From the NCBI RefSeq assembly GCF_044628455.1, contig NZ_JBIYZW010000001.1, positions 370,947 through 434,946 on the forward strand: a stretch of DNA of 64,000 nt. The letters run 5' to 3'. The DNA comes from Hymenobacter sp. B81. GTDB lineage: Bacteria; Bacteroidota; Bacteroidia; Cytophagales; Hymenobacteraceae. This document shows, one piece after another, positions 1 to 64,000 of the stretch (the first letter of the stretch is position 1; every line of letters starts with the position of its first letter). The notes beneath the pieces were generated by a model. That model saw only the letters and a program-made list of their open reading frames with translations, was not told the origin of the DNA and did not search any database. The translations under genes were made by a program, and so were the position numbers.

Positions 1-884
1 TCCACGGCAACGCCGACGGGGGTGTCAAACCGGGCGGCGCTGCCAGTGCCGTCTTGGTAGCCGGCCGTTCCCGAGCCGGCCAGGGTGCTGGCGGTGCCGT
101 TGGGCTGGATTTTCACGATTTGATGACTGGTAGCCGCGTACACTACCCCGTTGGCGTCCACGGCCACGGCCATGGGCTGGTTGAGGGAGCCGGCCAGGGT
201 GCTGACGGTGCCGTTGGGCAAAATCTTGCGGATGTTGCTGTTGCCCATGTCGGCCACGTACACCACGCCGTTGGCGTCCACGGCCACCCCATAGGGAATG
301 CTGAACGCCGCCGAAGCCGCGGGGCCGTCCTGGCTGCCGTTGGCTCCCGAGCCGGCCAGGGTGCTGACGGTGCCGTTGGGCAGAATCTTGCGGATGCGCC
401 GGTTGTCCTGATCGGCCACGTACACGACGCCGGCCGCATCCACGGCCACGTGCCGGGGGCGGTTGAAGCGCGCCGCGGCCCCGGTGCCCTCCTGGAAGCC
501 CGCCGCCGGCGCACCCGCCACCGTGCTCACCACGGCGTTGTTGTCGTACTGCGGCGGCGCGCTCAGGGGCACCATGCCAAGGGCATTGGGCACCCGGCCA
601 CTGGGCAGCTGAATCCAGTTAACTCCATCGAAGAAGTACAGGCCAACCGAGGCATCGGTCTGGAACACCATCAACCCCTTGGCCGGGTTCTGAATGGCTG
701 CGCGCTGGTGAGCCGTCATGCGCGGGGTGAGCAGGCCCTTGGTGATGGAAGTCAAATCGAGCAGGGCCGAGGCATCGGGCGCGGGCGTGCCGATGCCCAC
801 CGAGCCGGGGGTCTGGGCCTGGGAGGGAATCTGCGTAGCCAGCGCGGCGGCCAGTGCCAGCGAGTACCGTATAACTTTGTGCAT
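1..884 (-). CDS. NHL repeat-containing secreted protein (gene starts at 884 and continues past window start, so the C-terminus is missing)
   Basis: Minus-strand translation gives MHKVIRYSLALAAALATQIPSQAQ signal peptide, then repeated ...AVDANGVVYVADxGNxxIRKILPNGTVSTLAGSG... NHL-type units. ATG at 882-884. Absent from the ORF track because it runs off the window edge. The listed + ORF 54..971 is the low-complexity opposite-frame artefact. Confidence 0.65.
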   Translation of the reverse strand, partial: MHKVIRYSLALAAALATQIPSQAQTPGSVGIGTPAPDASALLDLTSITKGLLTPRMTAHQRAAIQNPAKGLMVFQTDASVGLYFFDGVNWIQLPSGRVPNALGMVPLSAPPQYDNNAVVSTVAGAPAAGFQEGTGAAARFNRPRHVAVDAAGVVYVADQDNRRIRKILPNGTVSTLAGSGANGSQDGPAASAAFSIPYGVAVDANGVVYVADMGNSNIRKILPNGTVSTLAGSLNQPMAVAVDANGVVYAATSHQIVKIQPNGTASTLAGSGTAGYQDGTGSAARFDTPVGVAV

Positions 885-1053
885 ATCAGCGGGAAAGGCG
901 GAAGGCAGGCCCGCAGCTGGTCCGACCGGACGCCGCGCAGGTTTGCCGGTACAAACTTGCCGCCCCCATAATCCTATTCCAACCCGGGCGTGTACCGCAT
1001 TTGGGGGTATGGCCGGGCTTGGTTGCGGGGGGCAGGAAAGCGTCCTTTGCGCC

Positions 1054-1689
1054 ATGACCCCGATTCGACTGGCCCTGGTAGAAGACGACGCCGAAGTGCG
1101 GGCCCTGCTCGAGGGCTACCTGTGCCGGCAGCCCGAGCTGGTGTGCGTGCTGGTGGCCGATTCGGTGGAAAGCTTTCTGGCGCAGCTGCCCGACCTGCTG
1201 CAGCCGCCGCAGGTGCTGCTGCTCGATATTCACCTGCCCGGCATGAGCGGGCTGGAGGCGCTGCCCCTGCTCAAGCAGCGCCTGCCCGATACCGAAGTGG
1301 TGATGCAAACCGTGTTCGACGACGCCGACCGCATTTACCGGGCGCTGTGCGCCGGGGCCAGCGGCTACGTGCTCAAGAACATGCCGCTGGAAGAATACAA
1401 GGCCGCCGTGCTGGAAGTACACCGCGGCGGGGCGCCCATGAGCCGGGCCGTGGCGCGCAAGGTGCTGGCCCACTTCAAGCCCACGCCCTCGCTGCAGCCC
1501 GACCTACTCTCGGAGCGCGAGCGGGAGGTGGTCGAAGCCATTGTGGATGGGCTGGGCGACAAGCAGGTGGCGGCGCGGCTGGGGCTGTCGGTGGAAACCG
1601 TGCGCACCTACGTCAAGCGCGTCTACAAAAAGCTGCAGGTAGGCAGCCGCACCGAGCTGGTAAGCCGCCACGCCCGGGGACGGCTCTGA
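1054..1689 (+). CDS. Two-component response regulator, NarL/FixJ (LuxR-type HTH) family
   Basis: REC domain (LALVEDD...LLLDIHLPGMSGLE...) plus C-terminal LuxR HTH (LSEREREVVEAIVDGLGDKQVAARLGLSVETVRTYVKRVYKKL). ATG at 1054 within the longer ORF 718..1689. Confidence 0.9.
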   Translation: MTPIRLALVEDDAEVRALLEGYLCRQPELVCVLVADSVESFLAQLPDLLQPPQVLLLDIHLPGMSGLEALPLLKQRLPDTEVVMQTVFDDADRIYRALCAGASGYVLKNMPLEEYKAAVLEVHRGGAPMSRAVARKVLAHFKPTPSLQPDLLSEREREVVEAIVDGLGDKQVAARLGLSVETVRTYVKRVYKKLQVGSRTELVSRHARGRL

Positions 1690-1708
1690 GATTCAGGCCT
1701 TTCTGGCT

Positions 1709-3472
1709 CTATCCGGCTGGCACCGTCAGTTGCACCCGGAAGCCCTGGTCGGCCAGGGGCTCGGCGGCCAGCTGCCCGCGCAGGGCGGCGGCCCGCTGGT
1801 GCATGTTGCGCAGGCCCATGCCGCTGCGCGTAGTGCTGGCGCCGGGGCGGCCGTTGTCCTGCACCGTGAGGCATAGCTCGCCGTGCTGGCGCGCCAGCGT
1901 CACGTGCAGGCGGGTGGCGTGGCGGGCGTGGCGCACGGCGTTGGTTACGGCTTCCTTGAACACCAGGTACAGGTGCTGGCGCTGCTCCGGGCTCAGCGGC
2001 TCGTGGTCGGCCAGCCCGCTGGTAGTCAGCTCCGTGTCGAGGCCGGCGGCGGCCGCGGTCTGGTCGAGGTGGTCGCGCATGCGGTCGAGCAGGGCGCCCA
2101 CTGTGTCGGCCTGCGCGTCAATGCTCCACACGATGTCGCGCATGGTGCTGGCGGCAGCGCGGCTGTTGGTCAGCAGCCGGTCGAGGGCCGGGTCGGGCTG
2201 ACCCTGGCGCAGCAGTTCGGCCTGCAGGTTTACGCGGGTGAGTAGCGTGCCCACTTCGTCGTGCAGGTCGGCGGCAATGCGGTTGCGCATGCGCAGGGCG
2301 GCGGCCGAGCGTTCCAGCAGGTGCTTGGCCCGCTGCCGCGCCACCACCACCACGAGCATAAGTCCGGCCCCGGCCAGCACGGCCAGAAACACCGTGGTGC
2401 GCCGCGTGAGCTCGGCCTCGCGCAGGCGGGTGCGCCCCTGCAGGTCGGCAATGTGCTGGCGCTGCCGGGCCAGCTGCTGCTCCTGCTGCTGGGTGCGGTA
2501 GAGCGTCTGCAGCTCGCGGGCGTGCCGGCCACTCGACTCCTCAAACAAACTGTCGCGCAGCACGGCATAGCGCCGCTGGTGGCGCAGGGCCTTGCGGTAG
2601 CGGCCGAGCTTTTCCAGGGCGGGCACCAGGGTTTCGGTGGCGCTCATTTCCACGTGCAGGTTGCGGTCGGCGTGGCTGCGGCGGCGGGTGGCTTCGAGGA
2701 TGCGGGCGGCCTCGGCGTGCTGACCCCGCGCGTACGCCAGCCGGCCCCGCAGCTCGTCGAGCAGGACCTGCACGCTGGGGTAGCGGGGCGGGGGATAGGC
2801 GGCGTATGCCGAGTCGAGCAGCTGGCTGGCGCGGGCGGCCTGCTGCTGCCGGAAGCTGATGGCCGCCAGGTTGGCCAGCTGCACCGCCACGTTAGCCGTG
2901 TCGCGGTCGGCGCGCGCCAGCTGCAGGGCCTGGGCATAGCAGGCGGTGGCCAGGCGGTAGTCGGGGGCCAGGGAGGCGCAGTCGGCCAGGTTGGTGTAGA
3001 TGCCGCTCAGCTCCCGGCGGCCGGCGGCGGTGCGGCGCGGCACCAGGCGCAGGGCCTCGCGGCCGTAGGCAATGCCGGGCTGGGGCTGGCGCAGCAGGTA
3101 GTAGGAGTAGCACAGCCACTCGCAGGCAATGGCTGCGCGCAGCGAGTCGCCGTCGTCGAGGGCCATGCGGCGGGTTTGCAGCATCTGAATGACGGCCAGG
3201 CTGGGCTGATTTTCGTGCAGGTAGTGGCCCGCCAGGTTGGCCAGCAGCTCGGCCCGCACCGTGCGCGGCAGGTTGGGGCGCTGCAGCTGCTGCCGCACGG
3301 TGGGGGCGGAGGCCGGCGTCACGCGGGCGCGGGCCAGCCGCAGCTGCGTCGGCACCGGCCACTGGCTCAGCTGCCGCAGGCTGTCCAGGCCCGATAGGGG
3401 CCGGGCAGCCCCGGAATCGGGGAGCAGTAAGACGCAGGCGAGCAGCAGCCCCAGGCGGACAAACCAGTTCAT
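1709..3472 (-). CDS. Sensor histidine kinase with periplasmic TPR-like region, one TM, HisKA_3 and HATPase_c domains
   Basis: Signal/TM at N-terminus, TPR-like helical repeats, TM (VFLAVLAGAGLMLVVVVA), NarX-type H-box RIAADLHDEVG, ATPase motifs (QDNGRPG...GMGLRNM). Convergent with the response regulator. ATG at 3470-3472. Confidence 0.85.
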   Translation of the reverse strand: MNWFVRLGLLLACVLLLPDSGAARPLSGLDSLRQLSQWPVPTQLRLARARVTPASAPTVRQQLQRPNLPRTVRAELLANLAGHYLHENQPSLAVIQMLQTRRMALDDGDSLRAAIACEWLCYSYYLLRQPQPGIAYGREALRLVPRRTAAGRRELSGIYTNLADCASLAPDYRLATACYAQALQLARADRDTANVAVQLANLAAISFRQQQAARASQLLDSAYAAYPPPRYPSVQVLLDELRGRLAYARGQHAEAARILEATRRRSHADRNLHVEMSATETLVPALEKLGRYRKALRHQRRYAVLRDSLFEESSGRHARELQTLYRTQQQEQQLARQRQHIADLQGRTRLREAELTRRTTVFLAVLAGAGLMLVVVVARQRAKHLLERSAAALRMRNRIAADLHDEVGTLLTRVNLQAELLRQGQPDPALDRLLTNSRAAASTMRDIVWSIDAQADTVGALLDRMRDHLDQTAAAAGLDTELTTSGLADHEPLSPEQRQHLYLVFKEAVTNAVRHARHATRLHVTLARQHGELCLTVQDNGRPGASTTRSGMGLRNMHQRAAALRGQLAAEPLADQGFRVQLTVPAG

Positions 3473-3601
3473 TCTGCAAGGTAGCCCCGCGCGCGGAAGC
3501 CCGCCAACTGGCGGCCCGCGGGCGCGGGGCCGGCAAGCGGTATTTTCTGCGCTTATCTTGCCGGCTGCCGGCTAACTTGCCGCCCCATTTACGCCCTGCT
3601 T

Positions 3602-5257
3602 TTGACTACTCTGCTTCTGCGACTTACTCCGGCCTGGGTGAAGCTCCTGCTGCTGGCTGGCGGGCTGCTGCTGGCCTTGCCGGGGCTGGCCGCCCCCAGC
3701 CGGGCCGACAGCCTGCTGGCCCGGCTGAACGAGGCGCTGGCGCAGAAGAAGCGCTACGACCAGCAGCGCTGGAACCGCATTGCCGTGCTCACGGCCGCCT
3801 TTGCCAGCCAGCAGGACGCCAACGCGCGCTTCGACCTGGGCCTGCGCATTTACGACGAGTACAAGTCGTTTAAGTACGACTCGGCCTTCGTGTACAGCCA
3901 GAAGCTGATCGGCGTGGCCCGGCAGCTCGGCAGCCCCGCCAAGCTGGAAGTGGCCGAGCTGAAGCTGGCCTTCATCCTGCTCTCGTCGGGCATGTTCAAG
4001 GAAACCTTCGAAACCCTCGACCAGATCGACCCGGCCCGGCTGTCGGATGCCGACCAGCTGGATTTCTACTTTCTGCAGGCGCGGGCCTACCACGACCTGG
4101 GCGACTTCAACCACGACCAGGTGTACCGCCCCCGCTACTACGCCCAGGCCCTGGCCTACGCCGATACGGCCCTGCGCTTCAGCCGGCCCGGCTCCTACGA
4201 GCAACTTTCCATGCAGCAGTTCCGGGCCATCAAAACCGGCCGGGTGCGCGAGGGAGCCGCGCTCTACGAGCAGATCCGGCGCCTGCCCGGCCTCACCCTG
4301 CACCAGCTGGCCGTCAGCGCCAGCACCACGGCCTACATCTATTCCCTGCTCGGGCAGGACGACCGGGCCTACGAGCTGCTGCTGACCTCGGCCACGGCCG
4401 ACGTGCAGTCGGCCACCAAGGAAACGGTGGCCATCTTCCAGCTTTCCGACTACTGCTACCGCCGCGGCGACCTGGAAAACGCCTACGTCTTCATCCGGGA
4501 AGCCCGCGAGCAGGCCGACTTCTACAAGGCCCGGCAGCGGCAGATCGAGCTGAGCCACATTTCTTCCCTGATCGAGGGGCAGAAAATCAACATCATCGAG
4601 CAGCAGCGCAAGTCGCTGCGCACCTACGCCATCGTGGTGACGCTGCTGGCGGTGTTCGTGGTGGCCTTCGCCGTCATCATCTTTCAGCAGCTGCGCCGCC
4701 TGCAGAAGGCCGACCGGCTGATTTCGGCCACCAACCAGGAGCTGCGCGAGCGAAACGAGGAGCTGCACCAGCTCAACAGCGGCCTCAACGAAGCCAACCG
4801 CATCAAGGAGGAGTACATCGGCTACTACTTCCACAACAACTCCCAGTACATCGACAAGATCGAGGCGCTGAAAAAGGCCCTCGACGCGCAGCTGGCCGGC
4901 AAAAACCAGGCGGGTGTGCAGCGGCTGGTCGACGGCATCAACATCAAGAAGGAGCGCAACGAGCTGTTCAAGGGCTTCGACACCGTGTTCCTGCGGCTGT
5001 TTCCCCACTTCATCAGCCAGTTCAACGCCCTGTTCCGGCCCGAAGACCACGTGCAGCTGCCCGAAGACCAGCTCATGACCACCGAGCTGCGCATCTTCGC
5101 CCTCATCCGCCTGGGCATCGCCGACAGCGAGCAGATCAGCCGCATGCTGGGCTACTCCATCAACACGATTTACACCTACAAGACCCGCGTCAAAAACCGC
5201 TCACTCGTGCCCAACGACGAGTTCGAAGCCCGCATCCAGGCCATCGAAGCCGTGTGA
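3602..5257 (+). CDS. TPR-containing membrane-anchored transcriptional regulator with C-terminal HTH (DUF6377-like, typical of PUL regulators)
   Basis: N-terminal signal/anchor, TPR-like repeats, internal TM ([21 protein letters not shown]), coiled coil, C-terminal HTH-like segment ([39 protein letters not shown]). Sits just upstream of SusC/SusD. Start uncertain (TTG 3602 or GTG 3638). Confidence 0.75.
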
Positions 5258-5677
5258 GCCGGCCGCCCGGCTTCCTTTGCTGCCGAACGCTGCTGCCTCT
5301 TTCTTAGGCCGGGCCGGAGTCCTCATTGGTCGCCAAAGCCACCAGCTAAAGTGAGTCGTTACTCAGCGGCGGCGCCGGACCGGCAAACCGGGGGGCTAAG
5401 CACCGGAAGTGGGCCGGCCGGACGGCTAAATGAGCTTAAAACCGGCCATATCGGATCTATATTTTATTTGCTGTTTCGGGAATTAAGATATTGTTAATTA
5501 ATGCATTGGCTGGTGGCGGTGTTAATATTTTCTTGATCGGGACTTGATAAGTTCGGCATGCGGGTGGAAGGCGATTCATTTGCTTTGATTCCGGAGCCAG
5601 GCTAGTTGGCCGGGGGCGCCTGCCCCAGTACCGGAAGCTTCCGCATCCTGCATCCGCCCCGTTATTTCCCTCCGCAT

Positions 5678-8600
5678 ATGCCGGCACCTCTACCTTTCTT
5701 TTCCCAGCTCCCCAACTGCCGCCGGGCCTTGCTGGTGGCCGCCCTCGGCAGCCTCTGCGCCGGCCCGGCGCGGGCCGCGGCCCCGGTGGCTGCTGAGTTG
5801 CTGACCGCTTCCCATCGGCTGATGGCCGCAACCGTCACCGGCCGCGTGGTCGACGCCCGGGGGCAGGGCCTGCCCGGCGTGACGGTGCGGGTGGAAGGCA
5901 CTTCGCTGGGCAGCTCCACCGGACCCGACGGCGCGTTCAGCATCGGCGGCGTGCCCGACGGCCCACAGGTGCTGGTGGTGTCGTTCGTGGGCTACCAGAC
6001 CGTGCGCCTGCCCTTCACGGCCGGCGCGGGCCAGGCCATTACGCTGAACGCCACCCTGCAGGAAAACACCACGCTGCTGGGTGAGGCCGTGGTGGTGGGC
6101 TACGGCACTACCCGGCGCGAAGATCTGACCGGCGCCGTGGCCACGGTGTCGGCGCGCGAGTTTGTGAAAGGCCAGGTAACCTCGCCCGAGCAGCTGATTC
6201 AGGGCAAGGTGGCCGGCGTGCAGATTACCACCGGTGGCGGCGCCCCCGGCGAGGTCAGCACCATCCGCGTGCGCGGCGGCTCGTCGCTGAACGCCAGCAA
6301 CGACCCGCTCATCGTCATCGACGGCGTGCCGGTGGAAAACAGCGGCATCAACGGGGCCGGCAACCCCCTTGCGCTGGTCAACCCCAACGACATCGAAACC
6401 TTCACGGTGCTCAAGGACGCCTCGGCCACGGCTATTTACGGCTCGCGGGCCTCCAACGGGGTCATCATCATCACTACCAAGAAAGGCGTGGAAGGGGAGA
6501 AGCTGCGGGTGAATTTCAGCTCGCAGCTCTCGCGCGCCCAGAACTACGGCAAGGTCGACGTGCTGAGCGCCGATGAGTACCGCCACCTGATGAGCTACGC
6601 CATTGCCCAGGGCCTGGTGCCGGACGACCGCGCCGCGTTTGTGGGCTCGGCCAGCACCGACTGGCAGGACGCCATCTACCAAACGGCCTGGACCACCGAC
6701 AACAACCTGAGCGTGACCGGCAGCGCCGGCCGCCTGCCCTACCGCGTGTCGGTGGGCTACCTCGACCAGGACGGCACGCTGCGCACCGGCAACCTCAAGC
6801 GCAACTCGGCCTCCATTGGCCTCTCGCCCCGGCTGCTCGACAACCACCTTCGCCTCGACCTGAACGTGAAGGGCACCTGGGCCGACTGGCGCTTTGCCGA
6901 CCAGGGCGCCATCGGCGGCGCCATCCGCTTCAACCCCACGGTGCCCATCAAGAGCGGCGGCGACAAGTTCGGGGGCTACTACGAGTGGCTGGACCCGGCC
7001 GACGGCGTGACCCCGTACTCGCTCACCGACCGCAACCCCGTGGCCCTGCTCAATGACAAGCGCGACCGGAGCACGGTGCAGCGCAGCATCGGCAACCTGC
7101 AGCTCGACTACCAGCTGCACTTTTTGCCCGATCTGCACGCCAACGTGAACCTAGGCTACGACATCAGTCGTAGCGCCGGCACGGTGTTCATTCCCGCCGA
7201 ATCGTCGCTGGCCTATAACATTCGGGGGCAGAGCCGGCGCTACCGGCAGGAGAAAAACAACAAGCTGCTGGAGGCCTACCTGCGCTACACCAAGGAGCTG
7301 GGCGACCACCGCGCCGAGGCCCTGGCCGGCCACTCGTACCAGGACTTCTACACCTACAGCCCGTTTTACTTCGAGCGCACGGCGGCCGGCACCCTGCTCG
7401 ACCCCAACACCCTGCCCCAGAACCCCGGCAAGAGCCAGTACACCCTGCTCTCGTTCTACGGCCGCCTCAACTATTCCTTCAAGGACCGCTACCTGCTCAC
7501 CGGCACGCTGCGCGCCGATGCCTCCTCGCGCTTCAGCCCCGACAACCGCTGGGGCTACTTCCCGGCGGCCTCGGTGGCCTGGCGCATCAACCAGGAACGC
7601 TTTCTGGTGGACAACTCCACCGTATCGGACCTGAAGCTGCGCCTGAGCTACGGCCTGACGGGGCAGCAGGACGTGGCCGGCGTGGCCGGCGACTACCCCT
7701 ACCTGCGCTCCTACAGCATTGGCGGCGGCTCGGTGCGGCAGATTTTCGGCACCGACACCATCCGCACCCTGCGCGTGGGCGGACAGGACCCCAACCTGAA
7801 GTGGGAGCAGACCGCTACCTACGACGTGGGCCTGGACTTCGGCTTCTTCGACAACCGCCTCAGCGGCTCGGCCGACGTGTATTTGCGCAAAACCCGGGAC
7901 CTGCTGGCCGTCATTCCCGTGCCCATCGGCAGCAACATCACGCCCAACCTGCTGACCAACATCGGCAGCCTGGAAAACCGCGGCGTGGAGCTGAACCTGA
8001 ACTACCAGGTGCTGCGCGGCGAGCGGCTCAACTGGCTGCTGAACGTCAACACCACCGTGAACCGCAGCAAGATTACCAAGCTGCTGCTGGTGGAAGACCC
8101 CACTTACCTGGGCACGGCGGTGGGCAGCATCGGCAACTTCCGCAACGTGCAGATCAACACCGTGGGCTACGCGCCCAACACCTTCTTCCTCTACCAGCAG
8201 AAGTACGAGAACGGAAAGCCCCTGGAAGGCCAGTACGTGGACCAGAACGGCGACGGGCAGATCAACGAGCGGGACTTGGTGCGCAGCAAGACGCCCGCGC
8301 CCAAGGCCATACTGGGCCTGAGCTCGAACCTGACCTACGGCAAAGCTAGCCTCGACTTTACGGTGCGCGCCAACGTGGGCAACTACGTGTACAACAACGT
8401 GGACGCGGACCGCGGCAACTACGCCGCCCTGAACCCCGGCCTGCCCTTCGTAATGAACACCGTGCCCGACGTGTACGCCACCGGCTTCCGGGTGCCGCAG
8501 CCCTTCAGCGACTACTACCTGCAGGACGCCTCCTTCGTGCGCCTGCAGAACATCACCCTGGGCTACGACCTGGGCAGCCTGATTAAGCAGGCCACCACCC

Positions 8601-8740
8601 TGCGCCTGACCCTGGCCGCCCAGAACGTGCTGGTGCTTACCAAGTACACCGGCCTCGACCCCGAGCGCGGCAACGGCATCGACAACAACTTTTACCCGCT
8701 GCCCCGCACTTTCACGCTGGGCCTGAACGTGGGATTCTAG
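5678..8740 (+). CDS. susC: SusC/RagA-family TonB-dependent outer-membrane transporter
   Basis: Carboxypeptidase-regulatory-like N-terminal domain (TVTGRVVDARGQGLPGVTVRVEGTSLGSSTGPDGAFSI), TonB-plug, ~1,000-aa barrel ending ...RTFTLGLNVGF. ATG at 5678 inside ORF 5606..8740. Confidence 0.95.
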   Translation: MPAPLPFFSQLPNCRRALLVAALGSLCAGPARAAAPVAAELLTASHRLMAATVTGRVVDARGQGLPGVTVRVEGTSLGSSTGPDGAFSIGGVPDGPQVLVVSFVGYQTVRLPFTAGAGQAITLNATLQENTTLLGEAVVVGYGTTRREDLTGAVATVSAREFVKGQVTSPEQLIQGKVAGVQITTGGGAPGEVSTIRVRGGSSLNASNDPLIVIDGVPVENSGINGAGNPLALVNPNDIETFTVLKDASATAIYGSRASNGVIIITTKKGVEGEKLRVNFSSQLSRAQNYGKVDVLSADEYRHLMSYAIAQGLVPDDRAAFVGSASTDWQDAIYQTAWTTDNNLSVTGSAGRLPYRVSVGYLDQDGTLRTGNLKRNSASIGLSPRLLDNHLRLDLNVKGTWADWRFADQGAIGGAIRFNPTVPIKSGGDKFGGYYEWLDPADGVTPYSLTDRNPVALLNDKRDRSTVQRSIGNLQLDYQLHFLPDLHANVNLGYDISRSAGTVFIPAESSLAYNIRGQSRRYRQEKNNKLLEAYLRYTKELGDHRAEALAGHSYQDFYTYSPFYFERTAAGTLLDPNTLPQNPGKSQYTLLSFYGRLNYSFKDRYLLTGTLRADASSRFSPDNRWGYFPAASVAWRINQERFLVDNSTVSDLKLRLSYGLTGQQDVAGVAGDYPYLRSYSIGGGSVRQIFGTDTIRTLRVGGQDPNLKWEQTATYDVGLDFGFFDNRLSGSADVYLRKTRDLLAVIPVPIGSNITPNLLTNIGSLENRGVELNLNYQVLRGERLNWLLNVNTTVNRSKITKLLLVEDPTYLGTAVGSIGNFRNVQINTVGYAPNTFFLYQQKYENGKPLEGQYVDQNGDGQINERDLVRSKTPAPKAILGLSSNLTYGKASLDFTVRANVGNYVYNNVDADRGNYAALNPGLPFVMNTVPDVYATGFRVPQPFSDYYLQDASFVRLQNITLGYDLGSLIKQATTLRLTLAAQNVLVLTKYTGLDPERGNGIDNNFYPLPRTFTLGLNVGF

Positions 8741-8748
8741 ACAGTCAT

Positions 8749-8795
8749 CAGTTGTGAGTTGTCAGGTCGTTCTGGCAACTGACAACTCATAACTG
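8749..8795 (+). promoter_or_regulatory. 17-bp-stem hairpin in the SusC-SusD intergenic spacer (CAGTTGTGAGTTGTCAG-13 nt-CTGACAACTCATAACTG), embedded in CAACTG-type short repeats
   Basis: Near-perfect inverted repeat (one G-U wobble) between the susC stop (8740) and susD ATG (8833). Confidence 0.55.
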
Positions 8796-8832
8796 GCAAC
8801 TCGCAACTGACCACCAGCAACCGACAACTGAC

Positions 8833-10464
8833 ATGAATAAGCACCTGCGCCGCGGCGCCGCCGCCCTGGCCGTAGCCGCTACCCTGCTCGCGGGCGGACT
8901 GACTTCCTGCACCAAGGACCTGGACCGCTACCCGTTCTACGACCTGAACACGGAGTCGGTGTACCGCGACCCGGCCAACTACATCATGGTGCTGGCCAAG
9001 CTCTACGCGGGCTTCAACCTCTCGGGCCAGGGCACCACCGGCTCGCCCGACGTGTTTGCCGGCTCGGGCCTCGACGAGGGCGAAACCTCCTACATGCGGG
9101 CCTACTGGTATTTGCAGGAGCTGCCCACCGACCAGGCCGCCGTGGCCTGGAGCAGCGGCCCGCTGCAGGAGCTGAACAAGATTACCTGGTCGTCGAGCAA
9201 TGATTTGGTCCGCAACAGCTACACCCGCATTTTCTACGAGGTGTCGGCCTGCAACGACTTTATCCGCGAAACCACCGACGAGAAGCTCAGCAGCCGCAAC
9301 ATCAGCGGCATCCACGCCGACAACGCCCGCCGGTTTCGGGCCGAGGCGCGCTTTCTGCGGGCTCTGGCCTACTTCCACGCCCTCGATCTGTACGGCAACG
9401 TGCCCTTTGTGGTGGAAACCGACATTCCCGGCAAGTTCCTGCCCCGGCAAACCTCGCGGCCCGCGCTGTTCGCCTACCTCGAGTCGGAGCTGAAGGCCAT
9501 TGAGCCGCTGCTGGCCGCCCCGCGCCAGGGGCCCTACGGCCGGGCCGACCAGGGTGCGGCCTGGGCGCTGCTGGCCCGCCTCTACCTCAACGCCGAGGTG
9601 TACACCGGCACGGCGCGCTACACCGACTGCCTGACTTACTGCAACAAGATTTTGGGCGCCGGCTACGGCCTGGCCCCGCAGTACGCCCAGCTGTTCATGG
9701 CCGACAACCACGTGACGGCCGCCGCCGAAATCATCTTCCCCATCCTCAACGACGGGCTGGTGAGTCAGACCTACGGCGGCACCACCTACCTGGTGCACGC
9801 GGCCGTGGGCGGGCGCATGCTGGGCAGCGCCCTGGGCATTACCAACGGCTGGGCCGGCAACCGCACCCGCAAAAATCTGCCGCTGCTGTTTCCCACCCAG
9901 CCCAGCGGCACCGACAGCCGGTCGATGTTCTTCACGGCGGGGCAAACGCTGGAAATCAGTGACCTGACCGTGTTCACCCAGGGCTACGGCGTGCTGAAGT
10001 GGTCGAACAAGAAATCCACCGGGGGCAACGGCTCCGACCCCACGGGCACCTTCGTCGATACCGACTTCCCGATGTTCCGCCTGGCCGATGTGTACCTGAT
10101 GTACGCCGAGGCCGTGCTGCGCGGCGGGCAGGGCGGCAGCGAGGGGCAGGCTCTCACCTACGTGAATGCCCTGCGCGACCGGGCCTTCGGCAACACCGGC
10201 GGCCGCACCGATGGCCGCATCACCCTGGCCGAACTGACCGCCCCCGACTTCATCCTCGACGAGCGCGGCCGCGAGCTGTACTGGGAAGCCACCCGCCGCA
10301 CCGACCTGATCCGCTTCGGCAAGTTCACCAGCGCCACCTACCGCTGGCCCTGGAAGGGCGGCGTAGCAACCGGGCAGGGCGTGGGCAGCCACTTCAACCT
10401 GTTTCCCCTGCCCTCCAGCGACATCGTGGCCAACCCCACGCTGGTGCAGAACCCCGGGTACTAA
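8833..10464 (+). CDS. susD: SusD/RagB-family nutrient-binding outer-membrane lipoprotein
   Basis: Lipoprotein signal (LLAGGLTSC), SusD-like TPR core (..RAYWYLQEL.., ..RFRAEARFLRALAYFHALDLYGNVPF..), C-terminal ...NPTLVQNPGY. Immediately downstream of SusC. Confidence 0.95.
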   Translation: MNKHLRRGAAALAVAATLLAGGLTSCTKDLDRYPFYDLNTESVYRDPANYIMVLAKLYAGFNLSGQGTTGSPDVFAGSGLDEGETSYMRAYWYLQELPTDQAAVAWSSGPLQELNKITWSSSNDLVRNSYTRIFYEVSACNDFIRETTDEKLSSRNISGIHADNARRFRAEARFLRALAYFHALDLYGNVPFVVETDIPGKFLPRQTSRPALFAYLESELKAIEPLLAAPRQGPYGRADQGAAWALLARLYLNAEVYTGTARYTDCLTYCNKILGAGYGLAPQYAQLFMADNHVTAAAEIIFPILNDGLVSQTYGGTTYLVHAAVGGRMLGSALGITNGWAGNRTRKNLPLLFPTQPSGTDSRSMFFTAGQTLEISDLTVFTQGYGVLKWSNKKSTGGNGSDPTGTFVDTDFPMFRLADVYLMYAEAVLRGGQGGSEGQALTYVNALRDRAFGNTGGRTDGRITLAELTAPDFILDERGRELYWEATRRTDLIRFGKFTSATYRWPWKGGVATGQGVGSHFNLFPLPSSDIVANPTLVQNPGY

Positions 10465-10534
10465 CCCCGGCCTGGTGCAGCCGGTCGGCCTGCGCCCCAC
10501 GCCTGATGGCGGTTGCCGTGCTCACTTTCCACCG

Positions 10535-11932
10535 ATGAACCGATTTTTTCCCGCCGCGCTGCTGCTGGCGCTGCTGACCGGCTTTTTCCAGCTCGCACGG
10601 GCCCAGAAGTCGGCCCGCTCACCGGCCTACCCCGACCCGCAGCAGTACGGTAAGCCGTTTGCGGGCGTGCCCGACGCGCCCGACGCGGCCATTTACCAGG
10701 TCAACCTGCGCGGCTTCAGCCAGCAGGGTACCTTCGCCGCCGTCACGGCCCGGCTCGACTCCATCCGGGCCCTGGGCGTGAACGTGCTGTACCTGATGCC
10801 GATTTACCCCATTGGCCGGGAAAAAGCCGTGGATTCGCCCTTTGCCGTGCGCGACTACACGGCCGTAAACCCCGAGTTCGGTACCCTGCAGGACCTGCGC
10901 ACCCTGGTCGACGCCGCGCACGCGCGGGGCCTGGCCGTGATGCTGGACTGGGTGGGCAACCACACCAGCTGGGACCACCCCTGGATCAAGCAGCACCCCG
11001 ACTGGTACGTGCGCGACGCCCAGGGCCAGATTGTGAATCCCATTCCGGAGTGGAAGGACATTGCCCAGCTCAACTTTGCGAGTGCGCCCATGCGGGCGGA
11101 AATGATTGCGGCCATGCGCTACTGGGTGTTTCAGGCCAACATCGACGGCTACCGCTTCGACTACGCCGACGGCCCCAGCTACGAGTTCTTCACCGAAGCC
11201 CTGGGCAGCCTCAAGTCCATCCGCACGCACAAATTGCTGCTGCTGGCCGAGGGCGACAAGAAAAAGCACTACTTCCGGGCCGGCTTCCCGCTTTGCTACG
11301 ACTTCGGCTTTATCAACCTGCTCAAGCACGACATTTTTGCCGGCGGCAAAAGCGTGCAGCTGCTCGACTCGCTCAACGCCGCCGTGTACCGCGACGCCCC
11401 GCCCGCGGCCCGCATGCTGCGCTACACCTCCAACCACGACGTCAACGCCTGGGAGGGCGTGCCGCAAACGCTGTTTGGCAACCAGCGCGGCGCCATGGCC
11501 GCCTTCGTGGTGGCCGCCTACATGCGCGCCGTGCCTTTGATTTACAACGGCCAGGAAGTGGGCCACGCCGAGCGCGTGCCGTTTATGGGGCCGCGCCGGC
11601 CCATCGACTGGACGCCCAACCCGGCGCTGACCGCGGAGTACCAGCGGCTGATCGGGCTGCGCAACCGCAGCGCGGCCCTGCGCCGGGGCCAGCTCCGTAC
11701 CTACAGCAGCGCCGACGTGTGCGCCTTTACCAACGTGCGGGGCCGCGAGCAGGTGCTCACGCTGGTGAACCTGCGCAACCAACCCGTAACCTACCCGGTG
11801 CCCGCGGCCCTCGCGGCCACGGCCTGGCGCGACGCCTTTAGTGGCCAGCCCGCGGCCTTGCCGGGCCAGCTCACGCTGCAGCCCTACCAGTACCTGATTC
11901 TGCACCACCAGCCGGGAGCAGCCGGCCAATAA
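10535..11932 (+). CDS. GH13 alpha-amylase-family glycoside hydrolase (secreted)
   Basis: Signal peptide; GH13 regions (VNVLYLMPIYP, GLAVMLDWVGNHTS, GYRFDYADG, LLLLAEG, RYTSNHD). ATG at 10535. Confidence 0.9.
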   Translation: MNRFFPAALLLALLTGFFQLARAQKSARSPAYPDPQQYGKPFAGVPDAPDAAIYQVNLRGFSQQGTFAAVTARLDSIRALGVNVLYLMPIYPIGREKAVDSPFAVRDYTAVNPEFGTLQDLRTLVDAAHARGLAVMLDWVGNHTSWDHPWIKQHPDWYVRDAQGQIVNPIPEWKDIAQLNFASAPMRAEMIAAMRYWVFQANIDGYRFDYADGPSYEFFTEALGSLKSIRTHKLLLLAEGDKKKHYFRAGFPLCYDFGFINLLKHDIFAGGKSVQLLDSLNAAVYRDAPPAARMLRYTSNHDVNAWEGVPQTLFGNQRGAMAAFVVAAYMRAVPLIYNGQEVGHAERVPFMGPRRPIDWTPNPALTAEYQRLIGLRNRSAALRRGQLRTYSSADVCAFTNVRGREQVLTLVNLRNQPVTYPVPAALAATAWRDAFSGQPAALPGQLTLQPYQYLILHHQPGAAGQ

Positions 11933-11981
11933 CCTTTCCGGTAGGCGCGCCCGTTTGCAAAGCCAGCCCTTACTTCGCTTG

Positions 11982-14096
11982 ATGAAACAGTTGATGTTGC
12001 TTGTGCTGCTGCTCGGCAGCTGGCGCGCGGGGGCGCAGCAGGCCCCGGCCCTGACGGCCCGGCTCGGGGCCGTGAGTTTGACCTTTGCCCTGGGGCCCGA
12101 CGGCCGGCCCAACTACCGCGTGCAGCACGGCACGCGCCCGGTGGTCAATACCTCGCGCCTGGGCGTGGCGCTGGCCGACGGGCAGGGCTTCGACGGCCCG
12201 CTGGAGCTGGTGGACAGCGAAATCAAGAACGTGGACGAAACCTGGCAGCCGGTGTGGGGCGAGGAAAAGCAGATTCGCAACCACTACCAGCAGCTCACCG
12301 TGCGCCTGCGCCAGCCCGCCGCCCACGGCCGCCGGCTCGACGTGGTGTTCCGCGTGTTTGCCGACGGCGTGGGCTTCCGCTACGAGTGGCCCGCCCAACC
12401 CCGGCTGCAGTACTTCACCGTGACCGACGAGCTGACCGAGTTCAACCTGCCGGCCAACCACCAAGCCTTCTGGATTCCCGGCGACTACGACTCCAACGAG
12501 TACGTCTACCAGACCACGCGGCTGAGCGCGGTGAACACCACGGCCATTACGCCCATTCAGCGCAAGGCCGCGCCCACCACCGTGCAAACGCCGCTGCTGC
12601 TCAAGTCCGACGACGGCCTGTACGTGAGTTTGCACGAGGCGGCCCTGCTCAACTACCCGGCCCTGATGCTGCAGGTGAACCCGCAGACCTTCGGCCTGAG
12701 CGCCCACCTGGTGCCCGACGCCGTGGGCAACAAAGCCTACCTGCAGGCCCCCGAGCACACGCCCTGGCGCACCATCGTGGTCAGCGACAAAGCCCCCGAG
12801 CTGCTGGCCTCGCGGCTGATTCTGAATTTGAACGAGCCCAGCAAAATCGCCGACCCCAGTTGGATCAAGCCGCACAAGTTTGTGGGCGTGTGGTGGGAAA
12901 TGCACGTGAACCGCGCCTCCTGGAACTACGCCGACTCGAGCAACCTCAAGCTGGCCGGCACCAACTGGCAGGGCCTGAAGCCCAACGGCCGCCACGGCGC
13001 CAATACCCGGAACGTGAAGCGCTACATCGACTTTGCCGCCCGCCACGGCATCGAGGGCGTGCTGGTGGAGGGCTGGAACGTGGGCTGGGAAGACTGGGCC
13101 GGCAACTGGAAGGAAGAGGTGTTCGACTTCGTGACGCCCTACCCGGATTTCAGCGTGACGGAGCTGCAGCAGTACGCGGCCGCCCGGAACGTCCAGCTCA
13201 TCATGCACCACGAAACTTCGGGGGCGGTGACCAACTACGAGCGCCGCCTCGACCAGGCCCTGGGCTTCATGCAGCAGCACGGCTACGCGGCGGTGAAAAC
13301 CGGCTACGTGGGCCGCATCATTCCCCGCGGCGAGTTTCACGACGGGCAGTGGATGGTGAACCACTACACCCGCACGGCCGAGCAGATGGCCCGGCGCCGC
13401 ATCATGGTGGACATGCACGAGGCCGTGCGCCCCACCGGCCTGCACCGCACCTACCCCAACTGGCTGGCCTCGGAGGCGGCCCGCGGCAACGAGTTCAACG
13501 CCTGGAGCGAGGGCAACCCGCCCGAGCACGAAACCATTCTGCCCTTCACCCGCCTGATGGGCGGCCCCATGGACTACACGCCCGGCATTTTCCGGATCAA
13601 GCTCGAAAGCTGGAACCCGGCGCGCAACCAGGGCAAGCAGGTGCACACCACCCTGGCCAAGCAGCTGGCTTTGTACGTGACGCTGTACTCGCCCCTGCAG
13701 ATGGCCGCCGACCTGCCCGAAGCCTACGAAAAGCACCTCGACGCCTTCCAGTTCATCAAGGACGTGGCCGTGGACTGGGACGAGACGCGCATCGTGGCCG
13801 CCGAGCCCGGCGACTACGTTACCATTGCCCGCCGCGCCAAGGGCCGCAACGAGTGGTTTGTGGGCGCCATTACCGACGAGCAGGCCCGCCGCCAGCCGCT
13901 GAAGCTGGATTTCCTCTCGCCCGGCACCCAGTACCTGGCCACCATCTACGCCGACGGCAAGGATGCCCACTGGCAGCAGAACCCCGAAAGCTACCGCATC
14001 CGGCAGCAGAAGGTCGACCACCGCTCGGTGCTGAACCTGCAGCTGGCGCCCGGCGGCGGGGCGGCCATAAGCATCAAACCCATTTCCGCGCGCTGA
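11982..14096 (+). CDS. GH97 alpha-glucosidase (SusB-like)
   Basis: ~700 aa with signal peptide and GH97-like blocks (IDFAARHGIEGVLVEGWNVGWEDW, HHETSGAV). Placed between amylases in the PUL. ATG at 11982; the track ORF begins at an upstream TTG (11955). Confidence 0.8.
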   Translation: MKQLMLLVLLLGSWRAGAQQAPALTARLGAVSLTFALGPDGRPNYRVQHGTRPVVNTSRLGVALADGQGFDGPLELVDSEIKNVDETWQPVWGEEKQIRNHYQQLTVRLRQPAAHGRRLDVVFRVFADGVGFRYEWPAQPRLQYFTVTDELTEFNLPANHQAFWIPGDYDSNEYVYQTTRLSAVNTTAITPIQRKAAPTTVQTPLLLKSDDGLYVSLHEAALLNYPALMLQVNPQTFGLSAHLVPDAVGNKAYLQAPEHTPWRTIVVSDKAPELLASRLILNLNEPSKIADPSWIKPHKFVGVWWEMHVNRASWNYADSSNLKLAGTNWQGLKPNGRHGANTRNVKRYIDFAARHGIEGVLVEGWNVGWEDWAGNWKEEVFDFVTPYPDFSVTELQQYAAARNVQLIMHHETSGAVTNYERRLDQALGFMQQHGYAAVKTGYVGRIIPRGEFHDGQWMVNHYTRTAEQMARRRIMVDMHEAVRPTGLHRTYPNWLASEAARGNEFNAWSEGNPPEHETILPFTRLMGGPMDYTPGIFRIKLESWNPARNQGKQVHTTLAKQLALYVTLYSPLQMAADLPEAYEKHLDAFQFIKDVAVDWDETRIVAAEPGDYVTIARRAKGRNEWFVGAITDEQARRQPLKLDFLSPGTQYLATIYADGKDAHWQQNPESYRIRQQKVDHRSVLNLQLAPGGGAAISIKPISAR

Positions 14097-14234
14097 ACCG
14101 GCCGCCGCGCCTCATTTCCGGCGCCGCGGCCCGGGCACTGAACCCATTGGCCGCCGCCAGCCTTTAGCAACTGCCCGGCCACCAGCCGTTCGCGCCACTG
14201 TCCTTTTCGAATAACCAGTTCTTTTCTGTTTGCT

Positions 14235-15632
14235 ATGTCTTTTTTGGGTACTGTGCGCCTAACCAGCCTGTGCTGGGTGCTGCTGGCCGCGCTGCTGGCT
14301 TCCTGCGAAAAAGAGCGGCCGGTGGCCCCCACCTTGCCGCCCACCACTACCACGCCCGACCCGGCCCAGTACGGCACGCCCTTCGCCGGGGTGCCCGACC
14401 GCCAGGACGCGACCATTTACCAGGTCAATATGCGCGCCTTCAGCCAGCCGGGCAACTTTGCCGGCGTCACGGCCCGGCTCGACTCCATCAAGGCCCTGGG
14501 CGCGAACGTGGTGTACCTGATGCCGATTAATCCCATTGGGCAGCTGCGCGGGGTCAACTCGCCCTACGCCGTGAAGGATTACCGCGCCGTGAACCCCGAG
14601 TTTGGCACGCTGCAGGACCTGCGCACCCTGGTCGACGGGGCCCACGCGCGCGGCATGGCCGTGATGCTGGACTGGGTGGCCAACCACACCAGCTGGGACC
14701 ACGCCTGGATTACGGCCCACCCCGAGTGGTACCTGCGCGACGCGGGCGGCACCATTCTGAGCCCGCCCGGCACCAACTACACCGACGTAGCTCAACTGAA
14801 CTTCAGCAGCGCGCCCATGCGGGCGGAAATGATTGCGGCCATGAAGTCGTGGGTGTTTCAGGCCAACGTCGACGGTTTCCGCTTCGACTACAGCGACGCC
14901 CCGCCCGTGGACTTCTGGCGGCAGGCCGTGGACACGCTGCGGCGCATCCGCACCCACAAGCTGCTGCTGCTCTCCGAAGGCAGCCGCAGCGCCAATTTCG
15001 GCGCGGGCTTTGACTACAACTTCGGCTTCGGCTTCTACGACCAGCTCAAAAACGTGTACCGCAGCGGCGTCGCGGCCACGGCCTTCGACGCGCGCAATAC
15101 CAGCGAATACAGCGGCGCCACGGGCACCCAGATGGTGGTGCGCTACACCACCAACCACGACGTGAACAGCTCCGACGGCACCCCGGTGGCGCTGTTCGGC
15201 GGGCAGCAGGGCGCCTTGTCGGCCTTCGTCATTGCCGCCTGCTACAAGGGCGTACCCATGATTTACAACGGGCAGGAAGCCGGCATGACGGCGGCCATTC
15301 CGTTTCCCTTCACCACGGTAAAAGTCAGCTGGGACACGCGCCCCCTGGTCACGCAGGCCTACAAGCAGATTCTGGCGGCCCGGGCCGGTAGCACGGCCCT
15401 GCGCCGCGGCGCGCCTACCTCGTACAGCAGCGCCGACGTGTGCGCCTTCACCAAAACCGCCGGCGCCGAGCAGGCCCTGGTGCTGGTGAACGTGCGCGGC
15501 AACGCCCTGCAGTACACCGTGCCCCCGGCCCTGGATGGCAGCACCTGGACCGATGCCCTGCAGGGCGGCGCGGTTACGCTGGGCAGCCAAGTGGCGCTGC
15601 CGGCCTACGGCTACCGCATCCTGAAGCGCTAA
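14235..15632 (+). CDS. GH13 alpha-amylase-family lipoprotein, paralog of 10535..11932
   Basis: Lipobox LASC, then a sequence highly similar to the first amylase (PDPAQYGTPFAGVPD..., MAVMLDWVANHTS, GFRFDYSDA). Confidence 0.9.
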   Translation: MSFLGTVRLTSLCWVLLAALLASCEKERPVAPTLPPTTTTPDPAQYGTPFAGVPDRQDATIYQVNMRAFSQPGNFAGVTARLDSIKALGANVVYLMPINPIGQLRGVNSPYAVKDYRAVNPEFGTLQDLRTLVDGAHARGMAVMLDWVANHTSWDHAWITAHPEWYLRDAGGTILSPPGTNYTDVAQLNFSSAPMRAEMIAAMKSWVFQANVDGFRFDYSDAPPVDFWRQAVDTLRRIRTHKLLLLSEGSRSANFGAGFDYNFGFGFYDQLKNVYRSGVAATAFDARNTSEYSGATGTQMVVRYTTNHDVNSSDGTPVALFGGQQGALSAFVIAACYKGVPMIYNGQEAGMTAAIPFPFTTVKVSWDTRPLVTQAYKQILAARAGSTALRRGAPTSYSSADVCAFTKTAGAEQALVLVNVRGNALQYTVPPALDGSTWTDALQGGAVTLGSQVALPAYGYRILKR

Positions 15633-15738
15633 CGCCCGCTGCCGGTCGATTGCCTGCCGCCCCGCCGGGGCCTGGTTTCCCTACGGAAGCCGGGCTCGGG
15701 CGGGGCGGCCTGCTGACGGCAGGTCCCGGCTTGGCTGA

Positions 15739-18606
15739 TCAGAACAGGTCGTCCTTAAGCGGGGCGGTATAGGGCTGGGGCTGGGCGGTGGTTTTGGGCA
15801 GGCCGAAGAAAAAGTAGAGCGTGCGGGTGCGGGAGCCGCGCAGGTGGTTCGGCTCGCTGGTCGGCCCCAGGTTCTGGGGATTGGGGTCGATGTTGAGGGC
15901 CAGCTTGGTGCCCAGCGGGGGAATGGCGTCGAGAAACGAGAGGTTGCCCGCGGGCAGGGCCGGCGAAGGTTTCACGCCCGACAATCCGTAGAAGTCGAGC
16001 AGGCGCACGTAGAGGCCGGGGTTGGGCGTGGCCACCAGCAACTTACCCTCCACGGTGTTGAGCTCCAGCCAGCCAATGTCGGCGAAGTAACCCTTGAACT
16101 CGGGGTAAATCCAGGGCGCGGCGCCGGTCTGGGTGTTGTTGTAGGCGTTTTCCCACACGTTGGTCGTCACGCCCTGCAGGCGGTTTTTCCAGACGCGGTA
16201 CGGCCCTTTGCCCAGCCACTTGGCGCCCAGCACGTAGTTCTCAGGGTAGGTGAAGCTCAGCCCCGCGAAGGGTACGTCGCCGTCGATGGCGTAGGCGTAG
16301 TCGAGCTGCAGCCAGCCCGAGCCGTACATCTTCCAGCGCAGCCGCTGTAGCGCGCCCCGGTAACTCACTTCCACCACTTCCCCGTCGGGCTCCGAGCGGT
16401 GGGTGAGCTGGCTGAAGCGGGCCTCAGCGCCCACCAGCACCGGCCCCTGCCCAAACGAGAGCCGGTCGCCGTTGTTGCCCTTGAGCGCGCTGATCTGGCC
16501 GGTAGTCTTGCTGAAGGTGACCGTGATGTTGGCCGCCAGCAGCGTCAGCGTAGAGTCGGTTTCGGTTGTGGTGACGGCCCCCGCCGGCTGCAGGTCGACC
16601 AGGCCGGCCGGCAGCCCCGCGCCTCGCGTTGGCCAGCTCCACTTGTACACCAGGTTTTTCTGCGGGTCGTAGGCCGAGAGCAGCAGCGCGTCGTAGCGCT
16701 GCCAGTCCTTGGGCAGTCCGAGCTGCAGGCGGCCGGTGGCCAGCGGGGCCACGCGGGGACTGGCCACCCGGCTTTTCTGCCGGGTCACGTAGCCGCTCAG
16801 CGTCTCGCCGGGCCGGCGGAAATCCACCAGCTCCCACTGAAAAAAGCACTGGCTGAGGTTGGTGAAGTGGTAGCGGTTCTCGACTTCGAGCACTCCCTTG
16901 AAGCCGGCCGGCAGCAAAGCTTGGACAATGCGGATGGGGGAGAAGATTTCCCGGATGGCGTAGAAGCTGCCTTCTTTTTCGCGGTGCGGCCCCAGCACGC
17001 CGTCGGGCGCGTTCACGCCGTTCACGTCGATGATGCCGCGCTGGTCGGTGCGCACCAGGCCCTCGTCGACCAGGGCCCACAGAAAGCCGCCGCCCGAGCG
17101 CGGGGCTTGCCAGTGCAGCTCCCAGAGGTCGGCCAGGCCCGCGCCCCCGCCGCCATCGTCCTGGCAGTGCAGAAACTCGGTGGGCATGTAAATCAGCGAG
17201 TCGGCCAGCAGCTTCTGGGTGCTGTAGTAGTCCTCGTAGTGGTTGGTGTCGATGCCATTGTGCTGCTTGCCGGGCCGGTGGTGGGCGTGAATCACGGGCC
17301 GCCGCGACAAATCGTAGCGGTGAAAGTGTGCGTCCAGCTCCTGGTTGGTGCCGCCCTCATTACCGTTGCTCCAGAACAAAATGCTGGGGTGGTTGGCGTC
17401 GCGGCGCACCATCTCGCGCACCAGCGGCGCCCCGGCCCGGGTCGAGTAGGCCTTCTGCCAGCCGGCTAGCTCGTCGAGCACGTACAGGCCCAGCGAGTCG
17501 CACAGCTCCAGGAAGCGTTGGTCGGGCGGGTAGTGGGCCATGCGCACCGCGTTCAGGTTCATCTCCTTGATGAGGCGCACGTCGGCCAGGTGAACGGAGT
17601 CGTTGAGGGTGCGGCCGGTTTCGGGCCACCAGCTGTGGCGGTTGATGCCCTTGAGCTTGACCTGGGTGCCGTTGACGAAGATTCCCCGGCCGCGGCGGAT
17701 TTCGATGGTGCGGAAGCCAAACCGCTCGGTGGTCTGGTACAGCGGCTGGCCGCCGGCCAGCAGGCGCACGCGCACGCGGTACAGCTGCGGGGTTTCGGCG
17801 GTCCACAGCCGGGGCTGGCGCACGGTGGTGTGCACCCGCACCAGCGAGTCGCCGGGCTGGGCGGTGCCGCGGGCCGTGCCCACCACCTGCCCGACTGCGT
17901 CCACGATATCGGCCTGCACCTGGGTGGATTGCTGCAGGCCCTGCACGAATACGTTCATAGCAAACGAGCCGTCGGCGCGGGCGTCGATGCTGGTGCGCGG
18001 GCTGAACTGCCGCGGGTAGGCCGCCAAATACACCGGCCGGAAGATGCCGCCGAACACCCAGTAGTCGGCCAGCCGCTCGGCGTTGTTTACCGAGGCATCG
18101 GCCGACATCTTGCTGACCGTGACTTCGAGCAGGTTGGCCTGCCCGGCGGGCTTGAGCTTGTCGGTGATGTCGTACTGAAACTGGTAGAAGGCGCCCTGGT
18201 GAATGGCTCCGGCCGACTGCCCGTTGATGCGGACCTCGGTATCGGTCATCGAGCCTTCGAAGACGATAAACACCCGCCGGTCCCGCCAGTCGGCGGGCAC
18301 GCGAAACTCGTGGCGGTAGCGGCCCTGCTCGTCGGCGAAGCGGAAGTTCTTGCCGTAGGTTTTGTAGTCGCGGCCGTAGTTGTAGGCGCCAAAGCCCTGC
18401 TGCTCCCAGCATGAGGGCACCTGAATGGTGGTCCAGGCCCCGCTGCGGCGGCCCCCGGTGCAGAAGAAGTCCCAGGTGGCGGGGTGGCGGCTGTCGCGGC
18501 CCGAGAGGTACTGCACCTGTTTGGTGGGAGCGGGGGGCTGGGCGGCGGCCGCGGCCGCCTGCACCAGCAGCCAGACCAGCAGCCAGCGGAAAGCAGAAGC
18601 AGCCAT
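15739..18606 (-). CDS. Glycoside hydrolase family 2 (beta-galactosidase/beta-mannosidase-like), secreted
   Basis: Signal peptide MAASAFRWLLVWLLVQAAAAAAQ; GH2 sugar-binding and TIM-barrel motifs (NAVRMAHYPPDQRFLELCDSLGLYVLDE, WSNGNEGG). ATG at 18604-18606 inside the longer track ORF. Confidence 0.85.
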   Translation of the reverse strand: MAASAFRWLLVWLLVQAAAAAAQPPAPTKQVQYLSGRDSRHPATWDFFCTGGRRSGAWTTIQVPSCWEQQGFGAYNYGRDYKTYGKNFRFADEQGRYRHEFRVPADWRDRRVFIVFEGSMTDTEVRINGQSAGAIHQGAFYQFQYDITDKLKPAGQANLLEVTVSKMSADASVNNAERLADYWVFGGIFRPVYLAAYPRQFSPRTSIDARADGSFAMNVFVQGLQQSTQVQADIVDAVGQVVGTARGTAQPGDSLVRVHTTVRQPRLWTAETPQLYRVRVRLLAGGQPLYQTTERFGFRTIEIRRGRGIFVNGTQVKLKGINRHSWWPETGRTLNDSVHLADVRLIKEMNLNAVRMAHYPPDQRFLELCDSLGLYVLDELAGWQKAYSTRAGAPLVREMVRRDANHPSILFWSNGNEGGTNQELDAHFHRYDLSRRPVIHAHHRPGKQHNGIDTNHYEDYYSTQKLLADSLIYMPTEFLHCQDDGGGGAGLADLWELHWQAPRSGGGFLWALVDEGLVRTDQRGIIDVNGVNAPDGVLGPHREKEGSFYAIREIFSPIRIVQALLPAGFKGVLEVENRYHFTNLSQCFFQWELVDFRRPGETLSGYVTRQKSRVASPRVAPLATGRLQLGLPKDWQRYDALLLSAYDPQKNLVYKWSWPTRGAGLPAGLVDLQPAGAVTTTETDSTLTLLAANITVTFSKTTGQISALKGNNGDRLSFGQGPVLVGAEARFSQLTHRSEPDGEVVEVSYRGALQRLRWKMYGSGWLQLDYAYAIDGDVPFAGLSFTYPENYVLGAKWLGKGPYRVWKNRLQGVTTNVWENAYNNTQTGAAPWIYPEFKGYFADIGWLELNTVEGKLLVATPNPGLYVRLLDFYGLSGVKPSPALPAGNLSFLDAIPPLGTKLALNIDPNPQNLGPTSEPNHLRGSRTRTLYFFFGLPKTTAQPQPYTAPLKDDLF

Positions 18607-18819
18607 GGGCAGAAGAAAGAAAAAGGCGTGAAGGCCGCGGCAACTTAGCCTTCCCCCGCGCCCGGAGCGCCCTGTAGTGTCCTGCCGGCCGCGAAAATTT
18701 CGGCGCGGCCCCCGGCGGCGCCCGGCCCGCCGGTCCTGGTTTTTTTCGGCGGGCAACCAACAAGCGCGCCGGCCGCGAGTTACCTTTGAACCTTGGCTTT
18801 CAGCCCCAAGGGCTTCAAC

Positions 18820-21387
18820 ATGAAACAACTATTACTCTTGCTGCTGATCGGCTGCGGGCTCCGCAGCCACGCCGCCCAGCTCACCTTTCGCGTCGACATG
18901 CGCCAGCAGACGGTGAGTCCCGCCGGCGTGCACGTGGCGGGCAGCTTTCAGTCGGAGGCGGGCTTTCCGGCCGACTGGAACCCGGCCACCACGGCCCTGA
19001 CCGACCCCGACAACGACGGCATTTACGAAGTGACGGTGACCGTGCCGGCGGGCACGTACCTCTACAAGTTTGTGAACGGCAACGGCTGGCCCGGCGCCGA
19101 GCTGCCCCCGGCCGACTGCGGCGTGGCCGACGGCGGGGGCAACGTGAACCGGCAGGTAACCCTGGGCGCCACCGACCTGCGCCTGCCCGCCCCGGTGTTC
19201 AACGGCTGCACGCCCCAGGTGCGCTTTGCCGTGAACATGCGCGGGCAGACGGTTTCGCGCGCCGGGGTGCACGTGGTAGGCAGCTTCCAGACCCTGGCCG
19301 GCTACGGCAGCAACTGGAACCCCACGGCCATTCCGCTCAGCGACGCCAACGGCGACCAGATCTACGAAGTACAGATTTCGCTGCCCGCCGGGGCCGTGTT
19401 CCAGTACCGCTTCGTGAACGGCAACACCCTGGCCGGGGCCGAGCCGGTGCCCGCCGCCTGCGGCACCGACGACGGCACCGGCACCCGGCAGCGCGTGCTC
19501 GACGCCACGGCCGCGGTAAACGCGCCGCCGGCGGTGTGCTTTGCCACCTGCACGCCCTGCGGCCCCTCGCTCACCAACTACGCCACCCACTGGTGGAACG
19601 ACGCGGTGTTCTACGAGGTGTTCGTGCGCAGCTTCTACGACAGCAACGGCGACGGCCGCGGCGACTTCGCCGGGCTGATGCAGAAGCTCGACTACCTCAA
19701 CGACGGCAACCCCACCACCAGCACCGACCTGGGCGTGACGGCCCTGTGGCTGATGCCCATGATGGAGTCGCCCAGCTACCACGGCTACGACGTGACCAAC
19801 TACAAGGCCACCGAGCCCGACTACGGCTCGATGGCCGACTTCGAGGCCCTGCTGGCCGCCGCCCACGCCCGCGGCATCAAGGTGATTGTGGATTTGGTGC
19901 TCAACCACACCTCCAGCCAGCACCCCTGGTTTACGCAGTCCACCAGCTCGACCAGCCCCTTCCGCAACTGGTACGTGTGGTCGGCCACCAACCCCGGCTT
20001 CCAGGGACCCTGGGGCCAGACGGTGTGGCACCGCCGCAGCAGCAGCTACTACTACGGCATCTTCTTCGACGGCATGCCCGATTTGAACTGGAGCAACCCC
20101 AGCGTGAAGGCCGCCATGTGGGACGTGAGCCGCTTCTGGCTGCAGAAGGGCGTCGACGGCTACCGCCTCGATGCCATCAAGTACCTCGACGAGGACGGCA
20201 CCCGCCTGGAAGACACGCCCGAGACCTTTGCCCTGCTCGAAGAATTTCACGACTCGGTGAAGGCTGTGAACCCCAACGCCTTTACCGTGGGCGAGGCCTG
20301 GTCGAACACCGCCGCTGTGGTGCCCTACGTGCTCAACGATCGGCTCGACGTGTGCTTTGAGTTCGACCTGGCCGCGGCTATCATCAACGGCGTGCGCTCG
20401 GGCAACCCCACGGGCCTGCGCAACCAGCTCAACACGGTGGAGCAAAGCTACCCCAAGCTGCAGTACGCCACCTTCCTCACCAACCACGACCAGAACCGCG
20501 TGCTGGGCGAGTTGGGCGGCAACCTGGCCCAGATGAAGCAGGCTGCGGCGCTGTACCTGACCTTGCCCGGCGTGCCCTTCCTGTACTACGGCGAGGAAGT
20601 GGGCATGCTCGGCACCGGCCCCGACGAAGACAAGCGCAAGCCCATGCAGTGGACGGCGGGCAGCCAGGCCGGCTTTACCAGCGGCACGCCCTGGCGCGGC
20701 GTCAACGGCAACTACGCGCAGTTCAACGTGGCTACCATGCAGGCCGACCCGGCCTCGCTGCTCAACCACTACAAGCAGCTGATCCGCCTGCGCACTACCC
20801 ACGAGGCGCTGCGCAAGGGCTATTATCTGCCCGTGACGGCCTCGAACGCCGCGCTGCTGAGCTACGCCCGCGTGTACCAGCAGGAAGCCGTGGTGATGGT
20901 GTCGAACTTCGGGGCCGGCGCCGCGAGCAACCCGGCCCTCACGCTGAGCGTGTCGTCGCTGCCGGCGGGCGTGTACCAGGTTACGGAGCTGTACTCGGGC
21001 CAGGCTGCGGGCACCGTTACCCTCAACGGCCAGGGCGGATTCAGCGCCTGGAGCGTGGCGCTGCCGGCCCTGGGCGCCGATGAAACCTGGCTGCTGCGCC
21101 TGGCGCCCCAGGCCCCCACGGCCACCAGGCCCGGTCAGCCGCTGCTGGCCCTGAACCTGTACCCCAACCCGGCCGCCGACCAGGTGAGCGTGGAGCTGAC
21201 CCAGGAAACCGGCGCAGCCCGCAGCGAGCTGCGCGTGTACGACCTGCAGGGCCGGCTGGTGCAAACCACCCGCTTCGCCGGCCGCCGGCACCTGCTCGAC
21301 ACCAGCCGCTGGGCGCGCGGCACTTACTTCGTGCGCATTCAGTCGGGCGCGGCCGTGGCCACGCAGCGGCTGGTGGTTACGCGCTAG
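18820..21387 (+). CDS. GH13 alpha-amylase with two N-terminal starch-binding-like beta-sandwich repeats and a C-terminal T9SS (Por) sorting domain
   Basis: Two ~100-aa repeats (FRVDMRQQTVSPAGVHVAGSF...YKFVNGNGW / FAVNMRGQTVSRAGVHVVGSF...YRFVNGNT); GH13 core (VIVDLVLNHTS, GYRLDAIKY, FLTNHDQNR, LYYGEEVGM); C-terminal LNLYPNPAADQVSVEL...GTYFVRIQ typical T9SS CTD. ATG at 18820. Confidence 0.9.
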   Translation: MKQLLLLLLIGCGLRSHAAQLTFRVDMRQQTVSPAGVHVAGSFQSEAGFPADWNPATTALTDPDNDGIYEVTVTVPAGTYLYKFVNGNGWPGAELPPADCGVADGGGNVNRQVTLGATDLRLPAPVFNGCTPQVRFAVNMRGQTVSRAGVHVVGSFQTLAGYGSNWNPTAIPLSDANGDQIYEVQISLPAGAVFQYRFVNGNTLAGAEPVPAACGTDDGTGTRQRVLDATAAVNAPPAVCFATCTPCGPSLTNYATHWWNDAVFYEVFVRSFYDSNGDGRGDFAGLMQKLDYLNDGNPTTSTDLGVTALWLMPMMESPSYHGYDVTNYKATEPDYGSMADFEALLAAAHARGIKVIVDLVLNHTSSQHPWFTQSTSSTSPFRNWYVWSATNPGFQGPWGQTVWHRRSSSYYYGIFFDGMPDLNWSNPSVKAAMWDVSRFWLQKGVDGYRLDAIKYLDEDGTRLEDTPETFALLEEFHDSVKAVNPNAFTVGEAWSNTAAVVPYVLNDRLDVCFEFDLAAAIINGVRSGNPTGLRNQLNTVEQSYPKLQYATFLTNHDQNRVLGELGGNLAQMKQAAALYLTLPGVPFLYYGEEVGMLGTGPDEDKRKPMQWTAGSQAGFTSGTPWRGVNGNYAQFNVATMQADPASLLNHYKQLIRLRTTHEALRKGYYLPVTASNAALLSYARVYQQEAVVMVSNFGAGAASNPALTLSVSSLPAGVYQVTELYSGQAAGTVTLNGQGGFSAWSVALPALGADETWLLRLAPQAPTATRPGQPLLALNLYPNPAADQVSVELTQETGAARSELRVYDLQGRLVQTTRFAGRRHLLDTSRWARGTYFVRIQSGAAVATQRLVVTR

Positions 21388-21462
21388 CCGCGCCGCCATT
21401 TGCCACGCAAGGCGTCCGGCCGGGCTTGCTGCTCGGCCGGACGCTTTGCTTTGGCGGGCGGC

Positions 21463-21576
21463 CTACAGAAACTTTTCGGCCAGCCAGATCAGCAGCAGCG
21501 CGGCCAGCAAAGTCAGGATGACGTATTTGGATTTGGTGGGCGGCACCAGCCGCGGCGGGCGTTGAGGACGATGCAT
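21463..21576 (-). CDS. Possible 37-aa small membrane protein (MHRPQRPPRLVPPTKSKYVILTLLAALLLIWLAEKFL)
   Basis: ATG (21574-21576) at the tail of the long artefactual ORF 21463..22878; single C-terminal TM helix; no other support. Confidence 0.2.
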   Translation of the reverse strand: MHRPQRPPRLVPPTKSKYVILTLLAALLLIWLAEKFL

Positions 21577-21690
21577 AACCAAAGCGTGGGGAAAGGTGCC
21601 GGGTGAAGGCGACCCGACTTTTACGGCGGATGGGGGAGGCGGGATTAGGCGGTAAGGCAGGGGCCCGGTTCCGGGCAAGCTGGAGCAATA

Positions 21691-22542
21691 ATGGAAACTG
21701 CCGGCTTTGTGCGTCCTTTGCGGGCCCGTTTTCCACCCAGCTGCGCGCCTATGCCGCCCGATGTCCCCGCCCTGAGAACCGTCAACGTGACGCGCTACGT
21801 CACGCCGCTGCGCGAAGGCGGCTCCCTGCCGGCCCTGGTTGAGGCCGACGATGACTTCCTGTACGTGGTCAAGTTTCGCGGCGCGGGCCAGGGCGCCAAG
21901 GCCCTGATTGCCGAGCTGGTGGTGGGCGAGCTGGCCCGCGCCCTGGGGCTGCGCGTGCCCGAGCTGGTGTTCGTGCAGCTCGACGAAGCCTTCGGCCGCA
22001 CCGAGCCCGACGAGGAAATCCAGGACTTGCTGCGGGCCAGTGAGGGGCTGAACCTGGCTCTGCACTACCTCTCGGGCGCCAGCACCTACGACCCGCTGGT
22101 GAGCGTGGTAGACGCGCGCCTGGCCTCGCAGGTCGTCTGGCTCGACGCGCTGACCTTGAACGTGGACCGCACCGCCCGCAACACCAACATGCTGCTCTGG
22201 CACCGCGAGCTGTGGCTGATCGACCACGGCGCGGCGCTGTATGCGCACCACGCCGGGGCGGGCTGGGCCGCCCCCCGGCCGCGACCGTTTCCGCAGATCA
22301 AGGACCACGTGCTGCTGCCGCGCGCCACGGAGTTGGCGGCCGTCGACGCCGAGAGCCGGGCGCGCCTCACGCCCGAGCTGCTGCGCGCCATTGTGGCCCT
22401 GGTGCCCGATGCGTGGCTGACCGAGCCCGAAGTGCCCGCCGCTGAGCAGCGCCAGGCCTACGTGCAGTTCCTTACGGCCCGCCTGGCCGCATCCGAAACC
22501 TTTGTTCAGGAAGCCGACCATGCCCGACAAGCACTTGTTTGA
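21691..22542 (+). CDS. HipA-like / PI3-PI4-kinase-fold serine/threonine kinase-like protein
   Basis: Gly-rich loop KFRGAGQGAKA, catalytic-loop-like NVDRTARNTNMLL and DHG (LIDHGAAL) resembling the HipA C-terminal kinase core. Overlaps the downstream DUF3037 gene. Alternative ATG at 21751. Confidence 0.55.
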   Translation: METAGFVRPLRARFPPSCAPMPPDVPALRTVNVTRYVTPLREGGSLPALVEADDDFLYVVKFRGAGQGAKALIAELVVGELARALGLRVPELVFVQLDEAFGRTEPDEEIQDLLRASEGLNLALHYLSGASTYDPLVSVVDARLASQVVWLDALTLNVDRTARNTNMLLWHRELWLIDHGAALYAHHAGAGWAAPRPRPFPQIKDHVLLPRATELAAVDAESRARLTPELLRAIVALVPDAWLTEPEVPAAEQRQAYVQFLTARLAASETFVQEADHARQALV

Positions 22543-22906
22543 GTACGCCGTGCTGCGGGTAGTACCGCGCGTCGAGCGGGAGGAGTTCCTGAACGTGGGC
22601 GTGGTGCTGTACTGCCGCGACCAGGGCTTTCTGCAGTGCCGCTTCACCGTCGACGAAGCCCGGCTGCGGGCCTTCGGCGGCGCGGGCCTTGCTGCCGACG
22701 AGCTGCGGGCGCGGCTGCGGGCCTTCGAGCGCATCTGCGCGGGGCGGCGTGAGGGCGGCCCCATCGGGCAGCTGGGCTTAGCCGAGCGGTTTCGCTGGCT
22801 CACGGCCACGCGCAGCACCGTGGTGCAAACCTCGCCCGTGCACCCCGGCCTCTGCGCCGACGCCGAAACCACCCTCAACCGCCTCTACGCCCAACTGGTA
22901 GAGTAG
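22520..22906 (+). CDS. DUF3037-family protein
   Basis: MPDKHLFEYAVLRVVPRVEREEFLNVGVVLYCRDQGFLQCRFTVDEARLRAF... matches the DUF3037 pattern as I remember it (Y.V.R..P...REE..NVGVVL). ATG at 22520 overlaps the kinase gene by 23 nt. Confidence 0.55.
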   Translation: MPDKHLFEYAVLRVVPRVEREEFLNVGVVLYCRDQGFLQCRFTVDEARLRAFGGAGLAADELRARLRAFERICAGRREGGPIGQLGLAERFRWLTATRSTVVQTSPVHPGLCADAETTLNRLYAQLVE

Positions 22907-23025
22907 CGCCCCAGGCCGGCAACTCCTGTCGCGCTTCGAAGCCTGCGAAGGCAGGTGCTCGTCGGTGGCCCGGGTTGCCGACCTTTGCCAGCCGGCCCGG
23001 CGCATACCGCGGGCCGCCGACCGAT

Positions 23026-24000
23026 ATGAGCTTGTTAGAAGTGGTGGGCATCAGCCTGCAGGAGCGCGGCAGCCTGGCTTTGCACGAGGTGTCGTTTACC
23101 CAGCAGGCAGGCCGCCGGCTGGCCTTGGCCGGCGAAACCGGGGCCGGCAAAAGCAGCCTGCTCCAAACCGTTGCCGGGCTGATTCAACCCACCGCCGGCG
23201 AGGTGCGCTTCGATGGCCGCAAGGTGATTGGGCCGGCCGACAAGCTGGTGCCGGGCCACGCGGGCATTGCCTACCTGTCGCAGCAGTTCGAGCTGCCCAA
23301 GTTTTTGCGCGTCGAGCAGGTGCTGCGCTACGCCAACCGCCGGTCGGCCGCCGAAGCCGCCGCGCTGTTTCGTCTCTGCCGCATCGACCACCTGCTCACG
23401 CGCCCCACCAACGAGCTGTCGGGCGGCGAGCGGCAGCGCATTGCCCTGGCCCGGCTGCTGCTGGGCGCGCCCCGGCTGCTGCTGCTCGACGAGCCGTTCT
23501 CCAACCTGGACATGACGCACAAGGCGGAGCTGAAAGCCGTGCTCGACGACCTGGGCCAGCAGCTGGGCATCACCTGCCTGCTGGTCTCGCACGACCCGCT
23601 CGACACGCTGTCCTGGGCCGACGAAATCCTGGTGCTGCAGCGCGGGCGCCTGGTGCAGCAGGGGCCGCCCGAGCAGGTGTACCGCCAGCCGGTGAGTGCC
23701 TACGTCGCGGCGCTCTTCGGCGGCTACAGCCTGTTGACGGGAGCCGCGGCCCGCGCCCTGGCCGGCCCGGCACCGGGCAAGGACAGTCAGCTGCTCGTGC
23801 GCCCCGAGCAGCTGGTGCTGAACCCGGCCGCGGGTGGCTTGCCCGGCCAGGTGACGCGGGTGCGCTTTTTCGGGCCCTACTCGGAGGTGGAAGTAGCCCT
23901 GCGCGCAACGAAGGTGGTGGCGCGCCACGCGGCGCCCGGGCTGGTGGCCGGCGACGCCGTGCGTCTGGGGCTGGCCCCCGGCAGCGGCTGGTGGGTATAA
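23026..24000 (+). CDS. ABC transporter ATP-binding protein with C-terminal TOBE-like domain (CysA/ModC/PotA-like), no adjacent permease
   Basis: Walker A GETGAGKSS, signature LSGGERQRIALARLL, Walker B LLLLDEPFSNLD, H-loop SHD; C-terminal OB-like extension. ATG at 23026; the track ORF starts at an upstream TTG. Confidence 0.85.
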   Translation: MSLLEVVGISLQERGSLALHEVSFTQQAGRRLALAGETGAGKSSLLQTVAGLIQPTAGEVRFDGRKVIGPADKLVPGHAGIAYLSQQFELPKFLRVEQVLRYANRRSAAEAAALFRLCRIDHLLTRPTNELSGGERQRIALARLLLGAPRLLLLDEPFSNLDMTHKAELKAVLDDLGQQLGITCLLVSHDPLDTLSWADEILVLQRGRLVQQGPPEQVYRQPVSAYVAALFGGYSLLTGAAARALAGPAPGKDSQLLVRPEQLVLNPAAGGLPGQVTRVRFFGPYSEVEVALRATKVVARHAAPGLVAGDAVRLGLAPGSGWWV

Positions 24001-24212
24001 ATCCTGGGTGCGGTGGTCGTTGTCAGCGGTTAATCCCGGGCCGCCGCCGGGTTACGCAAAACAAAATCCGCGTATCGCGCAGGTTAAATCCCGTAGTTAT
24101 GGCGCCTCCCGGGGGCGGGCAGCTTCGTTTAAGCCAGCAGGGTCCGGCGCCGGATGCGGCAACTAGGATGGTTTCAGGTGTGGGACCATCCGTGGCGACC
24201 GGCCCACGTTGC

Positions 24213-24254
24213 AACGCCCCAGTCGGCAGACGGCCGCTGGGGCGTTTTGCGTTT
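24213..24254 (+). terminator. Terminator-like hairpin (AACGCCCCAG-14 nt-CTGGGGCGTT + TTTTGCGTTT) within a 480-nt structured noncoding interval
   Basis: 10-bp GC-rich stem followed by U-rich tract, 213 nt downstream of the ABC ATPase stop. Further hairpins at 24165-24190 (GGATGGT...ACCATCC) and a CCGGCGCCGG palindrome upstream. Confidence 0.4.
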
Positions 24255-24481
24255 CAGCCCGGCCAACGACCCTGAAACGGAAAGTTTTCCCGCAGCTGCT
24301 GAGCTACATGGCGCGCCCGGGAAAATATAGTGAACTAACTATGAACCTAAGCGGCCGGGGAAGGCTTGACCTGTATGACCGGCAGTAGTGGTAGCGACAC
24401 TGGTGACTGGGGCCGCGCCCGCGTGGCCTGTCCTACCTACCACGCGCGGCCCGCTGGGCGCGCTTTCCCCTGGCCTTCTCC

Positions 24482-24751
24482 ATGGCGTTCTACTACCAGC
24501 CATCGGCCGAGCTGCTGCTGGCCTTTGGCTTTGCCCGGTTTGCCTCGCCCGCGGGCCAAACCCGCTTCAGCCGCCCCAGTGAGTGCGGCCTGGAAACCCT
24601 GGTGCTCTACGACGACGGCGAGCTGACATTGCTGGAGGCCATCGACGGGCAGCTGCTCTACAGCTTTCAGGGCCGGGTGGCTTCCGAGGCCGAGTTTCGG
24701 GTGCTGCTGCGGCAGGTGAACTGGCCCGCCGAAGTGCTGGCTGCCCGCTGA
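24482..24751 (+). CDS. Hypothetical small protein (89 aa)
   Basis: ORF only; same orientation as the following small ORFs. Confidence 0.3.
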   Translation: MAFYYQPSAELLLAFGFARFASPAGQTRFSRPSECGLETLVLYDDGELTLLEAIDGQLLYSFQGRVASEAEFRVLLRQVNWPAEVLAAR

Positions 24752-24779
24752 ATTTCCTTCCCTCTTTTTGCCTACGGTC

Positions 24780-25121
24780 ATGAATGATGCATACCTGCGA
24801 AGCCTGGGCTTTGCCTCGACTCACCCCGCGCACAGCGCCAGCCAGCCCACCTTCGACCTGGCCTGGCGCTACCAGCACGAGCGCGCGGCCCACGACGGCA
24901 CGCCGCTGTTTATTGAGCACCCGCTGGGCGTCGACCGCTGCCGGCTGAGCGCCCTGCCGGCCCCGCTGGCCGCCCCCGACGTGTTTGCCAACCTGGCGCT
25001 GCACGACCGGCCGGGCCTGGAGTCGGCTATCGAAGCTTTCTATGCCGCCCACGGCGGCCCGGGCGAGCTGCTGCCGGTGTTCGAGCCCTACGTGTTCCGC
25101 CCGTACCGCCGGGCCCGCTAG
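24780..25121 (+). CDS. Hypothetical protein (~113 aa)
   Basis: ORF MNDAYLRSLGF...; no recognisable motifs. Confidence 0.35.
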   Translation: MNDAYLRSLGFASTHPAHSASQPTFDLAWRYQHERAAHDGTPLFIEHPLGVDRCRLSALPAPLAAPDVFANLALHDRPGLESAIEAFYAAHGGPGELLPVFEPYVFRPYRRAR

Positions 25122-25162
25122 GCGGCGGGCCGCTATTTCCGCTCACTCTGTTTCCTGTTTCC

Positions 25163-25450
25163 ATGAACCAAGATTTGCAGGCCAGCCTGGCCAACAACGC
25201 CAAAGAATGGCTGGCCCTTTCGCTTTCCATTTCCTCGGCCGAGAAGGTGGCTTTTGATAAAATTCACGACGGCTTTATGGCCACCTACGGCTCGGGCTTC
25301 ATGGCGCACGTGTACCGGCAAACCCTGGAGCAGGCGCTGCAGAGCATGCCCGACGTGGAGCGCAACAAGCTGCTGGTCAGCTTCCAGGAAGCCATGACGC
25401 GCGCCATCGACGAGCACTACGCCAGCGCCCAGGGCCTGCGCCTCGACTAA
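25163..25450 (+). CDS. Hypothetical small protein (95 aa)
   Basis: Well-formed ORF with balanced composition (MNQDLQASLANNAKEWLALS...). Confidence 0.4.
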   Translation: MNQDLQASLANNAKEWLALSLSISSAEKVAFDKIHDGFMATYGSGFMAHVYRQTLEQALQSMPDVERNKLLVSFQEAMTRAIDEHYASAQGLRLD

Positions 25451-25628
25451 GCCGGCTACCTCACCGCAAGCGTTCCGCGCCCGGCTTCGGCATTTGCCGA
25501 GGCCGGGCGTTGCCGTGAGTGGCGGGGTGCGGCGGCCAGCTGGCGGGCATCCCGGCCCGGGCCGGGCCGTAGAAGGGGCGGCCGTCGGCTTGCTGCCGCA
25601 GGGCTGTTTGTTCACCCGCAACCAAGCT

Positions 25629-26234
25629 ATGTCGTCGTTTCTCGAGGAGTTTTTGCGCAACCCCGGCGTCGTGGGGTCGTTGGTGCCCAGCTCGCGCGAG
25701 CTGACCGAGCAGGTGATGGCGCCCATCGATTTCGCGCGCGCCCGCTGCATTGTGGAGTACGGCCCGGGCACGGGCGTTTTCACCGACGTGCTGCTGCAGC
25801 GCCGGCGGGCCGACACGGCGCTGGTGCTCGTTGAAGTGAACCGGCGCTTCTGCCGGCAGCTGCAGCAGCGCTACGCCGGGCAGCCCCGGGTGCACGTCAT
25901 TCACGGCTCGGCCGACCAAACCGCCGACTACCTCGCCCGGCTGGGGCTGACGGGCACGGTGGACTACGTGGTGTGCGGGCTGCCGTTCTCGTCGCTGCCG
26001 CGGCGGCTGGGCTGGCGCATTCTGGAGCACACCCGGCAGCTGCTGCGGCCCCAGGGCCAGCTGATTCTGTTTCAGTACTCGCTGCGCAACCAGCGCGTGT
26101 TCGAGCGGCTGTTTCAGCCCCGGGGCCACGCGCACGTGCTGCTGAACCTGCCGCCCGCCCACGTGCTCACCTACGCCCCGCGCGCCGAGGCCCTGCCCGC
26201 CCGGCTGGCCGCGCGGCACGACGAAGCCGCCTGA
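25629..26234 (+). CDS. Class I SAM-dependent methyltransferase (PmtA / rRNA adenine dimethylase-like)
   Basis: Motif I VEYGPGTGVFT and post-I acidic residue (LVEVN); ~200 aa. ATG at 25629. Confidence 0.7.
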   Translation: MSSFLEEFLRNPGVVGSLVPSSRELTEQVMAPIDFARARCIVEYGPGTGVFTDVLLQRRRADTALVLVEVNRRFCRQLQQRYAGQPRVHVIHGSADQTADYLARLGLTGTVDYVVCGLPFSSLPRRLGWRILEHTRQLLRPQGQLILFQYSLRNQRVFERLFQPRGHAHVLLNLPPAHVLTYAPRAEALPARLAARHDEAA

Positions 26235-26387
26235 GGGCCGTGGCCCGGCGACGCTAACCCCGGGCGGTTATATTTGCCCGCAGCCGGTAGTCGGCCGGGC
26301 CGCAAGGGACACCAGGCCGGGGCCCGGCTCCCGGGGCGCCGCAGTTGCCCCACGCGCCGTCGTTTTTCGCCATACTTTTTTACTTGA

Positions 26388-27134
26388 ATGAACCAGGACA
26401 GCAAGCGGGTTGCACTCATCACGGGCAGCACGGGCGGTATCGGCACGGCCTTGTGCCGCAAACTCAGCGAAGAAGGCTACCGCGTGGTGGGCAACTTCCG
26501 CAACCAGCAGAAAGCCCAGCAGCTGCAGGCCGAGCTGGCCGCCGACGGCCACGACATTGAGCTGGCCCACGGCGACGTGGCCGACTTCGAGGCGGTGGGG
26601 GCCATGGTGCGCGACGTGGAGGAGCACATCGGGCCGATTGACATCCTGATCAACAACGCCGGCATCACGCGTGACACTTCGTTTGTGAAGATGAGCAAGG
26701 CCGACTGGGACGCGGTGCTCAACACCAACCTGAACAGCGTGTTCAACTGCACCCGCCACGTCATCAACGGCATGGTGGAGCGGCGCTACGGGCGCATCAT
26801 CAACATCTCGTCGATTAACGCGCAGAAGGGCCAGTACGGGCAAACCAACTACTCCACGGCCAAGGCCGGTATGCACGGCTTCACCAAGTCGCTGGCCCTG
26901 GAAGTGGCCCGCTACGGCATCACGGTGAACACCATCTCGCCGGGTTACATTGCCACCGACATGGTGATGGCCGTGCCCGAAAACATCCGGGAGAAAATCG
27001 TGGCCCAGATTCCGGTGGGCCGCCTGGGAGGACCGGTGGAAATTGCCGAGGCCGTGGCCTTCCTCATTTCCGACAAAAGCGGCTTCATCACCGGCTCGAA
27101 CTTCGCCATCAACGGCGGGCAGCACATGTCGTAA
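26388..27134 (+). CDS. SDR-family reductase, acetoacetyl-CoA reductase (PhaB)/FabG-like
   Basis: TGSTGGIGTA, NNAGIT, catalytic S...YSTAKAG, PGYIATDM; closest resemblance to PhaB-type NADPH reductases. Confidence 0.9.
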   Translation: MNQDSKRVALITGSTGGIGTALCRKLSEEGYRVVGNFRNQQKAQQLQAELAADGHDIELAHGDVADFEAVGAMVRDVEEHIGPIDILINNAGITRDTSFVKMSKADWDAVLNTNLNSVFNCTRHVINGMVERRYGRIINISSINAQKGQYGQTNYSTAKAGMHGFTKSLALEVARYGITVNTISPGYIATDMVMAVPENIREKIVAQIPVGRLGGPVEIAEAVAFLISDKSGFITGSNFAINGGQHMS

Positions 27135-27194
27135 GCCAGCCGCCCGCTTTTTCCTGACTGCCCGGCCGCCGGGCACCCTTCGCTTACTACGCCT

Positions 27195-28007
27195 ATGGAT
27201 GCTTTGACGCGCAACAACGTGACCGTGTACGGGGAGGGCGAGCGGGCCCTGGTGTTTGTGCACGGCTTCGGCTGCGACCAGCGCATGTGGCGGCTGGTGG
27301 CCCCCGCCTTTGCCGACCGCTACCGGGTGGTGCTGCTGGATTTGGTGGGCGCCGGCGGCTCGGACCTGACGGCCTACGACCCCGCGCGCTACGCCACGCT
27401 GGCCGCCCACGCCGACGACGTGCTGGCGGTGCTGCGGGCAATGAACTTGCAGGACGTGGTGCTGGTGGGCCACTCGGTGAGCAGCATGATTGCCGTGCTG
27501 GCCGCCGGGCGCGAGCCGGCGCGCTTTTCGGGGCTGGTGCTGGTGGGTCCCTCACCGCGCTACCTCAACGACGAGGGCTACACCGGCGGCTTCGAGGCCG
27601 GCGACATCGAGGAGCTGCTGGCGGCGCTGGACGACAACTACCAGGGCTGGTCGGGCTACATCGCGCCGGTAATTATGGGGCACCCCGACCGGCCCGAGCT
27701 GGCCCAGGAGCTGAACGAGAGCTTCTGCCGTACCGACCCGAAGATTGCCCGGCACTTCGCGCGGGTCACCTTTCTGTCGGACAACCGCCGCGACCTGGCG
27801 GCGGTGCGCACGCCCACGCTGATTCTGCAGTGCGCCCAGGACGTGATTGCGCCGCCCGTGGTGGGCCAGTACCTGCACCGGCAGCTGCCGGGCAGCCGCC
27901 TGGTGGTGCTCGACACCTCGGGCCACTGCCCGCACCTGAGCGCGCCGCAGCCTACCACGGCGGCCATCGAGGCGTTTCTGGCCGAGCTGGAACCCGTGGC
28001 GGTATGA
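27195..28007 (+). CDS. RsbQ / D14-KAI2-family alpha/beta hydrolase
   Basis: LVFVHGFGCDQRMW, nucleophile elbow VGHSVS, LILQCAQDVIAP, GHCPHLS; almost colinear with B. subtilis RsbQ as I remember it. Confidence 0.85.
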   Translation: MDALTRNNVTVYGEGERALVFVHGFGCDQRMWRLVAPAFADRYRVVLLDLVGAGGSDLTAYDPARYATLAAHADDVLAVLRAMNLQDVVLVGHSVSSMIAVLAAGREPARFSGLVLVGPSPRYLNDEGYTGGFEAGDIEELLAALDDNYQGWSGYIAPVIMGHPDRPELAQELNESFCRTDPKIARHFARVTFLSDNRRDLAAVRTPTLILQCAQDVIAPPVVGQYLHRQLPGSRLVVLDTSGHCPHLSAPQPTTAAIEAFLAELEPVAV

Positions 28008-29254
28008 GTGATGAGCCGGAAGAGCTGCCCGCGCTGGATCTGCGCCTGACGGAAGAGAGCCTGGAGGACCTCTACGAGCGCGCGCCCTGTGGCTACTGCT
28101 CGTGCCTGCCCGACGGCACGCTGGTGAAGCTGAACCAGACCCTGCTGAACTGGCTGGGCTATACCCGCGAGGAACTGGTGGCGCGGCAGGGCCTGCAGCA
28201 GCTGCTGACCATGGGCGGGCGCCTGCACTACGAAATGCACTGCGTGCCGCGGCTGCTGCTGCACGGGGAGGTGCGTGAGCTAAGCTACCTGCTGCGGCGC
28301 AGGGACGGCAGCTCGCTGCCGGTGCTGCTGAACGCGACGCTGCGGCGCGACGCCGACGGGCAGCCGCTGCTGCTGCGCGCGACCTTGTTTGACATTACCG
28401 AGCGGCGCAAGTACGAGCAGGAGTTGCTGCGCGCCCGTGCCCAGGCCGAAGAGCAGCGCGAGCAGCTGGGCCGCGCCAACGCCCTGCTGACTACCCGCAA
28501 CGAGCAGCTCACCCGCATCAATGCCGATCTGGACAGCTTTGTGTACACGGCCTCGCACGATTTGAAGCAGCCGGTGACCAACATGGCGGGCATCTTTGAG
28601 GAGCTGAAGCGCTCGGCTACCTTTCACGACCCCGAAGCGCAGGGCATGGTGGCCATGTTTGAGAAGGCGCTGCTGCAGATTCTGAGCACCATTGACGGGC
28701 TCACGCAGGTGGTGCAGCAGCAAAGGCAGCTGGAGGAGCTGCCCACCGAGGAAGTAGCCCTGCAGCCGGTGGTCGACGAGATAGTGGGCAGCCTGAGCCA
28801 GCGGCTGGGGGAGCACCAGGCCACGTTTAGCGTGGATCTGGCAGTGCCCACGCTGCGCATGACGCCCGCTGCGGTGCACAGCCTGCTGTATAACCTGCTG
28901 AGCAACGCGCTGAAGTATGCCCAGCCGGGGCGGCCGCCGCTGGTGCGGGTGAGCACGGCGCCGGCGGCCGGGGGCGAGGTACTGCTGCGGGTGCAGGACA
29001 ACGGCCGCGGCATCGATCTGGTGCGCCACGGCGGCGAGCTGTTTCAGCTGTTCCGGCGGTTTCACCCGGAGGTGGTGGGTTCGGGCGTGGGGCTGTACTT
29101 GGTGAACCGGCTGGTGCACCAAGCCGGGGGGCGCGTGGAAGTGGACAGCTTGGTGGGCGTGGGCACCACGTTTCGGATTTATTTGCCCGGCGAAGCAGCC
29201 AGGGAGCCGGGGCCCGCGCCGGCCGGGGCGGCTACGCAGCCGGGGCAGGAGTAG
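28004..29254 (+). CDS. PAS-domain sensor histidine kinase (HisKA + HATPase_c), no TM
   Basis: ATG 28004 overlaps the RsbQ-like stop (ATGA). PAS region (CGYCSCLPDGTLVKLNQTLLNWLGYTREEL...LFDITERR), H-box FVYTASHDLKQPV, N/G boxes (LLSNALKYAQPG, QDNGRGID, GSGVGLYLV). Confidence 0.85.
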   Translation: MSDEPEELPALDLRLTEESLEDLYERAPCGYCSCLPDGTLVKLNQTLLNWLGYTREELVARQGLQQLLTMGGRLHYEMHCVPRLLLHGEVRELSYLLRRRDGSSLPVLLNATLRRDADGQPLLLRATLFDITERRKYEQELLRARAQAEEQREQLGRANALLTTRNEQLTRINADLDSFVYTASHDLKQPVTNMAGIFEELKRSATFHDPEAQGMVAMFEKALLQILSTIDGLTQVVQQQRQLEELPTEEVALQPVVDEIVGSLSQRLGEHQATFSVDLAVPTLRMTPAAVHSLLYNLLSNALKYAQPGRPPLVRVSTAPAAGGEVLLRVQDNGRGIDLVRHGGELFQLFRRFHPEVVGSGVGLYLVNRLVHQAGGRVEVDSLVGVGTTFRIYLPGEAAREPGPAPAGAATQPGQE

Positions 29255-29450
29255 CCACGGCCCGCGGTAGCGGGGAAACTGCGCGGTAGGCCAGGCGGAA
29301 GACCATAAAACGGGCAAGGAAGCGGGGGGAAGGGTTGCGGGGAGTGGGGATTTAGGGAGTACCTTAGAAGCTGCGGGGAAGGATAGTGGGGGCGACGCTT
29401 GCCATTCTGATCTTTTTCCACCGTTTCCCGGCTGCCTCGGCAGCGCTTAC

Positions 29451-30119
29451 ATGACCGACGAAGAGCGCATCAGCGCCAAGATTGCGGAGGTGGCCGCCAC
29501 GGCCGACGAGTACCCGGCCGTTATCATCATTCACCACGTGCCTACGCAGACGGTGCGCTACCTCTCCAAGTGGGGGCTGCAGCTGCTGGGGGCGACGCTG
29601 GAAGAGCTGACGGCGCTGGGACCGGCGTTTTCGCCCACCTACTTCAACCCGGTGGAGTCGGACGAGTACATGGCGCGGGTTTTTCAGCTTATGTATGAGA
29701 ACCACGTGCCGGAGGTGCACACGTTTTACCAGCAGGTGCGCACTACCGAGCGCGAGGGGTGGAGCTGGTATCTGACCTCGATGCGAAGGCTGCTGACGGA
29801 CGAGCAGGGCGGGCCGCTGCTGGTAATGGGGCTGGCCATTCCGCTGCACCCCGACAACCACTTCGCGGCCAAGGTGCAGCGGCTCATCGACGAGAATGAC
29901 TTTCTGCGGCGGCACCGGGTGGCGTATTCCAGCCTGACGGCGCGGGAGCGGGACGTGCTGCGGCTGCTGGCGCTGGGCCACAGCGCCGGGGAAATTGCCG
30001 GGGCGCTGAACATCTCGGAGATGACCGCGGCCACGCACCGGCGCAACGTGCGCCAGAAGCTGGGCGCCACTACGGCCTTCGATCTGATGGAGTACGCGCG
30101 GGCGTTCGACCTGATTTAG
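29451..30119 (+). CDS. LuxR-family transcriptional regulator with N-terminal PAS-like sensor domain (no receiver domain)
   Basis: C-terminal LTARERDVLRLLALGHSAGEIAGALNISEMTAATHRRNVRQKLG; N-terminal ~150 aa PAS-like fold, no REC aspartate pocket. Confidence 0.8.
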   Translation: MTDEERISAKIAEVAATADEYPAVIIIHHVPTQTVRYLSKWGLQLLGATLEELTALGPAFSPTYFNPVESDEYMARVFQLMYENHVPEVHTFYQQVRTTEREGWSWYLTSMRRLLTDEQGGPLLVMGLAIPLHPDNHFAAKVQRLIDENDFLRRHRVAYSSLTARERDVLRLLALGHSAGEIAGALNISEMTAATHRRNVRQKLGATTAFDLMEYARAFDLI

Positions 30120-30196
30120 CCGCGGACCGCACCCCCCGGCCCGCTCTCCACGATGTCGCGCATCAAGCGAGGGAAGGGGGCTGGGGGGAGGTCCGC

Positions 30197-31156
30197 TTAG
30201 CGCAGGCTGATGAGCAGGGCGGCGCCGGCGGTACCGTGGGCGTAGTGGGGCAGCAGCAGCACCTGGTTGGTGGCGGGGCGGTTGCGGCCCAAGCCCAGCT
30301 GCCGGCCCAGGTGGCGGGCGGTGCGCTGCAGGGTGGGGTAGGCCCAGTACACCAGCTCGGTGGAGAGGATGCCCACGCCGGCGCCGGCCACCACGTCGGA
30401 GGTCCAGTGGTTGTCTTTGACCACGCGCAGGGCGCCGGTGGTGGTGGCCACGGCGTAGGCGCCCACGCTGTACCAGAGGCTTTGGCGGCCGTACTCCTTG
30501 TGCATGAAGTGGGCCGTGGCGAAGGCGGTGCTGGTGTGGCTGCTGGGGAAGGAGCGGAGGTTCTGGCCGTTGGGGCGCTCGACCTGGGTGAGGCGCTTGA
30601 GGTTGCTGGTGATGCCGCTGTTGACTTGGTAGATGAAAGCCAGCAGCAGGGCCTGGTTGAGGGTGTTGTGCTGGCCTTTGACGCCCACCAGCCCCAGGCC
30701 CAGGGTGGTATAGGCGGGCACGTGGCGCAGGTAGTCGTCGACGTTGGTTTGCACGCCGGAAAGGTGGCGGCGGGTGCCGTCGCGCACGGACTCGTCGATT
30801 TCCATTTCCAGCTCGAACAGTTCGACCTCGTCGCGGATGATAGCGCCGGTGCCGATGAGCAGCACGGGCACGGCCAGCTTCTGCACGGCGGGCTGGCTGC
30901 GCAGCCAGTTGGCGCGGCCGCGGGCCACGTGGTAGACGGCGCGGCCGTGGCGCAGCAGGGTATCGAGCCGGACGCGGAGGGGGCGGGCGGCGAGGCTGTC
31001 GGGTGGGGGCGGCGGGGCGGCTTGGGTGCTAAGGGTAGCCGCGAGCAGGGCGGCGAGGGTGCCTACGGGGACCAGGCGGCCGGACGGGCGGGGGTGCGGC
31101 CGGGGGCTGGCTGGGGCGGGGGAGAGGTGGGCAGGCGCGTGTACGTGGTGCATCAT
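30197..31156 (-). CDS. PAP2-superfamily (type 2 phosphatidic acid phosphatase-like) membrane protein
   Basis: PAP2 motifs KRLTQVERPNG...PSSHTSTAF...SVGAYAVATTTGALRVVKDNHWTSDVVAG. ATG (MMHHV) at 31154-31156. Confidence 0.75.
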   Translation of the reverse strand: MMHHVHAPAHLSPAPASPRPHPRPSGRLVPVGTLAALLAATLSTQAAPPPPPDSLAARPLRVRLDTLLRHGRAVYHVARGRANWLRSQPAVQKLAVPVLLIGTGAIIRDEVELFELEMEIDESVRDGTRRHLSGVQTNVDDYLRHVPAYTTLGLGLVGVKGQHNTLNQALLLAFIYQVNSGITSNLKRLTQVERPNGQNLRSFPSSHTSTAFATAHFMHKEYGRQSLWYSVGAYAVATTTGALRVVKDNHWTSDVVAGAGVGILSTELVYWAYPTLQRTARHLGRQLGLGRNRPATNQVLLLPHYAHGTAGAALLISLR

Positions 31157-31387
31157 CCTACGCTCGGCTAGGGCCCCCGGTGGGGCCGTGGGTGGGGCTT
31201 TGGGCCTTCTGCTGCCACGGGGAGGCGGCCGGGGCAACTGCTGGCTGGTTGAGCTAACTCGGATGACTGTAAAAAGGTTAGGCCTCCCTGGCGCCGGGAT
31301 GGCGGCAGGAAGGCCTACTGGGTAAGTGCCGGGCGAGGGGGCCTTGGGGTAACCGCTGAAGGGGGCTGCCCGGAGCCGGGCGGGGGC

Positions 31388-32008
31388 TTAGGGCTGAGGG
31401 GTGAAGCGCTGAAGCTCGAGGCGCTGCTGGAGCAGGCCGGTGGAGCGGGAGTAGAGGTCGGCGCGCACGAGGCCGTGGGTGGGGGATATGTAGTCGTCGG
31501 CGAGCTGGATGAGGGGCGTGGATTGGGCGGGGTAGAGGTATTGCAGCTCGATGTGGTAGCGGGTAGCGGTGTGGCGCTGGCGCGAGGCGGGCACGGGGGC
31601 GGGCGCGGCGGCGCGGGAGGTGAGCACCCACAGGGTGTGGGTGGGGTAGACGTAGTTGTAGCCGGGCGAGCCGCCGTAGGTGGCGTTGGGGTAGACGATG
31701 ACGTGGCCGAGGCTGCCGGGGTTGTAGCGCAGGTAGCCCTGGGGGCCGTTTTGCACGATGCTGCCATCGGAGAGGATGTACCAGGTGCTGCCGGCCAGGG
31801 CGGTGTCGCGCCGCACGGAGCGCACGACGGTGGTACTGTCGGTGATGCGGCCGTCGGCGTTGTACTGGTAGCGGGTGTACTCCCAGGTGTGGCCCACGCG
31901 CAGGGGCACGACCTGCTCGGGCGGGGCGAGGTCGGCGTCTTTTTTGCAGGCGGCGAGGGCGAAGCTGGCGGCGGTGGCCAGCAGGGCGAAGCGGACGGTG
32001 GCGGGCAT
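31388..32008 (-). CDS. Hypothetical lipoprotein
   Basis: Signal peptide with lipobox FALAAC; beta-rich 206-aa ORF. Coordinates taken from the ORF track. Confidence 0.5.
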   Translation of the reverse strand: MPATVRFALLATAASFALAACKKDADLAPPEQVVPLRVGHTWEYTRYQYNADGRITDSTTVVRSVRRDTALAGSTWYILSDGSIVQNGPQGYLRYNPGSLGHVIVYPNATYGGSPGYNYVYPTHTLWVLTSRAAAPAPVPASRQRHTATRYHIELQYLYPAQSTPLIQLADDYISPTHGLVRADLYSRSTGLLQQRLELQRFTPQP

Positions 32009-32153
32009 GCGGGGAATAAAGGGGCGGGCAAGATAGGCGGCTGGGGCGAGGAGGCTGGAACGGGGGGGCGGGTTGCATGGGGCAGGGCTGGCGGGAAGAA
32101 ACCGCTGAGCTTATCGCTCGTAGGAAATAGGCATTACCATTCTGTCTACTGCA

Positions 32154-32609
32154 ATGCTACGCAACCCATTTTTTATGCTGCTGCTGGCCCTGGGGGCCGG
32201 GCTGGGCGCGTGTTCCCAGCAAGAAGCCGACCAGGCCGCCGCCGCTGACGTAACAGCGCCGCCGGCCGAGGTAGCCACGGCTCCGGTTCCGGCGGGCCAC
32301 ACCACCGACGAAGGTGGCAGCTCGGTGTACACCACGCAAGACAGCGAGGACATCATCATCACGGGCAACAACTCGGTGCAGACGCGGACCGTGAACGGGC
32401 AGGATATTCAGGTGCTGGGCGACGGGAACCAGGCCACGTTTACGGGCCGCGGCAAGGATTTCTACGCGGTAGGCAATGCCAACACGGTGGTGCTGGAACA
32501 CGTCAAATCCATTCAGGTAACCGGCGACAACAACGTGGTGACCTGGAAGGGGGATACGCCCAACATTCAGAATGCCGGGAAGAACAATACCATTTCGCAG
32601 GTGAAGTAG
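32154..32609 (+). CDS. Lipoprotein with short G-x-N-N-x-V repeats (DUF3060-like)
   Basis: Lipobox LGAC; repeats ITGNNSVQ / LGDGNQAT / VGNANTVV / TGDNNVVT. Confidence 0.55.
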   Translation: MLRNPFFMLLLALGAGLGACSQQEADQAAAADVTAPPAEVATAPVPAGHTTDEGGSSVYTTQDSEDIIITGNNSVQTRTVNGQDIQVLGDGNQATFTGRGKDFYAVGNANTVVLEHVKSIQVTGDNNVVTWKGDTPNIQNAGKNNTISQVK

Positions 32610-32667
32610 CGGGCGGGCGCCGGGGTGCTGATTGTGTTGCCGGGCGGCGGTCGGTGCCCGTGGGCGG

Positions 32668-33084
32668 TTACCAGAAGCCGACGTACTCGATGAGGGCGTA
32701 GACGATGATGCCGGCGCCGAGCAGCAGGAACAGATAAAGCATGAAATCGGAGCCGGGGGCCATGATGGTGAAGGTGGTGGGGTCGGCGGGGAGGTAGCGC
32801 AGTCGCACGGTTTCGCCTTCGTGGTGGCTGGCGGGGTTGGTGCCCTGGTGGTAGCGGGCGGTTATCCACTCCTGCTGCGTCGTCAGGAAGCGCACGACGG
32901 GGACGTACACGGTGCTTCTGCGGCTGGTTTGTTCTTCCAGGCGAATGACGGTGCCGGTGGTTTCGGTGCCGTGGCGGCGGATGTGGGCGGCTTTGCGCAG
33001 CATCAGGATGGCCCCGATGAGAAAGAAGCCGCCGAAGACGACGAGCTGAATCAGGCGCTCATCGGCCGCGTCGAGGGTGGGCAT
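32668..33084 (-). CDS. DUF3592-like small membrane protein (TM, beta domain, TM), array member 1
   Basis: N-terminal TM, central beta-rich domain (TGTVIRLEEQ...VYVPVVRFLT...GETVRLRYLPADP), C-terminal TM. Confidence 0.55.
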   Translation of the reverse strand: MPTLDAADERLIQLVVFGGFFLIGAILMLRKAAHIRRHGTETTGTVIRLEEQTSRRSTVYVPVVRFLTTQQEWITARYHQGTNPASHHEGETVRLRYLPADPTTFTIMAPGSDFMLYLFLLLGAGIIVYALIEYVGFW

Positions 33085-33128
33085 GGGGCGGGTTGGGGTT
33101 TCAGGGGTTGGCGGCTGGGGCCGCCGGG

Positions 33129-33509
33129 TTAGAAAACAAGGCGCCAGAGCGCGTATAGAACCAGCCAGCCCCCGCCTATGGTGAGGCCATAGAACCCTAG
33201 CGGGGAACCTTCGCCGATGGCGTAGTGGCTGGGTACAGCGGGGTCGTAGAGGATGGGTACCTCGTCGCCGACGGTGTAGGCGCTGTGGTATACCAGGTCG
33301 GTAATTTTCTGCTGGGTACGGGTGGTGAAGCGGATGGTGGCCAGGCGGTCGTCTCCCTGGCCTTGTATAGCCACAACGGTGCCGCGGGTACGCTCGCCGT
33401 ATTCGACGAGTCGGGTGTAGCGGCGGCGGCTCAGCTGCCCTGCGGCCACCAGGGTTACGCCCAGTAGAAGCAGTAAAGCGGCGTCGGCGGTGGGGGAGAC
33501 AAGGGGCAT
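33129..33509 (-). CDS. DUF3592-like small membrane protein, array member 2
   Basis: Same architecture (RGTVVAIQGQG...TIRFTT...GDEVPILYDP...C-terminal TM). Confidence 0.55.
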   Translation of the reverse strand: MPLVSPTADAALLLLLGVTLVAAGQLSRRRYTRLVEYGERTRGTVVAIQGQGDDRLATIRFTTRTQQKITDLVYHSAYTVGDEVPILYDPAVPSHYAIGEGSPLGFYGLTIGGGWLVLYALWRLVF

Positions 33510-33520
33510 GGGGATGTGCT

Positions 33521-33588
33521 AGGACTTAAGCGCCTCTCGAATCCCATTAAGGGTGTCGGCAATGGCTTCGAGTTTGATGAGCAATTAG
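33521..33588 (-). pseudogene. Orphan 3'-terminal fragment (21 codons, bounded by in-frame stops) homologous to the C-terminus of the giant gene 34030..38994, low GC
   Basis: Minus-strand translation LLIKLEAIADTLNGIREALKS* aligns with the giant-protein C-terminus VLTRLEAIAGGLSGIREALKQE* (14/21 identical). Codon usage is AT-rich, unlike the native copy. Confidence 0.6.
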
Positions 33589-33613
33589 TTGGTGCCAAAG
33601 CTGCGGAGGGTAT

Positions 33614-34015
33614 CTAAGGGAGATATTTCCATACGGCGTATACCAGTCCGCTAATTCCGAAGACTACAAGCATCCAGTCGCCGAAGCTTAGTCCCTGCCC
33701 ATCGATACTCACGCTGTTTGAGTCGGACAGATCAAAACGCACTGTGACTTCGTCGCCTTCTTTATAGCGGTCAGTAGTAATGCCAAAGCTGGAGCGGACT
33801 GTTATCAATTCCTGCTGAGCATTCTGGAAACGAATCACTGGATAAAAAGCCGGGGACTTACCTGCTTCGTAGTCAATCCAAATTACTGTGCCGGCCGCCG
33901 TTACGCCGGTTCGTTGTAGTCGAAATTTTTGACGCACTCTATACAGGGAAACCAGTGTGATAATCATACTTGGAACCGCTACAAGAATGAAACCTACGAT
34001 ATCAATACCCTCCAT
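33614..34015 (-). CDS. DUF3592-like small membrane protein, array member 3; low-GC (~47%) cassette
   Basis: TM-beta-TM architecture (TAAGTVIWIDYEAG...PVIRFQN...GDEVTVRFDL...C-terminal TM). Strongly AT-shifted codon usage versus the ~68% GC background. Lies 14 nt downstream of the giant-gene stop. Confidence 0.6.
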   Translation of the reverse strand: MEGIDIVGFILVAVPSMIITLVSLYRVRQKFRLQRTGVTAAGTVIWIDYEAGKSPAFYPVIRFQNAQQELITVRSSFGITTDRYKEGDEVTVRFDLSDSNSVSIDGQGLSFGDWMLVVFGISGLVYAVWKYLP

Positions 34016-34029
34016 AACTTATGTATTGT

Positions 34030-37000
34030 CTATTCCTGCTTTAGTGCCTCCCGGATGCCGCTGAGGCCGCCCGCAATGGCCTCCAGCCTGGTGAGCACCT
34101 GCAGCACCTGGCCGGTCTGGGAGTTGCGCAGGTTTTCCTGGTAGGTGTGCTTGATCTGCTGCCAGCGCTGCTGCTGCTCGGGGGTGAGCCAGCCGAGCAG
34201 CTCGCGCAGCTTGAGCAGGTTGGCTTCGGTGGCGCTGGTCAGGGTTTGGGCTTCGCTCTCGTAGTGGGCGGCCAGTAGCTGCTCGATTTCCTGCTCGTTC
34301 ATGACGGGGCGCACTTTCTCGGCCAGCTTGTTCATGTTGCGGTAGGAGCCCTGGAGCTTGAACGGCGGCTCGGTGCGGTAGGCGTCGGCCTGGGCGGCCG
34401 AGGCAATGTAGGCGGCGTTGACGCGGGCCACCACGTCGCGCAGGCGCAGCAGCTTCTGCAGCACGGCCACGTACTCGCTCAGCTCCTCGGGGGCGTGGTT
34501 GCCCTCGAAGGAGAGGCCGTCGGCCTGGTTGGTTTCGGCGAGGCGAATGAGGGTGGGCACGTCCTGCGGGGCCTGGCCGGCGAGGCGGGCCAGGGCGGCG
34601 TTGCTGGTGAGGGCGTTTTCGAGGTAGGAGAGGCGGAAGGCGTCTTCGGAGCCGGCCGTGAGAATGTCGCCGAGGTTGTAGATGTCGGCGCGGTTGGCCA
34701 GCATGTCGGGCAGCTTGAACACGTCGCCGGTTTCGGTGTAGGGGTTGCCGGCCATCACCACGCACACCTTGCGGCCGCGGAAGTCGTAGGTGCGGGCGCG
34801 GCCCTGGTACACGCCCTCAATCTTGCGCTGGGCGTCGCAGAGCGAGATAAACTTCTGCAGAAACTCGGGGTGGCAGTGCTGGATGTCGTCGACGTAAATC
34901 ATCACGTTGTCGCCCATCTCGAAGGCCAGGTTGAGCTTCTCCAGCTCCTGCCGCGCCCCGGCGTTGGGCGCCTGCGCCGGGTCGACGCTGGTGACGGCGT
35001 GGCCGATGGCCGGGCCGTTGATTTTCATGAAGATGAGGCCGAGGCGGTTGGCCACGTACTCCAGCAGGGTGGTCTTGCCGTAGCCCGGCGGCGAGATGAG
35101 CAGCAGCAGGCCCATGAGGTCGGTGCGCTTGCCTTCCCCGGCCGTGCCGATCTGCTTGGCCAGGTTGGCGCCGATGAGGGGCAGATACACCTGGTCGATG
35201 AGCTGGTTGCGCACGAAGGAGGTGAGCACGCGCGGGCGGAAATCGGCTAGGCGCATGTGCTCGGCGGCCTGGGTTAGCAGCTGCTTTTTCAGCTCGGCAA
35301 ACTGCTCGAACTGGGGCAGCGTGTGCTGGGCAAAGTGATGCAGGCGGCGGCGGAAGTGGGGAAAGTTGAGCTCGTAACTCGTTTTTTGTTTTTCGTTGCT
35401 CGTGACCAGACGCGGGTGGCTGCCGCGCATGTCGGGCAGCACTTCCGTGAGCGGGGTGCGAATGACGCGCTCGGGGGCATAGCTGCGGGAGGCGAGCAGG
35501 GCGGCAGTTTCGTCGCAAAATGCAGCCCAGACCGGGTGGCCGGCCTGCTGCAGGAAGGCCCGCAGCCACTGGCGAATCAGCTGGTACTGGGCGGCAGGCT
35601 GCTGGGCCAGGGCCGCTACCGACGCCTCGAAGGTGTCGGCGGCGCGGCGCTCTTTCAGGTGCTTCAGGAAAGCTTCGGAGAGGTCGGCGGCTTCGGCGGA
35701 AGTGGTGAAGGCGGGGGCCTCACCCCCCGGCCCCCTCTCCGAGGGAGAGGGGGAGCCAGACGACTGCTGAATTAGCTCGTGCAGCAGGTATTCGCCGGCT
35801 TCGGCAACTTCTTCGGGCGTGAACAGGCTGGTTTCCTGCGCGAACTGCTCAATGGCGGTTTGCAGCTCGGCGGTGAGCTTGCCGGTTTCGCGGGCGTCGG
35901 GGAAGACCTGTAGCAGCAGCGCCAGGCCCTGAATCTGGTGCTGCCAGTGGGCTTGCCGGTCGGCGGGGGCGAAGCGGTGCCAGTAGAGGTTGGCGGCGGC
36001 GCGGGTTTCGGTGGGGTAGCGCAGCAGGCCGGTGGCGCGGGTGAGGCGCACCAGGGCCGCGAGAATGAGGGCCGCGTCGTGGTCGTGCACGCCTTTGAGG
36101 TAGCCCTCGGCGTAGCGCGGGGCCATGTGCTGCTGCACGTAGGCCAGCAGGTCGGCGGGGCTCAGGCGTTCCAGCTCGGCTACCGACAGCGTGGCGGGGC
36201 GGCCTTCGGCGGCGGGCTGGGGGTGCTGGGCGGCGGTGAGCAGCTGGTAGGCCAGAAACTCGGCGCGGTACACGTCGTGGTTCTCGGAGGGCAGCGTCTG
36301 CTCCCACACCGGGCGGGCCTGCTCCACGGCGGCGTCCTCTACGGCGCGGTAGAAGTTGGTGCCGGTGAGGTGGTAGTGCAGCTGTCCGTCGCGCAGCACC
36401 AGCGTCAGCTCCAGCGGCTGGGTGTTCACGGTGAAGGTGTGCGGGCCGAAGCGCACGCCCTGGCCGCCGTCCACGAACAGGTCGGCGCGGTCCTTGAGCT
36501 GGCGCACGGCGTCTTCACGCACGGTTTTCAGGCGCGACTGGAGGTCGTCGGCCTTCACCGCGTCGCCCAACGCCAGCAGCTCGTCCACGGTGCGGCGCAC
36601 TTTCTCCACCATCACGTCGGCGGCGAAGTAGCCGTTGATGTCGGCCACCGCGGTGAGCTTGCTCACGCGATTCTGCACGGCTTTCAGCATGCGCTCGGCC
36701 GACTGTAGCAGGGCCGAGGCGCGCTGGTTGCGGGCGGCCACCAGGCTCTGCTTGCGGGCCTCGAAGGCTTCGTAGGCTTCCTCGCGGCGGGTGGCCAGCT
36801 GGCTCAGGAATTGGTCGAACTCGGGAAACTTGCCTTCCAGCTCCTCCAGTTGCACCATCAGGCGCGAGAGGTACTCGTCGCACTTGGCGGGCGTGTCGGA
36901 GAGGTCGAGGTAGTTCACCAGGGCCTGCTCCAGCAGCTTGAGTTGGGCGGCAAACTCGGCCTGGGCCTCGGTGCCGGCCAGGGCCTGGCGGCGGCGCTTG

Positions 37001-38994
37001 AGGGCGGCCCGCAGCTGGTTGAAGCCGGCGTAGATGCCCGAAATGTTGTCGATGATGCGCGTGGTCTGCGTCGGGTCGGCAATGGGCAGGTTGCCCACCA
37101 CTTCGATGAGCAATTCCAGCTCGGCGGCTACAGCATTCAGCTCCTGTTCGAGCTTGTTGGCTTCCGTCACCGTGGGCAGCTGCTCGATGCCCGCGCCCAG
37201 GGCCTGCACCCGCGCGGCGTAGGGCGTGAGGGCGTCATCGCGCAGCAGGAAGTCCACCGTGCGCTGGGCCACTTCCTGGCTCAAGCCCTGCAGCTCCCCG
37301 GCGGCTTTTTCCACGGCGGCCGCATCCACGTAGCGCAGCTCCTTCAGGGAAATGACTTCGCCGCGTACCTGGCGCAGGTCCGAGAGCTGCTGCACGTATT
37401 GCTGCACCTCGGTGGCGTCGGCGGTGCGCTTGATCAGGTCGCGCAGCTCGGCGGCGCGGCCCAGCACCTGCTGGGTGGTTTCCTGGGTGCTGCGGCGGAT
37501 GCGCTGCACCTTGTCGAACTCCTCCACGGCCGAGGTTGCGGCCTGCCGGATATCCTGCAGGGGCTCCGCGAGCTTTTCGGCGCCGGGCTCGGCCAGCCAG
37601 TGGTAGGAGTCCGATAGGGTAGTGGTGCGCCGGATCAGGTCGAGGTAGAGACCGGTGTAGGAGTCGTCCTTGCCGATGAGCGTGAGCACCTCCTGCGCCT
37701 CGGCCATGGCCCGCACAATTTCCTTGTTGCCGAGCTTGCCCAGGTAGCCGTCCTGCACCGCCGGCAGCTGAAAGTCGGGCGCGGTGTAGGGCGTCTGCCA
37801 GATCTGCACGGTGTGGTGCTTTTTGGGCTCCTCGTCGGCGCGGAAGTAGCACAGCTCGCCGTTTTCGAACAGGGCGTAGCCGTGGCAGACGATGGGCGCG
37901 GCCACCTTCTGGCTGATGAGATTGTAGCTCAGCAGCAAATACAGGCCGTTGTCCTTCTGGAAGAACACGTACAGAAAATCCTCGCCGTTGGGCGAGGCCA
38001 CGCGCTTCTCGAACACCAGCTCCTGGGGCACCTGCTCGAACTGCTTGCCGTCGCCGGTTTGCAGGTAGTAGCCGTGGGGAAAGATCAGGCCGTGGCCGTC
38101 GGGCAGCAGCACGCAGGCGTCGGCCAGCGCGTCGAGGCGCTGGGCCTGGCGCAGCTTGGTGTTGTAGAGGAAGTAGCGGAAGCCGGACTCCTGGTAGGGC
38201 CGGATTTTGAGCAAGACCAGCTGGCCGACCACCGCGTAGTGGATTTCGGCGTCGTCGAGGGTCTGGTCCTTGTTGTCGACGGGCTCGGAGTAAATACCCT
38301 GCCCGGTCTTGGTATTGTCTTCGACTTTGATGGTTAAATCCCCGCCCACCGTCTCCACGAACACCTTGTCTTCGATGCTGATGTGCGGGTGCTTGCCGGC
38401 CCGGTGCATGTCGCGGGTGGCGCGCTTCCACTGGAACTCGTGCTGGGGCGGGAAGGTGTACTCGTGGTCGGAGCGGTTGTCGAGATACACCAACGACTGG
38501 CCCTGCACCAGCCACTTAAAAGTCTTGATGTCGTTGGCCGTCTTGCCCACCCGGAACACCATGAACAGGTGCTCCCCGCGCTGGGCAAACTTGACGAAGC
38601 GCGTCTTCTTGTAGTACTTGTAGAGGTTGCGCAGCTCCTCCAGGAAGGCCTTGTCCTCGATCAGCGCCAAGCCCAGGGGCCGAAACTCCGGCCGCTGGTA
38701 CTGGTACACCCCGAACACGTCCTGCAAATCGACCTCGGTTTTGAGGCCCAGCAGCACGTTGTAGCCGAACAGGAACTTGTCGCCCAGCGCCACCATGTCC
38801 ATGGGCACGCAGTTGTGCTCGGTGGTGAGGCGCCCGGTACCCAGCAGCTGCCAGTCCAGGGCCCCAAACACCTGCTTGCGGGCGGTGTTGAGCTTGTCCA
38901 GCCGCACGCGCAGCTCCGAGCCGCCCTTGCTGAGGCGGTTGCGCAGGATTTCGTAGGTGCCGGTTTCAAGTTGAGGAGCGGCGGTAGTTTCCAT
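34030..38994 (-). CDS. Giant (1,654 aa) protein with C-terminal MoxR-like AAA+ ATPase module; N-terminal ~1,100 aa of unknown beta and coiled-coil regions
   Basis: Uninterrupted 4.96 kb ORF. C-terminal Walker A LISPPGYGKTTLLEYVANRLGL, Walker B VMIYVDDIQHC, sensor-like CVVMAGNPYTETGDVFKLPDMLANRADIYNL, colinear with MoxR/AAA_3-5 ATPases. Long predicted coiled-coil middle region. Carries a 36-nt in-frame palindromic element (SPSPSERGPGGE). Confidence 0.85.
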   Translation of the reverse strand: METTAAPQLETGTYEILRNRLSKGGSELRVRLDKLNTARKQVFGALDWQLLGTGRLTTEHNCVPMDMVALGDKFLFGYNVLLGLKTEVDLQDVFGVYQYQRPEFRPLGLALIEDKAFLEELRNLYKYYKKTRFVKFAQRGEHLFMVFRVGKTANDIKTFKWLVQGQSLVYLDNRSDHEYTFPPQHEFQWKRATRDMHRAGKHPHISIEDKVFVETVGGDLTIKVEDNTKTGQGIYSEPVDNKDQTLDDAEIHYAVVGQLVLLKIRPYQESGFRYFLYNTKLRQAQRLDALADACVLLPDGHGLIFPHGYYLQTGDGKQFEQVPQELVFEKRVASPNGEDFLYVFFQKDNGLYLLLSYNLISQKVAAPIVCHGYALFENGELCYFRADEEPKKHHTVQIWQTPYTAPDFQLPAVQDGYLGKLGNKEIVRAMAEAQEVLTLIGKDDSYTGLYLDLIRRTTTLSDSYHWLAEPGAEKLAEPLQDIRQAATSAVEEFDKVQRIRRSTQETTQQVLGRAAELRDLIKRTADATEVQQYVQQLSDLRQVRGEVISLKELRYVDAAAVEKAAGELQGLSQEVAQRTVDFLLRDDALTPYAARVQALGAGIEQLPTVTEANKLEQELNAVAAELELLIEVVGNLPIADPTQTTRIIDNISGIYAGFNQLRAALKRRRQALAGTEAQAEFAAQLKLLEQALVNYLDLSDTPAKCDEYLSRLMVQLEELEGKFPEFDQFLSQLATRREEAYEAFEARKQSLVAARNQRASALLQSAERMLKAVQNRVSKLTAVADINGYFAADVMVEKVRRTVDELLALGDAVKADDLQSRLKTVREDAVRQLKDRADLFVDGGQGVRFGPHTFTVNTQPLELTLVLRDGQLHYHLTGTNFYRAVEDAAVEQARPVWEQTLPSENHDVYRAEFLAYQLLTAAQHPQPAAEGRPATLSVAELERLSPADLLAYVQQHMAPRYAEGYLKGVHDHDAALILAALVRLTRATGLLRYPTETRAAANLYWHRFAPADRQAHWQHQIQGLALLLQVFPDARETGKLTAELQTAIEQFAQETSLFTPEEVAEAGEYLLHELIQQSSGSPSPSERGPGGEAPAFTTSAEAADLSEAFLKHLKERRAADTFEASVAALAQQPAAQYQLIRQWLRAFLQQAGHPVWAAFCDETAALLASRSYAPERVIRTPLTEVLPDMRGSHPRLVTSNEKQKTSYELNFPHFRRRLHHFAQHTLPQFEQFAELKKQLLTQAAEHMRLADFRPRVLTSFVRNQLIDQVYLPLIGANLAKQIGTAGEGKRTDLMGLLLLISPPGYGKTTLLEYVANRLGLIFMKINGPAIGHAVTSVDPAQAPNAGARQELEKLNLAFEMGDNVMIYVDDIQHCHPEFLQKFISLCDAQRKIEGVYQGRARTYDFRGRKVCVVMAGNPYTETGDVFKLPDMLANRADIYNLGDILTAGSEDAFRLSYLENALTSNAALARLAGQAPQDVPTLIRLAETNQADGLSFEGNHAPEELSEYVAVLQKLLRLRDVVARVNAAYIASAAQADAYRTEPPFKLQGSYRNMNKLAEKVRPVMNEQEIEQLLAAHYESEAQTLTSATEANLLKLRELLGWLTPEQQQRWQQIKHTYQENLRNSQTGQVLQVLTRLEAIAGGLSGIREALKQE
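35717..35757. repeat. Palindromic element copy 1 (GGCCCCCTCTCC-N4-GGAGAGGGGGAGCC), in-frame within the giant CDS
   Basis: Hairpin-forming inverted repeat, near-identical to copies at 39465 and 63876. Confidence 0.7.
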
Positions 38995-39037
38995 GGCTAT
39001 GGTAAGGGCCCGTGACGGTTGGGCGTCACGGAGGTAA

Positions 39038-39403
39038 TTAGTCGTTGCGCTGCAGGCTGGCTTTCAACAGTGCCTGCGCTGGGTCGGCTTTGGCGTACAC
39101 GACGGCCGTGGTGTCGCCCTTCCGGTGGCCTCGCATGAAAGCACGGCTGGTGCGGGCGCGCAGCGTGTAGTCCTGCCCGCCCACGCGGTACCGAATCGTA
39201 ACGCGCCGGCTCTTGATGGTTCGCCGCCGGGTGATGATGCCCGTGGCAACGCCCGGGTTTTTCAAGATGAACGCCCGCTTTTGCCGGGTTTCCTGCCTGA
39301 CCTTGTACACAATGCCCACGCACAGGGCAATGGCCAGCACGATTCCCAAGAGCAGAGCCGCTACTTGCTTGCGGTTGGTAGATGTGGCGTTTAGGGTCGT
39401 CAC
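39038..39403 (-). CDS. Small N-terminally anchored membrane protein, DUF3592-like beta domain, no C-terminal TM
   Basis: GTG start; TM (AALLLGIVLAIALCVGIVY) then GVATGIITRRRT...VTIRYRVGGQDYTL...GDTTAVVYAKADP. Sits between flotillin and the giant gene. Confidence 0.45.
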   Translation of the reverse strand: MTTLNATSTNRKQVAALLLGIVLAIALCVGIVYKVRQETRQKRAFILKNPGVATGIITRRRTIKSRRVTIRYRVGGQDYTLRARTSRAFMRGHRKGDTTAVVYAKADPAQALLKASLQRND

Positions 39404-39464
39404 TGGTATGGGGTTTCGTGGGCTGATGCCGGCCTAAGCGCTGTTCGCCGCACGGCCAGAAACC

Positions 39465-39494
39465 AGTCCCCCTCTCCGGCGGGGAGAGGGGGCT
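39465..39494. repeat. Palindromic element copy 2 (CCCCCTCTCCGGCGGGGAGAGGGGG), intergenic between flotillin stop and next gene
   Basis: Same inverted repeat core as 35717 and 63876. Confidence 0.7.
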
Positions 39495-39508
39495 AGGGGA
39501 GAGGTCCG

Positions 39509-41674
39509 TTAGTTGAGCGTACTCACCATCTTATCCGAGAGGCCCAGCATCTTGGCCGTGCCGGCCAGCTGGGTAATGGTGTTGCGCGTGGCGTCGTCGC
39601 CGGCCTTGTTCATCATTTGCAGCAGCAGGGCCGAGATGCTCAGGTTCTTCACGTCATCGGAACTGAGGCCGAACTGGTTTACGAACTTGGTGATGTTGGT
39701 TTTGAAGTCGCCGCCGTTGCCATCGAGCGGGAAAAAGGTGTCCTTCACTGTGGTCAGCACCTGGGAGTTGCCCACGGCGCGGTCGATGCTCTTGCCCTTG
39801 GTAATCGAGCCGATGATCTGGTCGAAGAACATGGTCTCGCCGCCCACGATGTCGATTTTGGCGGCTTTCAGCGCCTCGGCAATAACGCCCGACTGCGCGG
39901 CCGCAATGTCCTTCTGGATGCTGATTTCGGCCAGCTCCACGGCCTGGTCCTTGGCCAGGCGCAGCTTGAACTCCTCGTGCTCCTTGCCCACGCCGTCGAG
40001 CTTCTTCATGGCGTCGGCCTTGGCTTCGATGCCCTTGGCTTCCACCGCAAACTTCTCCTCGCTCACGCGCACTTCGGCCAGGCCCTTCTTCTGCTCGGCG
40101 TCGGCCATGGCGTCGATGACGTCCACGTCGACCATGGCCTTCTCGCGGTTGACCTTGGCGGCCACGATGCCGATTTTCTCGTCGGCTTCGGCCTGGGCGG
40201 CGGCTTTGGCCTGAATGGCCTGGGCCTCGGCCGAGGCGGTGAGCTGGAGCACGGTGGCCTCGGTTTCGCCTTCCTTCTGGCGGGCTACGGCCTTGGCCTG
40301 CATCACCTGCGCTTCGGCCAGGCCCACGGCAGTGGCTTTGCTGGCTTCGGCTTCGGCCAGGGTGCGAATGGCCTGGGCCTTGAACTCAGCCGAGGCTTTC
40401 TCGGCTTCGGCGTCGATAAGGGCCTGCTTGGCGCGGAACTCGGCGGCCTGCTTGGCCATGTCGGCTTCGCCCACCAGGCTCACCGTAGCAGCTTCGGCCT
40501 GCTGCTTGGCGGCCGTAATGGCTACCAGCTTGTCACGCTCGGCCTGGGCCTGGGCGCGGGTGTCCTTGATCTTTTCCTCTTCCTGCACGGTGGCCTTCTC
40601 CACCGCAATTCGCTCCCGGATGATGGCCTGGATGTTTTTGCGCTCCTCCTCCACGGCCTTTTCCTTCTCGATCTGGGCCAGGGCCACAATTCGCTCCCGC
40701 TCGTTGGCTTCCAGGGCCTGGGCCTGCGCCACGCGCTCGGTTTCCACCGCGTCGGTGCGCTGCTTGTTGCGCTCGGCCACCAGCACCTGCCGGTCGCGGT
40801 TCTGCTCGGCCACGCGCACTTCCTCCTCGGTGGTCAGGCGGGCGCGCTCCGATTTCAGGGTTTCTTCCTGCTGCACCTTGGCAATTTCGGCCGACTCGCG
40901 GGCCTTGATGCTGGCAATTTCGCGGCGCTGCTTTTCCTGGTTTTCGGTGAGCTGCTTTTCCAGCTGCAGGATGGTTTCCTGCGCTTCCACGTCCTGCTTC
41001 TTGATGGTCTTCTGGGTTTCCCGCTCGATGGCGTTGGCCTGAATCTTCTGCTCCGAGGTCAGGGCAATGATTTTCTTGATGCCCTCCGCGTCCAGGATGT
41101 TGTCGTGGTTCAGGGCCGACAGCGGTGTCTGCTCCAGGTAGTCGATGGCGCAGTCGTCGAGCACGTAGCCGTTCAGGTCGGTGCCGATGATGCGCAGGAT
41201 TTCCTGCTTGAATTGCTCGCGCGAGTTGTAGAGCTCGATGAAGTCAAACTGCTTGCCCACGGTCTTGAGGGCCTCCGAGAACTTGGCGTCGAAGAGGTTT
41301 TCCAGTGCGGCCGGGTCGGAGGCGCGACGGGCGCCGATGCTCTGGGCCACCTGCACCACGTCCTCGGCCGTTTTGTTGACGCGCACGAAGAAGTTCACCT
41401 TCACGTCGGCCCGCAGGTTGTCTTTGCACACGAGGCCTTCCTTGCCGGCGCGCTGAATGATGATGGTTTTCAGGGTGATGTCCATCACCTCGAGCTTGTG
41501 CAGCACGGGAATGACGAAGATGCCGGAAAACGACACGCGGGAGTCGCCCAGGCCGGTGCGCACCAGGGCTTCGCCCTGCACGGCCTTCTGGTACATCTTC
41601 ACCACAATGGCGACGATGCCCAGCAAAAACAGGCCGACTATAGCCAGCACTGCCAGGGATAATTGTTCAAGCAT
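39509..41674 (-). CDS. Flotillin-family (SPFH/band 7) protein with long EA-rich coiled-coil region (YqiK/FloT-like)
   Basis: N-terminal TM, SPFH domain (VRTGLGDSRVSFSGIFVIPVLHKLEVMDITLKTI...), ~350 aa of E/A/K/Q-rich heptads, conserved flotillin C-terminal region. ATG (MLEQLSL) at 41672-41674. Confidence 0.9.
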   Translation of the reverse strand: MLEQLSLAVLAIVGLFLLGIVAIVVKMYQKAVQGEALVRTGLGDSRVSFSGIFVIPVLHKLEVMDITLKTIIIQRAGKEGLVCKDNLRADVKVNFFVRVNKTAEDVVQVAQSIGARRASDPAALENLFDAKFSEALKTVGKQFDFIELYNSREQFKQEILRIIGTDLNGYVLDDCAIDYLEQTPLSALNHDNILDAEGIKKIIALTSEQKIQANAIERETQKTIKKQDVEAQETILQLEKQLTENQEKQRREIASIKARESAEIAKVQQEETLKSERARLTTEEEVRVAEQNRDRQVLVAERNKQRTDAVETERVAQAQALEANERERIVALAQIEKEKAVEEERKNIQAIIRERIAVEKATVQEEEKIKDTRAQAQAERDKLVAITAAKQQAEAATVSLVGEADMAKQAAEFRAKQALIDAEAEKASAEFKAQAIRTLAEAEASKATAVGLAEAQVMQAKAVARQKEGETEATVLQLTASAEAQAIQAKAAAQAEADEKIGIVAAKVNREKAMVDVDVIDAMADAEQKKGLAEVRVSEEKFAVEAKGIEAKADAMKKLDGVGKEHEEFKLRLAKDQAVELAEISIQKDIAAAQSGVIAEALKAAKIDIVGGETMFFDQIIGSITKGKSIDRAVGNSQVLTTVKDTFFPLDGNGGDFKTNITKFVNQFGLSSDDVKNLSISALLLQMMNKAGDDATRNTITQLAGTAKMLGLSDKMVSTLN

Positions 41675-41726
41675 GTAAGTAAGGAGTAGAGTTGGGTCGG
41701 GAGGAAAGTGAAAAGCAAGTGGCAAA

Positions 41727-41861
41727 TCAGGTGGCCAGCAGGGCCAGTAGGGCGCTCAGGAAGCGGCCCACGGCGTAGCCCGCGGCGGCCAGCCAGTCGG
41801 TCAGGGTGGTCGTGAAGTCGAGCAGCGGGGTCAGATAGGGCAGTAGGTCGGGCAGGATCAT
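41727..41861 (-). CDS. Possible 44-aa hydrophobic small protein between yqiJ-like and flotillin genes
   Basis: MILPDLLPYLTPLLDFTTTLTDWLAAAGYAVGRFLSALLALLAT; ATG at 41859-41861; positional support only. Confidence 0.25.
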   Translation of the reverse strand: MILPDLLPYLTPLLDFTTTLTDWLAAAGYAVGRFLSALLALLAT

Positions 41862-41948
41862 AGCGGTGGTTGGTGTGGGGTTAGGCAAAAAGCGCGAAAA
41901 CATCAGTCAGCATCTCCTGGCCGAGCAGTCTGCTCGGGGAGGGGCCGC

Positions 41949-42596
41949 TCAGCGGGCATCGTAGGGCTCGATCAGGTAGCAGCGGCGCGCGGCGTCGTAG
42001 TCGATGACCAGGGCCGTGTCGCCCTTGCGCAGCTCGCCGGAGGCCGCGCGCACATTGAGGGTGAGGGCGGCGCCCTCGGCCCGGATGCTGGCCTGGCCCA
42101 GGTGCTGGCGCGAAGTGGGCAGCAGCACGGTGCATACTTTGCCCACGGGGTTGAGGCTGCCGGCCTGGTCTTTTTCCAGGCTGGCAAACAGCTTCACGAA
42201 GGGCAGGGTAAGCACCTTGGCCACCAGCAGGCTGCCGATGAACAGCGGCACGGCCAGCACCAGCCCCAGCAGCAGCGAGTGGTTGCCGAGGTAGTAGTTG
42301 ACGAGGATGCTGCCCACCCACAGCGGCAGGGCCACGAAGCTCAGAAACACCATCAGCGGCACGCGACCCAGGTTGAAGAAGGCCAGCGCGTTGTTGATCC
42401 AGTCGACGCCCATGTGGGCGTGGTGCGGGCCGTGCGCGTCGGGACCCAGGTCGGCGTCGGGGCTCACGTGCAGGTCCAGGGTTTTGAAGTCGAGCAGGCC
42501 GACCATCACCGTGAGCCAGTAGAGCAGCACGAAAATGAGCAGGCCCGTGGCCAGCAGGTTGGGCGGGGAGGCCGCCGCGTGTAGCAATTCAGTCAT
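41949..42596 (-). CDS. YqiJ/DUF1449-family inner-membrane protein with C-terminal NfeD-like OB fold (flotillin partner)
   Basis: Multiple N-terminal TMs; C-terminal GKVCTVLLPTSRQHLGQASIRAEGAALTLNVRAASGELRKGDTALVID beta-barrel-like segment; directly upstream of flotillin as in E. coli yqiJK. Confidence 0.65.
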   Translation of the reverse strand: MTELLHAAASPPNLLATGLLIFVLLYWLTVMVGLLDFKTLDLHVSPDADLGPDAHGPHHAHMGVDWINNALAFFNLGRVPLMVFLSFVALPLWVGSILVNYYLGNHSLLLGLVLAVPLFIGSLLVAKVLTLPFVKLFASLEKDQAGSLNPVGKVCTVLLPTSRQHLGQASIRAEGAALTLNVRAASGELRKGDTALVIDYDAARRCYLIEPYDAR

Positions 42597-42673
42597 AGGA
42601 TAGCCGGCTTAGGTGAAGGTAAAACATTGCGGCGGCAAACCCAGCGGCCGCGTGCCGGCCCGGCGGGGCCGGC

Positions 42674-43387
42674 TTAGGCTGGGGGCGTGTTGAGGCCCAG
42701 CTTCTGCTTGAGGGCCTGCAGGTCGGCCGCGGCCTGGCCGCCCCCGGCCTGCAGCGCCCGGTCGATTTCCTGGTCGAGGCTTTTCTTTTCCTGGGCAATT
42801 TCGCCGTACGACTCGGCCAGGGCTTCTTCCACGGCTACTTTTTCCTTCATGCGCTCCAGCAAAGCCACCGTCCCCGACGAGTCGAGCTGGGCCAGCTGCT
42901 TGTTGATGGTTTTGGTGGCGGTGCTCACCGTCACGCGGGCCTTGAGGGTTTTTAGCTCGTTTTCCCACTGGCCGATGGTCTGGCGCAGGGTCTGCACGTT
43001 CTGGTCGAGCTGCTGCGCCGACTGCTCGAAGCGCTGCTGGTCGGCGGTGGCGCGGGTGGCGTGGGCTTCGTGCTCGGCCTTTTTACCCAGGGCTTCCCCG
43101 GCCAGACGGTCGGCTTCGGCAGTTGCCAGGTCTCCCTTGTGGGCGCGCTGCAGCAGCAGCACCGCTTTGTTTTCGTAGTCGAGGGCCTTGCTGCGGGAGC
43201 CCTCGGCCTCGTTGCGCGCCCGAATGCCCATGGCCTTCACCTCGGCCAGGGCCTGCAGGCTTTTGTCGAGGTCCTGGCGCAGGTCGCGCAGGGCCTGCTC
43301 GGTCATTTTGATGGGGTCTTCGAGCTGGTCGATGGCGGAGTGCGACTCGGCCTGGCCGATTTTGAAAAGACGGGCGAAGAGGTTCAT
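42674..43387 (-). CDS. pspA: PspA/IM30 (phage shock protein A / Vipp1) family protein
   Basis: MNLFARLFKIGQAESHSAIDQLEDPIKMTEQALRDLRQDL... canonical PspA N-terminus and coiled-coil body (237 aa). Confidence 0.9.
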   Translation of the reverse strand: MNLFARLFKIGQAESHSAIDQLEDPIKMTEQALRDLRQDLDKSLQALAEVKAMGIRARNEAEGSRSKALDYENKAVLLLQRAHKGDLATAEADRLAGEALGKKAEHEAHATRATADQQRFEQSAQQLDQNVQTLRQTIGQWENELKTLKARVTVSTATKTINKQLAQLDSSGTVALLERMKEKVAVEEALAESYGEIAQEKKSLDQEIDRALQAGGGQAAADLQALKQKLGLNTPPA

Positions 43388-43486
43388 GGCGGGTAGGGCT
43401 TAGGGAATTAGGGGTTAGGTCTTAGGGCTTAGAGGGAGGAGCGGTTGGGGCTTGAGGCAGGCGACCAATGCCTAATCCCTGGGTTC

Positions 43487-43924
43487 CTAAGCCCTCGAAA
43501 AAGCTATCAGCTCCTCCGAAAACTCGCTGAGCAGCAAACTCAGGGAATTCAGCACGGCCTCCAGCTCCGAGAGGTCGAGGGTATCGATCTGCAGCGTGTC
43601 GCGGAAGATGACCTTGCGGCCGGAATCGTCGAGGGCGAAGGCGCCGTGGATGATGTCGCGGTTCTTCTGCAGCAGGCGCTGGTACACCTCGCACGAGGGA
43701 GCCGGCAGCTCCAGGAGGTACTGCTCCAAGATCAGGAGCGGCTCGCCGCAGCCCAGCACCAGGTTGCGGATGCCCTGCGCAGGGTGGTCGACGACCAGAA
43801 TGCCGTCCGATTCGTCGGCGTGGCGGATGTCGAAGCCCAGCGTGAGCAGGTGGCGGTGAATAGTGGCAAAGTAAGGGTTGGTCATAGGCAGGGTGCGGTG
43901 GGTAGGGTTATGAGCATGGCTCAA
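43487..43924 (-). CDS. Hypothetical protein (possibly YbjN-like), first gene of the psp/flotillin cluster
   Basis: 145-aa ORF, no TM; loose resemblance to YbjN-type putative sensory regulators only. Confidence 0.45.
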   Translation of the reverse strand: MSHAHNPTHRTLPMTNPYFATIHRHLLTLGFDIRHADESDGILVVDHPAQGIRNLVLGCGEPLLILEQYLLELPAPSCEVYQRLLQKNRDIIHGAFALDDSGRKVIFRDTLQIDTLDLSELEAVLNSLSLLLSEFSEELIAFSRA

Positions 43925-44002
43925 ATAACTGGCGTTGGGAATGCGGGTTCTGAGGTGGTTGTCGTAGCTTTACGCTGCAAGAATACTGAAAGTTTTGGCT
44001 AT

Positions 44003-44017
44003 GCTCAAAGTTTGAGC
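44003..44017. promoter_or_regulatory. Perfect 15-bp palindrome GCTCAAAGTTTGAGC (nested in TTTACGCT...AGCGTAAA inverted repeat): candidate operator in divergent promoter region
   Basis: Located 20 nt upstream of the XRE regulator ATG (44037), in the 112-bp gap to the divergent psp/flotillin cluster. Confidence 0.5.
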
Positions 44018-44036
44018 GTAAAAATTTTTCGGCGTA

Positions 44037-44816
44037 ATGTCCTACATCGGCAACAATATCCGCAAGATACGCACGGTTAAGAAGCTGAGCCAGGCGGCTT
44101 TTGCGGAGCTTTTCGGGCTGGCCCGGCCCAGCGTGGGTGCCTATGAAGAAGGGCGCTCCGAGCCCAAAATGGAGACCTTGATTCAGATTGCTCATCATTT
44201 TGGCTTGTCGGTAGACCTGCTACTGACGAAAGAATTGACCGTAAACGACCTCTACGGCTTCGATATCTTTCAGCAGGACATCCAGGCCGGGCCGGTAACC
44301 GATGCCGTGGCCGAGGCCGACAAGCTCAGCCAGGTAACGCCCTGGGTGAAGGCCGACCGCGTGCTGGAGTACATCGTGCACTACCACGATAAGGCGTTCG
44401 TGGACGCCCTGCCGGCCCTGACGCTGCCCCACGCGTTGGGTGCCGCCACGCGGGCCTTCGAGATTCAGGGAGCCGAAATGCAGCACCAGCAACAGGGCCT
44501 GCGCCACCAGGACGTGGTGCTCTGCCGCCGCGTCGACCGCGCCGCGCCGCTGCTGCGCCCCGGCCGCATCTACGCCTTCGTTACGGCCAGCCGCCTGCTG
44601 GTGCGCCGGCTGGTAGAGCGCCTGCCCGACGAAAAGCTCAAGCTGCGCGCCGACAACCCCGACTACGGCACGCTGGAATTTGCCCTCGACCAGGCCCTGG
44701 AAATTTGGGAAGTGAAAGCCGTGTTTACCACCCACCTGCGCCCGCCCTCGGCCCTGGAAGAGCGCGTGAGCCGGCTGGAGCAGCAGCTAGAGGAGCTGCT
44801 GGGGCGGCTGGAATAA
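44037..44816 (+). CDS. XRE-family HTH regulator with S24/LexA-like C-terminal domain
   Basis: N-terminal HTH (IRKIRTVKKLSQAAFAELFGLARPSVGAYEEGRSEP); C-terminal CI/LexA-like fold where the usual Ser-Lys dyad is not obviously conserved (GAEM in place of GDSM). Confidence 0.7.
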   Translation: MSYIGNNIRKIRTVKKLSQAAFAELFGLARPSVGAYEEGRSEPKMETLIQIAHHFGLSVDLLLTKELTVNDLYGFDIFQQDIQAGPVTDAVAEADKLSQVTPWVKADRVLEYIVHYHDKAFVDALPALTLPHALGAATRAFEIQGAEMQHQQQGLRHQDVVLCRRVDRAAPLLRPGRIYAFVTASRLLVRRLVERLPDEKLKLRADNPDYGTLEFALDQALEIWEVKAVFTTHLRPPSALEERVSRLEQQLEELLGRLE

Positions 44817-44886
44817 GCCCCGTCAGCCGTACTTTGCCGCTGCCTTTCGCCTTTTCGGGCCCGCCGCGCCCGCCATTTTTCCCCTC

Positions 44887-45354
44887 ATGAGCATGTTGAC
44901 CATCCGCAGCCTGGCCGAACTCGAACAGTATACCGGCCAGGAACTGGGCGTGTCGCCTTACCACACCATCACGCAGGAGCAGATTGACCGCTTCGCGGCC
45001 GCCACGCTCGATTACCAGTGGATTCACCTCGACGCCGAGCGGGCCCGCACCGAGTCGCCCTTCGGGGCCACCATTGCCCACGGCTACCTCACGCTGGCGT
45101 TGCTGCCCTACTTGTGGGGGCAGGTGGTGACCATGGAAAACCTGAAGATGCAGGTGAACTACGAAATCGAGAGCCTGCGCTTCAACCAGGCCGTGACGGT
45201 GAACAGCGAAGTGCGCCTGCGGGCCCGGCTGGTGGCGGTCCGCAACCTGCGCGGCATTGCCAAGGCCCAGATTGAGGTGACGCTGGAAATCAAGGACAGC
45301 CCCAAGCCCGCTTACAACGGCCTGGTAACCTTCCTCTACCACTTCGAACAATAG
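44887..45354 (+). CDS. MaoC-like (hotdog fold) dehydratase
   Basis: 155 aa; DYQWIHLDAERARTESPFGATIAHGYLTLALL typical MaoC/NodN. Confidence 0.8.
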   Translation: MSMLTIRSLAELEQYTGQELGVSPYHTITQEQIDRFAAATLDYQWIHLDAERARTESPFGATIAHGYLTLALLPYLWGQVVTMENLKMQVNYEIESLRFNQAVTVNSEVRLRARLVAVRNLRGIAKAQIEVTLEIKDSPKPAYNGLVTFLYHFEQ

Positions 45355-45468
45355 CCGCTGCGGTTCACGGCCGCAAGTAAAGCGTAGCTTCAGGTAGCGG
45401 CCCCCTCCCGCTGGTGCCCCAACCGCCCGCGGCAGCGGGGCAATGCTGGTTTGGGCCGGGCGGAAAAA

Positions 45469-45888
45469 CTATTCGTCCAGACGCTCGAAGACGGGTAAAT
45501 AGCCCAGCACCTGCAAGGCGCCGATGCCCAGGAAGAGCAGGCCGATCAGCAGCAGGAACCCGGTGCCGGCCGGCCGGGCATCAGCCAGATCCACGTTTTC
45601 GGGGTCGAGCGGGTCGTATACCACCGCTATTTCCTGGCCCACGGCGTAGCGGCCCGCCTCGGCCGCCGACTCGGTTTCGGCTTCCACCGTGCGCCCGGCG
45701 GGCGTGGTAAAACGCACCCGGGGCGTAAGCAGCCGGCGCGCGGGCGTCAGCCCGATGAGCAGGGCCGCGGCCACGACGCCCCGCCGCTGCCGGGCACGCT
45801 GGTTGCGGCGGCCCAGCCCGGCCGCGGCCGTGAAGAACGCGCCCATTACCAGAAAGATGATGGCTTCGGCGGGAAAGATCAGGGGCAT
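45469..45888 (-). CDS. DUF3592-like small membrane protein (unlinked paralog), divergent from TetR
   Basis: TM, beta domain (VRFTTPAGRTVEAETESAAEAGRYAVGQEIAVVYDPLDPENV), TM. Confidence 0.5.
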   Translation of the reverse strand: MPLIFPAEAIIFLVMGAFFTAAAGLGRRNQRARQRRGVVAAALLIGLTPARRLLTPRVRFTTPAGRTVEAETESAAEAGRYAVGQEIAVVYDPLDPENVDLADARPAGTGFLLLIGLLFLGIGALQVLGYLPVFERLDE

Positions 45889-45953
45889 GGCAGTTCGACG
45901 AGCAGCGGGGGCTTAAGCTAAGCAGGACGGAATATTTTCGCCATCCTATTTTG

Positions 45954-45973
45954 CTTACTTACTAGTAAGTAAG
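45954..45973. promoter_or_regulatory. Perfect 20-bp palindrome CTTACTTACTAGTAAGTAAG: candidate TetR operator in divergent promoter
   Basis: 16 nt upstream of the TetR ATG (45989), shared with the divergent DUF3592 gene. Confidence 0.55.
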
Positions 45974-45988
45974 TAGCTTTACCCCGTC

Positions 45989-46576
45989 ATGCCCACCCCC
46001 GCAACCACCTTCGACACCCGCACCCGCATCCTCAATCTGGCGGAGGAGCTGCTGCTGGCCCGGGGCTTCAATGCCTTCAGCTACCAGCACATTGCCCGGG
46101 AACTGGCCGTGAAGCCCGCTGCCATTCACTACCACTACCCCAGCAAGGAAGACCTGGGCGTGGCCGTTATCCGGCGGCAGCTGGCGCGGCTGCGCAAGTG
46201 GCGCGAGCTGCCCCGCGTAACCGAGCTGACCCCGCCCCAGCAGTTTGAAGCCCTGGTCGACGTGTACCTCAACCGCGCCGCTACGGGGCAGCAGGTGTGC
46301 TTTTTCGGGGCGCTGGCGGCCGAGTTTCAGACCCTGCCGCCGGCCATGCAGCAGGAGCTGCGTACGCTGAACGTGGAGCTGACCGAGTGGCTGGCGGGCG
46401 TGCTGACGGCCGGCCGCGCCGCCGCTTCCCTGCACTATCGCGGCCACCCCGTGAGCAAGGCCGCGCAGCTGCTCACCACCCTGGCCGGCGCCCTGCAGGT
46501 GGCCCGCGTGCACGACGAGCAGCAGTGCCAGCGCATTGTGGCGCAGGTGCGCGCCGAGCTTCTGGAGCCCGCCTGA
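45989..46576 (+). CDS. TetR/AcrR-family transcriptional regulator
   Basis: N-terminal HTH TRTRILNLAEELLLARGFNAFSYQHIARELAVKPAAIHYHYPSKEDL. Confidence 0.85.
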   Translation: MPTPATTFDTRTRILNLAEELLLARGFNAFSYQHIARELAVKPAAIHYHYPSKEDLGVAVIRRQLARLRKWRELPRVTELTPPQQFEALVDVYLNRAATGQQVCFFGALAAEFQTLPPAMQQELRTLNVELTEWLAGVLTAGRAAASLHYRGHPVSKAAQLLTTLAGALQVARVHDEQQCQRIVAQVRAELLEPA

Positions 46577-46644
46577 AAACCACTGCCTGCGTTTGTTTGG
46601 CCGGCCCGCTCGGCCCCGTTGGTTTACTTCCCTTCTGCCTGGTT

Positions 46645-47574
46645 ATGCTGAATACGTTTTCGCCCGCTTACGAGTGCCGGGCGCGGCACGAGCCGCTGCC
46701 TGCCGCGCACACCGAGTTTCGCTACGCCGAGCCGCCCGGCATCGGGCTGGTACGCCTGATGTTCCGGCTGCTGGCGGCCGTTTCCACCGAATGGGCGTTT
46801 CGCGCGGCCTGGCGCACGTTCTGCACCCCGCGGCGGCTGCCGCGCCGGCGGTGGGAAGAGGCCACGCTGGCCACAGCCCGGGCCTTTCGGGTGCCCTTTG
46901 AAGCCGGCGAGCTGGCCTGCTACGAGTGGAACCCGCGGGGCCGGCGCACGGTGCTGCTGGTACACGGCTGGGAGCACCGCGCCGCGTTCTGGGGCGTGTT
47001 TGCCGATGGACTGGTGCGCGCCGGCTACCGCGTGGTGGCCTTCGACGGGCCCGCGCACGGCAACTCGCCCGGCCGCCTGACGACGCTGCCCCAGTTTGGC
47101 CGCGCCACCCAGGCCGTAGCCGACTACCTGGGCGAGGTGTGGGCTGTGGTGGGACATTCCTTCGGCGCGGCTACCACGGCCGGGCTGCCGGTGCAGTTCA
47201 ACCGCGCCGCCGACGGAATGCTGCCCCGGCTGGTGCTGATGAGCGCACCCGGTAGCACCCCCGCCGTGGCCCAGCGCTTTGCCGATCTGCTGCAGCTGCC
47301 CGCCGCCGTAGTGCAGCGCATGAGCCGGTTTATCCAGGAGCAGACCGGCCGCGACGCCGAAAGCTTCAGCCTCACCCAGGCCGCCGCGAAAATGCAGGCG
47401 GGCCGCGTGCTGCTCTTGCACGACTGCCAGGATGAGTCGGTGCCCTTCACCGAAGCGCAGGACGTTGCGCGCAGCTGGCCCGGCATCGAGTTTCAGCCGA
47501 CCACCGGGCTGGGCCACAACAAGATCATGCGTGACCATGGCGTGATTCAGCTGGTGGCGCGGTTTCTGGCCTAG
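46645..47574 (+). CDS. Alpha/beta hydrolase
   Basis: HGWEHRAAFW, nucleophile elbow VVGHSFGAA, C-terminal His (GLGHNKIM). ATG at 46645 inside the longer ORF. Confidence 0.75.
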   Translation: MLNTFSPAYECRARHEPLPAAHTEFRYAEPPGIGLVRLMFRLLAAVSTEWAFRAAWRTFCTPRRLPRRRWEEATLATARAFRVPFEAGELACYEWNPRGRRTVLLVHGWEHRAAFWGVFADGLVRAGYRVVAFDGPAHGNSPGRLTTLPQFGRATQAVADYLGEVWAVVGHSFGAATTAGLPVQFNRAADGMLPRLVLMSAPGSTPAVAQRFADLLQLPAAVVQRMSRFIQEQTGRDAESFSLTQAAAKMQAGRVLLLHDCQDESVPFTEAQDVARSWPGIEFQPTTGLGHNKIMRDHGVIQLVARFLA

Positions 47575-47648
47575 GTTTTTCGCCCGCCGAAGACGCTGCA
47601 GTTTGCGCCGAGGCCGCAGCGTCTTCGGCGGGCTGCAAACGCCGACTG

Positions 47649-48668
47649 CTAGATTTCCTCCTGGCCGGCTTCGTTCAGCTCGCGCAGCAGCTGGCGCAGC
47701 GCGGCGGGGTCCTGCACGGCCTGCAGCACCAGGGCGAGGTAGTCGGCTTCGGCGCGCAGGTCGCGCTTGAGCTGGCGCAGCTCGGCTTCCTGCTTTTTAC
47801 CCGTCCCCAGAAAGGCGTTTTTGTCGCCGTACTTGAGGTGCTGCAGGCGCAGCTTCAGCTCGGCTTGCTGCTGCTGCAGGGCGCGGGTATAGCGGGCCAG
47901 CAGCTCGTCCGAATCCGTGTCGGCTTCCCCGGCGCCGTGCTCAGCCAGCAGCTGCAGCAGGGCGTAGAGGTCGTTGGCTTCGTAGGCGCGGGTAATGCGC
48001 TGCATGCGCGCGGTTTTTTGCTGCGCCACGGCCGGGTCGCGCTCCAGGTCGGGGTGATTGGTGCGGGCCAGCTGCCGGTACACGGCCTTGGTGCCGGCCT
48101 GCAGGCGCTGCTGATCGGCTTGCAGCGCGCGGGCAGCGGCTTCCTGGTCGCGCTCGGCCTTGGTTTTGCGCTTGCCGCGCTGGTGGGCGTAGTGCTCGTG
48201 GTGCTGCTGCGCCTTGGCCGCCACGGGCGCCGACTCGGCTTCGTCGTCCTCGAACTTCGGCACGGGCCGCCGGGGTGCGTAGCGCAGCAGCAGCTCGTCG
48301 ACTTCCTCGCCGAAGCGCTGCTGCAGGGATTGGGCGTTGCGCCACAGCAGTTCCTTAATGCGCTGCTCTTCCAGGCGGCTGAAGTAGCCGGTGGTCAGGG
48401 CGGCTTCCAGCGGCTCGAACAAGCGGCGGCGACTAGCCACCACGGCATCGGCGAGCGGGCCTACCTGGCGCCAGTACTTGTTTTTGGCCTCGCGCTGCTC
48501 CTTTTCCAGGGCCTGCACCTGGTCGCGCAGGTTTTCCACGGCCTGCACGGCCGCGCGGAAAGCCTGCTGCGCTACCGTGCCCGGCTCGGGCTGCGCGGGG
48601 CGGCTGAGGCCGCGCTGCGCGGCGGGCGTGCGCGACGAGTCAAACTCCTCAAACTTGGGCAGGGGCAT
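47649..48668 (-). CDS. J-domain (DnaJ-like, HPD motif) protein with long charged coiled-coil N-terminal region
   Basis: AVYRQLARTNHPDLERDPAVAQQKTARMQRITRAYEAND J-domain signature; rest low-complexity charged. Confidence 0.55.
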   Translation of the reverse strand: MPLPKFEEFDSSRTPAAQRGLSRPAQPEPGTVAQQAFRAAVQAVENLRDQVQALEKEQREAKNKYWRQVGPLADAVVASRRRLFEPLEAALTTGYFSRLEEQRIKELLWRNAQSLQQRFGEEVDELLLRYAPRRPVPKFEDDEAESAPVAAKAQQHHEHYAHQRGKRKTKAERDQEAAARALQADQQRLQAGTKAVYRQLARTNHPDLERDPAVAQQKTARMQRITRAYEANDLYALLQLLAEHGAGEADTDSDELLARYTRALQQQQAELKLRLQHLKYGDKNAFLGTGKKQEAELRQLKRDLRAEADYLALVLQAVQDPAALRQLLRELNEAGQEEI

Positions 48669-49614
48669 CGGAACGGGTTTCGGGGAATGGCGGCAAAGGT
48701 CGGCAGGGCGCGTGGCCCCACAAGGCGTAGGCTACCGCGAAGGTCTGGCAGTGCGCGTCCACGATGTCGCGCAGCCGCTCGGAGTAGCCGCCGCCCATGC
48801 TCACGGCCACCGGCAGCTGCCGCTCGTGGCAGAGGCCGAGCACCAGCTCGTCGCGCCGGCGGCAGCCGGCGGGCGTCAGGGCCAGCTTGCCCAGCTTGTC
48901 GGTGGCCAGCACATCCACGCCGGCCTGGTAGAACATGAAATCGGGCTTCACACGCTCCACCAGATCGGGCAGCGTGTCGTGTAGCAGCTTTAGATAGGCA
49001 TCATCCGTCATGCCCAGGGGCAGCGCCACGTCCAGGTCCGACTGCTCCTTGCGCAGCGGGTAATTGGCCCCGGCGTGCATGGAGAAGGTAAACACGCGCG
49101 GCTCGTGGCGGAAGATGCGGGCCGTGCCGTCGCCCTGGTGCACGTCCAGGTCCACGATGAGCACCTGCCGCGCCTGGCGGTGGTGCAGCAAGTGGGCGGC
49201 AGCAATGGCCAGATCGTTGAGCACGCAAAATCCCTCGCCGCGGTCGGCAAAGGCGTGGTGGGTGCCGCCGGCCAGGCTCAGGCCCACGCCGTCGCGCAGC
49301 GCGTGCCGGGCCGACTGCACCGTGCCCGCCGCCGACGAGAGACTGCGCCGCACCAGCTCGGGACTTTGCGGCAAACCCAGGCGGCGCACCTCGGCGGGGG
49401 AGAGACGCAGCTCTTTCACCTTGCTCCAGTACTCGGCCGTGTGAACGCGCAGAATGTCCTCCTCGGCGCAGAAGCCCGGGTCGTAGATGTCCACCGGCTG
49501 CGCGATGCCCTGCCACAGCAGCTGCTCGCGAATCAGCTCGTACTTGGCAATGGGAAAGCGGTGGCCGGCGGGCAGCTGAATGGAGTAGCGGTCGGAAGAG
49601 GCGAGGCAGGGCAT
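48649..49614 (-). CDS. Histone deacetylase-family (HDAC/AcuC/APAH-like) protein
   Basis: GGTHHAFADRGEGFCVLND, IVDLDVHQGDG, SMGGGY; 3' end overlaps the J-domain gene start by 20 nt. Confidence 0.85.
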   Translation of the reverse strand: MPCLASSDRYSIQLPAGHRFPIAKYELIREQLLWQGIAQPVDIYDPGFCAEEDILRVHTAEYWSKVKELRLSPAEVRRLGLPQSPELVRRSLSSAAGTVQSARHALRDGVGLSLAGGTHHAFADRGEGFCVLNDLAIAAAHLLHHRQARQVLIVDLDVHQGDGTARIFRHEPRVFTFSMHAGANYPLRKEQSDLDVALPLGMTDDAYLKLLHDTLPDLVERVKPDFMFYQAGVDVLATDKLGKLALTPAGCRRRDELVLGLCHERQLPVAVSMGGGYSERLRDIVDAHCQTFAVAYALWGHAPCRPLPPFPETRSDAPAQV

Positions 49615-49662
49615 GGGAGGCGCAAGGGGCTGCTCGTGTACGGACGGGAGCAGGGCAGAGGC

Positions 49663-50064
49663 TTAGTCGGCCAGCTGGCCATCCTGCCGCAGCCAGTCGA
49701 ACAGCTGCTGGGCCATGGCCGACACGCGAGGCCGGTCCCGGTACGTGAGCCAGGCCATTTCCTCGATTTCGGCCGCGGGCTGCAGCGTGCCTTCGTACTC
49801 GGCCGCGTAGCAGCTCATGCGCAGCAACGTGCCCGCAGGTTGCGCGTGGGCCGGCGCCTCGAAGCTGCCCAGGAAGCGCAGCGTAGCGGGCCGCAGGCGC
49901 ACCGTCAGCTCCTCCTCGATTTCGCGCAGCAGGGCCTGCTCGTCGGTTTCGCCGGCTTCGCGCTTGCCGCCGGGAAAGTAAAACCGGTTATGACCCCGGC
50001 TGCGGGCGGCCAGAACCTTGCCTTCTTGCAAGTGTAGCCAAGCTACTTTCTCAATGATCATCAT
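49663..50064 (-). CDS. NUDIX hydrolase
   Basis: Nudix box GGKREAGETDEQALLREIEEELTV. ATG (MMIIEKV) at 50062-50064. Confidence 0.7.
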   Translation of the reverse strand: MMIIEKVAWLHLQEGKVLAARSRGHNRFYFPGGKREAGETDEQALLREIEEELTVRLRPATLRFLGSFEAPAHAQPAGTLLRMSCYAAEYEGTLQPAAEIEEMAWLTYRDRPRVSAMAQQLFDWLRQDGQLAD

Positions 50065-50433
50065 TCGTTGTTGGGCTGGCGAAATGCAGAGTTGCTTCAA
50101 TGCGCAAAGCAAGTAGAAACGGTGGCTTAATACTAATTGCAATTCAAGCGTGATAGGTAATTAGGCCGGCGGGTTGCCGCCCCAGGGTATTGAATAAACC
50201 AGGGTGAAAAATATTTTAAAAAACTCCTGAAAATATTTGGTTGGTGAAAAATAACCTTTCTACCTTTGACCCGTTCAAAGCCCCAAACCTACACGACCCA
50301 ACGACTTCATTCGTCATGCGCCGCCACTTCAACCAATATCTCGGTATGCCATCCAGCCTGGAGGATAAGATCCAGCCGGGGTTCGGCGCGCACGCAACGG
50401 AGTGAAGCTCTTTCGATAGAAGCTCAACTTGCA

Positions 50434-50472
50434 AAACGCCCGAATCCTACCAGATTCGGGCGTTTTGTTTTT
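50434..50472 (+). terminator. Rho-independent terminator-like hairpin (AAACGCCCGAATC-ctacca-GATTCGGGCGTTT + TTTTGTTTTT) with no annotated upstream gene
   Basis: 13-bp perfect stem plus U-tract on + strand; lies in the 780-nt AT-rich noncoding interval 50143..50923. Confidence 0.6.
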
Positions 50473-50923
50473 CACTTGCTTGCTAACTCGTTTACCGCCA
50501 TGATGCCGAACCGCCAATCCCAGCCTAGCCTTGCTGCCCGCTTAGCGGTGCCCGCGCTGCGGTGGCGGAGCGACAACAGGCCAGCCAGCTGCCCCAATAC
50601 CCCGCCGCGAAAACGCAGCTGCTAACGGCACTAGCTACCCGGGCCGATGGCTGTTCCTCAGACCTGATTCACGGTAATTAATTCCTGGATTTGCGACTAC
50701 ATAATTGTCGCCTGGGAAAATATTGCCCGAATTATTCCTGCAATAAATACCTGCGCAACCGCAATTAATCACGCATTAATTGTTGGCCAGAATTCCACAC
50801 CCTTTTGCCAGACACCACCATGTACGAATCGTTCAGACTTCTGCTTCAACCAGCCGCTCCCGCGGCCCCCTTTATGTCTGATTCTTCAATCGGTAATAGC
50901 CCCCGCGCGGGGCACCCCGACCG

Positions 50924-52225
50924 ATGGCCAACCGCCTCAAACCCCTACCGCACGCCGTCTGGCAAGCCGAGCAAGCCCGCATAGTCCTGGCAGCAGCCCG
51001 GCGCGTCGACTGGCGCCGCATGTCGCCCAAAGAGCAGGTGAATTACCTGTTCAGCGTACAGGGCCCGCTGCCCGTCATTGACGCCCACTTCGGCGAAGAC
51101 TCGGCCCTGGCGCAGTTTTACCGCCACTGCGCCCACGAAAAAACCTGGGAGCAGCGCGACCGGTGCGCCGCCCTGCTGCGGGGGCTGGCCGCCAAGCGCA
51201 GCACCCTGCTATGGCGGCCCGAGCTGGCCCCGGCCCTGGCCGCGGTAGCCGACTTTCAGCGCCACCGCTGCCGGGAGCTGGCCGACTGGCAGCCCCGCTC
51301 CCGGAATCCCTTCCGGCAGCTGGAAAGCCTGGTGCGCCACCTCTTCGACCAGTACGGCGACGTACCGGCCTGGATTATCAACTCCTGGACCGCCGGCCGC
51401 CTCCACGACGGCCTCAACATCGCCGACCTGACGGTGCACCTGGGCCGGGGCGGGGCGCTGCGCACCTTCCACCGGCTGCCGGTGAAGCTTACCCGCAAGG
51501 TGGAGCACCACCTGCGCCTGGCGCCGGCGGGCTACACTTTCCTGCAGGCCCTGCGCTACGCCCAGCTCGCCGCCCGCGAGCTGCCTCAGTGGCTCGGGCC
51601 GGTGCTCGACTCCCGCCTGGGCCGCTGCCTGGAGCGCGACGACGAGTTCTGGCTGCGGGTGGTGGAGTTCTTCGCCGCCGCGCCCATGGTCGACCCCTAC
51701 CAGCTCGGACCGGTGTGCGACTGGATTCACCGCAAGCGCAGCGTGGGCATCGGCGACGAGCCGGCCCAGCCGGGCTTTTCGCTGAAAGGCCGCTCGATGC
51801 AGAGCGTGCTGGAGCAAACGGCCAAGTGGCACCGCCAGCTGGCCAAAGCCGCTCACCGCCAGCCCGACAACGAGCCGGCGCACAGCACCACCTGGGAGCC
51901 GCTGCCGGTGCAGGATTTTGCCGGCGGCAGCAAGTGCAAGGTGCGCATCACCCAGCTGCTCAGCTACTGGGACCTCATCGACGAGGGGCGCGCCCTGCGG
52001 CACTGCGTGGCCTCCTACCTCGGCGCCTGCCAGCGGGGGCGCAGCGGCATCTTTTCGCTCACGCTGGATGGCTCCCGGGCCCTTACCCTGGAGGTGCAGG
52101 CCAACCGCACCGTGGTGCAAGCCCGGGGCCTGCTCAACCGGCGCCTCAACGAGGAGGAACTGGGCTGGGTGCAGCGCTGGGCCACCGATAACCGCCTGCT
52201 GATTCCCAAGCACCTGTTTGGGTAA
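50924..52225 (+). CDS. PcfJ-like protein
   Basis: C-terminal motif LIDEGRALRHCVASYLGACQRGRSGIFSL characteristic of the PcfJ family (conserved HCV..Y...C); 433 aa. Confidence 0.6.
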   Translation: MANRLKPLPHAVWQAEQARIVLAAARRVDWRRMSPKEQVNYLFSVQGPLPVIDAHFGEDSALAQFYRHCAHEKTWEQRDRCAALLRGLAAKRSTLLWRPELAPALAAVADFQRHRCRELADWQPRSRNPFRQLESLVRHLFDQYGDVPAWIINSWTAGRLHDGLNIADLTVHLGRGGALRTFHRLPVKLTRKVEHHLRLAPAGYTFLQALRYAQLAARELPQWLGPVLDSRLGRCLERDDEFWLRVVEFFAAAPMVDPYQLGPVCDWIHRKRSVGIGDEPAQPGFSLKGRSMQSVLEQTAKWHRQLAKAAHRQPDNEPAHSTTWEPLPVQDFAGGSKCKVRITQLLSYWDLIDEGRALRHCVASYLGACQRGRSGIFSLTLDGSRALTLEVQANRTVVQARGLLNRRLNEEELGWVQRWATDNRLLIPKHLFG

Positions 52226-52407
52226 TCACCTGAGAATACTGTTCCGCCGGGCGTAGCCGGGGTACTCCGTGCAATGGTGCCGGATGGTAGTAAGGGAAGA
52301 CTACCGATCCAGCGGAGTGCTTCAGCTGCGCCCGACCGGACGACCGGCACCGCCGCCGTACTGCCCGAAAATCAATTGTTCACCACCTCATTATCTCCCC
52401 ACTTACT

Positions 52408-53937
52408 ATGCGCTTCAACTTTGGATTCCGCAAAAACAAGCCGGCCGACGTGGTGAACCACGCGGGCGCGGCGGCCTACTCCCTCACCCCCCAGCTGGAG
52501 CTGTACGCCGCCGTAGCCACGGCCGCGCTCAGCGACCAGTTCTACGAAAAAGCCGATACCCGCCTGCAGCGCCTGCGCGAGCTGGTGGCCAAAAACGAGC
52601 CGCTCTTCGTGGCCCGGCTGGCCGTGTACGCCCGCGAAAAGATGCACCTGCGCACCGTGCCGCTGGTGCTGGCCGTGGAGCTGGCCCGCCTGCACCGCGG
52701 CGACAACCTGGTGAGCCGTCTGGTAGCCCGCGTGGTGCAGCGCGCCGACGAGATTACCGAGCTGCTGGCCTTCTACGCCCTGGCCAACCAGCGCCAGGGG
52801 CCGAAGCAGCTGAACCGCCTCTCCAAGCAGCTGCAAAAAGGACTGGCCCTGGCTTTCAACCGCTTCGACGGCTACCAGCTGGCCAAGTACGACCGCGCCG
52901 GGCAGGTGCGCCTGCGCGACGCCCTGTTCCTGGTGCACCCGCAGGCCAAAAGCCCCGAGCAGCAGCAGCTGTTCGACCAGCTGGTGCGCGGCGAGCTGCC
53001 CACGCCCTACACCTGGGAAACCGAGCTGTCGGCCCTGGGCCAGCAAACCTTCACTTCGGATGCGGCGCGGCAGACGGCCGTGCGCCAGAAGTGGGAGGAG
53101 CTGATCGGCAGCGGCAAGCTGGGCTACATGGCCCTGCTGCGTAACCTGCGCAACATCCTCGAAGCCGAAGTATCGGCCGGGGCCATTGCGCAGCTGACGG
53201 CAGCCCTGACCGACGAGCGGGCGGTGGCGCGCAGCAAGCAGCTGCCCTTCCGCTACCTGGCGGCCTACCGCGAACTGCTCACGTTGCGCTCCGGCCACGT
53301 AGCGGGCATCCTCGCGGCGCTGGAAACGGCCATAGCTCACTCCACGCAGAACCTGCGCGGCTTCGGGCCCGACACCCGCGTGGTGGTGGCCTGCGACGTG
53401 TCGGGCTCCATGCAGCAGCCGATTTCGCCGCGCAGCAAAGTGCTGCTCTACGACGTGGGCCTGGTGCTCGGAATGCTGCTGCAGCGCCGCTGCCAGCACG
53501 TGGTAACCGGCATGTTCGGCGACCGGTGGAAGCGCGTGCCGCTGCCCCAGGACCGGGTGCTGGGCAACGTGCAGGAACTGTACCGCCGCGAAGGCGAGGT
53601 GGGCTACAGCACCAACGGCCACCTGGTGGTGCAGGATTTGATTCGCCACAACGAGCGGGTGGACAAGGTGATGATTTTCACCGACTGCCAGCTCTGGAAC
53701 AGCACCGGCGACGGCCACGACCTGGCTCAGGCCTGGCGCCAGTACCGCCGCACGGTGGCGCCCCGGGCCCGCCTGTACCTGTTCGACCTGGCCGGCCACG
53801 GCCACGCCCCGCTGGACGTGCGCGAGCCGGACGGCGTGGCGCTCATCGCCGGCTGGTCCGACAAAGTGTTCGACGTGCTGCAGGCGCTGGAAAACGGCGG
53901 CTCGGCCCTCACTGAAATCGAAACAATAGATCTGTAA
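52408..53937 (+). CDS. rsr: Ro60-related protein Rsr (TROVE domain + vWA/MIDAS)
   Basis: TROVE N-terminal region (YSLTPQLELYAAVATAALSDQFYEKADTRLQRLRELVAKNEPLFVARLAVYAREKMHLR); C-terminal vWA with MIDAS VVACDVSGSM. Confidence 0.85.
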   Translation: MRFNFGFRKNKPADVVNHAGAAAYSLTPQLELYAAVATAALSDQFYEKADTRLQRLRELVAKNEPLFVARLAVYAREKMHLRTVPLVLAVELARLHRGDNLVSRLVARVVQRADEITELLAFYALANQRQGPKQLNRLSKQLQKGLALAFNRFDGYQLAKYDRAGQVRLRDALFLVHPQAKSPEQQQLFDQLVRGELPTPYTWETELSALGQQTFTSDAARQTAVRQKWEELIGSGKLGYMALLRNLRNILEAEVSAGAIAQLTAALTDERAVARSKQLPFRYLAAYRELLTLRSGHVAGILAALETAIAHSTQNLRGFGPDTRVVVACDVSGSMQQPISPRSKVLLYDVGLVLGMLLQRRCQHVVTGMFGDRWKRVPLPQDRVLGNVQELYRREGEVGYSTNGHLVVQDLIRHNERVDKVMIFTDCQLWNSTGDGHDLAQAWRQYRRTVAPRARLYLFDLAGHGHAPLDVREPDGVALIAGWSDKVFDVLQALENGGSALTEIETIDL

Positions 53938-54039
53938 ACCCACGCGGTTGGGGGCGGCAGCATAGTCAAGCGGGCTGCCGCTCCCGCGCTACCAACTCTT
54001 TTTCGTCATGAAACCCACATAATCAACCTTTCTGCTGAC

Positions 54040-62300: not shown

Positions 62301-63716
62301 GAGCACGGTGCTGGTGCTGCCGGGGTAGCTGTTGGTATAGCCCACCGCGCCGATGCGGGGCGTCTGGCCGGCGTTGGGGTCGGCGGCGGCGTAGGCCAGG
62401 GTGCCATCGGTGGCGGCCAGCCCGCCCGTGACGGGGTTGAGGCGGTAGTTGGCGCCGTTGGTGCTGACCACCCGGATGCGGTCGACGGTGGGGTTGAAGT
62501 CGAAGCCGATGTTGTCGGAAGCTCCGCCCAGCTCCAGGCGGATGGCCGGCGCTACGGCGGTAGCCGCGCCACTGGCCGGGTTAATCACGTAGAGCTGGGA
62601 GTTGGCGCCCGCCGTGGCCGCGTCGTAGCCCAGGGCCATGAGCTGCCCGGTGTTGGGGCGGAAGTCGGTACCCACGATGGTCTGCCCGGCCGTGACGCCC
62701 GAGAGCGGCACCGCGGAGTTGATGTACTGGGGCGTGCCCGAGTAAAACGAGAGCAGGTTGTTGTTGGTGTTGACGGCGTAGAGCAGCTGACCGCTGGGCG
62801 CTGGGGCGGTGCGGTTGATGCGGATGGCAATGTCGGTGATGCCCACGCCCGTGCCGTTGATGGCCCCGGCCAGGGTGGTATTGCCGTTGGCGGGGTCGAC
62901 GCGGTAGAGCAGCGACACGAACTGGCCGCCCTGCACCTGGTTCACGTTCAAGTAGAACTGCTGGTCGTTGGGCCCGAAGGCCACGATGTCCAGGTCGGTG
63001 CTGGCGCCGGGGGCGTTGATGGGCGTGGGGTTGCCCAGGGCCGTGGGGGCGAGCGTCAGCACGGTGTTCTGGGTGCCGGCGTTGGGCGGGTTCTGAATCA
63101 GCAGCTGGGAGCGTTGCTCATCGATGGTGTAGAGCGTAGTGGTAGCGGCCCCGATGTAGGAGTTGGTGTAGGCGGCCGCGCCCACGTAGGGGTTCTGCCC
63201 GGCGTTGGAGTCGCCGGCGGCAAAGGCCAGGGTGCCGTCGGTGGTGACGGCCCCGGTGACGGGGTGCAGGCGGTAGTTGGCGTCGTTGGTGCTCACGACG
63301 CGGATGCGGTCCACCGTGGGGTTGAAGTCGAAGCCGATGCGCTCGGCGGCACTGCCCAGGTTCAGGGTCATGGCGGCGCCCACGGGCGTGGCCACGGCCG
63401 TGGTCTGGTCGATGACGTAGAGGCGGGCGCGGGTGCTGTCGGCGTTGTAACCCAGGGCGTAGAGCTGGCCGGTGGCGGGGCGGAAGTCGAGGCCCACCAG
63501 CGCCTGGCCGGGCGCCACGCCGGTAATGGCCACGCGGGTTTGCGAGGTAGCCGGGCTGGCCAGGTTCACCGAGGTCAGGTCGGTGCCGGAAAGGCCGAAC
63601 ACCACCTGGGCCTGCACCGACGAGACGGTGCCCAGCCCGAGCGTGCCGACGGCCAGCACCGCGCAGGTGCGACGCCAGAACCCGGAAGAAGGGGAGAAGG
63701 GTACTGCTGTGTTCAT
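59316..63716 (-). CDS. 1,466-aa secreted protein with four DUF4394-like repeats and a C-terminal T9SS (Por) sorting domain
   Basis: Signal peptide; four repeats of (G.DFRP.TGQLYALGY...LY.I...TGAAT.VG......LG....IGFDFNPTVDRIRVVS..G.NYRL.P.TG); C-terminal VFPNPARTQVTLGL...GVYTLRLSTAQGMVNKRLVVE CTD. ATG at 63714-63716. Confidence 0.8.
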   Translation of the reverse strand: MNTAVPFSPSSGFWRRTCAVLAVGTLGLGTVSSVQAQVVFGLSGTDLTSVNLASPATSQTRVAITGVAPGQALVGLDFRPATGQLYALGYNADSTRARLYVIDQTTAVATPVGAAMTLNLGSAAERIGFDFNPTVDRIRVVSTNDANYRLHPVTGAVTTDGTLAFAAGDSNAGQNPYVGAAAYTNSYIGAATTTLYTIDEQRSQLLIQNPPNAGTQNTVLTLAPTALGNPTPINAPGASTDLDIVAFGPNDQQFYLNVNQVQGGQFVSLLYRVDPANGNTTLAGAINGTGVGITDIAIRINRTAPAPSGQLLYAVNTNNNLLSFYSGTPQYINSAVPLSGVTAGQTIVGTDFRPNTGQLMALGYDAATAGANSQLYVINPASGAATAVAPAIRLELGGASDNIGFDFNPTVDRIRVVSTNGANYRLNPVTGGLAATDGTLAYAAADPNAGQTPRIGAVGYTNSYPGSTSTVLFDIDEALSILAIQNPPNAGTLNTVGNPTGLALNPANALVDLDIYYDRGSSVNRAFLTANPNGQNTSNLYTLDLTSGAPTLAGAIGLGIPVRDVAAQLMGANDSLALVGRLLYGVAGGNLVSFDSGNPGVIRSAVNITGLPATQVLVGADFRPATGQLLALGYNATTQEGQLYSLNLTSGALTAIGALQTLNLGTTANAIGFDFNPTVDRIRITSAANQANLRMNPADGAFLVDGTLSNPGGTPTISGAAYTNNDNNANTGTTLYGYDQARQVLLRSTNANAGTYVDQGPSGITVNPGVDFDVYSDLTDPDAPANAAFLVASPTGSAADNLYSVNLSTGGASLLGRIGAGSNLTSVAAFLTPGPVITGALTWTGAVSTDWGTAGNWSPAQVPGANDDVIIPNVANDPVVSGAQQARNLTLGSGATLTTNDGGVLTLAGNFQNNGGSTSGAGTGEVRFTGPAAQTIAGSMTMFHNLTAGPAGVVASGPVQVQRVLTLNGNLASNGNLTLLSNAAGTAHVINNGAAVVQGTATVQRYISPALNPGPGYRHYSAPVSGSTVADLATPGYTPVVNPAYNTSPTPTLVTPFPTVFGYDEQRVNTSGNPVPQDFDKGFFSPGSLGDALVVGRGYTVNIPASQTVDFVGTLNNGPIAVSGLTRGPQAESGWHLLGNPYPSPINWDLVSRSSVDAAVYVYRATGPYAGTYSTYVANGVGTNGGTNVIGTGQGFFVRASVSAAAVVRAVSFDNDDRLTTYASPVFQRGAATAPLVRLELRAATGAADDAVVYFEPGATAGFDAALDAYKLLAGNGPALASEMSPAALLSVNALPALAAADVTVPLRVQAQPGSYTLQATELLRLPAGRFAYLRDALTGAVVDLAQQPAYTFAVAAGAPVSGRFSLLVSSRQVLATAPASLSQQVAVFPNPARTQVTLGLPAALRQQPVAVSLVNSLGQVVRRHELPAARTADAPALSLSGVAPGVYTLRLSTAQGMVNKRLVVE

Positions 63717-63875
63717 ACTAAGGTTGTGGAAGAGTGAAGGTGAACAGACCGGTACTCCCGCCGGCGGACAGCCGCGGGGCGGGCAACGGGGAAAGCTACG
63801 TAAGCGCGGGAAAAGCAGATTGGATTATCGGTGATTAAATTAAGATTAAGAAGCAGTGGGGGCCTGGCTTCCGGA

Positions 63876-63920
63876 CCTCACCCCCCCGGCCCCCTCTCCG
63901 GGAGGAGAGGGGGAGCCAGG
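63876..63920. repeat. Palindromic element copy 3 (ACCTCACCCCCCCGGCCCCCTCTCCGGGAGGAGAGGGGGAGCCAGG)
   Basis: Same CCCCCTCTCC / GGAGAGGGGG inverted-repeat core, intergenic upstream of the DUF4394 gene. Confidence 0.7.
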
Positions 63921-64000
63921 AGTTGATAGCTAGCAGCTGGTGTACGGAGAGAGGGCACGGCGGCGCGGAGTAAAGAAGTGGGGCCACGGCTTGGAGCCGT

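Follow-up and report, generated by a model that had tools for sequence, protein, structure and literature searches.

A Hymenobacter gene cluster as a probable composite envelope module of two conserved units, with a proposed scaffold-remodelling mechanism

Introduction

The operon type closest to the locus studied here was described by Ravi, Anantharaman, Aravind, Gennaro et al. (mSystems 2024; PMC11237479) and comprises CesT/Tir-PspA, a band-7/flotillin protein, a YqiJ/YuaF protein and an AAA+ ATPase with a coiled coil and a propeller. All four components are present in the Hymenobacter cluster, co-oriented and in one place, and our survey also recovered the PLD gene that sometimes joins them and the 'abbreviated' version (flotillin-YqiJ-AAA+) that crosses phyla. 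The cluster had been put forward in an earlier note on this DNA as an undescribed system, which the 2024 description precludes; the accompanying idea, that an ATP-driven scaffold might be coupled to platforms of flotillin and PspA, is essentially the proposal of those authors, whom the notion of ATP-driven remodelling follows. PMC11237479 mentions neither the divergent S24 repressor nor DUF3592, does not place the AAA+ module by structure, and reports no experiment. The Hymenobacter copy carries four DUF3592 genes in addition.

Homologous protein pairs are encoded by yqiJ-yqiK of Escherichia coli and yuaF-floT of Bacillus subtilis, where an NfeD-type membrane protein gene likewise immediately precedes that of the flotillin; in E. 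coli and Shewanella, however, the pair stops after flotillin and has no giant ATPase (PMC1468410). The flotillin examined here is also longer than E. coli YqiK (721 versus 553 aa), and the conserved region of about 290 aa at its C terminus does not align to YqiK. With ESCRT-III/Vps4 and E. coli PspA-PspF the cluster shares a polymer-forming protein of the PspA/ESCRT-III family encoded together with an AAA+ ATPase. HflK/C and FtsH form an SPFH cage around an AAA+ machine, and thus offer a second case of an SPFH-family membrane scaffold coupled genetically or physically to an AAA+ ATPase, although the giant ATPase of the present cluster has neither a protease domain nor a transmembrane segment and the topology is cytoplasmic rather than periplasmic.

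MoxR proteins such as CbbQ, NorQ and RavA are stand-alone proteins of about 300 aa that usually have a VWA-domain partner, whereas the corresponding module here forms the C-terminal quarter of a protein of 1,654 aa. Finally, the non-canonical LexA of Bacteroidetes (Sanchez-Osuna et al., NAR 2021; PMC8565304) belongs to the same family as the repressor described below, with the same HTH plus S24 architecture and 4-5-4 palindromic promoter dyads, but the repressor gene considered here goes with CesT and PspA rather than with repair genes.

Results

Gene content of the cluster

Within the 64-kb stretch of Hymenobacter sp. B81 DNA analysed (the window), ten ORFs previously listed as co-oriented with short gaps were borne out on the minus strand at the expected coordinates, with intergenic gaps of 14-105 bp and GC3 values of 0.75-0.92, as expected of coding DNA in a 65-70% GC genome. 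That list had omitted the divergent repressor gene with its HTH_3 and Peptidase_S24 domains and, beyond its four DUF3592 genes, a fifth paralogue; all five DUF3592 genes of the window fall within 32668-45888. The gene called hypothetical, whose ORF reaches upstream to a TTG at 43924 and whose likely start is the ATG at 43885, encodes a CesT_Tir_1 protein. The 44-aa ORF exists but has no family match and no counterpart in the other, closely related Hymenobacter loci, and its standing as a gene is doubtful.

Table 1. Features of the cluster and its flanks (window coordinates).
Feature	Position	Strand	Evidence
DUF3060 gene, convergent to the DUF3592 run	32154-32609	+	
DUF3592 paralogue, last of the co-oriented run	32668..33084	-	PF12158 E 3.5e-8
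DUF3592 paralogue	33129..33509	-	Pfam, family HMM
DUF3592 paralogue (TM-beta-TM)	33614..34015	-	PF12158 E 3e-4 (under Pfam cut-off); family HMM E 1e-38
Giant ATPase, 1,654 aa	34030..38994	-	DUF3686 E 3e-193, DUF7902 E 9e-29, AAA, AAA_5
Giant protein aa about 1264-1490, AAA+ module of MoxR/AAA_5 clade	34525..35205	-	
Giant protein aa 417-837, long helices	36484..37746	-	Model secondary structure; DUF7902 at aa 587-670
Giant protein aa 49-400, beta-propeller	37795..38850	-	AlphaFold model, Foldseek
DUF3592 protein in flotillin/giant gap	39038..39403	-	PF12158 E 6e-8
GC-rich hairpin, 3' of flotillin stop codon	39468..39492	-	Terminator-like site
YqiK-type flotillin (SPFH)	39509..41674	-	Family profile vs E. 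coli YqiK
Small ORF, 58 aa (44 aa from internal Met), doubtful gene	41727..41903	-	
YqiJ-like (NfeD-type) multi-pass membrane protein	41949..42596	-	Family profile vs E. coli YqiJ
PspA/IM30 family protein	42674..43387	-	PF04012 (PspA_IM30) E 8e-39, residues 2-227 of 237
CesT/Tir-like (YbjN-like) chaperone	43487..43885	-	PF22550 E 1e-51; YbjN E 1e-6
Regulatory region common to repressor and CesT genes	43886..44036	.	4-5-4 dyad, conserved blocks, TGAGC half-site
Repressor gene, XRE-type HTH and degenerate S24 domain	44037..44816	+	HTH_3 E 1e-11, Peptidase_S24 E 6e-8 (Pfam)
Fifth DUF3592 paralogue, outside the interval first reported	45469..45888	-	PF12158 E 1e-7

The PspA/IM30 protein, a bacterial ESCRT-III-like protein, shares 25% identity with E. 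coli PspA along its entire length, and its gene invariably accompanies that of the CesT-like protein across the genome and metagenome loci. The labels given earlier to the next two membrane proteins stand at the level of families, while single sequences gave no significant Pfam match for the YqiJ-like protein or for the flotillin, Band_7 included. The YqiJ-like protein has hydrophobic segments; its family profile matches E. coli YqiJ (hhalign probability 96.6, E 5.6e-10), and 15 of 45 family members match Pfam YqiJ_N. The flotillin family profile matches E. coli YqiK over 388 columns (hhalign probability 100, E 1.5e-42), and the protein has a transmembrane segment at its N terminus, followed by a long coiled coil and the conserved C-terminal region.

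Two conserved units, found alone and fused

Across a comparison set of 160 related loci, the cluster resolves into two units, each found alone and the two repeatedly fused. The second of these is YqiJ with the YqiK-type flotillin and the giant cytoplasmic ATPase. Of the 65 loci with enough upstream DNA, 61 have a flotillin gene as the immediate upstream neighbour of the giant gene, on its strand and at a median distance of 141 bp, and the linkage lies far beyond chance; YqiJ is likewise upstream on that strand in 57/64. The triad is conserved in at least six phyla, with members in Bacteroidota, Planctomycetota, Verrucomicrobiota, Desulfobacterota, Clostridia and Fibrobacterota, and the giant family (955 clusters at 50% identity) occurs in Gammaproteobacteria, Actinomycetota and Deinococcota as well.

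The first unit is the repressor gene divergent from the CesT-like chaperone and PspA genes. Divergence from CesT holds in 22/22 Bacteroidota genome loci and 56/58 metagenome loci, and the trio stands alone in 18 metagenome loci and is fused to the triad in 36. Trio and triad keep a constant order in these 36 loci and in 22 genome loci, the latter drawn from Cytophagia, Flavobacteriia, Bacteroidia and Sphingobacteriia. PspA joined the triad in no fewer than three ways. In Bacteroidota it stands upstream, accompanied by CesT and S24; in two Phycisphaerae loci (L030, L073) it follows the giant gene immediately downstream; and on the Pseudomonas plasmid pQBR103 it comes as a yjfJKLMC-like module fused to the triad. 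These arrangements, with the retention of the triad across phyla, support the functional coupling that the earlier note had proposed. The majority of triad loci have no PspA nearby, and PspA therefore cannot be the universal substrate of the giant ATPase.

In many taxa the gap between flotillin and giant genes serves as a variable insertion site, and here it contains a strong hairpin, one copy of a small palindromic repeat element with others at 35732-35752 and 63891-63912, which could serve as an internal attenuator. Given the hairpin and the variable gap, strict co-transcription of the full 11 kb is unproven. Both features, together with the occurrence of every unit alone elsewhere and three giant loci that have no upstream flotillin, would fit a chance juxtaposition in which the PspA trio, the flotillin triad and the DUF3592 genes are mere neighbours with no joint function. 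Against the constant order of the fused loci, the close adjacency of flotillin and giant genes and the independent recruitment of PspA in Phycisphaerae and on pQBR103, we regard such a coincidence as unlikely.

For the DUF3592 part alone, chance juxtaposition is quite plausible. The paralogues are very divergent (14-25% mutual identity), two of the four in the interval fall under the Pfam cut-off and two over it, and their place beside the giant gene is confined to Hymenobacter, Nibribacter and a single Aquimarina locus, a distribution that does not support them as a general part of the machine; they are probably a Hymenobacteraceae accessory and not core parts. On the other side, the paralogue that follows the giant gene begins 14 bp past its stop codon here, 3-7 bp past it in loci L001, L003, L005 and L010, and 3-15 bp past it across five Hymenobacter loci. 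The paralogue in the flotillin/giant gap has a single N-terminal transmembrane segment and an orthologue at the same place in L003, and the fifth paralogue occupies a position common to H. oligotrophus and strain 15J16.

An anti-phage or abortive-infection role, in which phage-type regulators would respond to infection by turning on an effector complex that acts on the membrane (flotillin, PspA and the ATPase, with a PLD-family enzyme in some cases), is suggested by the CI-like S24 paralogue that serves as regulator in Bacteroidota, by a CII-like Phage_CP76 gene that five Verrucomicrobiales loci carry divergent to YqiJ, and by the toxin-antitoxin-like, transposase-like and DUF559-like genes that gather in the flotillin/giant gap. 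Copies occur on megaplasmids, PLDc_2 genes are close by in five loci, and a NACHT gene lies downstream in H. oligotrophus. Yet PADLOC models gave only weak coiled-coil noise against the ten proteins, no copy was found in 50,697 phage genomes, and the core has no nuclease, protease or NADase effector. The distribution is also unlike that of patchy defence islands: dozens of named Hymenobacter species carry the giant gene, and the flanking genes of the window recur at the H. oligotrophus and 15J16 loci. We judge this role improbable.

Architecture of the giant ATPase

The giant protein matches the Hymenobacter sp. B81 protein at 100% identity. Its AAA+ module falls in the MoxR/AAA_5 clade, in line with the MoxR-type module of the earlier note, and structure prediction with Foldseek revealed, in addition to this module, a propeller, about 400 residues of long helices and a further helical domain. 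The propeller has about 28 strands in an AlphaFold model of mean pLDDT 84, which is consistent with seven blades. Its Foldseek matches, at E 1e-6 to 1e-4, include the WD40 domain of DCAF1, the terminal domain of clathrin, and the propellers of Vps18 and prolyl-oligopeptidase. The coiled-coil or helical-bundle region is predicted to contain helices as long as about 57 residues. The AAA+ motifs are Walker A GYGKT (K1307), Walker B DD (1369-1370) and NPYTE...LPDMLANR; the Walker A lysine, the Walker B residues and several arginines are invariant. Walker B reads DD and not DE, and the cluster has no VWA gene; we count both against the interpretation of the cluster as an envelope module.

A divergent LexA-like repressor

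Orthologues of the repressor in H. oligotrophus (WP_119443665.1) and Rufibacter (WP_062544510.1) appear beside the primary LexA in Table S9 of PMC8565304, and the repressor is a paralogue of the Bacteroidetes non-canonical LexA. Its S24 domain has changed from GDSM to GAEM and from Lys to Arg, and the Ala-Gly site is gone. Among 100 operon-linked repressors the catalytic Ser position is Glu or Asp in 83 and the catalytic Lys position is Arg in 90; none has Ser and Lys together, and no repressor of the genome set has an Ala-Gly cleavage site. The candidate operator is a perfect 4-5-4 dyad, CTCAAAGTTTGAG, at 44004-44016, the only CTCA-N5-TGAG in the window and present at the identical place in 6/6 Hymenobacter loci. 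Flavobacteriia promoters have in its place one or two CTAA-N5-TTAG boxes, exactly the validated non-canonical LexA box (PMC8565304); primary-LexA cross-regulation is therefore possible in some species.

A DNA-damage (SOS-type) function, with an ATPase acting on DNA and RecA-stimulated repressor cleavage inducing the operon, draws on the database names of the giant protein ('DNA repair ATPase' at NCBI, 'ATPase involved in DNA repair' in Pfam), on the family of the repressor and on the Flavobacteriia box, which that group's primary LexA binds, but is highly improbable given the lost cleavage residues, the Hymenobacter dyad, which is not the CTAA-N5-TTAG of the primary LexA, the membrane proteins that are the constant partners of the giant protein, the absence from it of any DNA-binding, nuclease or helicase domain by Pfam, AlphaFold model and Foldseek, and the absence of PspA and flotillin genes from the regulon members in PMC8565304.

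Discussion

On balance we favor the reading of this cluster as the Hymenobacter copy of a composite envelope module built of two conserved units, with a proposed scaffold-remodelling mechanism. That its soluble proteins are all cytoplasmic counts in favor of this reading. Our literature search found no experiments on any member of the cluster, and the term DUF3686 was absent from the 8 million papers searched. The new point concerns regulation: in Bacteroidota the operon adjoins a gene for a LexA-like repressor without its self-cleaving residues, a gene that neither PMC11237479 nor PMC8565304 ties to this operon.

We propose that the module supplies an inducible PspA/flotillin membrane scaffold that is remodelled by the ATPase. 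The repressor would bind the 4-5-4 dyads and hold the operon off, and repression would be lifted without self-cleavage, possibly by a partner switch with the CesT-like chaperone and PspA. PspA and flotillin/YqiJ would then build scaffolds on the inner membrane, at its cytoplasmic face. The giant ATPase, which probably forms a ring whose six long arms bear propellers at their ends, would dock on these scaffolds and spend ATP to remodel, recycle or disassemble them, with precedents in the action of Vps4 on ESCRT-III and of FtsH within HflK/C SPFH cages. In the Hymenobacteraceae, the DUF3592 proteins may serve this module as family-specific accessory membrane proteins, co-transcribed with the ATPase.

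Gene content of the cluster

Ten ORFs run on the minus strand from 43924 down to 32668, with coding-type GC3 and intergenic gaps of 14-105 bp. This confirms the co-oriented gene run of an earlier note, and the PspA, flotillin and YqiJ-like calls made there are likewise supported by family matches (see the table). The gene at 43924, left as 'hypothetical' in that reading, in fact encodes a CesT_Tir_1 chaperone and lies 99 bp from the PspA gene.

The cluster had also been described as a system that could not be named. It is, in fact, an instance of an operon class published by Ravi, Anantharaman, Aravind, Gennaro et al. (mSystems 2024, preprint 2020; PMC11237479), in which a CesT/Tir-PspA pair is joined by three further genes encoding a flotillin, an AAA+ protein fused to a coiled coil and beta-propeller, and a YqiJ/YuaF membrane protein. 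A phospholipase-D gene occurs occasionally in these operons, and a shorter flotillin-YqiJ-AAA+ version is spread across bacteria and archaea (PMC11237479). The window contains adjacent CesT/Tir-like and PspA genes, a flotillin with a profile-level match to YqiK and an N-terminal hydrophobic segment, a YqiJ/YuaF-type multi-pass membrane protein and, according to structural models, an AAA+ protein with coiled coil and propeller, here termed the giant ATPase. The class has so far been described in silico only. Added here are its modular anatomy, a structure-based placement of the ATPase and a degenerate LexA paralogue with its candidate operators; PMC11237479 mentions neither an S24/LexA gene nor DUF3592.

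Genes of the cluster and its flanks in the window
Feature	Coordinates	Strand	Evidence
HTH_3 + Peptidase_S24 repressor, divergent, outside the interval first described	44037-44816	+	Pfam
DUF3592 (fifth copy), outside the interval first described	45469-45888	-	PF12158, 32.7 bits
CesT_Tir_1 chaperone	43487-43885/43924	-	Pfam PF22550, E 1e-51
PspA/IM30	42674-43387	-	Pfam PF04012, E 8e-39
YqiJ-like membrane protein	41949-42596	-	Family profile against E. coli YqiJ
Flotillin	39509-41674	-	Family profile against E. coli YqiK
DUF3592	39038-39403	-	PF12158, 33.7 bits
Giant ATPase, 1,654 aa	34030-38994	-	Pfam DUF3686 + DUF7902 + AAA/AAA_5
DUF3592	33614-34015	-	PF12158, 21.6 bits (under cut-off)
DUF3592	33129-33509	-	PF12158, 21.9 bits (under cut-off)
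DUF3592	32668-33084	-	PF12158, 34.4 bits
PAP2 phosphatase	30197-31237	-
ORF, 206 aa, GC3 0.94	31388-32008	-	No family match

The PspA protein matches PF04012 over its full length at 134 bits (Pfam gathering cut-off 33.9) and falls far under the cut-offs of the NCBIfam equivalogs for PspA and LiaH; it is therefore orthologous to neither E. coli PspA nor LiaH. The E. coli-type Psp system has a PspF activator and the membrane partners PspB/PspC, whereas no match to any of these was found among the cluster or flanking proteins. Subfamily comparison of the window PspA with E. coli YjfJ or PspA, and of the CesT-like protein with YjfI, yields no clear assignment.

For the flotillin and the YqiJ-like protein, homology is shown at the profile level, because single-sequence searches give no significant match: the flotillin has neither a Band_7 nor any other Pfam or NCBIfam match even at E = 10 and reaches only Flotillin-2 among PDB sequences, at E 0.086, and the YqiJ-like protein has no significant match in Pfam, NCBIfam or the PDB. 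A profile-against-PDB search adds only a weak coiled-coil match, to QmcA. Family profiles of the window relatives, compared with the single E. coli sequences, match YqiK with an hhalign probability of 100 (E 1.5e-42) and YqiJ with one of 96.6 (E 5.6e-10), and 15 of 45 YqiJ-like relatives match Pfam YqiJ_N.

A small ORF at 41727-41903 lacks conservation and was rejected as a conserved gene. An Rfam scan of positions 31000-47000 finds no RNA family, and a sigma-70 promoter scan is uninformative, giving 2 sites against 1.7 expected with a model that leaves out organisms with other promoter types, among them the Bacteroidota. A palindromic repeat element of about 45 nt, CCTCACCCCCCGGCCCCCTCTCC-N3-5-GGAGAGGGGGAGCCAG, is present in three copies (35732-35752, 39469-39491 and 63891-63912), its half-sites giving six matches against 0.99 expected; the second copy forms a 'terminator-like' hairpin 3' of the flotillin gene. 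Positions 30000-32100 have the highest GC content (0.707) and GC skew (0.264) of the window and, besides the PAP2 gene and the 206-aa ORF, hold overlapping Pro/Arg-rich ORFs that are apparently spurious.

Two separable modules

A search with the N-terminal 700 residues of the giant ATPase retrieves 955 clusters at 50% identity, and relatives are encoded in at least 588 species-level genomes (pattern scan, one genome per species). We analyzed 80 of these loci and two others with HMMs iterated from the window proteins. Of the 65 loci whose upstream DNA is long enough, 61 have a flotillin gene directly ahead of the giant gene in the same orientation (median gap 141 bp), and YqiJ precedes the flotillin in 57 of 64. 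The YqiJ-flotillin-giant triad is a conserved gene neighborhood across Bacteroidota, Planctomycetota, Verrucomicrobiota, Desulfobacterota, Clostridia and Fibrobacterota; matches among plasmids and proteins extend the giant family to Gammaproteobacteria, Actinomycetota and Deinococcota. Three orphan giant genes (loci L024, L027 and L034) have no flotillin or YqiJ within 6-10 kb upstream. BLAST clustering of about 3,000 neighboring ORFs reveals no other widely conserved partner; the largest clusters, sulfatases and planctomycete cytochromes, occur in only 8-10 loci and lie outside the conserved gene run.

The second module is a trio in which the S24 repressor gene diverges from CesT-PspA. In genomes it is confined to Bacteroidota, where 22 loci and the window each hold all three genes. 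In a metagenome scan started from the S24 protein (80 loci), CesT-PspA divergently adjoins S24 in 56 of the 58 loci whose upstream DNA reaches 1.7 kb or more; the trio runs on into YqiJ and flotillin, and into the giant gene where the contig is long enough, in 36 loci, and stands alone in 18. The cluster is a composite of two separable conserved modules.

PspA also joins the triad elsewhere. A PspA gene immediately follows the giant gene in two Phycisphaerae loci (L030, 6790-7479; L073, 4766-5449), neither of which has a CesT or S24 gene; the L073 product belongs to PF04012 (E 4e-21) and is homologous to that of L030 (phmmer E 1.7e-50). The Pseudomonas fluorescens SBW25 megaplasmid pQBR103 (NC_009444.1, 85112-97641) carries a single co-oriented run in the order PspA, rhomboid, DUF2491, DUF350, DUF1190, glutathionylspermidine-synthase-like, a 217-aa hypothetical protein in the YqiJ position, SPFH and giant. 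Because the fusion of PspA with the triad is repeated and independent, it is the best evidence that the two work together. The survey equally makes clear that the giant ATPase does not require PspA as a partner.

Mere juxtaposition of the genes is an improbable explanation overall and is still plausible for the DUF3592 genes only. All five of these in the window fall within one 13-kb stretch. Three exceed the PF12158 gathering cut-off of 25.3 bits, and the two below it belong to the same family by a local HMM (E 1e-36 to 1e-38). DUF3592 is described in the literature as of unknown function. Its adjacency to the giant gene is restricted to Hymenobacter (five loci, the window included), Nibribacter (one locus) and Aquimarina (one locus), where the DUF3592 genes occupy the flotillin/giant gap or begin 3-15 bp past the giant stop codon. 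The array is accordingly not the general part of the system for which it had been taken.

Other genes near the triad vary among lineages. In five Verrucomicrobiales loci (L039, L054, L062, L063 and L070) a divergent gene of about 159 codons lies roughly 200-500 bp upstream of YqiJ; the one product scanned, from L070, matches Pfam Phage_CP76, a phage CII-like regulator (E 3e-7), placing a second, unrelated phage-type regulator where Bacteroidota have S24. One BLAST cluster recurs near the triad in five Bacteroidota/Verrucomicrobiota loci (L002, 2440-2937; L013, 1329-1814; L025, 15471-15947; L075, 16571-17275; L077, 9259-10113), and both members scanned (L002 and L075) contain PLDc_2 of the HKD phospholipase-D/nuclease family, in agreement with Ravi et al. 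In many loci the flotillin/giant gap is a hot spot for unrelated inserted genes (for example L004, 9539-9961; L021, 5662-6186; L046, 9504-9923; L050, 9392-9945) that by sequence look like a DUF559-type endonuclease, an IS200-type transposase, toxin-antitoxin and lipoprotein-like genes.

The giant ATPase

The giant product is 100% identical to a Hymenobacter sp. B81 protein named 'DNA repair ATPase', a label for which we find no support. A literature search found no experimental study of the protein, and the term 'DUF3686' in no paper. No transmembrane segment was found in it. AlphaFold models (mean pLDDT 84 and 84.7) show an N-terminal helix followed by a beta-rich domain of about 28 strands (aa 49-400), long helices (aa 417-837), a small beta domain (aa 846-884), a helical domain (aa 910-1170) and, from about aa 1264, a C-terminal AAA+ module with extra helices. 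With Foldseek, the N-terminal part retrieves the WD40-type propellers of DCAF1, the clathrin terminal domain, Vps18 and prolyl oligopeptidase.

Placement of the AAA+ module differs by method: sequence searches match only some 35-70 residues around the Walker A of p97-type proteins, and Foldseek is ambiguous. The module has an AAA+ fold of the MoxR/AAA_5 clade, and the earlier designation 'MoxR-type' is correct as far as the fold goes. As a protein it differs from canonical MoxR members, since it lacks a VWA partner and does not stand alone: MoxR AAA+ proteins are stand-alone, about 300 aa long and linked to a VWA-domain partner, whereas this module is the C-terminal part of a far longer chain, and no VWA domain is encoded by the cluster or its flanking genes in the window. 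The Walker A lysine K1307, the Walker B pair DD (1369-1370), N1417 and several arginines are invariant in 36-51 diverse relatives, and the ATPase is therefore probably active.

Two local features of the chain were also seen. A KGVHDxDAA motif (window 36070-36096, aa ~967-975) lies in the helical middle domain, with H970 and D973 invariant and G968 and D971 nearly so. The copy of the palindromic repeat within the giant gene is in frame and encodes SPSPSERGPGGEA in a disordered hypervariable loop (aa ~1081-1099); the sequence is absent from close relatives.

A degenerate LexA paralogue and its candidate operators

The S24 repressor (HTH_3, aa 8-62; Peptidase_S24, aa 135-223) has orthologues in H. 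oligotrophus (WP_119443665.1) and Rufibacter tibetensis (WP_062544510.1), both of which Sanchez-Osuna et al. (NAR 2021; PMC8565304) give in their Table S9 as homologues of the Bacteroidetes non-canonical LexA, beside the primary SOS regulators WP_119443770.1 and WP_062545463.1. It shares the HTH and S24 architecture of self-cleaving repressors of the LexA/CI type but lacks both their Ser-Lys dyad and their Ala-Gly (or Cys-Gly) site. Aligned with primary LexA, lambda CI and UmuD, it reads GAEM in place of the nucleophile motif G-D/N-S-M (GDSM) and has arginine at the position of the catalytic lysine. Among 100 operon-linked paralogues, the serine position is occupied by Glu in 70, Asp in 13 and Ser in 6, and the lysine position by Arg in 90 and Lys in 1. 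Since none of the 100 has both Ser and Lys, self-cleavage via the usual dyad is excluded as far as the aligned residues tell. The Ala-Gly cleavage site is also absent from the window protein and 22 genome sequences, which align LE, IE, SD and the like at that place.

Conserved perfect 4-5-4 dyads, candidate operators, lie in the promoter region 20-60 bp upstream of the start codon. All Hymenobacter loci examined carry CTCA-N5-TGAG; the window copy, at 44004-44016 and some 20 bp from the start codon, is the sole such site in the 64 kb. Eight of ten Flavobacteriia loci and an Owenweeksia locus instead carry one or two copies of CTAA-N5-TTAG, the box shown by EMSA for CTAA-group LexA and also the box of the primary Hymenobacter LexA (PMC8565304). 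Because the latter uses CTAA-N5-TTAG, the shifted CTCA dyad would insulate the regulon of the S24 paralogue from that of primary LexA. PMC8565304 mentions neither PspA nor flotillin genes; the link of the degenerate paralogue and its candidate operators to this operon is new and appears in neither earlier paper. The degenerate paralogue may also explain the presence, in many Flavobacteriaceae, of a CTAA-group 'LexA' homologue without control over the SOS regulon (inferred from PMC8565304).

Proposed working of the cluster

All soluble parts of the cluster are cytoplasmic. In the general picture that we consider reasonably probable, the repressor keeps an operon for a membrane scaffold switched off and the giant ATPase remodels that scaffold; any single step commands much less confidence. 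The repressor would hold the operon off until a non-proteolytic release, for which one possible route is a switch of partners involving the CesT-like chaperone and PspA; such a switch would parallel the logic of PspA-PspF and of type III secretion chaperone circuits. PspA and flotillin/YqiJ would then form scaffolds along the membrane's inner face, and the giant ATPase may dock via its propeller and remodel or recycle them with ATP. Precedents for scaffold remodeling are Vps4 with ESCRT-III and FtsH with HflK/C.

A bolder joint reading of the Bacteroidota PspA module is speculative, and we think it rather unlikely to hold in full: a new envelope-stress switch in which an S24 domain altered from Ser...Lys to Glu...Arg acts as a non-cleaving sensor, the CesT partner switch releases it once PspA leaves for the membrane, and the giant ATPase, as a counterpart of Vps4, disassembles the flotillin/PspA scaffolds.

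Anti-phage defense would account for the phage-type regulators, the variable flotillin/giant gap, the copies on plasmids and the PLD neighbors. We nonetheless hold it to be improbable, since a tblastn search of 50,697 phage genomes with the giant protein gives no match, dozens of named Hymenobacter species carry the giant gene, and a PADLOC match is lacking: of ten proteins compared with PADLOC-DB 2.0, only PspA matches, weakly and through its coiled coil, JetC, LmuB and DruC (E 5e-4 to 3e-3). A function in DNA repair or the SOS response, suggested by the database name and by the LexA family of the regulator, is very improbable given the domain content of the giant ATPase and the dead S24 domain.

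The gene linkage recognized in the earlier note is confirmed and its interpretation partly supported; the claims of an undescribed system and of DUF3592 as a general component are not borne out. The triad is widespread, in many phyla, under a misleading 'DNA repair ATPase' name. It bears on how bacterial flotillins and PspA/ESCRT-III-like polymers are remodeled or recycled, for which the neighboring ATPase is an obvious candidate, and the dedicated repressor with its predicted operator offers a regulatory handle in Hymenobacter and in Flavobacteriia. Should the joint reading hold, the giant ATPase, with its propeller, coiled coil and MoxR-clade module, would supply the bacterial counterpart of Vps4 that has long been sought.

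Follow-up and report, generated by a model that had tools for sequence, protein, structure and literature searches.

The site directly behind the AAA+ ATPase gene of the Hymenobacter PspA operon is an insertion hotspot and not a slot specific to DUF3592 genes. In Hymenobacter sp. B81, of which a stretch of 64,000 nt (the window) was analysed, the hotspot starts exactly at the stop codon of the ATPase gene and appears to hold a horizontally acquired cassette of a single gene. The cargo is probably a functional DUF3592 membrane protein. On its far side lies a decayed second copy, here called the orphan, of the 3′ end of the ATPase gene itself. The best explanation for this arrangement, and in our judgement a reasonably probable one, is homology-anchored insertion-duplication at the 3′ end of the ATPase gene, which is referred to below as the giant gene because of its size. 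The B81 feature is a new example of a known process, the displacement seen in Rhs and type VI secretion system (T6SS) loci, acting on a gene that does not encode a toxin.

The cassette stands out by its composition. Positions 33521-34029 have a GC content of 47.3%, compared with a mean of 66.8% (sd 4.1%) for 509-nt windows across the 64 kb. On recalculation, this segment, which the initial annotation had singled out as low in GC, is indeed the minimum-GC 509-nt stretch of the whole window. A cumulative-GC walk places the edges of the AT-rich segment at 33513 and 34045. The full DUF3592 gene that had been described within it is intact: DUF3592 #3 (33614..34015, minus strand) encodes 133 amino acids, and its ATG is separated from the giant-gene stop codon by a 14-nt spacer, read from the sequence, that forms the left edge of the cassette (34016..34029, minus strand). 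The third-position GC content (GC3) is 0.48 in this gene compared with 0.90 in the giant gene. Across the three hosts of the cassette gene, its GC3 runs from 0.48 to 0.56, as against 0.84-0.90 for the giant gene, so that it is AT-rich in each. That the cassette is compositionally foreign is therefore supported. The cassette gene is also under purifying selection, with dN/dS of 0.14-0.24.

The protein encoded by DUF3592 #3 is 100% identical to the NCBI entry “DUF3592 domain-containing protein” of Hymenobacter sp. B81. Its match to the Pfam family PF12158 is sub-threshold (E 3.4e-4, 21.6 bits; gathering cut-off 25.3). PF12158 is annotated on its orthologues at 85% and 76% identity, a local family HMM matches it with E 1.7e-44, and a profile search ties it to nine other PF12158 proteins. 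The AF2 model predicts a transmembrane (TM) helix, a five-stranded OB-like beta domain and a second TM helix. Taken together, the profile match and the predicted TM-beta architecture argue for membership of the DUF3592 family (PF12158). A cluster of Arg/Lys residues after the first helix suggests that the OB domain may face the cytoplasm. In the literature, a DUF3592 membrane protein is present in the LXG-3 toxin loci of S. suis, with no function assigned, and DUF3592 is predicted as a cofactor of mycobacterial MptB; no characterisation beyond these mentions was found.

The right edge of the cassette is the orphan (33519..33614, minus strand). The initial annotation had reported a 21-codon fragment flanked by in-frame stops. 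Such a fragment exists, but its coordinates were about 4 nt off and the true orphan is longer, at ~96 nt. Codons 33522-33584 translate as LLIKLEAIADTLNGIREALKS, with the orphan's own stop codon, TAG, after them (33519-33521) and an in-frame TAA before them (33585-33587). The fragment shares 14 of 20 residues with the native tail of the giant protein, VLTRLEAIAGGLSGIREALK, and at the DNA level 42 of 59 nt (71%) are identical. A repeat search independently recovers the pair, as 33525-33583 versus 34039-34097. When the native C-terminal 36 amino acids are compared with all six frames of the window with the native copy masked, the top match is the orphan, with a score of 62. None of 300 shuffled queries reaches that score (mean 41.2, sd 3.8, maximum 58), so the match to the native C-terminus, as originally claimed, is beyond chance. 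The similarity extends in the 5′ direction through the internal TAA to ~33614 (PLDTLRSFGTN*LLI---KLEAIADTLNGIREALKS* versus QENLRNSQTGQVLQVLTRLEAIAGGLSGIREALKQE*), which gives an orphan of ~32 codons with a 9-nt deletion, abutting or overlapping the stop codon of DUF3592 #3. The copy to which it aligns is the working, native-type end of the giant gene, comprising the last ~35 codons and the stop (34030..34137, minus strand). By our own count from the alignment, the differences between orphan and working copy are mostly GC-to-AT changes, with 11 in that direction and 1 in reverse, and this AT shift of the orphan would fit pseudogene decay. The only inverted repeat flanks the cassette gene and is 16 nt long (81%; also given as 9 nt); because H. 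luteus lacks it, it was judged to be a chance occurrence.

What kind of gene is the anchor? The giant gene (34030..38994, minus strand) encodes a 1654-aa protein with DUF3686 (Pfam E 3.5e-193), DUF7902 (E 9e-29) and AAA+ ATPase (AAA, E 4e-6) domains, and it is the last conserved gene of the PspA operon. Its last ~36 amino acids are conserved from Hymenobacter to other Bacteroidota. Upstream on the minus strand are genes for a 738-aa coiled-coil protein of the same operon (39509-41725), a protein of 215 aa that weakly matches YqiJ_N (41949-42596) and PspA itself, again in the same operon (42674-43387). This arrangement resembles the PspA-CesT/Tir-flotillin-AAA+ operons described by Ravi et al. 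2024 (PMC11237479), which likewise include PspA, a weak YqiJ_N-like protein and a long coiled-coil protein, and whose beta-propeller/coiled-coil AAA+ ATPase fits the B81 anchor gene. That description has neither DUF3592 partners nor an insertion hotspot behind the ATPase gene. A promoter/terminator scan of the interval from the giant gene to the DUF3592 genes behind it revealed no convincing terminator. PADLOC matched neither the operon nor any of the DUF3592 genes. Rfam and tRNA scans likewise gave no hits anywhere in the window, so the window holds no tRNA-type att site.

There are five DUF3592-family genes within 13 kb around the PspA operon, a clustering that hints at a functional link to the operon. 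Beyond the orphan lie DUF3592 #2 (33129..33509, minus strand; Pfam E 2.9e-4), whose ATG is 9 nt after the orphan stop, and DUF3592 #1 (32668..33084, minus strand; Pfam E 3.5e-8, above the cut-off). GC3 climbs with distance from the giant-gene stop, from 0.48 in #3 through 0.75 in #2 to 0.87 in #1; #2 is an older, partly ameliorated paralogue and #1 is the oldest and fully ameliorated. The proteins encoded by #2 and #3 are 26% identical. A fourth gene of the family lies just upstream of the giant gene (39038..39403, minus strand) and encodes 121 amino acids with one TM helix and a beta domain (PF12158 E 5.9e-8, 33.7 bits). This upstream gene was considered as a conserved member of the operon and rejected: it is found in B81 and five relatives only (6 loci), other species have different genes there, and the slot itself is variable.

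The B81 cassette is not a private, recent event of B81. DUF3592 #3 has its closest homologues in H. luteus/latericoloratus (85% identity) and in a JGI metagenome Hymenobacter (76%), and both lie downstream of the orthologous giant gene, at 13-14 nt from its stop codon. In H. luteus, an orphan follows directly after the cassette gene (LDSLRNSGAGQLLRMLDKPEGIADRLCGVRGVLKNK*). The orphans of B81 and H. luteus have the same left junction and share three derived changes. Counted from the stop codon, colinearity of the two genomes extends from −1199 to +439; past the orphan, they are unrelated. The earlier proposal that the gene travels together with an orphan 3′ fragment is thereby upheld, as H. luteus/latericoloratus has the same gene with an orthologous orphan. 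The histories of cassette and host gene are discordant. For the cassette, dS is 0.31 between B81 and H. luteus and 0.70-0.90 to a third Hymenobacter locus (L004); for the giant gene, H. luteus groups with L004 (dS 0.32-0.41) and B81 with H. koreensis. This discordance supports lateral movement of the cassette among Hymenobacter lineages.

Where did the cassette come from? The initial annotation proposed a lower-GC donor whose own giant gene had supplied the fragment. The orphan is of a Hymenobacter clade-1 type, and the H. luteus orphan has a GC-rich 5′ half that matches the native end at 85% identity, with a perfect run of 25 nt, so the fragment does not come from a low-GC genome. Nor did the searches turn up such a donor. 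Among 5.8 billion sequences, a protein search recovered only the B81 protein and its two Hymenobacter orthologues at an identity of at least 76%, leaving no relative at that level beyond three Hymenobacter lineages. A profile search with the cassette gene added distant DUF3592 proteins only, two metagenome scans and two viral scans returned no relative of the cassette gene, and a search of phage DNA gave no match. The sole match in a plasmid search is a giant-gene homologue on a 169-kb plasmid of Hymenobacter sp. DG25B, without a DUF3592 gene behind it. The proximate donor was probably another Hymenobacter, apparently of the H. luteus clade, and not a low-GC genome.

The arrangement recurs across the family. 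The sample comprised 80-82 loci around giant-gene homologues, from ~40 Hymenobacter species, Pontibacter, Rufibacter and others, and C-terminal tails were compared with the downstream regions by tblastn. The comparison yielded 15 orphan 3′ ends, every one on the strand of the gene, from 12 lineages (12 of the 82 Hymenobacteraceae loci); the best match on the opposite strand has E 0.004. Nine orphans lie directly 3′ of a DUF3592 gene, and each orphan is separated from the next DUF3592 gene by a stop-to-ATG spacing of roughly 0-20 nt. All but one reach to about the stop codon, the exception being an internal fragment from −249 to −73 (L014b), and the orphan of Pontibacter amylolyticus (L051) also carries a terminator hairpin. 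The left edges are at −65, −96, −101, −104 to −108, −115, −122, −143 and −249. Several DUF3592-linked orphans begin near one of these positions, −104 to −108, and this shared edge could reflect one ancestral junction spread by duplication or gene conversion, not repeated insertions. The orphans also vary in age. For example, that of H. sp. H14-R3 (L040) is 91% identical to its own working copy at the nucleotide level and 97% at the amino acid level, compared with 71% at the nucleotide level in B81. Third codon positions hold 140 of the 258 differences between working copies and orphans, which is suggestive, though not decisive, of divergence as coding alleles, that is, of a foreign allele as opposed to in-situ decay. 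The third-position share (54%) is modestly above the ~45% estimated for in-situ duplication with one constrained copy.

Conservation drops abruptly at the end of the gene. Among 25 clade-1 Hymenobacter loci, mean pairwise nucleotide identity is 88-96% in the AAA+ region, which forms a 1-kb anchor conserved at that level across the genus, 81-84% from −177 to −57, 72% in the last 57 nt and 12% directly after the stop codon. The “short conserved 3′ end” through which integration had been proposed to occur is therefore unsupported, since conservation within the gene is lowest in precisely these 57 nt (72% versus 88-96% in the AAA+ region). A DUF3592 gene starts 3-112 nt after the giant-gene stop in 14 of the 25 clade-1 loci, with a spacing of 3-15 nt in 13 of these 14 and of 112 nt in the remaining one (L013). 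No DUF3592 gene is found behind the giant gene in any of 15 clade-2 Hymenobacter loci or of ~42 loci from other genera, and in two other phyla different genes, nothing similar, lie behind the giant-gene homologue. The idea that the giant-gene 3′ end and DUF3592 form a conserved unit is thus unsupported: orphans recur (15 in 12 lineages), but the DUF3592 association is limited to 14 of 25 clade-1 loci, with 0 of 15 and 0 of ~42 elsewhere.

Other cargo occupies the same slot. In other Hymenobacter species, the slot behind the giant gene holds defence-type genes of 30-40% GC. These encode nSTAND3 + Mrr_cat (PADLOC PDC-S73, E 1.7e-152), DUF3226 + AAA_15/21 (PADLOC PDC-M38A/B), NACHT, Schlafen/AlbA_2 and HATPase_c_3 + SduA_C (Shedu-C-like) proteins; RusA with an AHJR-like nuclease is found there as well. 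In P. amylolyticus, the cargo is a module of DinB and a WYL regulator. This locus also reveals the order of arrival. From +1524 onwards, it is colinear with an uninterrupted relative (L059) from −65 to +6367, which means that a 1.5-kb DinB + WYL module and a new gene end lie in front of the old end. In a third locus (L053), the DinB + WYL module is found farther out, behind another insertion. Comparison of the three loci indicates that modules stack, with the newest nearest the gene. Displacement with accretion is accordingly what the sample displays: a conserved anchor (0.88-0.96 nucleotide identity) next to a variable region (0.12; 25 loci), co-oriented duplicates of the anchor's 3′ end at module borders, and the newest module nearest the anchor, both in L051/L059/L053 and in the GC3 gradient of B81.

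How might such an arrangement arise? Under homology-anchored insertion-duplication, incoming DNA that carries a copy of the 3′ end of the ATPase gene would pair with the chromosomal gene, and RecA-type recombination would insert the new gene immediately after the stop codon. Possible routes are a Campbell-type single crossover of a circularised molecule consisting of cargo and 3′ fragment, or a double crossover that involves the working end and an orphan already in place, which would give the same product. Founding events could be homology-facilitated illegitimate recombination. Neither a circle nor an empty site in a sister strain of B81 was seen, and the junction sequences are, on their own, ambiguous. 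By either route, the 3′ end would be duplicated. One copy would keep the ATPase gene intact, and the second would become a non-coding orphan that decays and is shifted downstream along with older cargo. In B81, the crossover would have fallen in the last ~50 nt, such that the working end stays native and the orphan appears donor-type, from a Hymenobacter of the H. luteus clade. Indeed, the B81 working end is H. koreensis-like (NSQTGQVLQVLTR...) up to about −50, and its last codons, KQE*, resemble the luteus-type KRE*, unlike KPGA* of H. koreensis. At diagnostic sites, the B81 orphan has the luteus-clade state in 4 of 8 and the B81-type state in 2 of 8, a small site count; the luteus-clade states include a GGC-NCC block, CTCGAA and ATTGCC. 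The single-crossover layout proposed in the initial annotation fits these data, with a working end of native type and an orphan that leans towards the luteus type by only 4 sites to 2.

The polarity of the exchange could also be the reverse. In that case, homology-facilitated illegitimate recombination would have produced a classical displacement: the working 3′ end would have arrived together with DUF3592 #3, and the orphan would be the former resident end, which used to lie 9 nt before DUF3592 #2. Kirchberger et al. 2017 (PMC5361080) give their T6SS model this direction. Reverse polarity suits the Pontibacter locus L051, whose orphan is 91% identical to the working ends of relatives and 81% to its own, and it suits the ~0-20 nt stop-to-ATG spacing that orphans keep to the next DUF3592 gene. 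For B81, however, this reading is unlikely: the working end is koreensis-like, i.e., native, to about −50, the orphan leans to luteus-type states, and B81 and H. luteus have the orphan in common but not the gene behind it.

An identical layout would also result from tandem duplication in situ of the 3′ end together with a DUF3592 gene. The copies would then have diverged and the orphan would have decayed with an AT bias, without any horizontal transfer. The preponderance of GC-to-AT differences between orphan and working copy (11 versus 1) is what such a history would leave, and the orphans of L040, L010, L004 and L039 are indeed closest to their own working ends. The B81 genes are nonetheless poor candidates for duplicates of each other, given an identity of 26% between #3 and #2, compared with 71% at the nucleotide level between the repeat copies, and the difference in GC3 between the two genes (0.48 versus 0.75). 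Moreover, cassette and orphan are shared with a relative that is not the nearest, at a dS below that of most of the host gene, and neither the defence genes nor the DinB/WYL cargo can be derived by duplication. We therefore regard tandem duplication as improbable, and homology-anchored insertion-duplication remains the preferred reading.

Integrase-driven genomic islands in tRNA or protein genes duplicate the 3′ end of the target gene as direct repeats, and successive islands accumulate one behind another at a single site. The end of the giant gene could likewise be an attB site for a tyrosine or serine recombinase, with an element that brings a replacement end and orphans that are attR scars. 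Insertions that start precisely at the stop codon, as they do here, would suit such a system, and so would direct repeats derived from the end of a gene and the tandem build-up of modules. Yet a Pfam census of 112 large ORFs within 6 kb downstream at 40 Hymenobacter loci found no recombinase among the top 25 of 117 families, i.e., no recurrent one, with singletons possible, and neither a scan of 10 cargo proteins for integrases and transposases nor a motif screen gave a positive result. Repeat left edges range from −65 to −249 with no single core, the cassettes are very small (~0.5 kb, one gene), and there is no inverted-repeat or attC-like structure and no tRNA. The integrase hypothesis was rejected after the census and the motif screen, and site-specific integration is accordingly given little credence. 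The same holds for an integron cassette, for which neither the attC inverted repeat nor an integrase (IntI) was found.

Two described systems come closer. First, for Rhs genes, Jackson et al. 2009 (PMC2935791) proposed C-terminal displacement via homologous recombination of a circular intermediate of fragment and cargo, a topology that coincides with the one in the initial annotation. The resulting layout, a GC-rich conserved gene followed by AT-richer displaced modules that keep a short piece of the anchor, is the same as here. The B81 anchor differs in being a conserved AAA+ ATPase with a non-polymorphic tail, and its orphan has no alternative C-terminal domain; what varies is an independent small gene, with cargo from more than one family (compare PMC2935791). 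Second, sequential displacement of T6SS effector-immunity modules in V. cholerae, which Kirchberger et al. 2017 (PMC5361080) ascribed tentatively to homology-facilitated illegitimate recombination, shares with the Hymenobacter locus a conserved upstream anchor, an adjoining newest module, and older genes and 3′ remnants shifted downstream as small-gene arrays. The Hymenobacter locus differs in having no effector/immunity relation and in a B81 orphan that looks donor-derived as opposed to resident.

The comparison with Rhs/CdiA-type genes drawn in the initial annotation is structurally apt, but it does not extend to function, as the giant protein is a conserved-tail ATPase in a PspA operon and not a toxin. 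According to polymorphic-toxin logic, the giant protein would be an effector and the DUF3592 proteins its cognate immunity or partner factors, left as orphan modules. The layout resembles Rhs/CdiA orphan arrays, the DUF3592 genes are diverse (25-55% identity) and stacked, five of the family lie within 13 kb of the operon, and the S. suis LXG-3 toxin loci contain a DUF3592 membrane protein. These features speak for that logic. The domain content of the giant protein (DUF3686, DUF7902 and AAA only in Pfam, without a toxin or secretion domain) nevertheless largely refutes a toxin/immunity relation. Conservation of the giant protein's C-terminal tail extends across Bacteroidota, the orphans simply repeat that tail, with stops and indels and without an alternative tip or domain, most lineages have no DUF3592 gene behind the giant gene, selection on the cassette gene is purifying and not diversifying, and PADLOC is blank for the operon. 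The suggestion that DUF3592 proteins are immunity-like partners is thus unsupported, and elsewhere the slot holds defence candidates and other cargo. We consider a toxin system here very improbable.

Defence-island hotspots occur between core genes. The PDC-S73, PDC-M38, NACHT, Schlafen/AlbA_2 and Shedu-C-like genes at 30-40% GC that occupy the slot behind the giant gene in other Hymenobacter species make it similar to such hotspots; the DUF3592 cargo of B81 differs in that it matches no PADLOC model. A more speculative possibility, to which we assign a low probability, is that DUF3592 proteins are exchangeable, membrane-anchored OB-fold adaptors of a PspA/flotillin/AAA+ machine, co-transcribed and translationally coupled with the ATPase, in line with the spacing of 3-15 nt in 13 of 14 clade-1 loci, and that orphan ends serve as handles for their exchange or stacking. 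If so, the locus would be a diversifying envelope-defence system in which Rhs-like displacement swaps the specificity module. Both the five DUF3592 genes around the operon and the defence candidates in the same slot would then be explained.

What are the implications of a hotspot at this position? First, the scars of C-terminal displacement are not limited to polymorphic toxin genes. Any strongly conserved gene beside dispensable DNA can be a homology anchor that captures foreign genes repeatedly, and the scars can be counted and record the order of arrival. Second, the Hymenobacteraceae have a precise hotspot for accessory and candidate defence genes behind the AAA+ ATPase gene of the PspA operon, which could be mined for new cargo. 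Third, the locus draws attention to a clade-specific association of DUF3592 with a little-studied PspA/flotillin/AAA+ system.

The window has five genes of the DUF3592 family, all of them inside 13 kb around the PspA operon. Three stand downstream of the stop of the giant gene, the last conserved gene of the operon. The fourth (39038–39403, minus strand; Pfam E 5.9e-8) encodes a 121-aa product with one TM helix and a beta domain, has a GC3 of 0.80, and occupies the slot between the gene for a 738-aa coiled-coil protein and the giant gene. The fifth (45469–45888, minus strand; Pfam E 1.2e-7) lies ~2 kb upstream of the PspA gene, has a GC content of 0.70 and encodes 139 aa. Among the loci compared, the fourth gene is limited to B81 and five relatives; the same slot in other species holds DUF559 endonuclease-like genes, other genes, or nothing. 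Because its content differs among species, this slot is a second variable spot within the operon.

Besides the cassette behind the giant stop, other parts of the window are low in GC. A second low-GC patch (43740–44420, GC below 55%) overlaps a LexA/phage-repressor-like gene with HTH_3 and Peptidase_S24 domains (44037–44816, plus strand), which is divergent from the PspA gene. A further low-GC stretch of ~0.8 kb, at ~50143–50923, has no convincing ORF, and neither Rfam at gathering thresholds nor a tRNA scan gave a match there.

How is the giant gene arranged in other genomes? Hymenobacter sp. DG25B has a full-length homologue (NZ_CP010056.1, 132146–137047) on a 169-kb plasmid or chromid; the gene that comes next encodes a LytTR regulator in convergent orientation, and there is no DUF3592 gene behind the homologue. 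The reading frame is broken in Hymenobacter sp. YC55, with 361 codons open back from the stop, and in locus L027, with 1146; several of the Hymenobacter entries for the protein in the database are only 476–543 aa long. These short frames and entries suggest that in some genomes the giant gene is frameshifted, split or misassembled.

Orphan copies of the giant gene's 3′ end lie directly 3′ of the PNPOx gene in two loci (L015, +1075 to +1214; L004, +3881 to +4018; offsets from the giant stop) and are orthologous to each other. Given this position, the PNPOx gene, despite its conserved-backbone appearance in other species, probably once belonged itself to a module that was displaced or inserted.

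In other Hymenobacter species, defence-type genes of 30%–40% GC sit directly 3′ of the giant stop (L040, 10484–12850; L017, 9233–11034; L022, 9235–10521; L023, 9206–12367; L043, 9253–11034). The types at this slot include PADLOC PDC-S73, PDC-M38A/B, Schlafen/AlbA_2, NACHT, and HATPase_c_3 with SduA_C. The position behind the giant gene is thus a hotspot for candidate defence genes.

Follow-up and report, generated by a model that had tools for sequence, protein, structure and literature searches.

A flotillin-linked operon around a giant AAA+ protein

We analyzed a 64,000-nucleotide stretch of the Hymenobacter sp. B81 genome (hereafter, the window), which carries an operon whose last core gene encodes a 1,654-aa AAA+ protein. 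The genes of the locus and the evidence for each assignment are as follows:

44037..44816, plus strand: divergent regulator, XRE-HTH plus Peptidase_S24-like (Pfam HTH_3, Peptidase_S24)
43487..43924, minus strand: CesT/Tir-like (YbjN-like) chaperone gene, the first of the operon (PF22550, E=1.1e-51)
42674..43387, minus strand: PspA/IM30 gene, ESCRT-III superfamily (PF04012, E=7.7e-39)
41949..42596, minus strand: YqiJ/YuaF (NfeD)-like membrane protein (translation, hydropathy; assignment after PMC11237479)
39509..41674, minus strand: flotillin/YqiK-like partner, directly upstream (translation, TM prediction, homologue names)
39038..39403, minus strand: DUF3592 small membrane protein, between the flotillin and ATPase genes (PF12158)
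34030..38994, minus strand: complete propeller-helical-AAA+ gene (ORF and translation, 1,654 aa)
32668..34015, minus strand: three tandem DUF3592 paralogues (33614-34015, 33129-33509, 32668-33084), downstream of the ATPase gene (Pfam, TM segments)

The large reading frame is uninterrupted and of coding type (GC3 0.90), and its product is alignable with homologues from residue ~9 onward. As an earlier note on this DNA had described, a flotillin-like gene and DUF3592 genes adjoin it. The core unit runs in the order YqiJ/NfeD-like, flotillin/YqiK-like, ATPase; in the Bacteroidota form, the CesT/Tir-like and PspA genes precede this unit, together with the divergent XRE/S24-like gene, which is probably the operon regulator. 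The DUF3592 insertion was seen in Hymenobacter loci alone. A sigma-70 promoter scan, whose consensus differs from Bacteroidota promoters, returned one match against 1.7 expected and was uninformative.

The flotillin/YqiK-like protein comprises a TM segment, an SPFH-like region, a long coiled coil and a conserved C-terminal domain, and its homologues are named “flotillin family protein” or “YqiK”. Neither this protein nor its NfeD-like neighbor, which has about 3-4 TM segments and a C-terminal soluble domain, matched a Pfam or NCBIfam model. The flotillin identity rests on these source names, a weak match to Flotillin-2 in the PDB (E=0.086), the TM/coiled-coil layout and PMC11237479. An alignment made in search of a conserved docking motif shows the flotillin partners to be conserved over their last 150 residues, with family-specific and general flotillin conservation not separable.

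Flotillin and NfeD as constant partners in the loci sampled

We inspected the neighborhoods of homologues at about 80 loci, which are those most similar to the window protein and not an unbiased sample. The partner that stays constant over these loci is flotillin/NfeD and not PspA. The flotillin gene lies directly upstream of the ATPase gene in 63 of 66 loci and is missing in the other three, and 55 of 63 related loci carry a YqiJ/NfeD-like homologue. Linkage to PspA was found in 22 of 81 loci, all within a Bacteroidota subset; where CesT and PspA genes are present, the XRE/S24 regulator adjoins CesT without exception (20/20). Gene linkage of this kind, which holds across phyla, is not equivalent to physical interaction and does not tell which partner is the substrate.

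Such a neighborhood could also be that of a conflict or defense module, in which the flotillin-NfeD-ATPase unit would combine a membrane-integrity sensor with an effector against phages or toxins instead of serving housekeeping maintenance. The Vibrio triad adjoins HipA-HTH toxin-antitoxin, TelA, RNA ligase/AAA_33-HD and R2K genes, the XRE-S24 regulator of the Bacteroidota form is LexA/CI-like, PspA is a phage-shock protein, and one Hymenobacter homologue is plasmid-borne (P0015). However, when seven operon proteins were searched with the PADLOC-DB v2 models, the ATPase, flotillin-like, NfeD-like, CesT-like and DUF3592 proteins had no match, and those to PspA were spurious, weak coiled-coil ones. 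The domain searches brought out no effector of the nuclease, protease or pore-forming kind, and the family is broad and apparently stable within genera, nearly all Hymenobacter species having a homologue at 66-91% identity. We consider a defense function quite improbable.

Family identity and architecture of the 1,654-aa protein

The earlier note held the N-terminal ~1,100 residues to be unrecognizable. This did not stand, as two Pfam domains match within the region: PF12458 (DUF3686) at aa 27-465 (E=3.5e-193, 642.6 bits against a cut-off of 25, spanning profile positions 1-448 of 448) and PF25472 (DUF7902) at aa 587-670 (E=9e-29, 99.9 bits against a cut-off of 26). Since neither domain has a known function, the region is recognizable as a family, not by function. 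The protein is a member of a catalogued, widespread bacterial DUF3686-DUF7902-AAA+ family, found in at least 585 species of several phyla. Members have a full length of about 1,600-1,900 aa, and the family motifs SPPGYGKTT, DDIQH, AGNPYT, PDMLxNR and QGSYR (46-member alignment) are all present in the window protein. NCBIfam holds no family model for it.

The 100% identical NCBI entry, from Hymenobacter sp. B81, is named “DNA repair ATPase”, and the Pfam description line of DUF3686 reads “ATPase involved in DNA repair”. RuvB also appears among the Foldseek matches, and RuvB_N was matched weakly, at profile positions 25-72 of 159 and under the cut-off. The RuvB NCBIfam model, however, scored 21 bits against a cut-off of 282, and the domain searches brought out no DNA-binding domain. 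A role as a DNA repair ATPase is thus extremely unlikely, and the database name is very probably wrong.

The following regions, established from Pfam matches, alignments and an AF2 model, precede the ATPase:

37600..38916, minus strand: DUF3686 part, aa 27-465 (Pfam, AF2 model, Foldseek)
36475..37599, minus strand: α-helical hairpin/bundle region, aa 466-840 (DSSP of the AF2 model, Pfam)
36985-37236, minus strand: DUF7902, aa 587-670, inside the helical region (PF25472)
35995..36462, minus strand: conserved globular mid-domain, aa 845-1000 (alignments, AF2 model)
35245..35994, minus strand: mostly helical linker, aa 1001-1250 (conservation profile, translation)

The reported β-rich character of the N-terminal ~400 aa agreed with the AF2 model (pLDDT 84.5). 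The DUF3686 part (pLDDT about 90) is formed of an N-terminal helix (aa 11-43) and a β-propeller at aa ~49-400 with, according to the model, about 28-29 strands and probably seven blades. Its Foldseek matches include the β-propellers of the clathrin terminal domain, IFT-A, Elp1, Kelch KLHDC3 and prolyl oligopeptidase. The central coiled coil proposed earlier was borne out in that long helices occupy aa ~417-840, but the model folds them into hairpins and bundles, not one long coiled coil (DSSP helices 476-523, 530-552, 558-583, 609-634, 641-698, 702-722, 727-777 and 812-839). In agreement with the earlier reading, a hydropathy scan of the full protein found no TM segment.

The clathrin heavy-chain N-terminus and IFT-A subunits, among the top Foldseek matches, likewise start with a propeller and continue into extended helices, which form an α-solenoid there and long hairpins here; no coat protein is known to have an AAA+ module. 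We examined protocoatomer or membrane-coat homology on the basis of these matches and rejected it, as TM-scores were 0.1-0.2 and the propeller alone was covered. The likeness is a resemblance and does not amount to kinship.

The mid-domain had been missed in the earlier note. It is modeled, partly at low confidence, as a small β-sheet with helices and carries the motif EGYxKGVHDxDAA, and G850, F854, E904, G968, H970 and D973 are invariant in alignments of 46 and 20 sequences. Searches with aa 828-1000 and aa 831-1195 gave no match in Pfam at relaxed thresholds or in a PDB profile search. The linker that follows is poorly conserved (profile 0.13-0.38) and contains a low-complexity insert at aa ~1076-1100.

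An AAA+ module of the MoxR/AAA_5 lineage

The C-terminal part of the protein contains these features:

34315..35232, minus strand: AAA+ module (α/β core plus helical lid), aa 1255-1560, of the MoxR/AAA_5 (CbbQ/NorQ-midasin-dynein) lineage
35068..35094, minus strand: Walker A SPPGYGKTT, aa 1301-1309, invariant (alignment)
34885..34902, minus strand: Walker B MIYVDD, aa 1365-1370 (alignment)
34783..34824, minus strand: predicted pre-sensor-1 β-hairpin, aa 1391-1404 (model strands)
34678..34761, minus strand: sensor-1 strand and candidate arginine finger, VVMAGNPYTETGDVFKLPDMLANRADIY, aa 1412-1439 (alignment, model)
34333..34380, minus strand: invariant lid segment YRTEPPFKLQGSYRNM, aa 1539-1554 (alignment, model)
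34033..34314, minus strand: C-terminal helical extension, aa 1561-1654 (conservation, model)

The motifs named in the earlier note are present, namely GYGKTT at aa 1304, YVDDI at aa 1367 and VVMAGNPYTETGDVFKLPDMLANRADIY, and they are not degenerate, varying little or not at all among 46 diverse homologues. The nucleotide-binding motifs are thus intact. The Walker B reads hhhhDD instead of the canonical hhhhDE: D1369 and D1370 are invariant in the 46 members, with Asp in place of the usual catalytic Glu. Within the sensor-1 segment (VVMAGNPYTE...PDMLANRADIY), N1417 and R1435 are invariant in the 46 homologues, and the predicted hairpin strands (aa 1391-1396 and 1399-1404, pLDDT about 84-94) lie between the Walker B and sensor-1 strands. 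An 18-residue segment between β2 and α2 (aa 1327-1344) is highly conserved and confidently modeled but not predicted as a hairpin. In the lid, the invariant columns are R1540, P1543, F1545 and Q1548-R1552; judging from alignment and model, R1552 is a candidate sensor-2 arginine, with ~90 residues of helices between it and the first lid helix. The C-terminal extension is formed of three long helices, and its first half is conserved.

The closest solved structures are MoxR-family CbbQ (PDB 6l1q) and NorQ (PDB 9qh4), at 14-17% identity. AAA_5 was matched by all 27 family members compared and AAA_3 (MoxR proper) by one; the window protein scored 23.8-25.5 bits with AAA_5 (cut-off 22), and the match took in positions 2-131 of the 139 in the profile. 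These profile matches suggest that the module fits the AAA_5 group and not MoxR proper. The structural clade of the ATPase also sets it apart from Vps4: a classical-clade AAA core without a pre-sensor-1 hairpin, and an MIT domain, were not found in the window protein. PDB sequence searches with the whole protein and with a C-terminal profile aligned to nothing beyond the P-loop segment of Cdc48, Rix7 and RuvB and were uninformative as to clade.

CbbQ (Rubisco activase) and NorQ are stand-alone proteins of ~260 aa that act with the vWA partners CbbO and NorD, whereas the window protein has a 1,250-aa N-terminal extension, a ~95-aa C-terminal helical tail and DD in place of DE. Another reading, in line with the earlier note, is a canonical MoxR-type chaperone, which would mature or cofactor-load a complex with a vWA/MIDAS partner encoded elsewhere. 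That the nearest solved structures are CbbQ and NorQ, and that the sensor-1/arginine-finger segment is similar to the MoxR/AAA_5 signature, speaks for this reading. However, no vWA gene lies in the operon or its flanks in the window, nor in the Pfam-annotated Pontibacter and Vibrio loci, and the sole vWA domain of the window is that of a Ro60 orthologue, which forms part of an RNA-repair locus. The near absence of AAA_3 from the 27 members compared, a size about 5 times that of a stand-alone MoxR protein (1,654 against ~300 aa), and the identity of the conserved partners, flotillin and NfeD, all argue against such a chaperone, which we judge very unlikely. Overall, the earlier interpretation was supported in part.

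No pore-loop aromatic residue was recognizable in the AAA+ module. Together with the DD Walker B, this argues against a classical threading unfoldase. Having DD instead of DE, the ATPase may be slow, and a nucleotide switch more than a processive unfoldase.

Relation to published operons

Operons of the type CesT/Tir-PspA-YqiJ/YuaF-Band-7/flotillin with a β-propeller + coiled-coil + AAA+ ATPase were described computationally in 2024, in a framework centered on PspA, with an example in Dokdonia donghaensis beside ANH61663.1 (PMC11237479, mSystems). The window protein is a member of the family described in that account, and nothing essential differs between those operons and the window locus, to which Hymenobacter adds the DUF3592 paralogues. 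The label “cHTH+Protease” in Table S3 of that paper matches the XRE/S24 regulator. With architecture and operon thus published, and the domains entered in Pfam, there is nothing new in the finding as such. In the passages of PMC11237479 concerning these operons, the AAA+ clade, the DD Walker B and the conserved mid-domain are not assigned. Our analysis adds the placement of the ATPase in a structural clade, the invariance of DD in Walker B, a mid-domain that is conserved and uncharacterized, flotillin/NfeD as the partner that stays constant over the sampled loci, and the strict co-occurrence of XRE/S24 with CesT-PspA. A literature search for DUF3686, PF12458 and “DNA repair ATPase” in combination with “flotillin” found nothing, and no experimental work on the DUF3686-DUF7902-AAA+ family was found. 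Broader searches returned PSP comparative-genomics papers and ESCRT reviews alone.

A proposed remodeler of membrane scaffolds

Since the family is nearly always encoded just after a flotillin gene, its most likely role is to reshape membrane scaffolds, not to repair DNA. We see about an even chance that the ATPase is a cytoplasmic, nucleotide-driven remodeler or switch that acts on membrane scaffolds of flotillin (and PspA). The protein is soluble and cytoplasmic, with the β-propeller followed by ~400 residues of helical hairpins, the small domain, the variable linker and the AAA+ module with its helical tail. The AAA+ modules would oligomerize, probably into hexamers. Propeller and helical arms would attach to the cytoplasmic flotillin/NfeD assembly, and also to PspA polymers in genomes that have them, and ATP binding and hydrolysis would drive or gate scaffold assembly, remodeling or disassembly in envelope stress. 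MoxR-lineage ATPases usually act via vWA/MIDAS partners, absent here, an observation that runs against the remodeler reading.

SPFH scaffolds are paired with AAA+ ATPases in HflK/C-FtsH and in prohibitin-m-AAA protease, and NfeD-type partners occur in stomatin/NfeD operons. The proposed role may be likened to that of FtsH within HflK/C cages, where an SPFH-family scaffold is genetically paired with an AAA+ ATPase as at the window locus. FtsH, however, is membrane-embedded, of the classical clade and protease-fused, whereas the window protein is soluble, lacks a protease domain and would approach the flotillin assembly from the cytoplasm. The proposed role may also be likened to that of Vps4 of archaea and eukaryotes for ESCRT-III: the Bacteroidota form likewise places an AAA+ gene beside an ESCRT-III-superfamily gene (PspA), and the two ATPases might be analogous in powering the turnover of a polymer bound to the membrane. 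According to one review, bacteria seem to be without a Vps4-like ATPase for PspA (PMC7619361).

A stronger proposal, which we put forward only tentatively, is that the family is the missing energy-consuming remodeler for flotillin (SPFH) assemblies in bacteria and for PspA/ESCRT-III polymers in Bacteroidota. A MoxR/dynein-lineage AAA+ ring would extend six propeller-tipped helical arms to take hold of the flotillin dome in the cytoplasm or of the NfeD partner of the dome, and nucleotide would power or gate dome assembly and disassembly. Such a machine would be a functional parallel of Vps4 or NSF, independently evolved and spread over at least five bacterial phyla.

The protein might instead be a nucleotide-gated scaffold or assembly factor, made a slow switch by its DD Walker B, similar to AAA+ proteins of the DnaA/ORC type; the ATP state would nucleate or cap flotillin/NfeD microdomains via the propeller and arms, with no mechanical disassembly. 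The invariance of D1369/D1370 and the absence of a catalytic-position Glu from all 46 members are consistent with this alternative, as are the large non-ATPase mass (propeller plus ~400 aa of helices), typical of scaffolds, and the presence of the clathrin heavy-chain terminal domain with linker and of IFT-A subunits among the best Foldseek matches, whose low scores and propeller-only coverage, however, weaken that last point. The flotillin linkage fits it and the remodeler reading equally. The candidate arginine finger R1435, sensor-1 N1417 and candidate sensor-2 R1552 are nevertheless all invariant, which suggests that hydrolysis matters, and CbbQ, NorQ and midasin, which it resembles most closely in structure, are active remodelers. 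We regard a scaffold without motor activity as rather unlikely.

Implications

In bacteria, how the large membrane-bound oligomers of flotillins and of PspA assemble and turn over is poorly understood. An AAA+ family with genetic ties to a flotillin/NfeD pair in several hundred species or more, and in Bacteroidota also to PspA, is therefore the obvious candidate for a Vps4-like activity. For annotation, thousands of “DNA repair ATPase” entries are very probably misnamed. The question of scaffold remodeling is approachable in culturable Hymenobacter, Flavobacterium, Bacteroides and Vibrio.

Domain architecture of the ATPase

The ATPase is encoded by an unbroken ORF (34030-38994, minus strand; 1,654 aa) whose third-position GC, 0.90, is that of real genes in the window, and a Hymenobacter sp. 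B81 database entry that NCBI names 'DNA repair ATPase' matches it at 100% identity. An earlier note, made from the sequence alone, had described it as an unrecognisable N-terminal region joined to a MoxR-like AAA+ module. Overall, that observation holds up and was structurally perceptive: the quoted motifs lie in place (GYGKTT at aa 1304, YVDDI at aa 1367, VVMAGNPYTETGDVFKLPDMLANRADIY at aa 1412-1439), and a hydropathy scan likewise found no TM segment. The N-terminal region, by contrast, is recognisable as a family, with Pfam DUF3686 (PF12458) matching end to end at aa 27-465 (E=3.5e-193) and DUF7902 (PF25472) at aa 587-670 (E=9e-29); since both are domains of unknown function, it was fair to say that no function could be read there.

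Two AlphaFold2 models were built on manually prepared alignments of diverse members of the family. The first (aa 1-1000; pLDDT 84.5) predicts a long N-terminal helix (aa 11-43), an all-β domain of about 28-29 strands (aa ~49-400), long helical hairpins (aa ~417-840) and a small β-plus-α domain (aa ~845-990). Because Foldseek matched the modelled β domain to β-propellers in the PDB (clathrin terminal domain, IFT-A subunits, Elp1, the Kelch protein KLHDC3 and prolyl oligopeptidase; E about 1e-5 to 1e-6), DUF3686 is, on this model, a propeller, probably with seven blades. The second model (aa 1195-1654; pLDDT 84.9) predicts an AAA+ α/β core, a helical lid and three long C-terminal helices, with a β-hairpin at aa 1391-1404 between the Walker B and sensor-1 strands, the position of the pre-sensor-1 hairpin. 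The linker at aa 1001-1250 is poorly conserved. Ahead of it lies a further domain:

35995-36462, minus strand: mid-domain of the ATPase (aa 845-1000), with invariant residues and the motif EGYxKGVHDxDAA

Neither Pfam nor PDB sequences gave a match for the mid-domain. Across 46 sequences of 28-50% identity, G850, F854, E904, G968, H970 and D973 are invariant; the domain could be a ligand, metal or catalytic site.

AAA+ lineage and nucleotide site

Sequence searches reached only the P-loop neighbourhood (Cdc48, Rix7, RuvB), and for clade assignment structure is more decisive than sequence methods. The database name is probably wrong: although it describes a DNA repair ATPase, such a role is hardly credible, as a DNA-related domain is absent, similarity to RuvB is limited to the P-loop, and every conserved neighbour is a membrane protein.

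Foldseek placed the AAA+ module in the broader pre-sensor-1-hairpin superclade (RuvB, CbbQ, NorQ, MCM, Clp, Lon), and Pfam AAA_5, the sole model aligning through sensor 1 and the arginine finger, matched 27 of 27 members; AAA_3 (MoxR proper) matched one of the 27. The label 'MoxR-like' is therefore correct if taken to mean the CbbQ/NorQ-AAA_5 lineage. Strict MoxR membership fails on several defining features: the ATPase is five times as large as MoxR, the Walker B of its family is invariably DD rather than DE, and no vWA partner was found in the window operon, nor at those Pontibacter and Vibrio loci that have Pfam-annotated genes. A canonical chaperone pairing a MoxR ATPase with a vWA protein is very improbable. 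The sole vWA domain within the 64-kb window belongs to a different gene:

52408-53937, plus strand: Ro60/Rsr orthologue (TROVE and vWA_Ro60)

The AAA+ motifs are not degenerate. In the alignment, Walker A, sensor-1 N1417, the candidate arginine finger R1435 and the candidate sensor-2 R1552 are invariant, which argues that the nucleotide site is under selection.

Distribution and conserved neighbours

A word-indexed search returned more than 5,400 family matches, and clustering at 50% identity divides the family into 955 groups, in which full-length members measure 1,590-2,036 aa. A GTDB genome scan found it in at least 585 species, covering Bacteroidota, Planctomycetota, Verrucomicrobiota, Desulfobacterota and Clostridia; Vibrio members occur besides.

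The window's adjoining proteins were compared by tblastn with 81 fetched loci. In this set, whose 80 genome loci are those closest to the query and whose linkage fractions are thus not unbiased, 63 of the 66 loci that extend far enough upstream have a same-strand flotillin-like gene immediately upstream of the ATPase gene, and in 55 of 63 a YqiJ/NfeD-like multi-TM gene comes before it. Linkage of the ATPase gene to the flotillin/NfeD pair is near-obligate. Three MAG loci are exceptions, from Desulfobacteraceae (L023), Cytophagaceae (L026) and Bacteroidia (L033), with no flotillin-like gene within 10 kb upstream of the ATPase. The window's flotillin-like protein matched no Pfam or NCBIfam model, and its match to human flotillin-2 is weak (E=0.086). 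Its homologues carry the names 'flotillin family protein' or 'YqiK', and, as expected for such a protein, it combines TM, a globular domain and a long coiled coil.

Linkage to PspA and a CesT-like chaperone is lineage-specific: CesT/Tir-like and PspA genes precede the triad of NfeD-like, flotillin-like and ATPase genes in Bacteroidota only (both in 20 loci, PspA in 22). A divergent XRE-HTH/Peptidase_S24-like regulator occurs in exactly the 20 CesT-PspA loci, and DUF3592 genes, several of which, like the flotillin-like gene, neighbour the ATPase gene in the window, occur among related loci in Hymenobacter only. In the window these are:

44037-44816, plus strand: LexA/CI-like regulator (XRE HTH and Peptidase_S24-like), divergent from the operon that runs from CesT and PspA to the ATPase
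39038-39403, 33614-34015, 33129-33509, 32668-33084 and 45469-45888, all minus strand: five paralogous DUF3592 small membrane proteins around the operon, one of them between the flotillin and ATPase genes

The presence of the regulator in 20 of 20 related CesT-PspA loci suggests that operon control is stress-triggered and possibly autoproteolytic. A strong GC-rich hairpin (39468-39492, minus strand; 10-bp stem, 8 G-C pairs) directly follows the flotillin-like stop codon, ahead of the DUF3592 and ATPase genes, and may be an attenuator or processing site setting the flotillin:ATPase ratio.

Vibrio has this triad as well, with an ATPase 29% identical to the query. In Vibrio chagasii (contig CALSKE010000011.1, 2022-16303) the genes on either side of it encode RNA ligase, AAA_33/HD and R2K proteins, a HipA-HTH toxin-antitoxin pair and TelA, surroundings that look like a stress or conflict island. 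This context and the LexA-like regulator would suit a conflict or defence module, a reading that lacks PADLOC support and that we consider unlikely.

Other loci in the window

An RNA-repair locus (52408-58919, plus strand) begins with the Ro60 orthologue and continues past a 1.1-kb gap:

54250-54325, 54429-54498 and 54734-54796: three sub-threshold YrlA (RF02553) Y RNA-like matches, in the gap
55059-56537 and 57264-58919, plus strand: two RtcB ligase genes

The YrlA matches reach 30-41 bits where the gathering score is 69 (E=2e-7 to 4e-4 over the 1.2-kb region); they probably represent divergent Y-like RNAs, with tRNA-like modules, that this threshold misses. A starch/α-glucan utilisation locus (5606-21387) encodes a SusC-like TonB receptor, a SusD-like protein, three α-amylase-family proteins, GH97, GH2 and a T9SS-tailed pullulanase-like enzyme. 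A further gene encodes a large secreted protein:

59316-63716, minus strand: secreted 1,466-aa protein with three DUF4394 repeats (E=6e-198) and a T9SS C-terminal sorting domain

A possible role in membrane scaffold dynamics

The ATPase belongs to a catalogued, functionally uncharacterised family, of which both the architecture and the operon were described in print in 2024. That paper (PMC11237479, mSystems) describes the ATPase's operon and widely distributed, shortened flotillin-YqiJ-ATPase operons without PspA, lists in Table S3 a Dokdonia example with a divergent 'cHTH+Protease' gene, and proposes a role in membrane dynamics and the assembly of membrane-associated complexes. In the literature searched, we found no experimental study of the family, and 'DUF3686' and 'PF12458' appear in no paper. 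According to a 2025 review (PMC7619361), bacteria seem to have no Vps4-like ATPase, and the roles of newly found PspA partners are undetermined.

The ATPase is soluble and combines a modelled propeller and helical arms with a nucleotide site that is conserved and intact and belongs to the CbbQ/NorQ-midasin-dynein lineage. We propose, with roughly even confidence, that its AAA+ modules would assemble into a ring, while the propeller and arms would engage the flotillin/NfeD assembly on its cytoplasmic side and, where present, PspA polymers; the nucleotide cycle would then drive or gate scaffold assembly, remodelling or disassembly under envelope stress, with the XRE/S24 regulator setting operon expression. 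ATP turnover at the site may be slow, and a variant of this proposal, distinctly less probable, has the protein work not as a motor but as a scaffold or a slow nucleotide switch. The existence of the family would not surprise a specialist; it provides a concrete, widespread candidate for what powers the dynamics of flotillin and PspA in bacteria.
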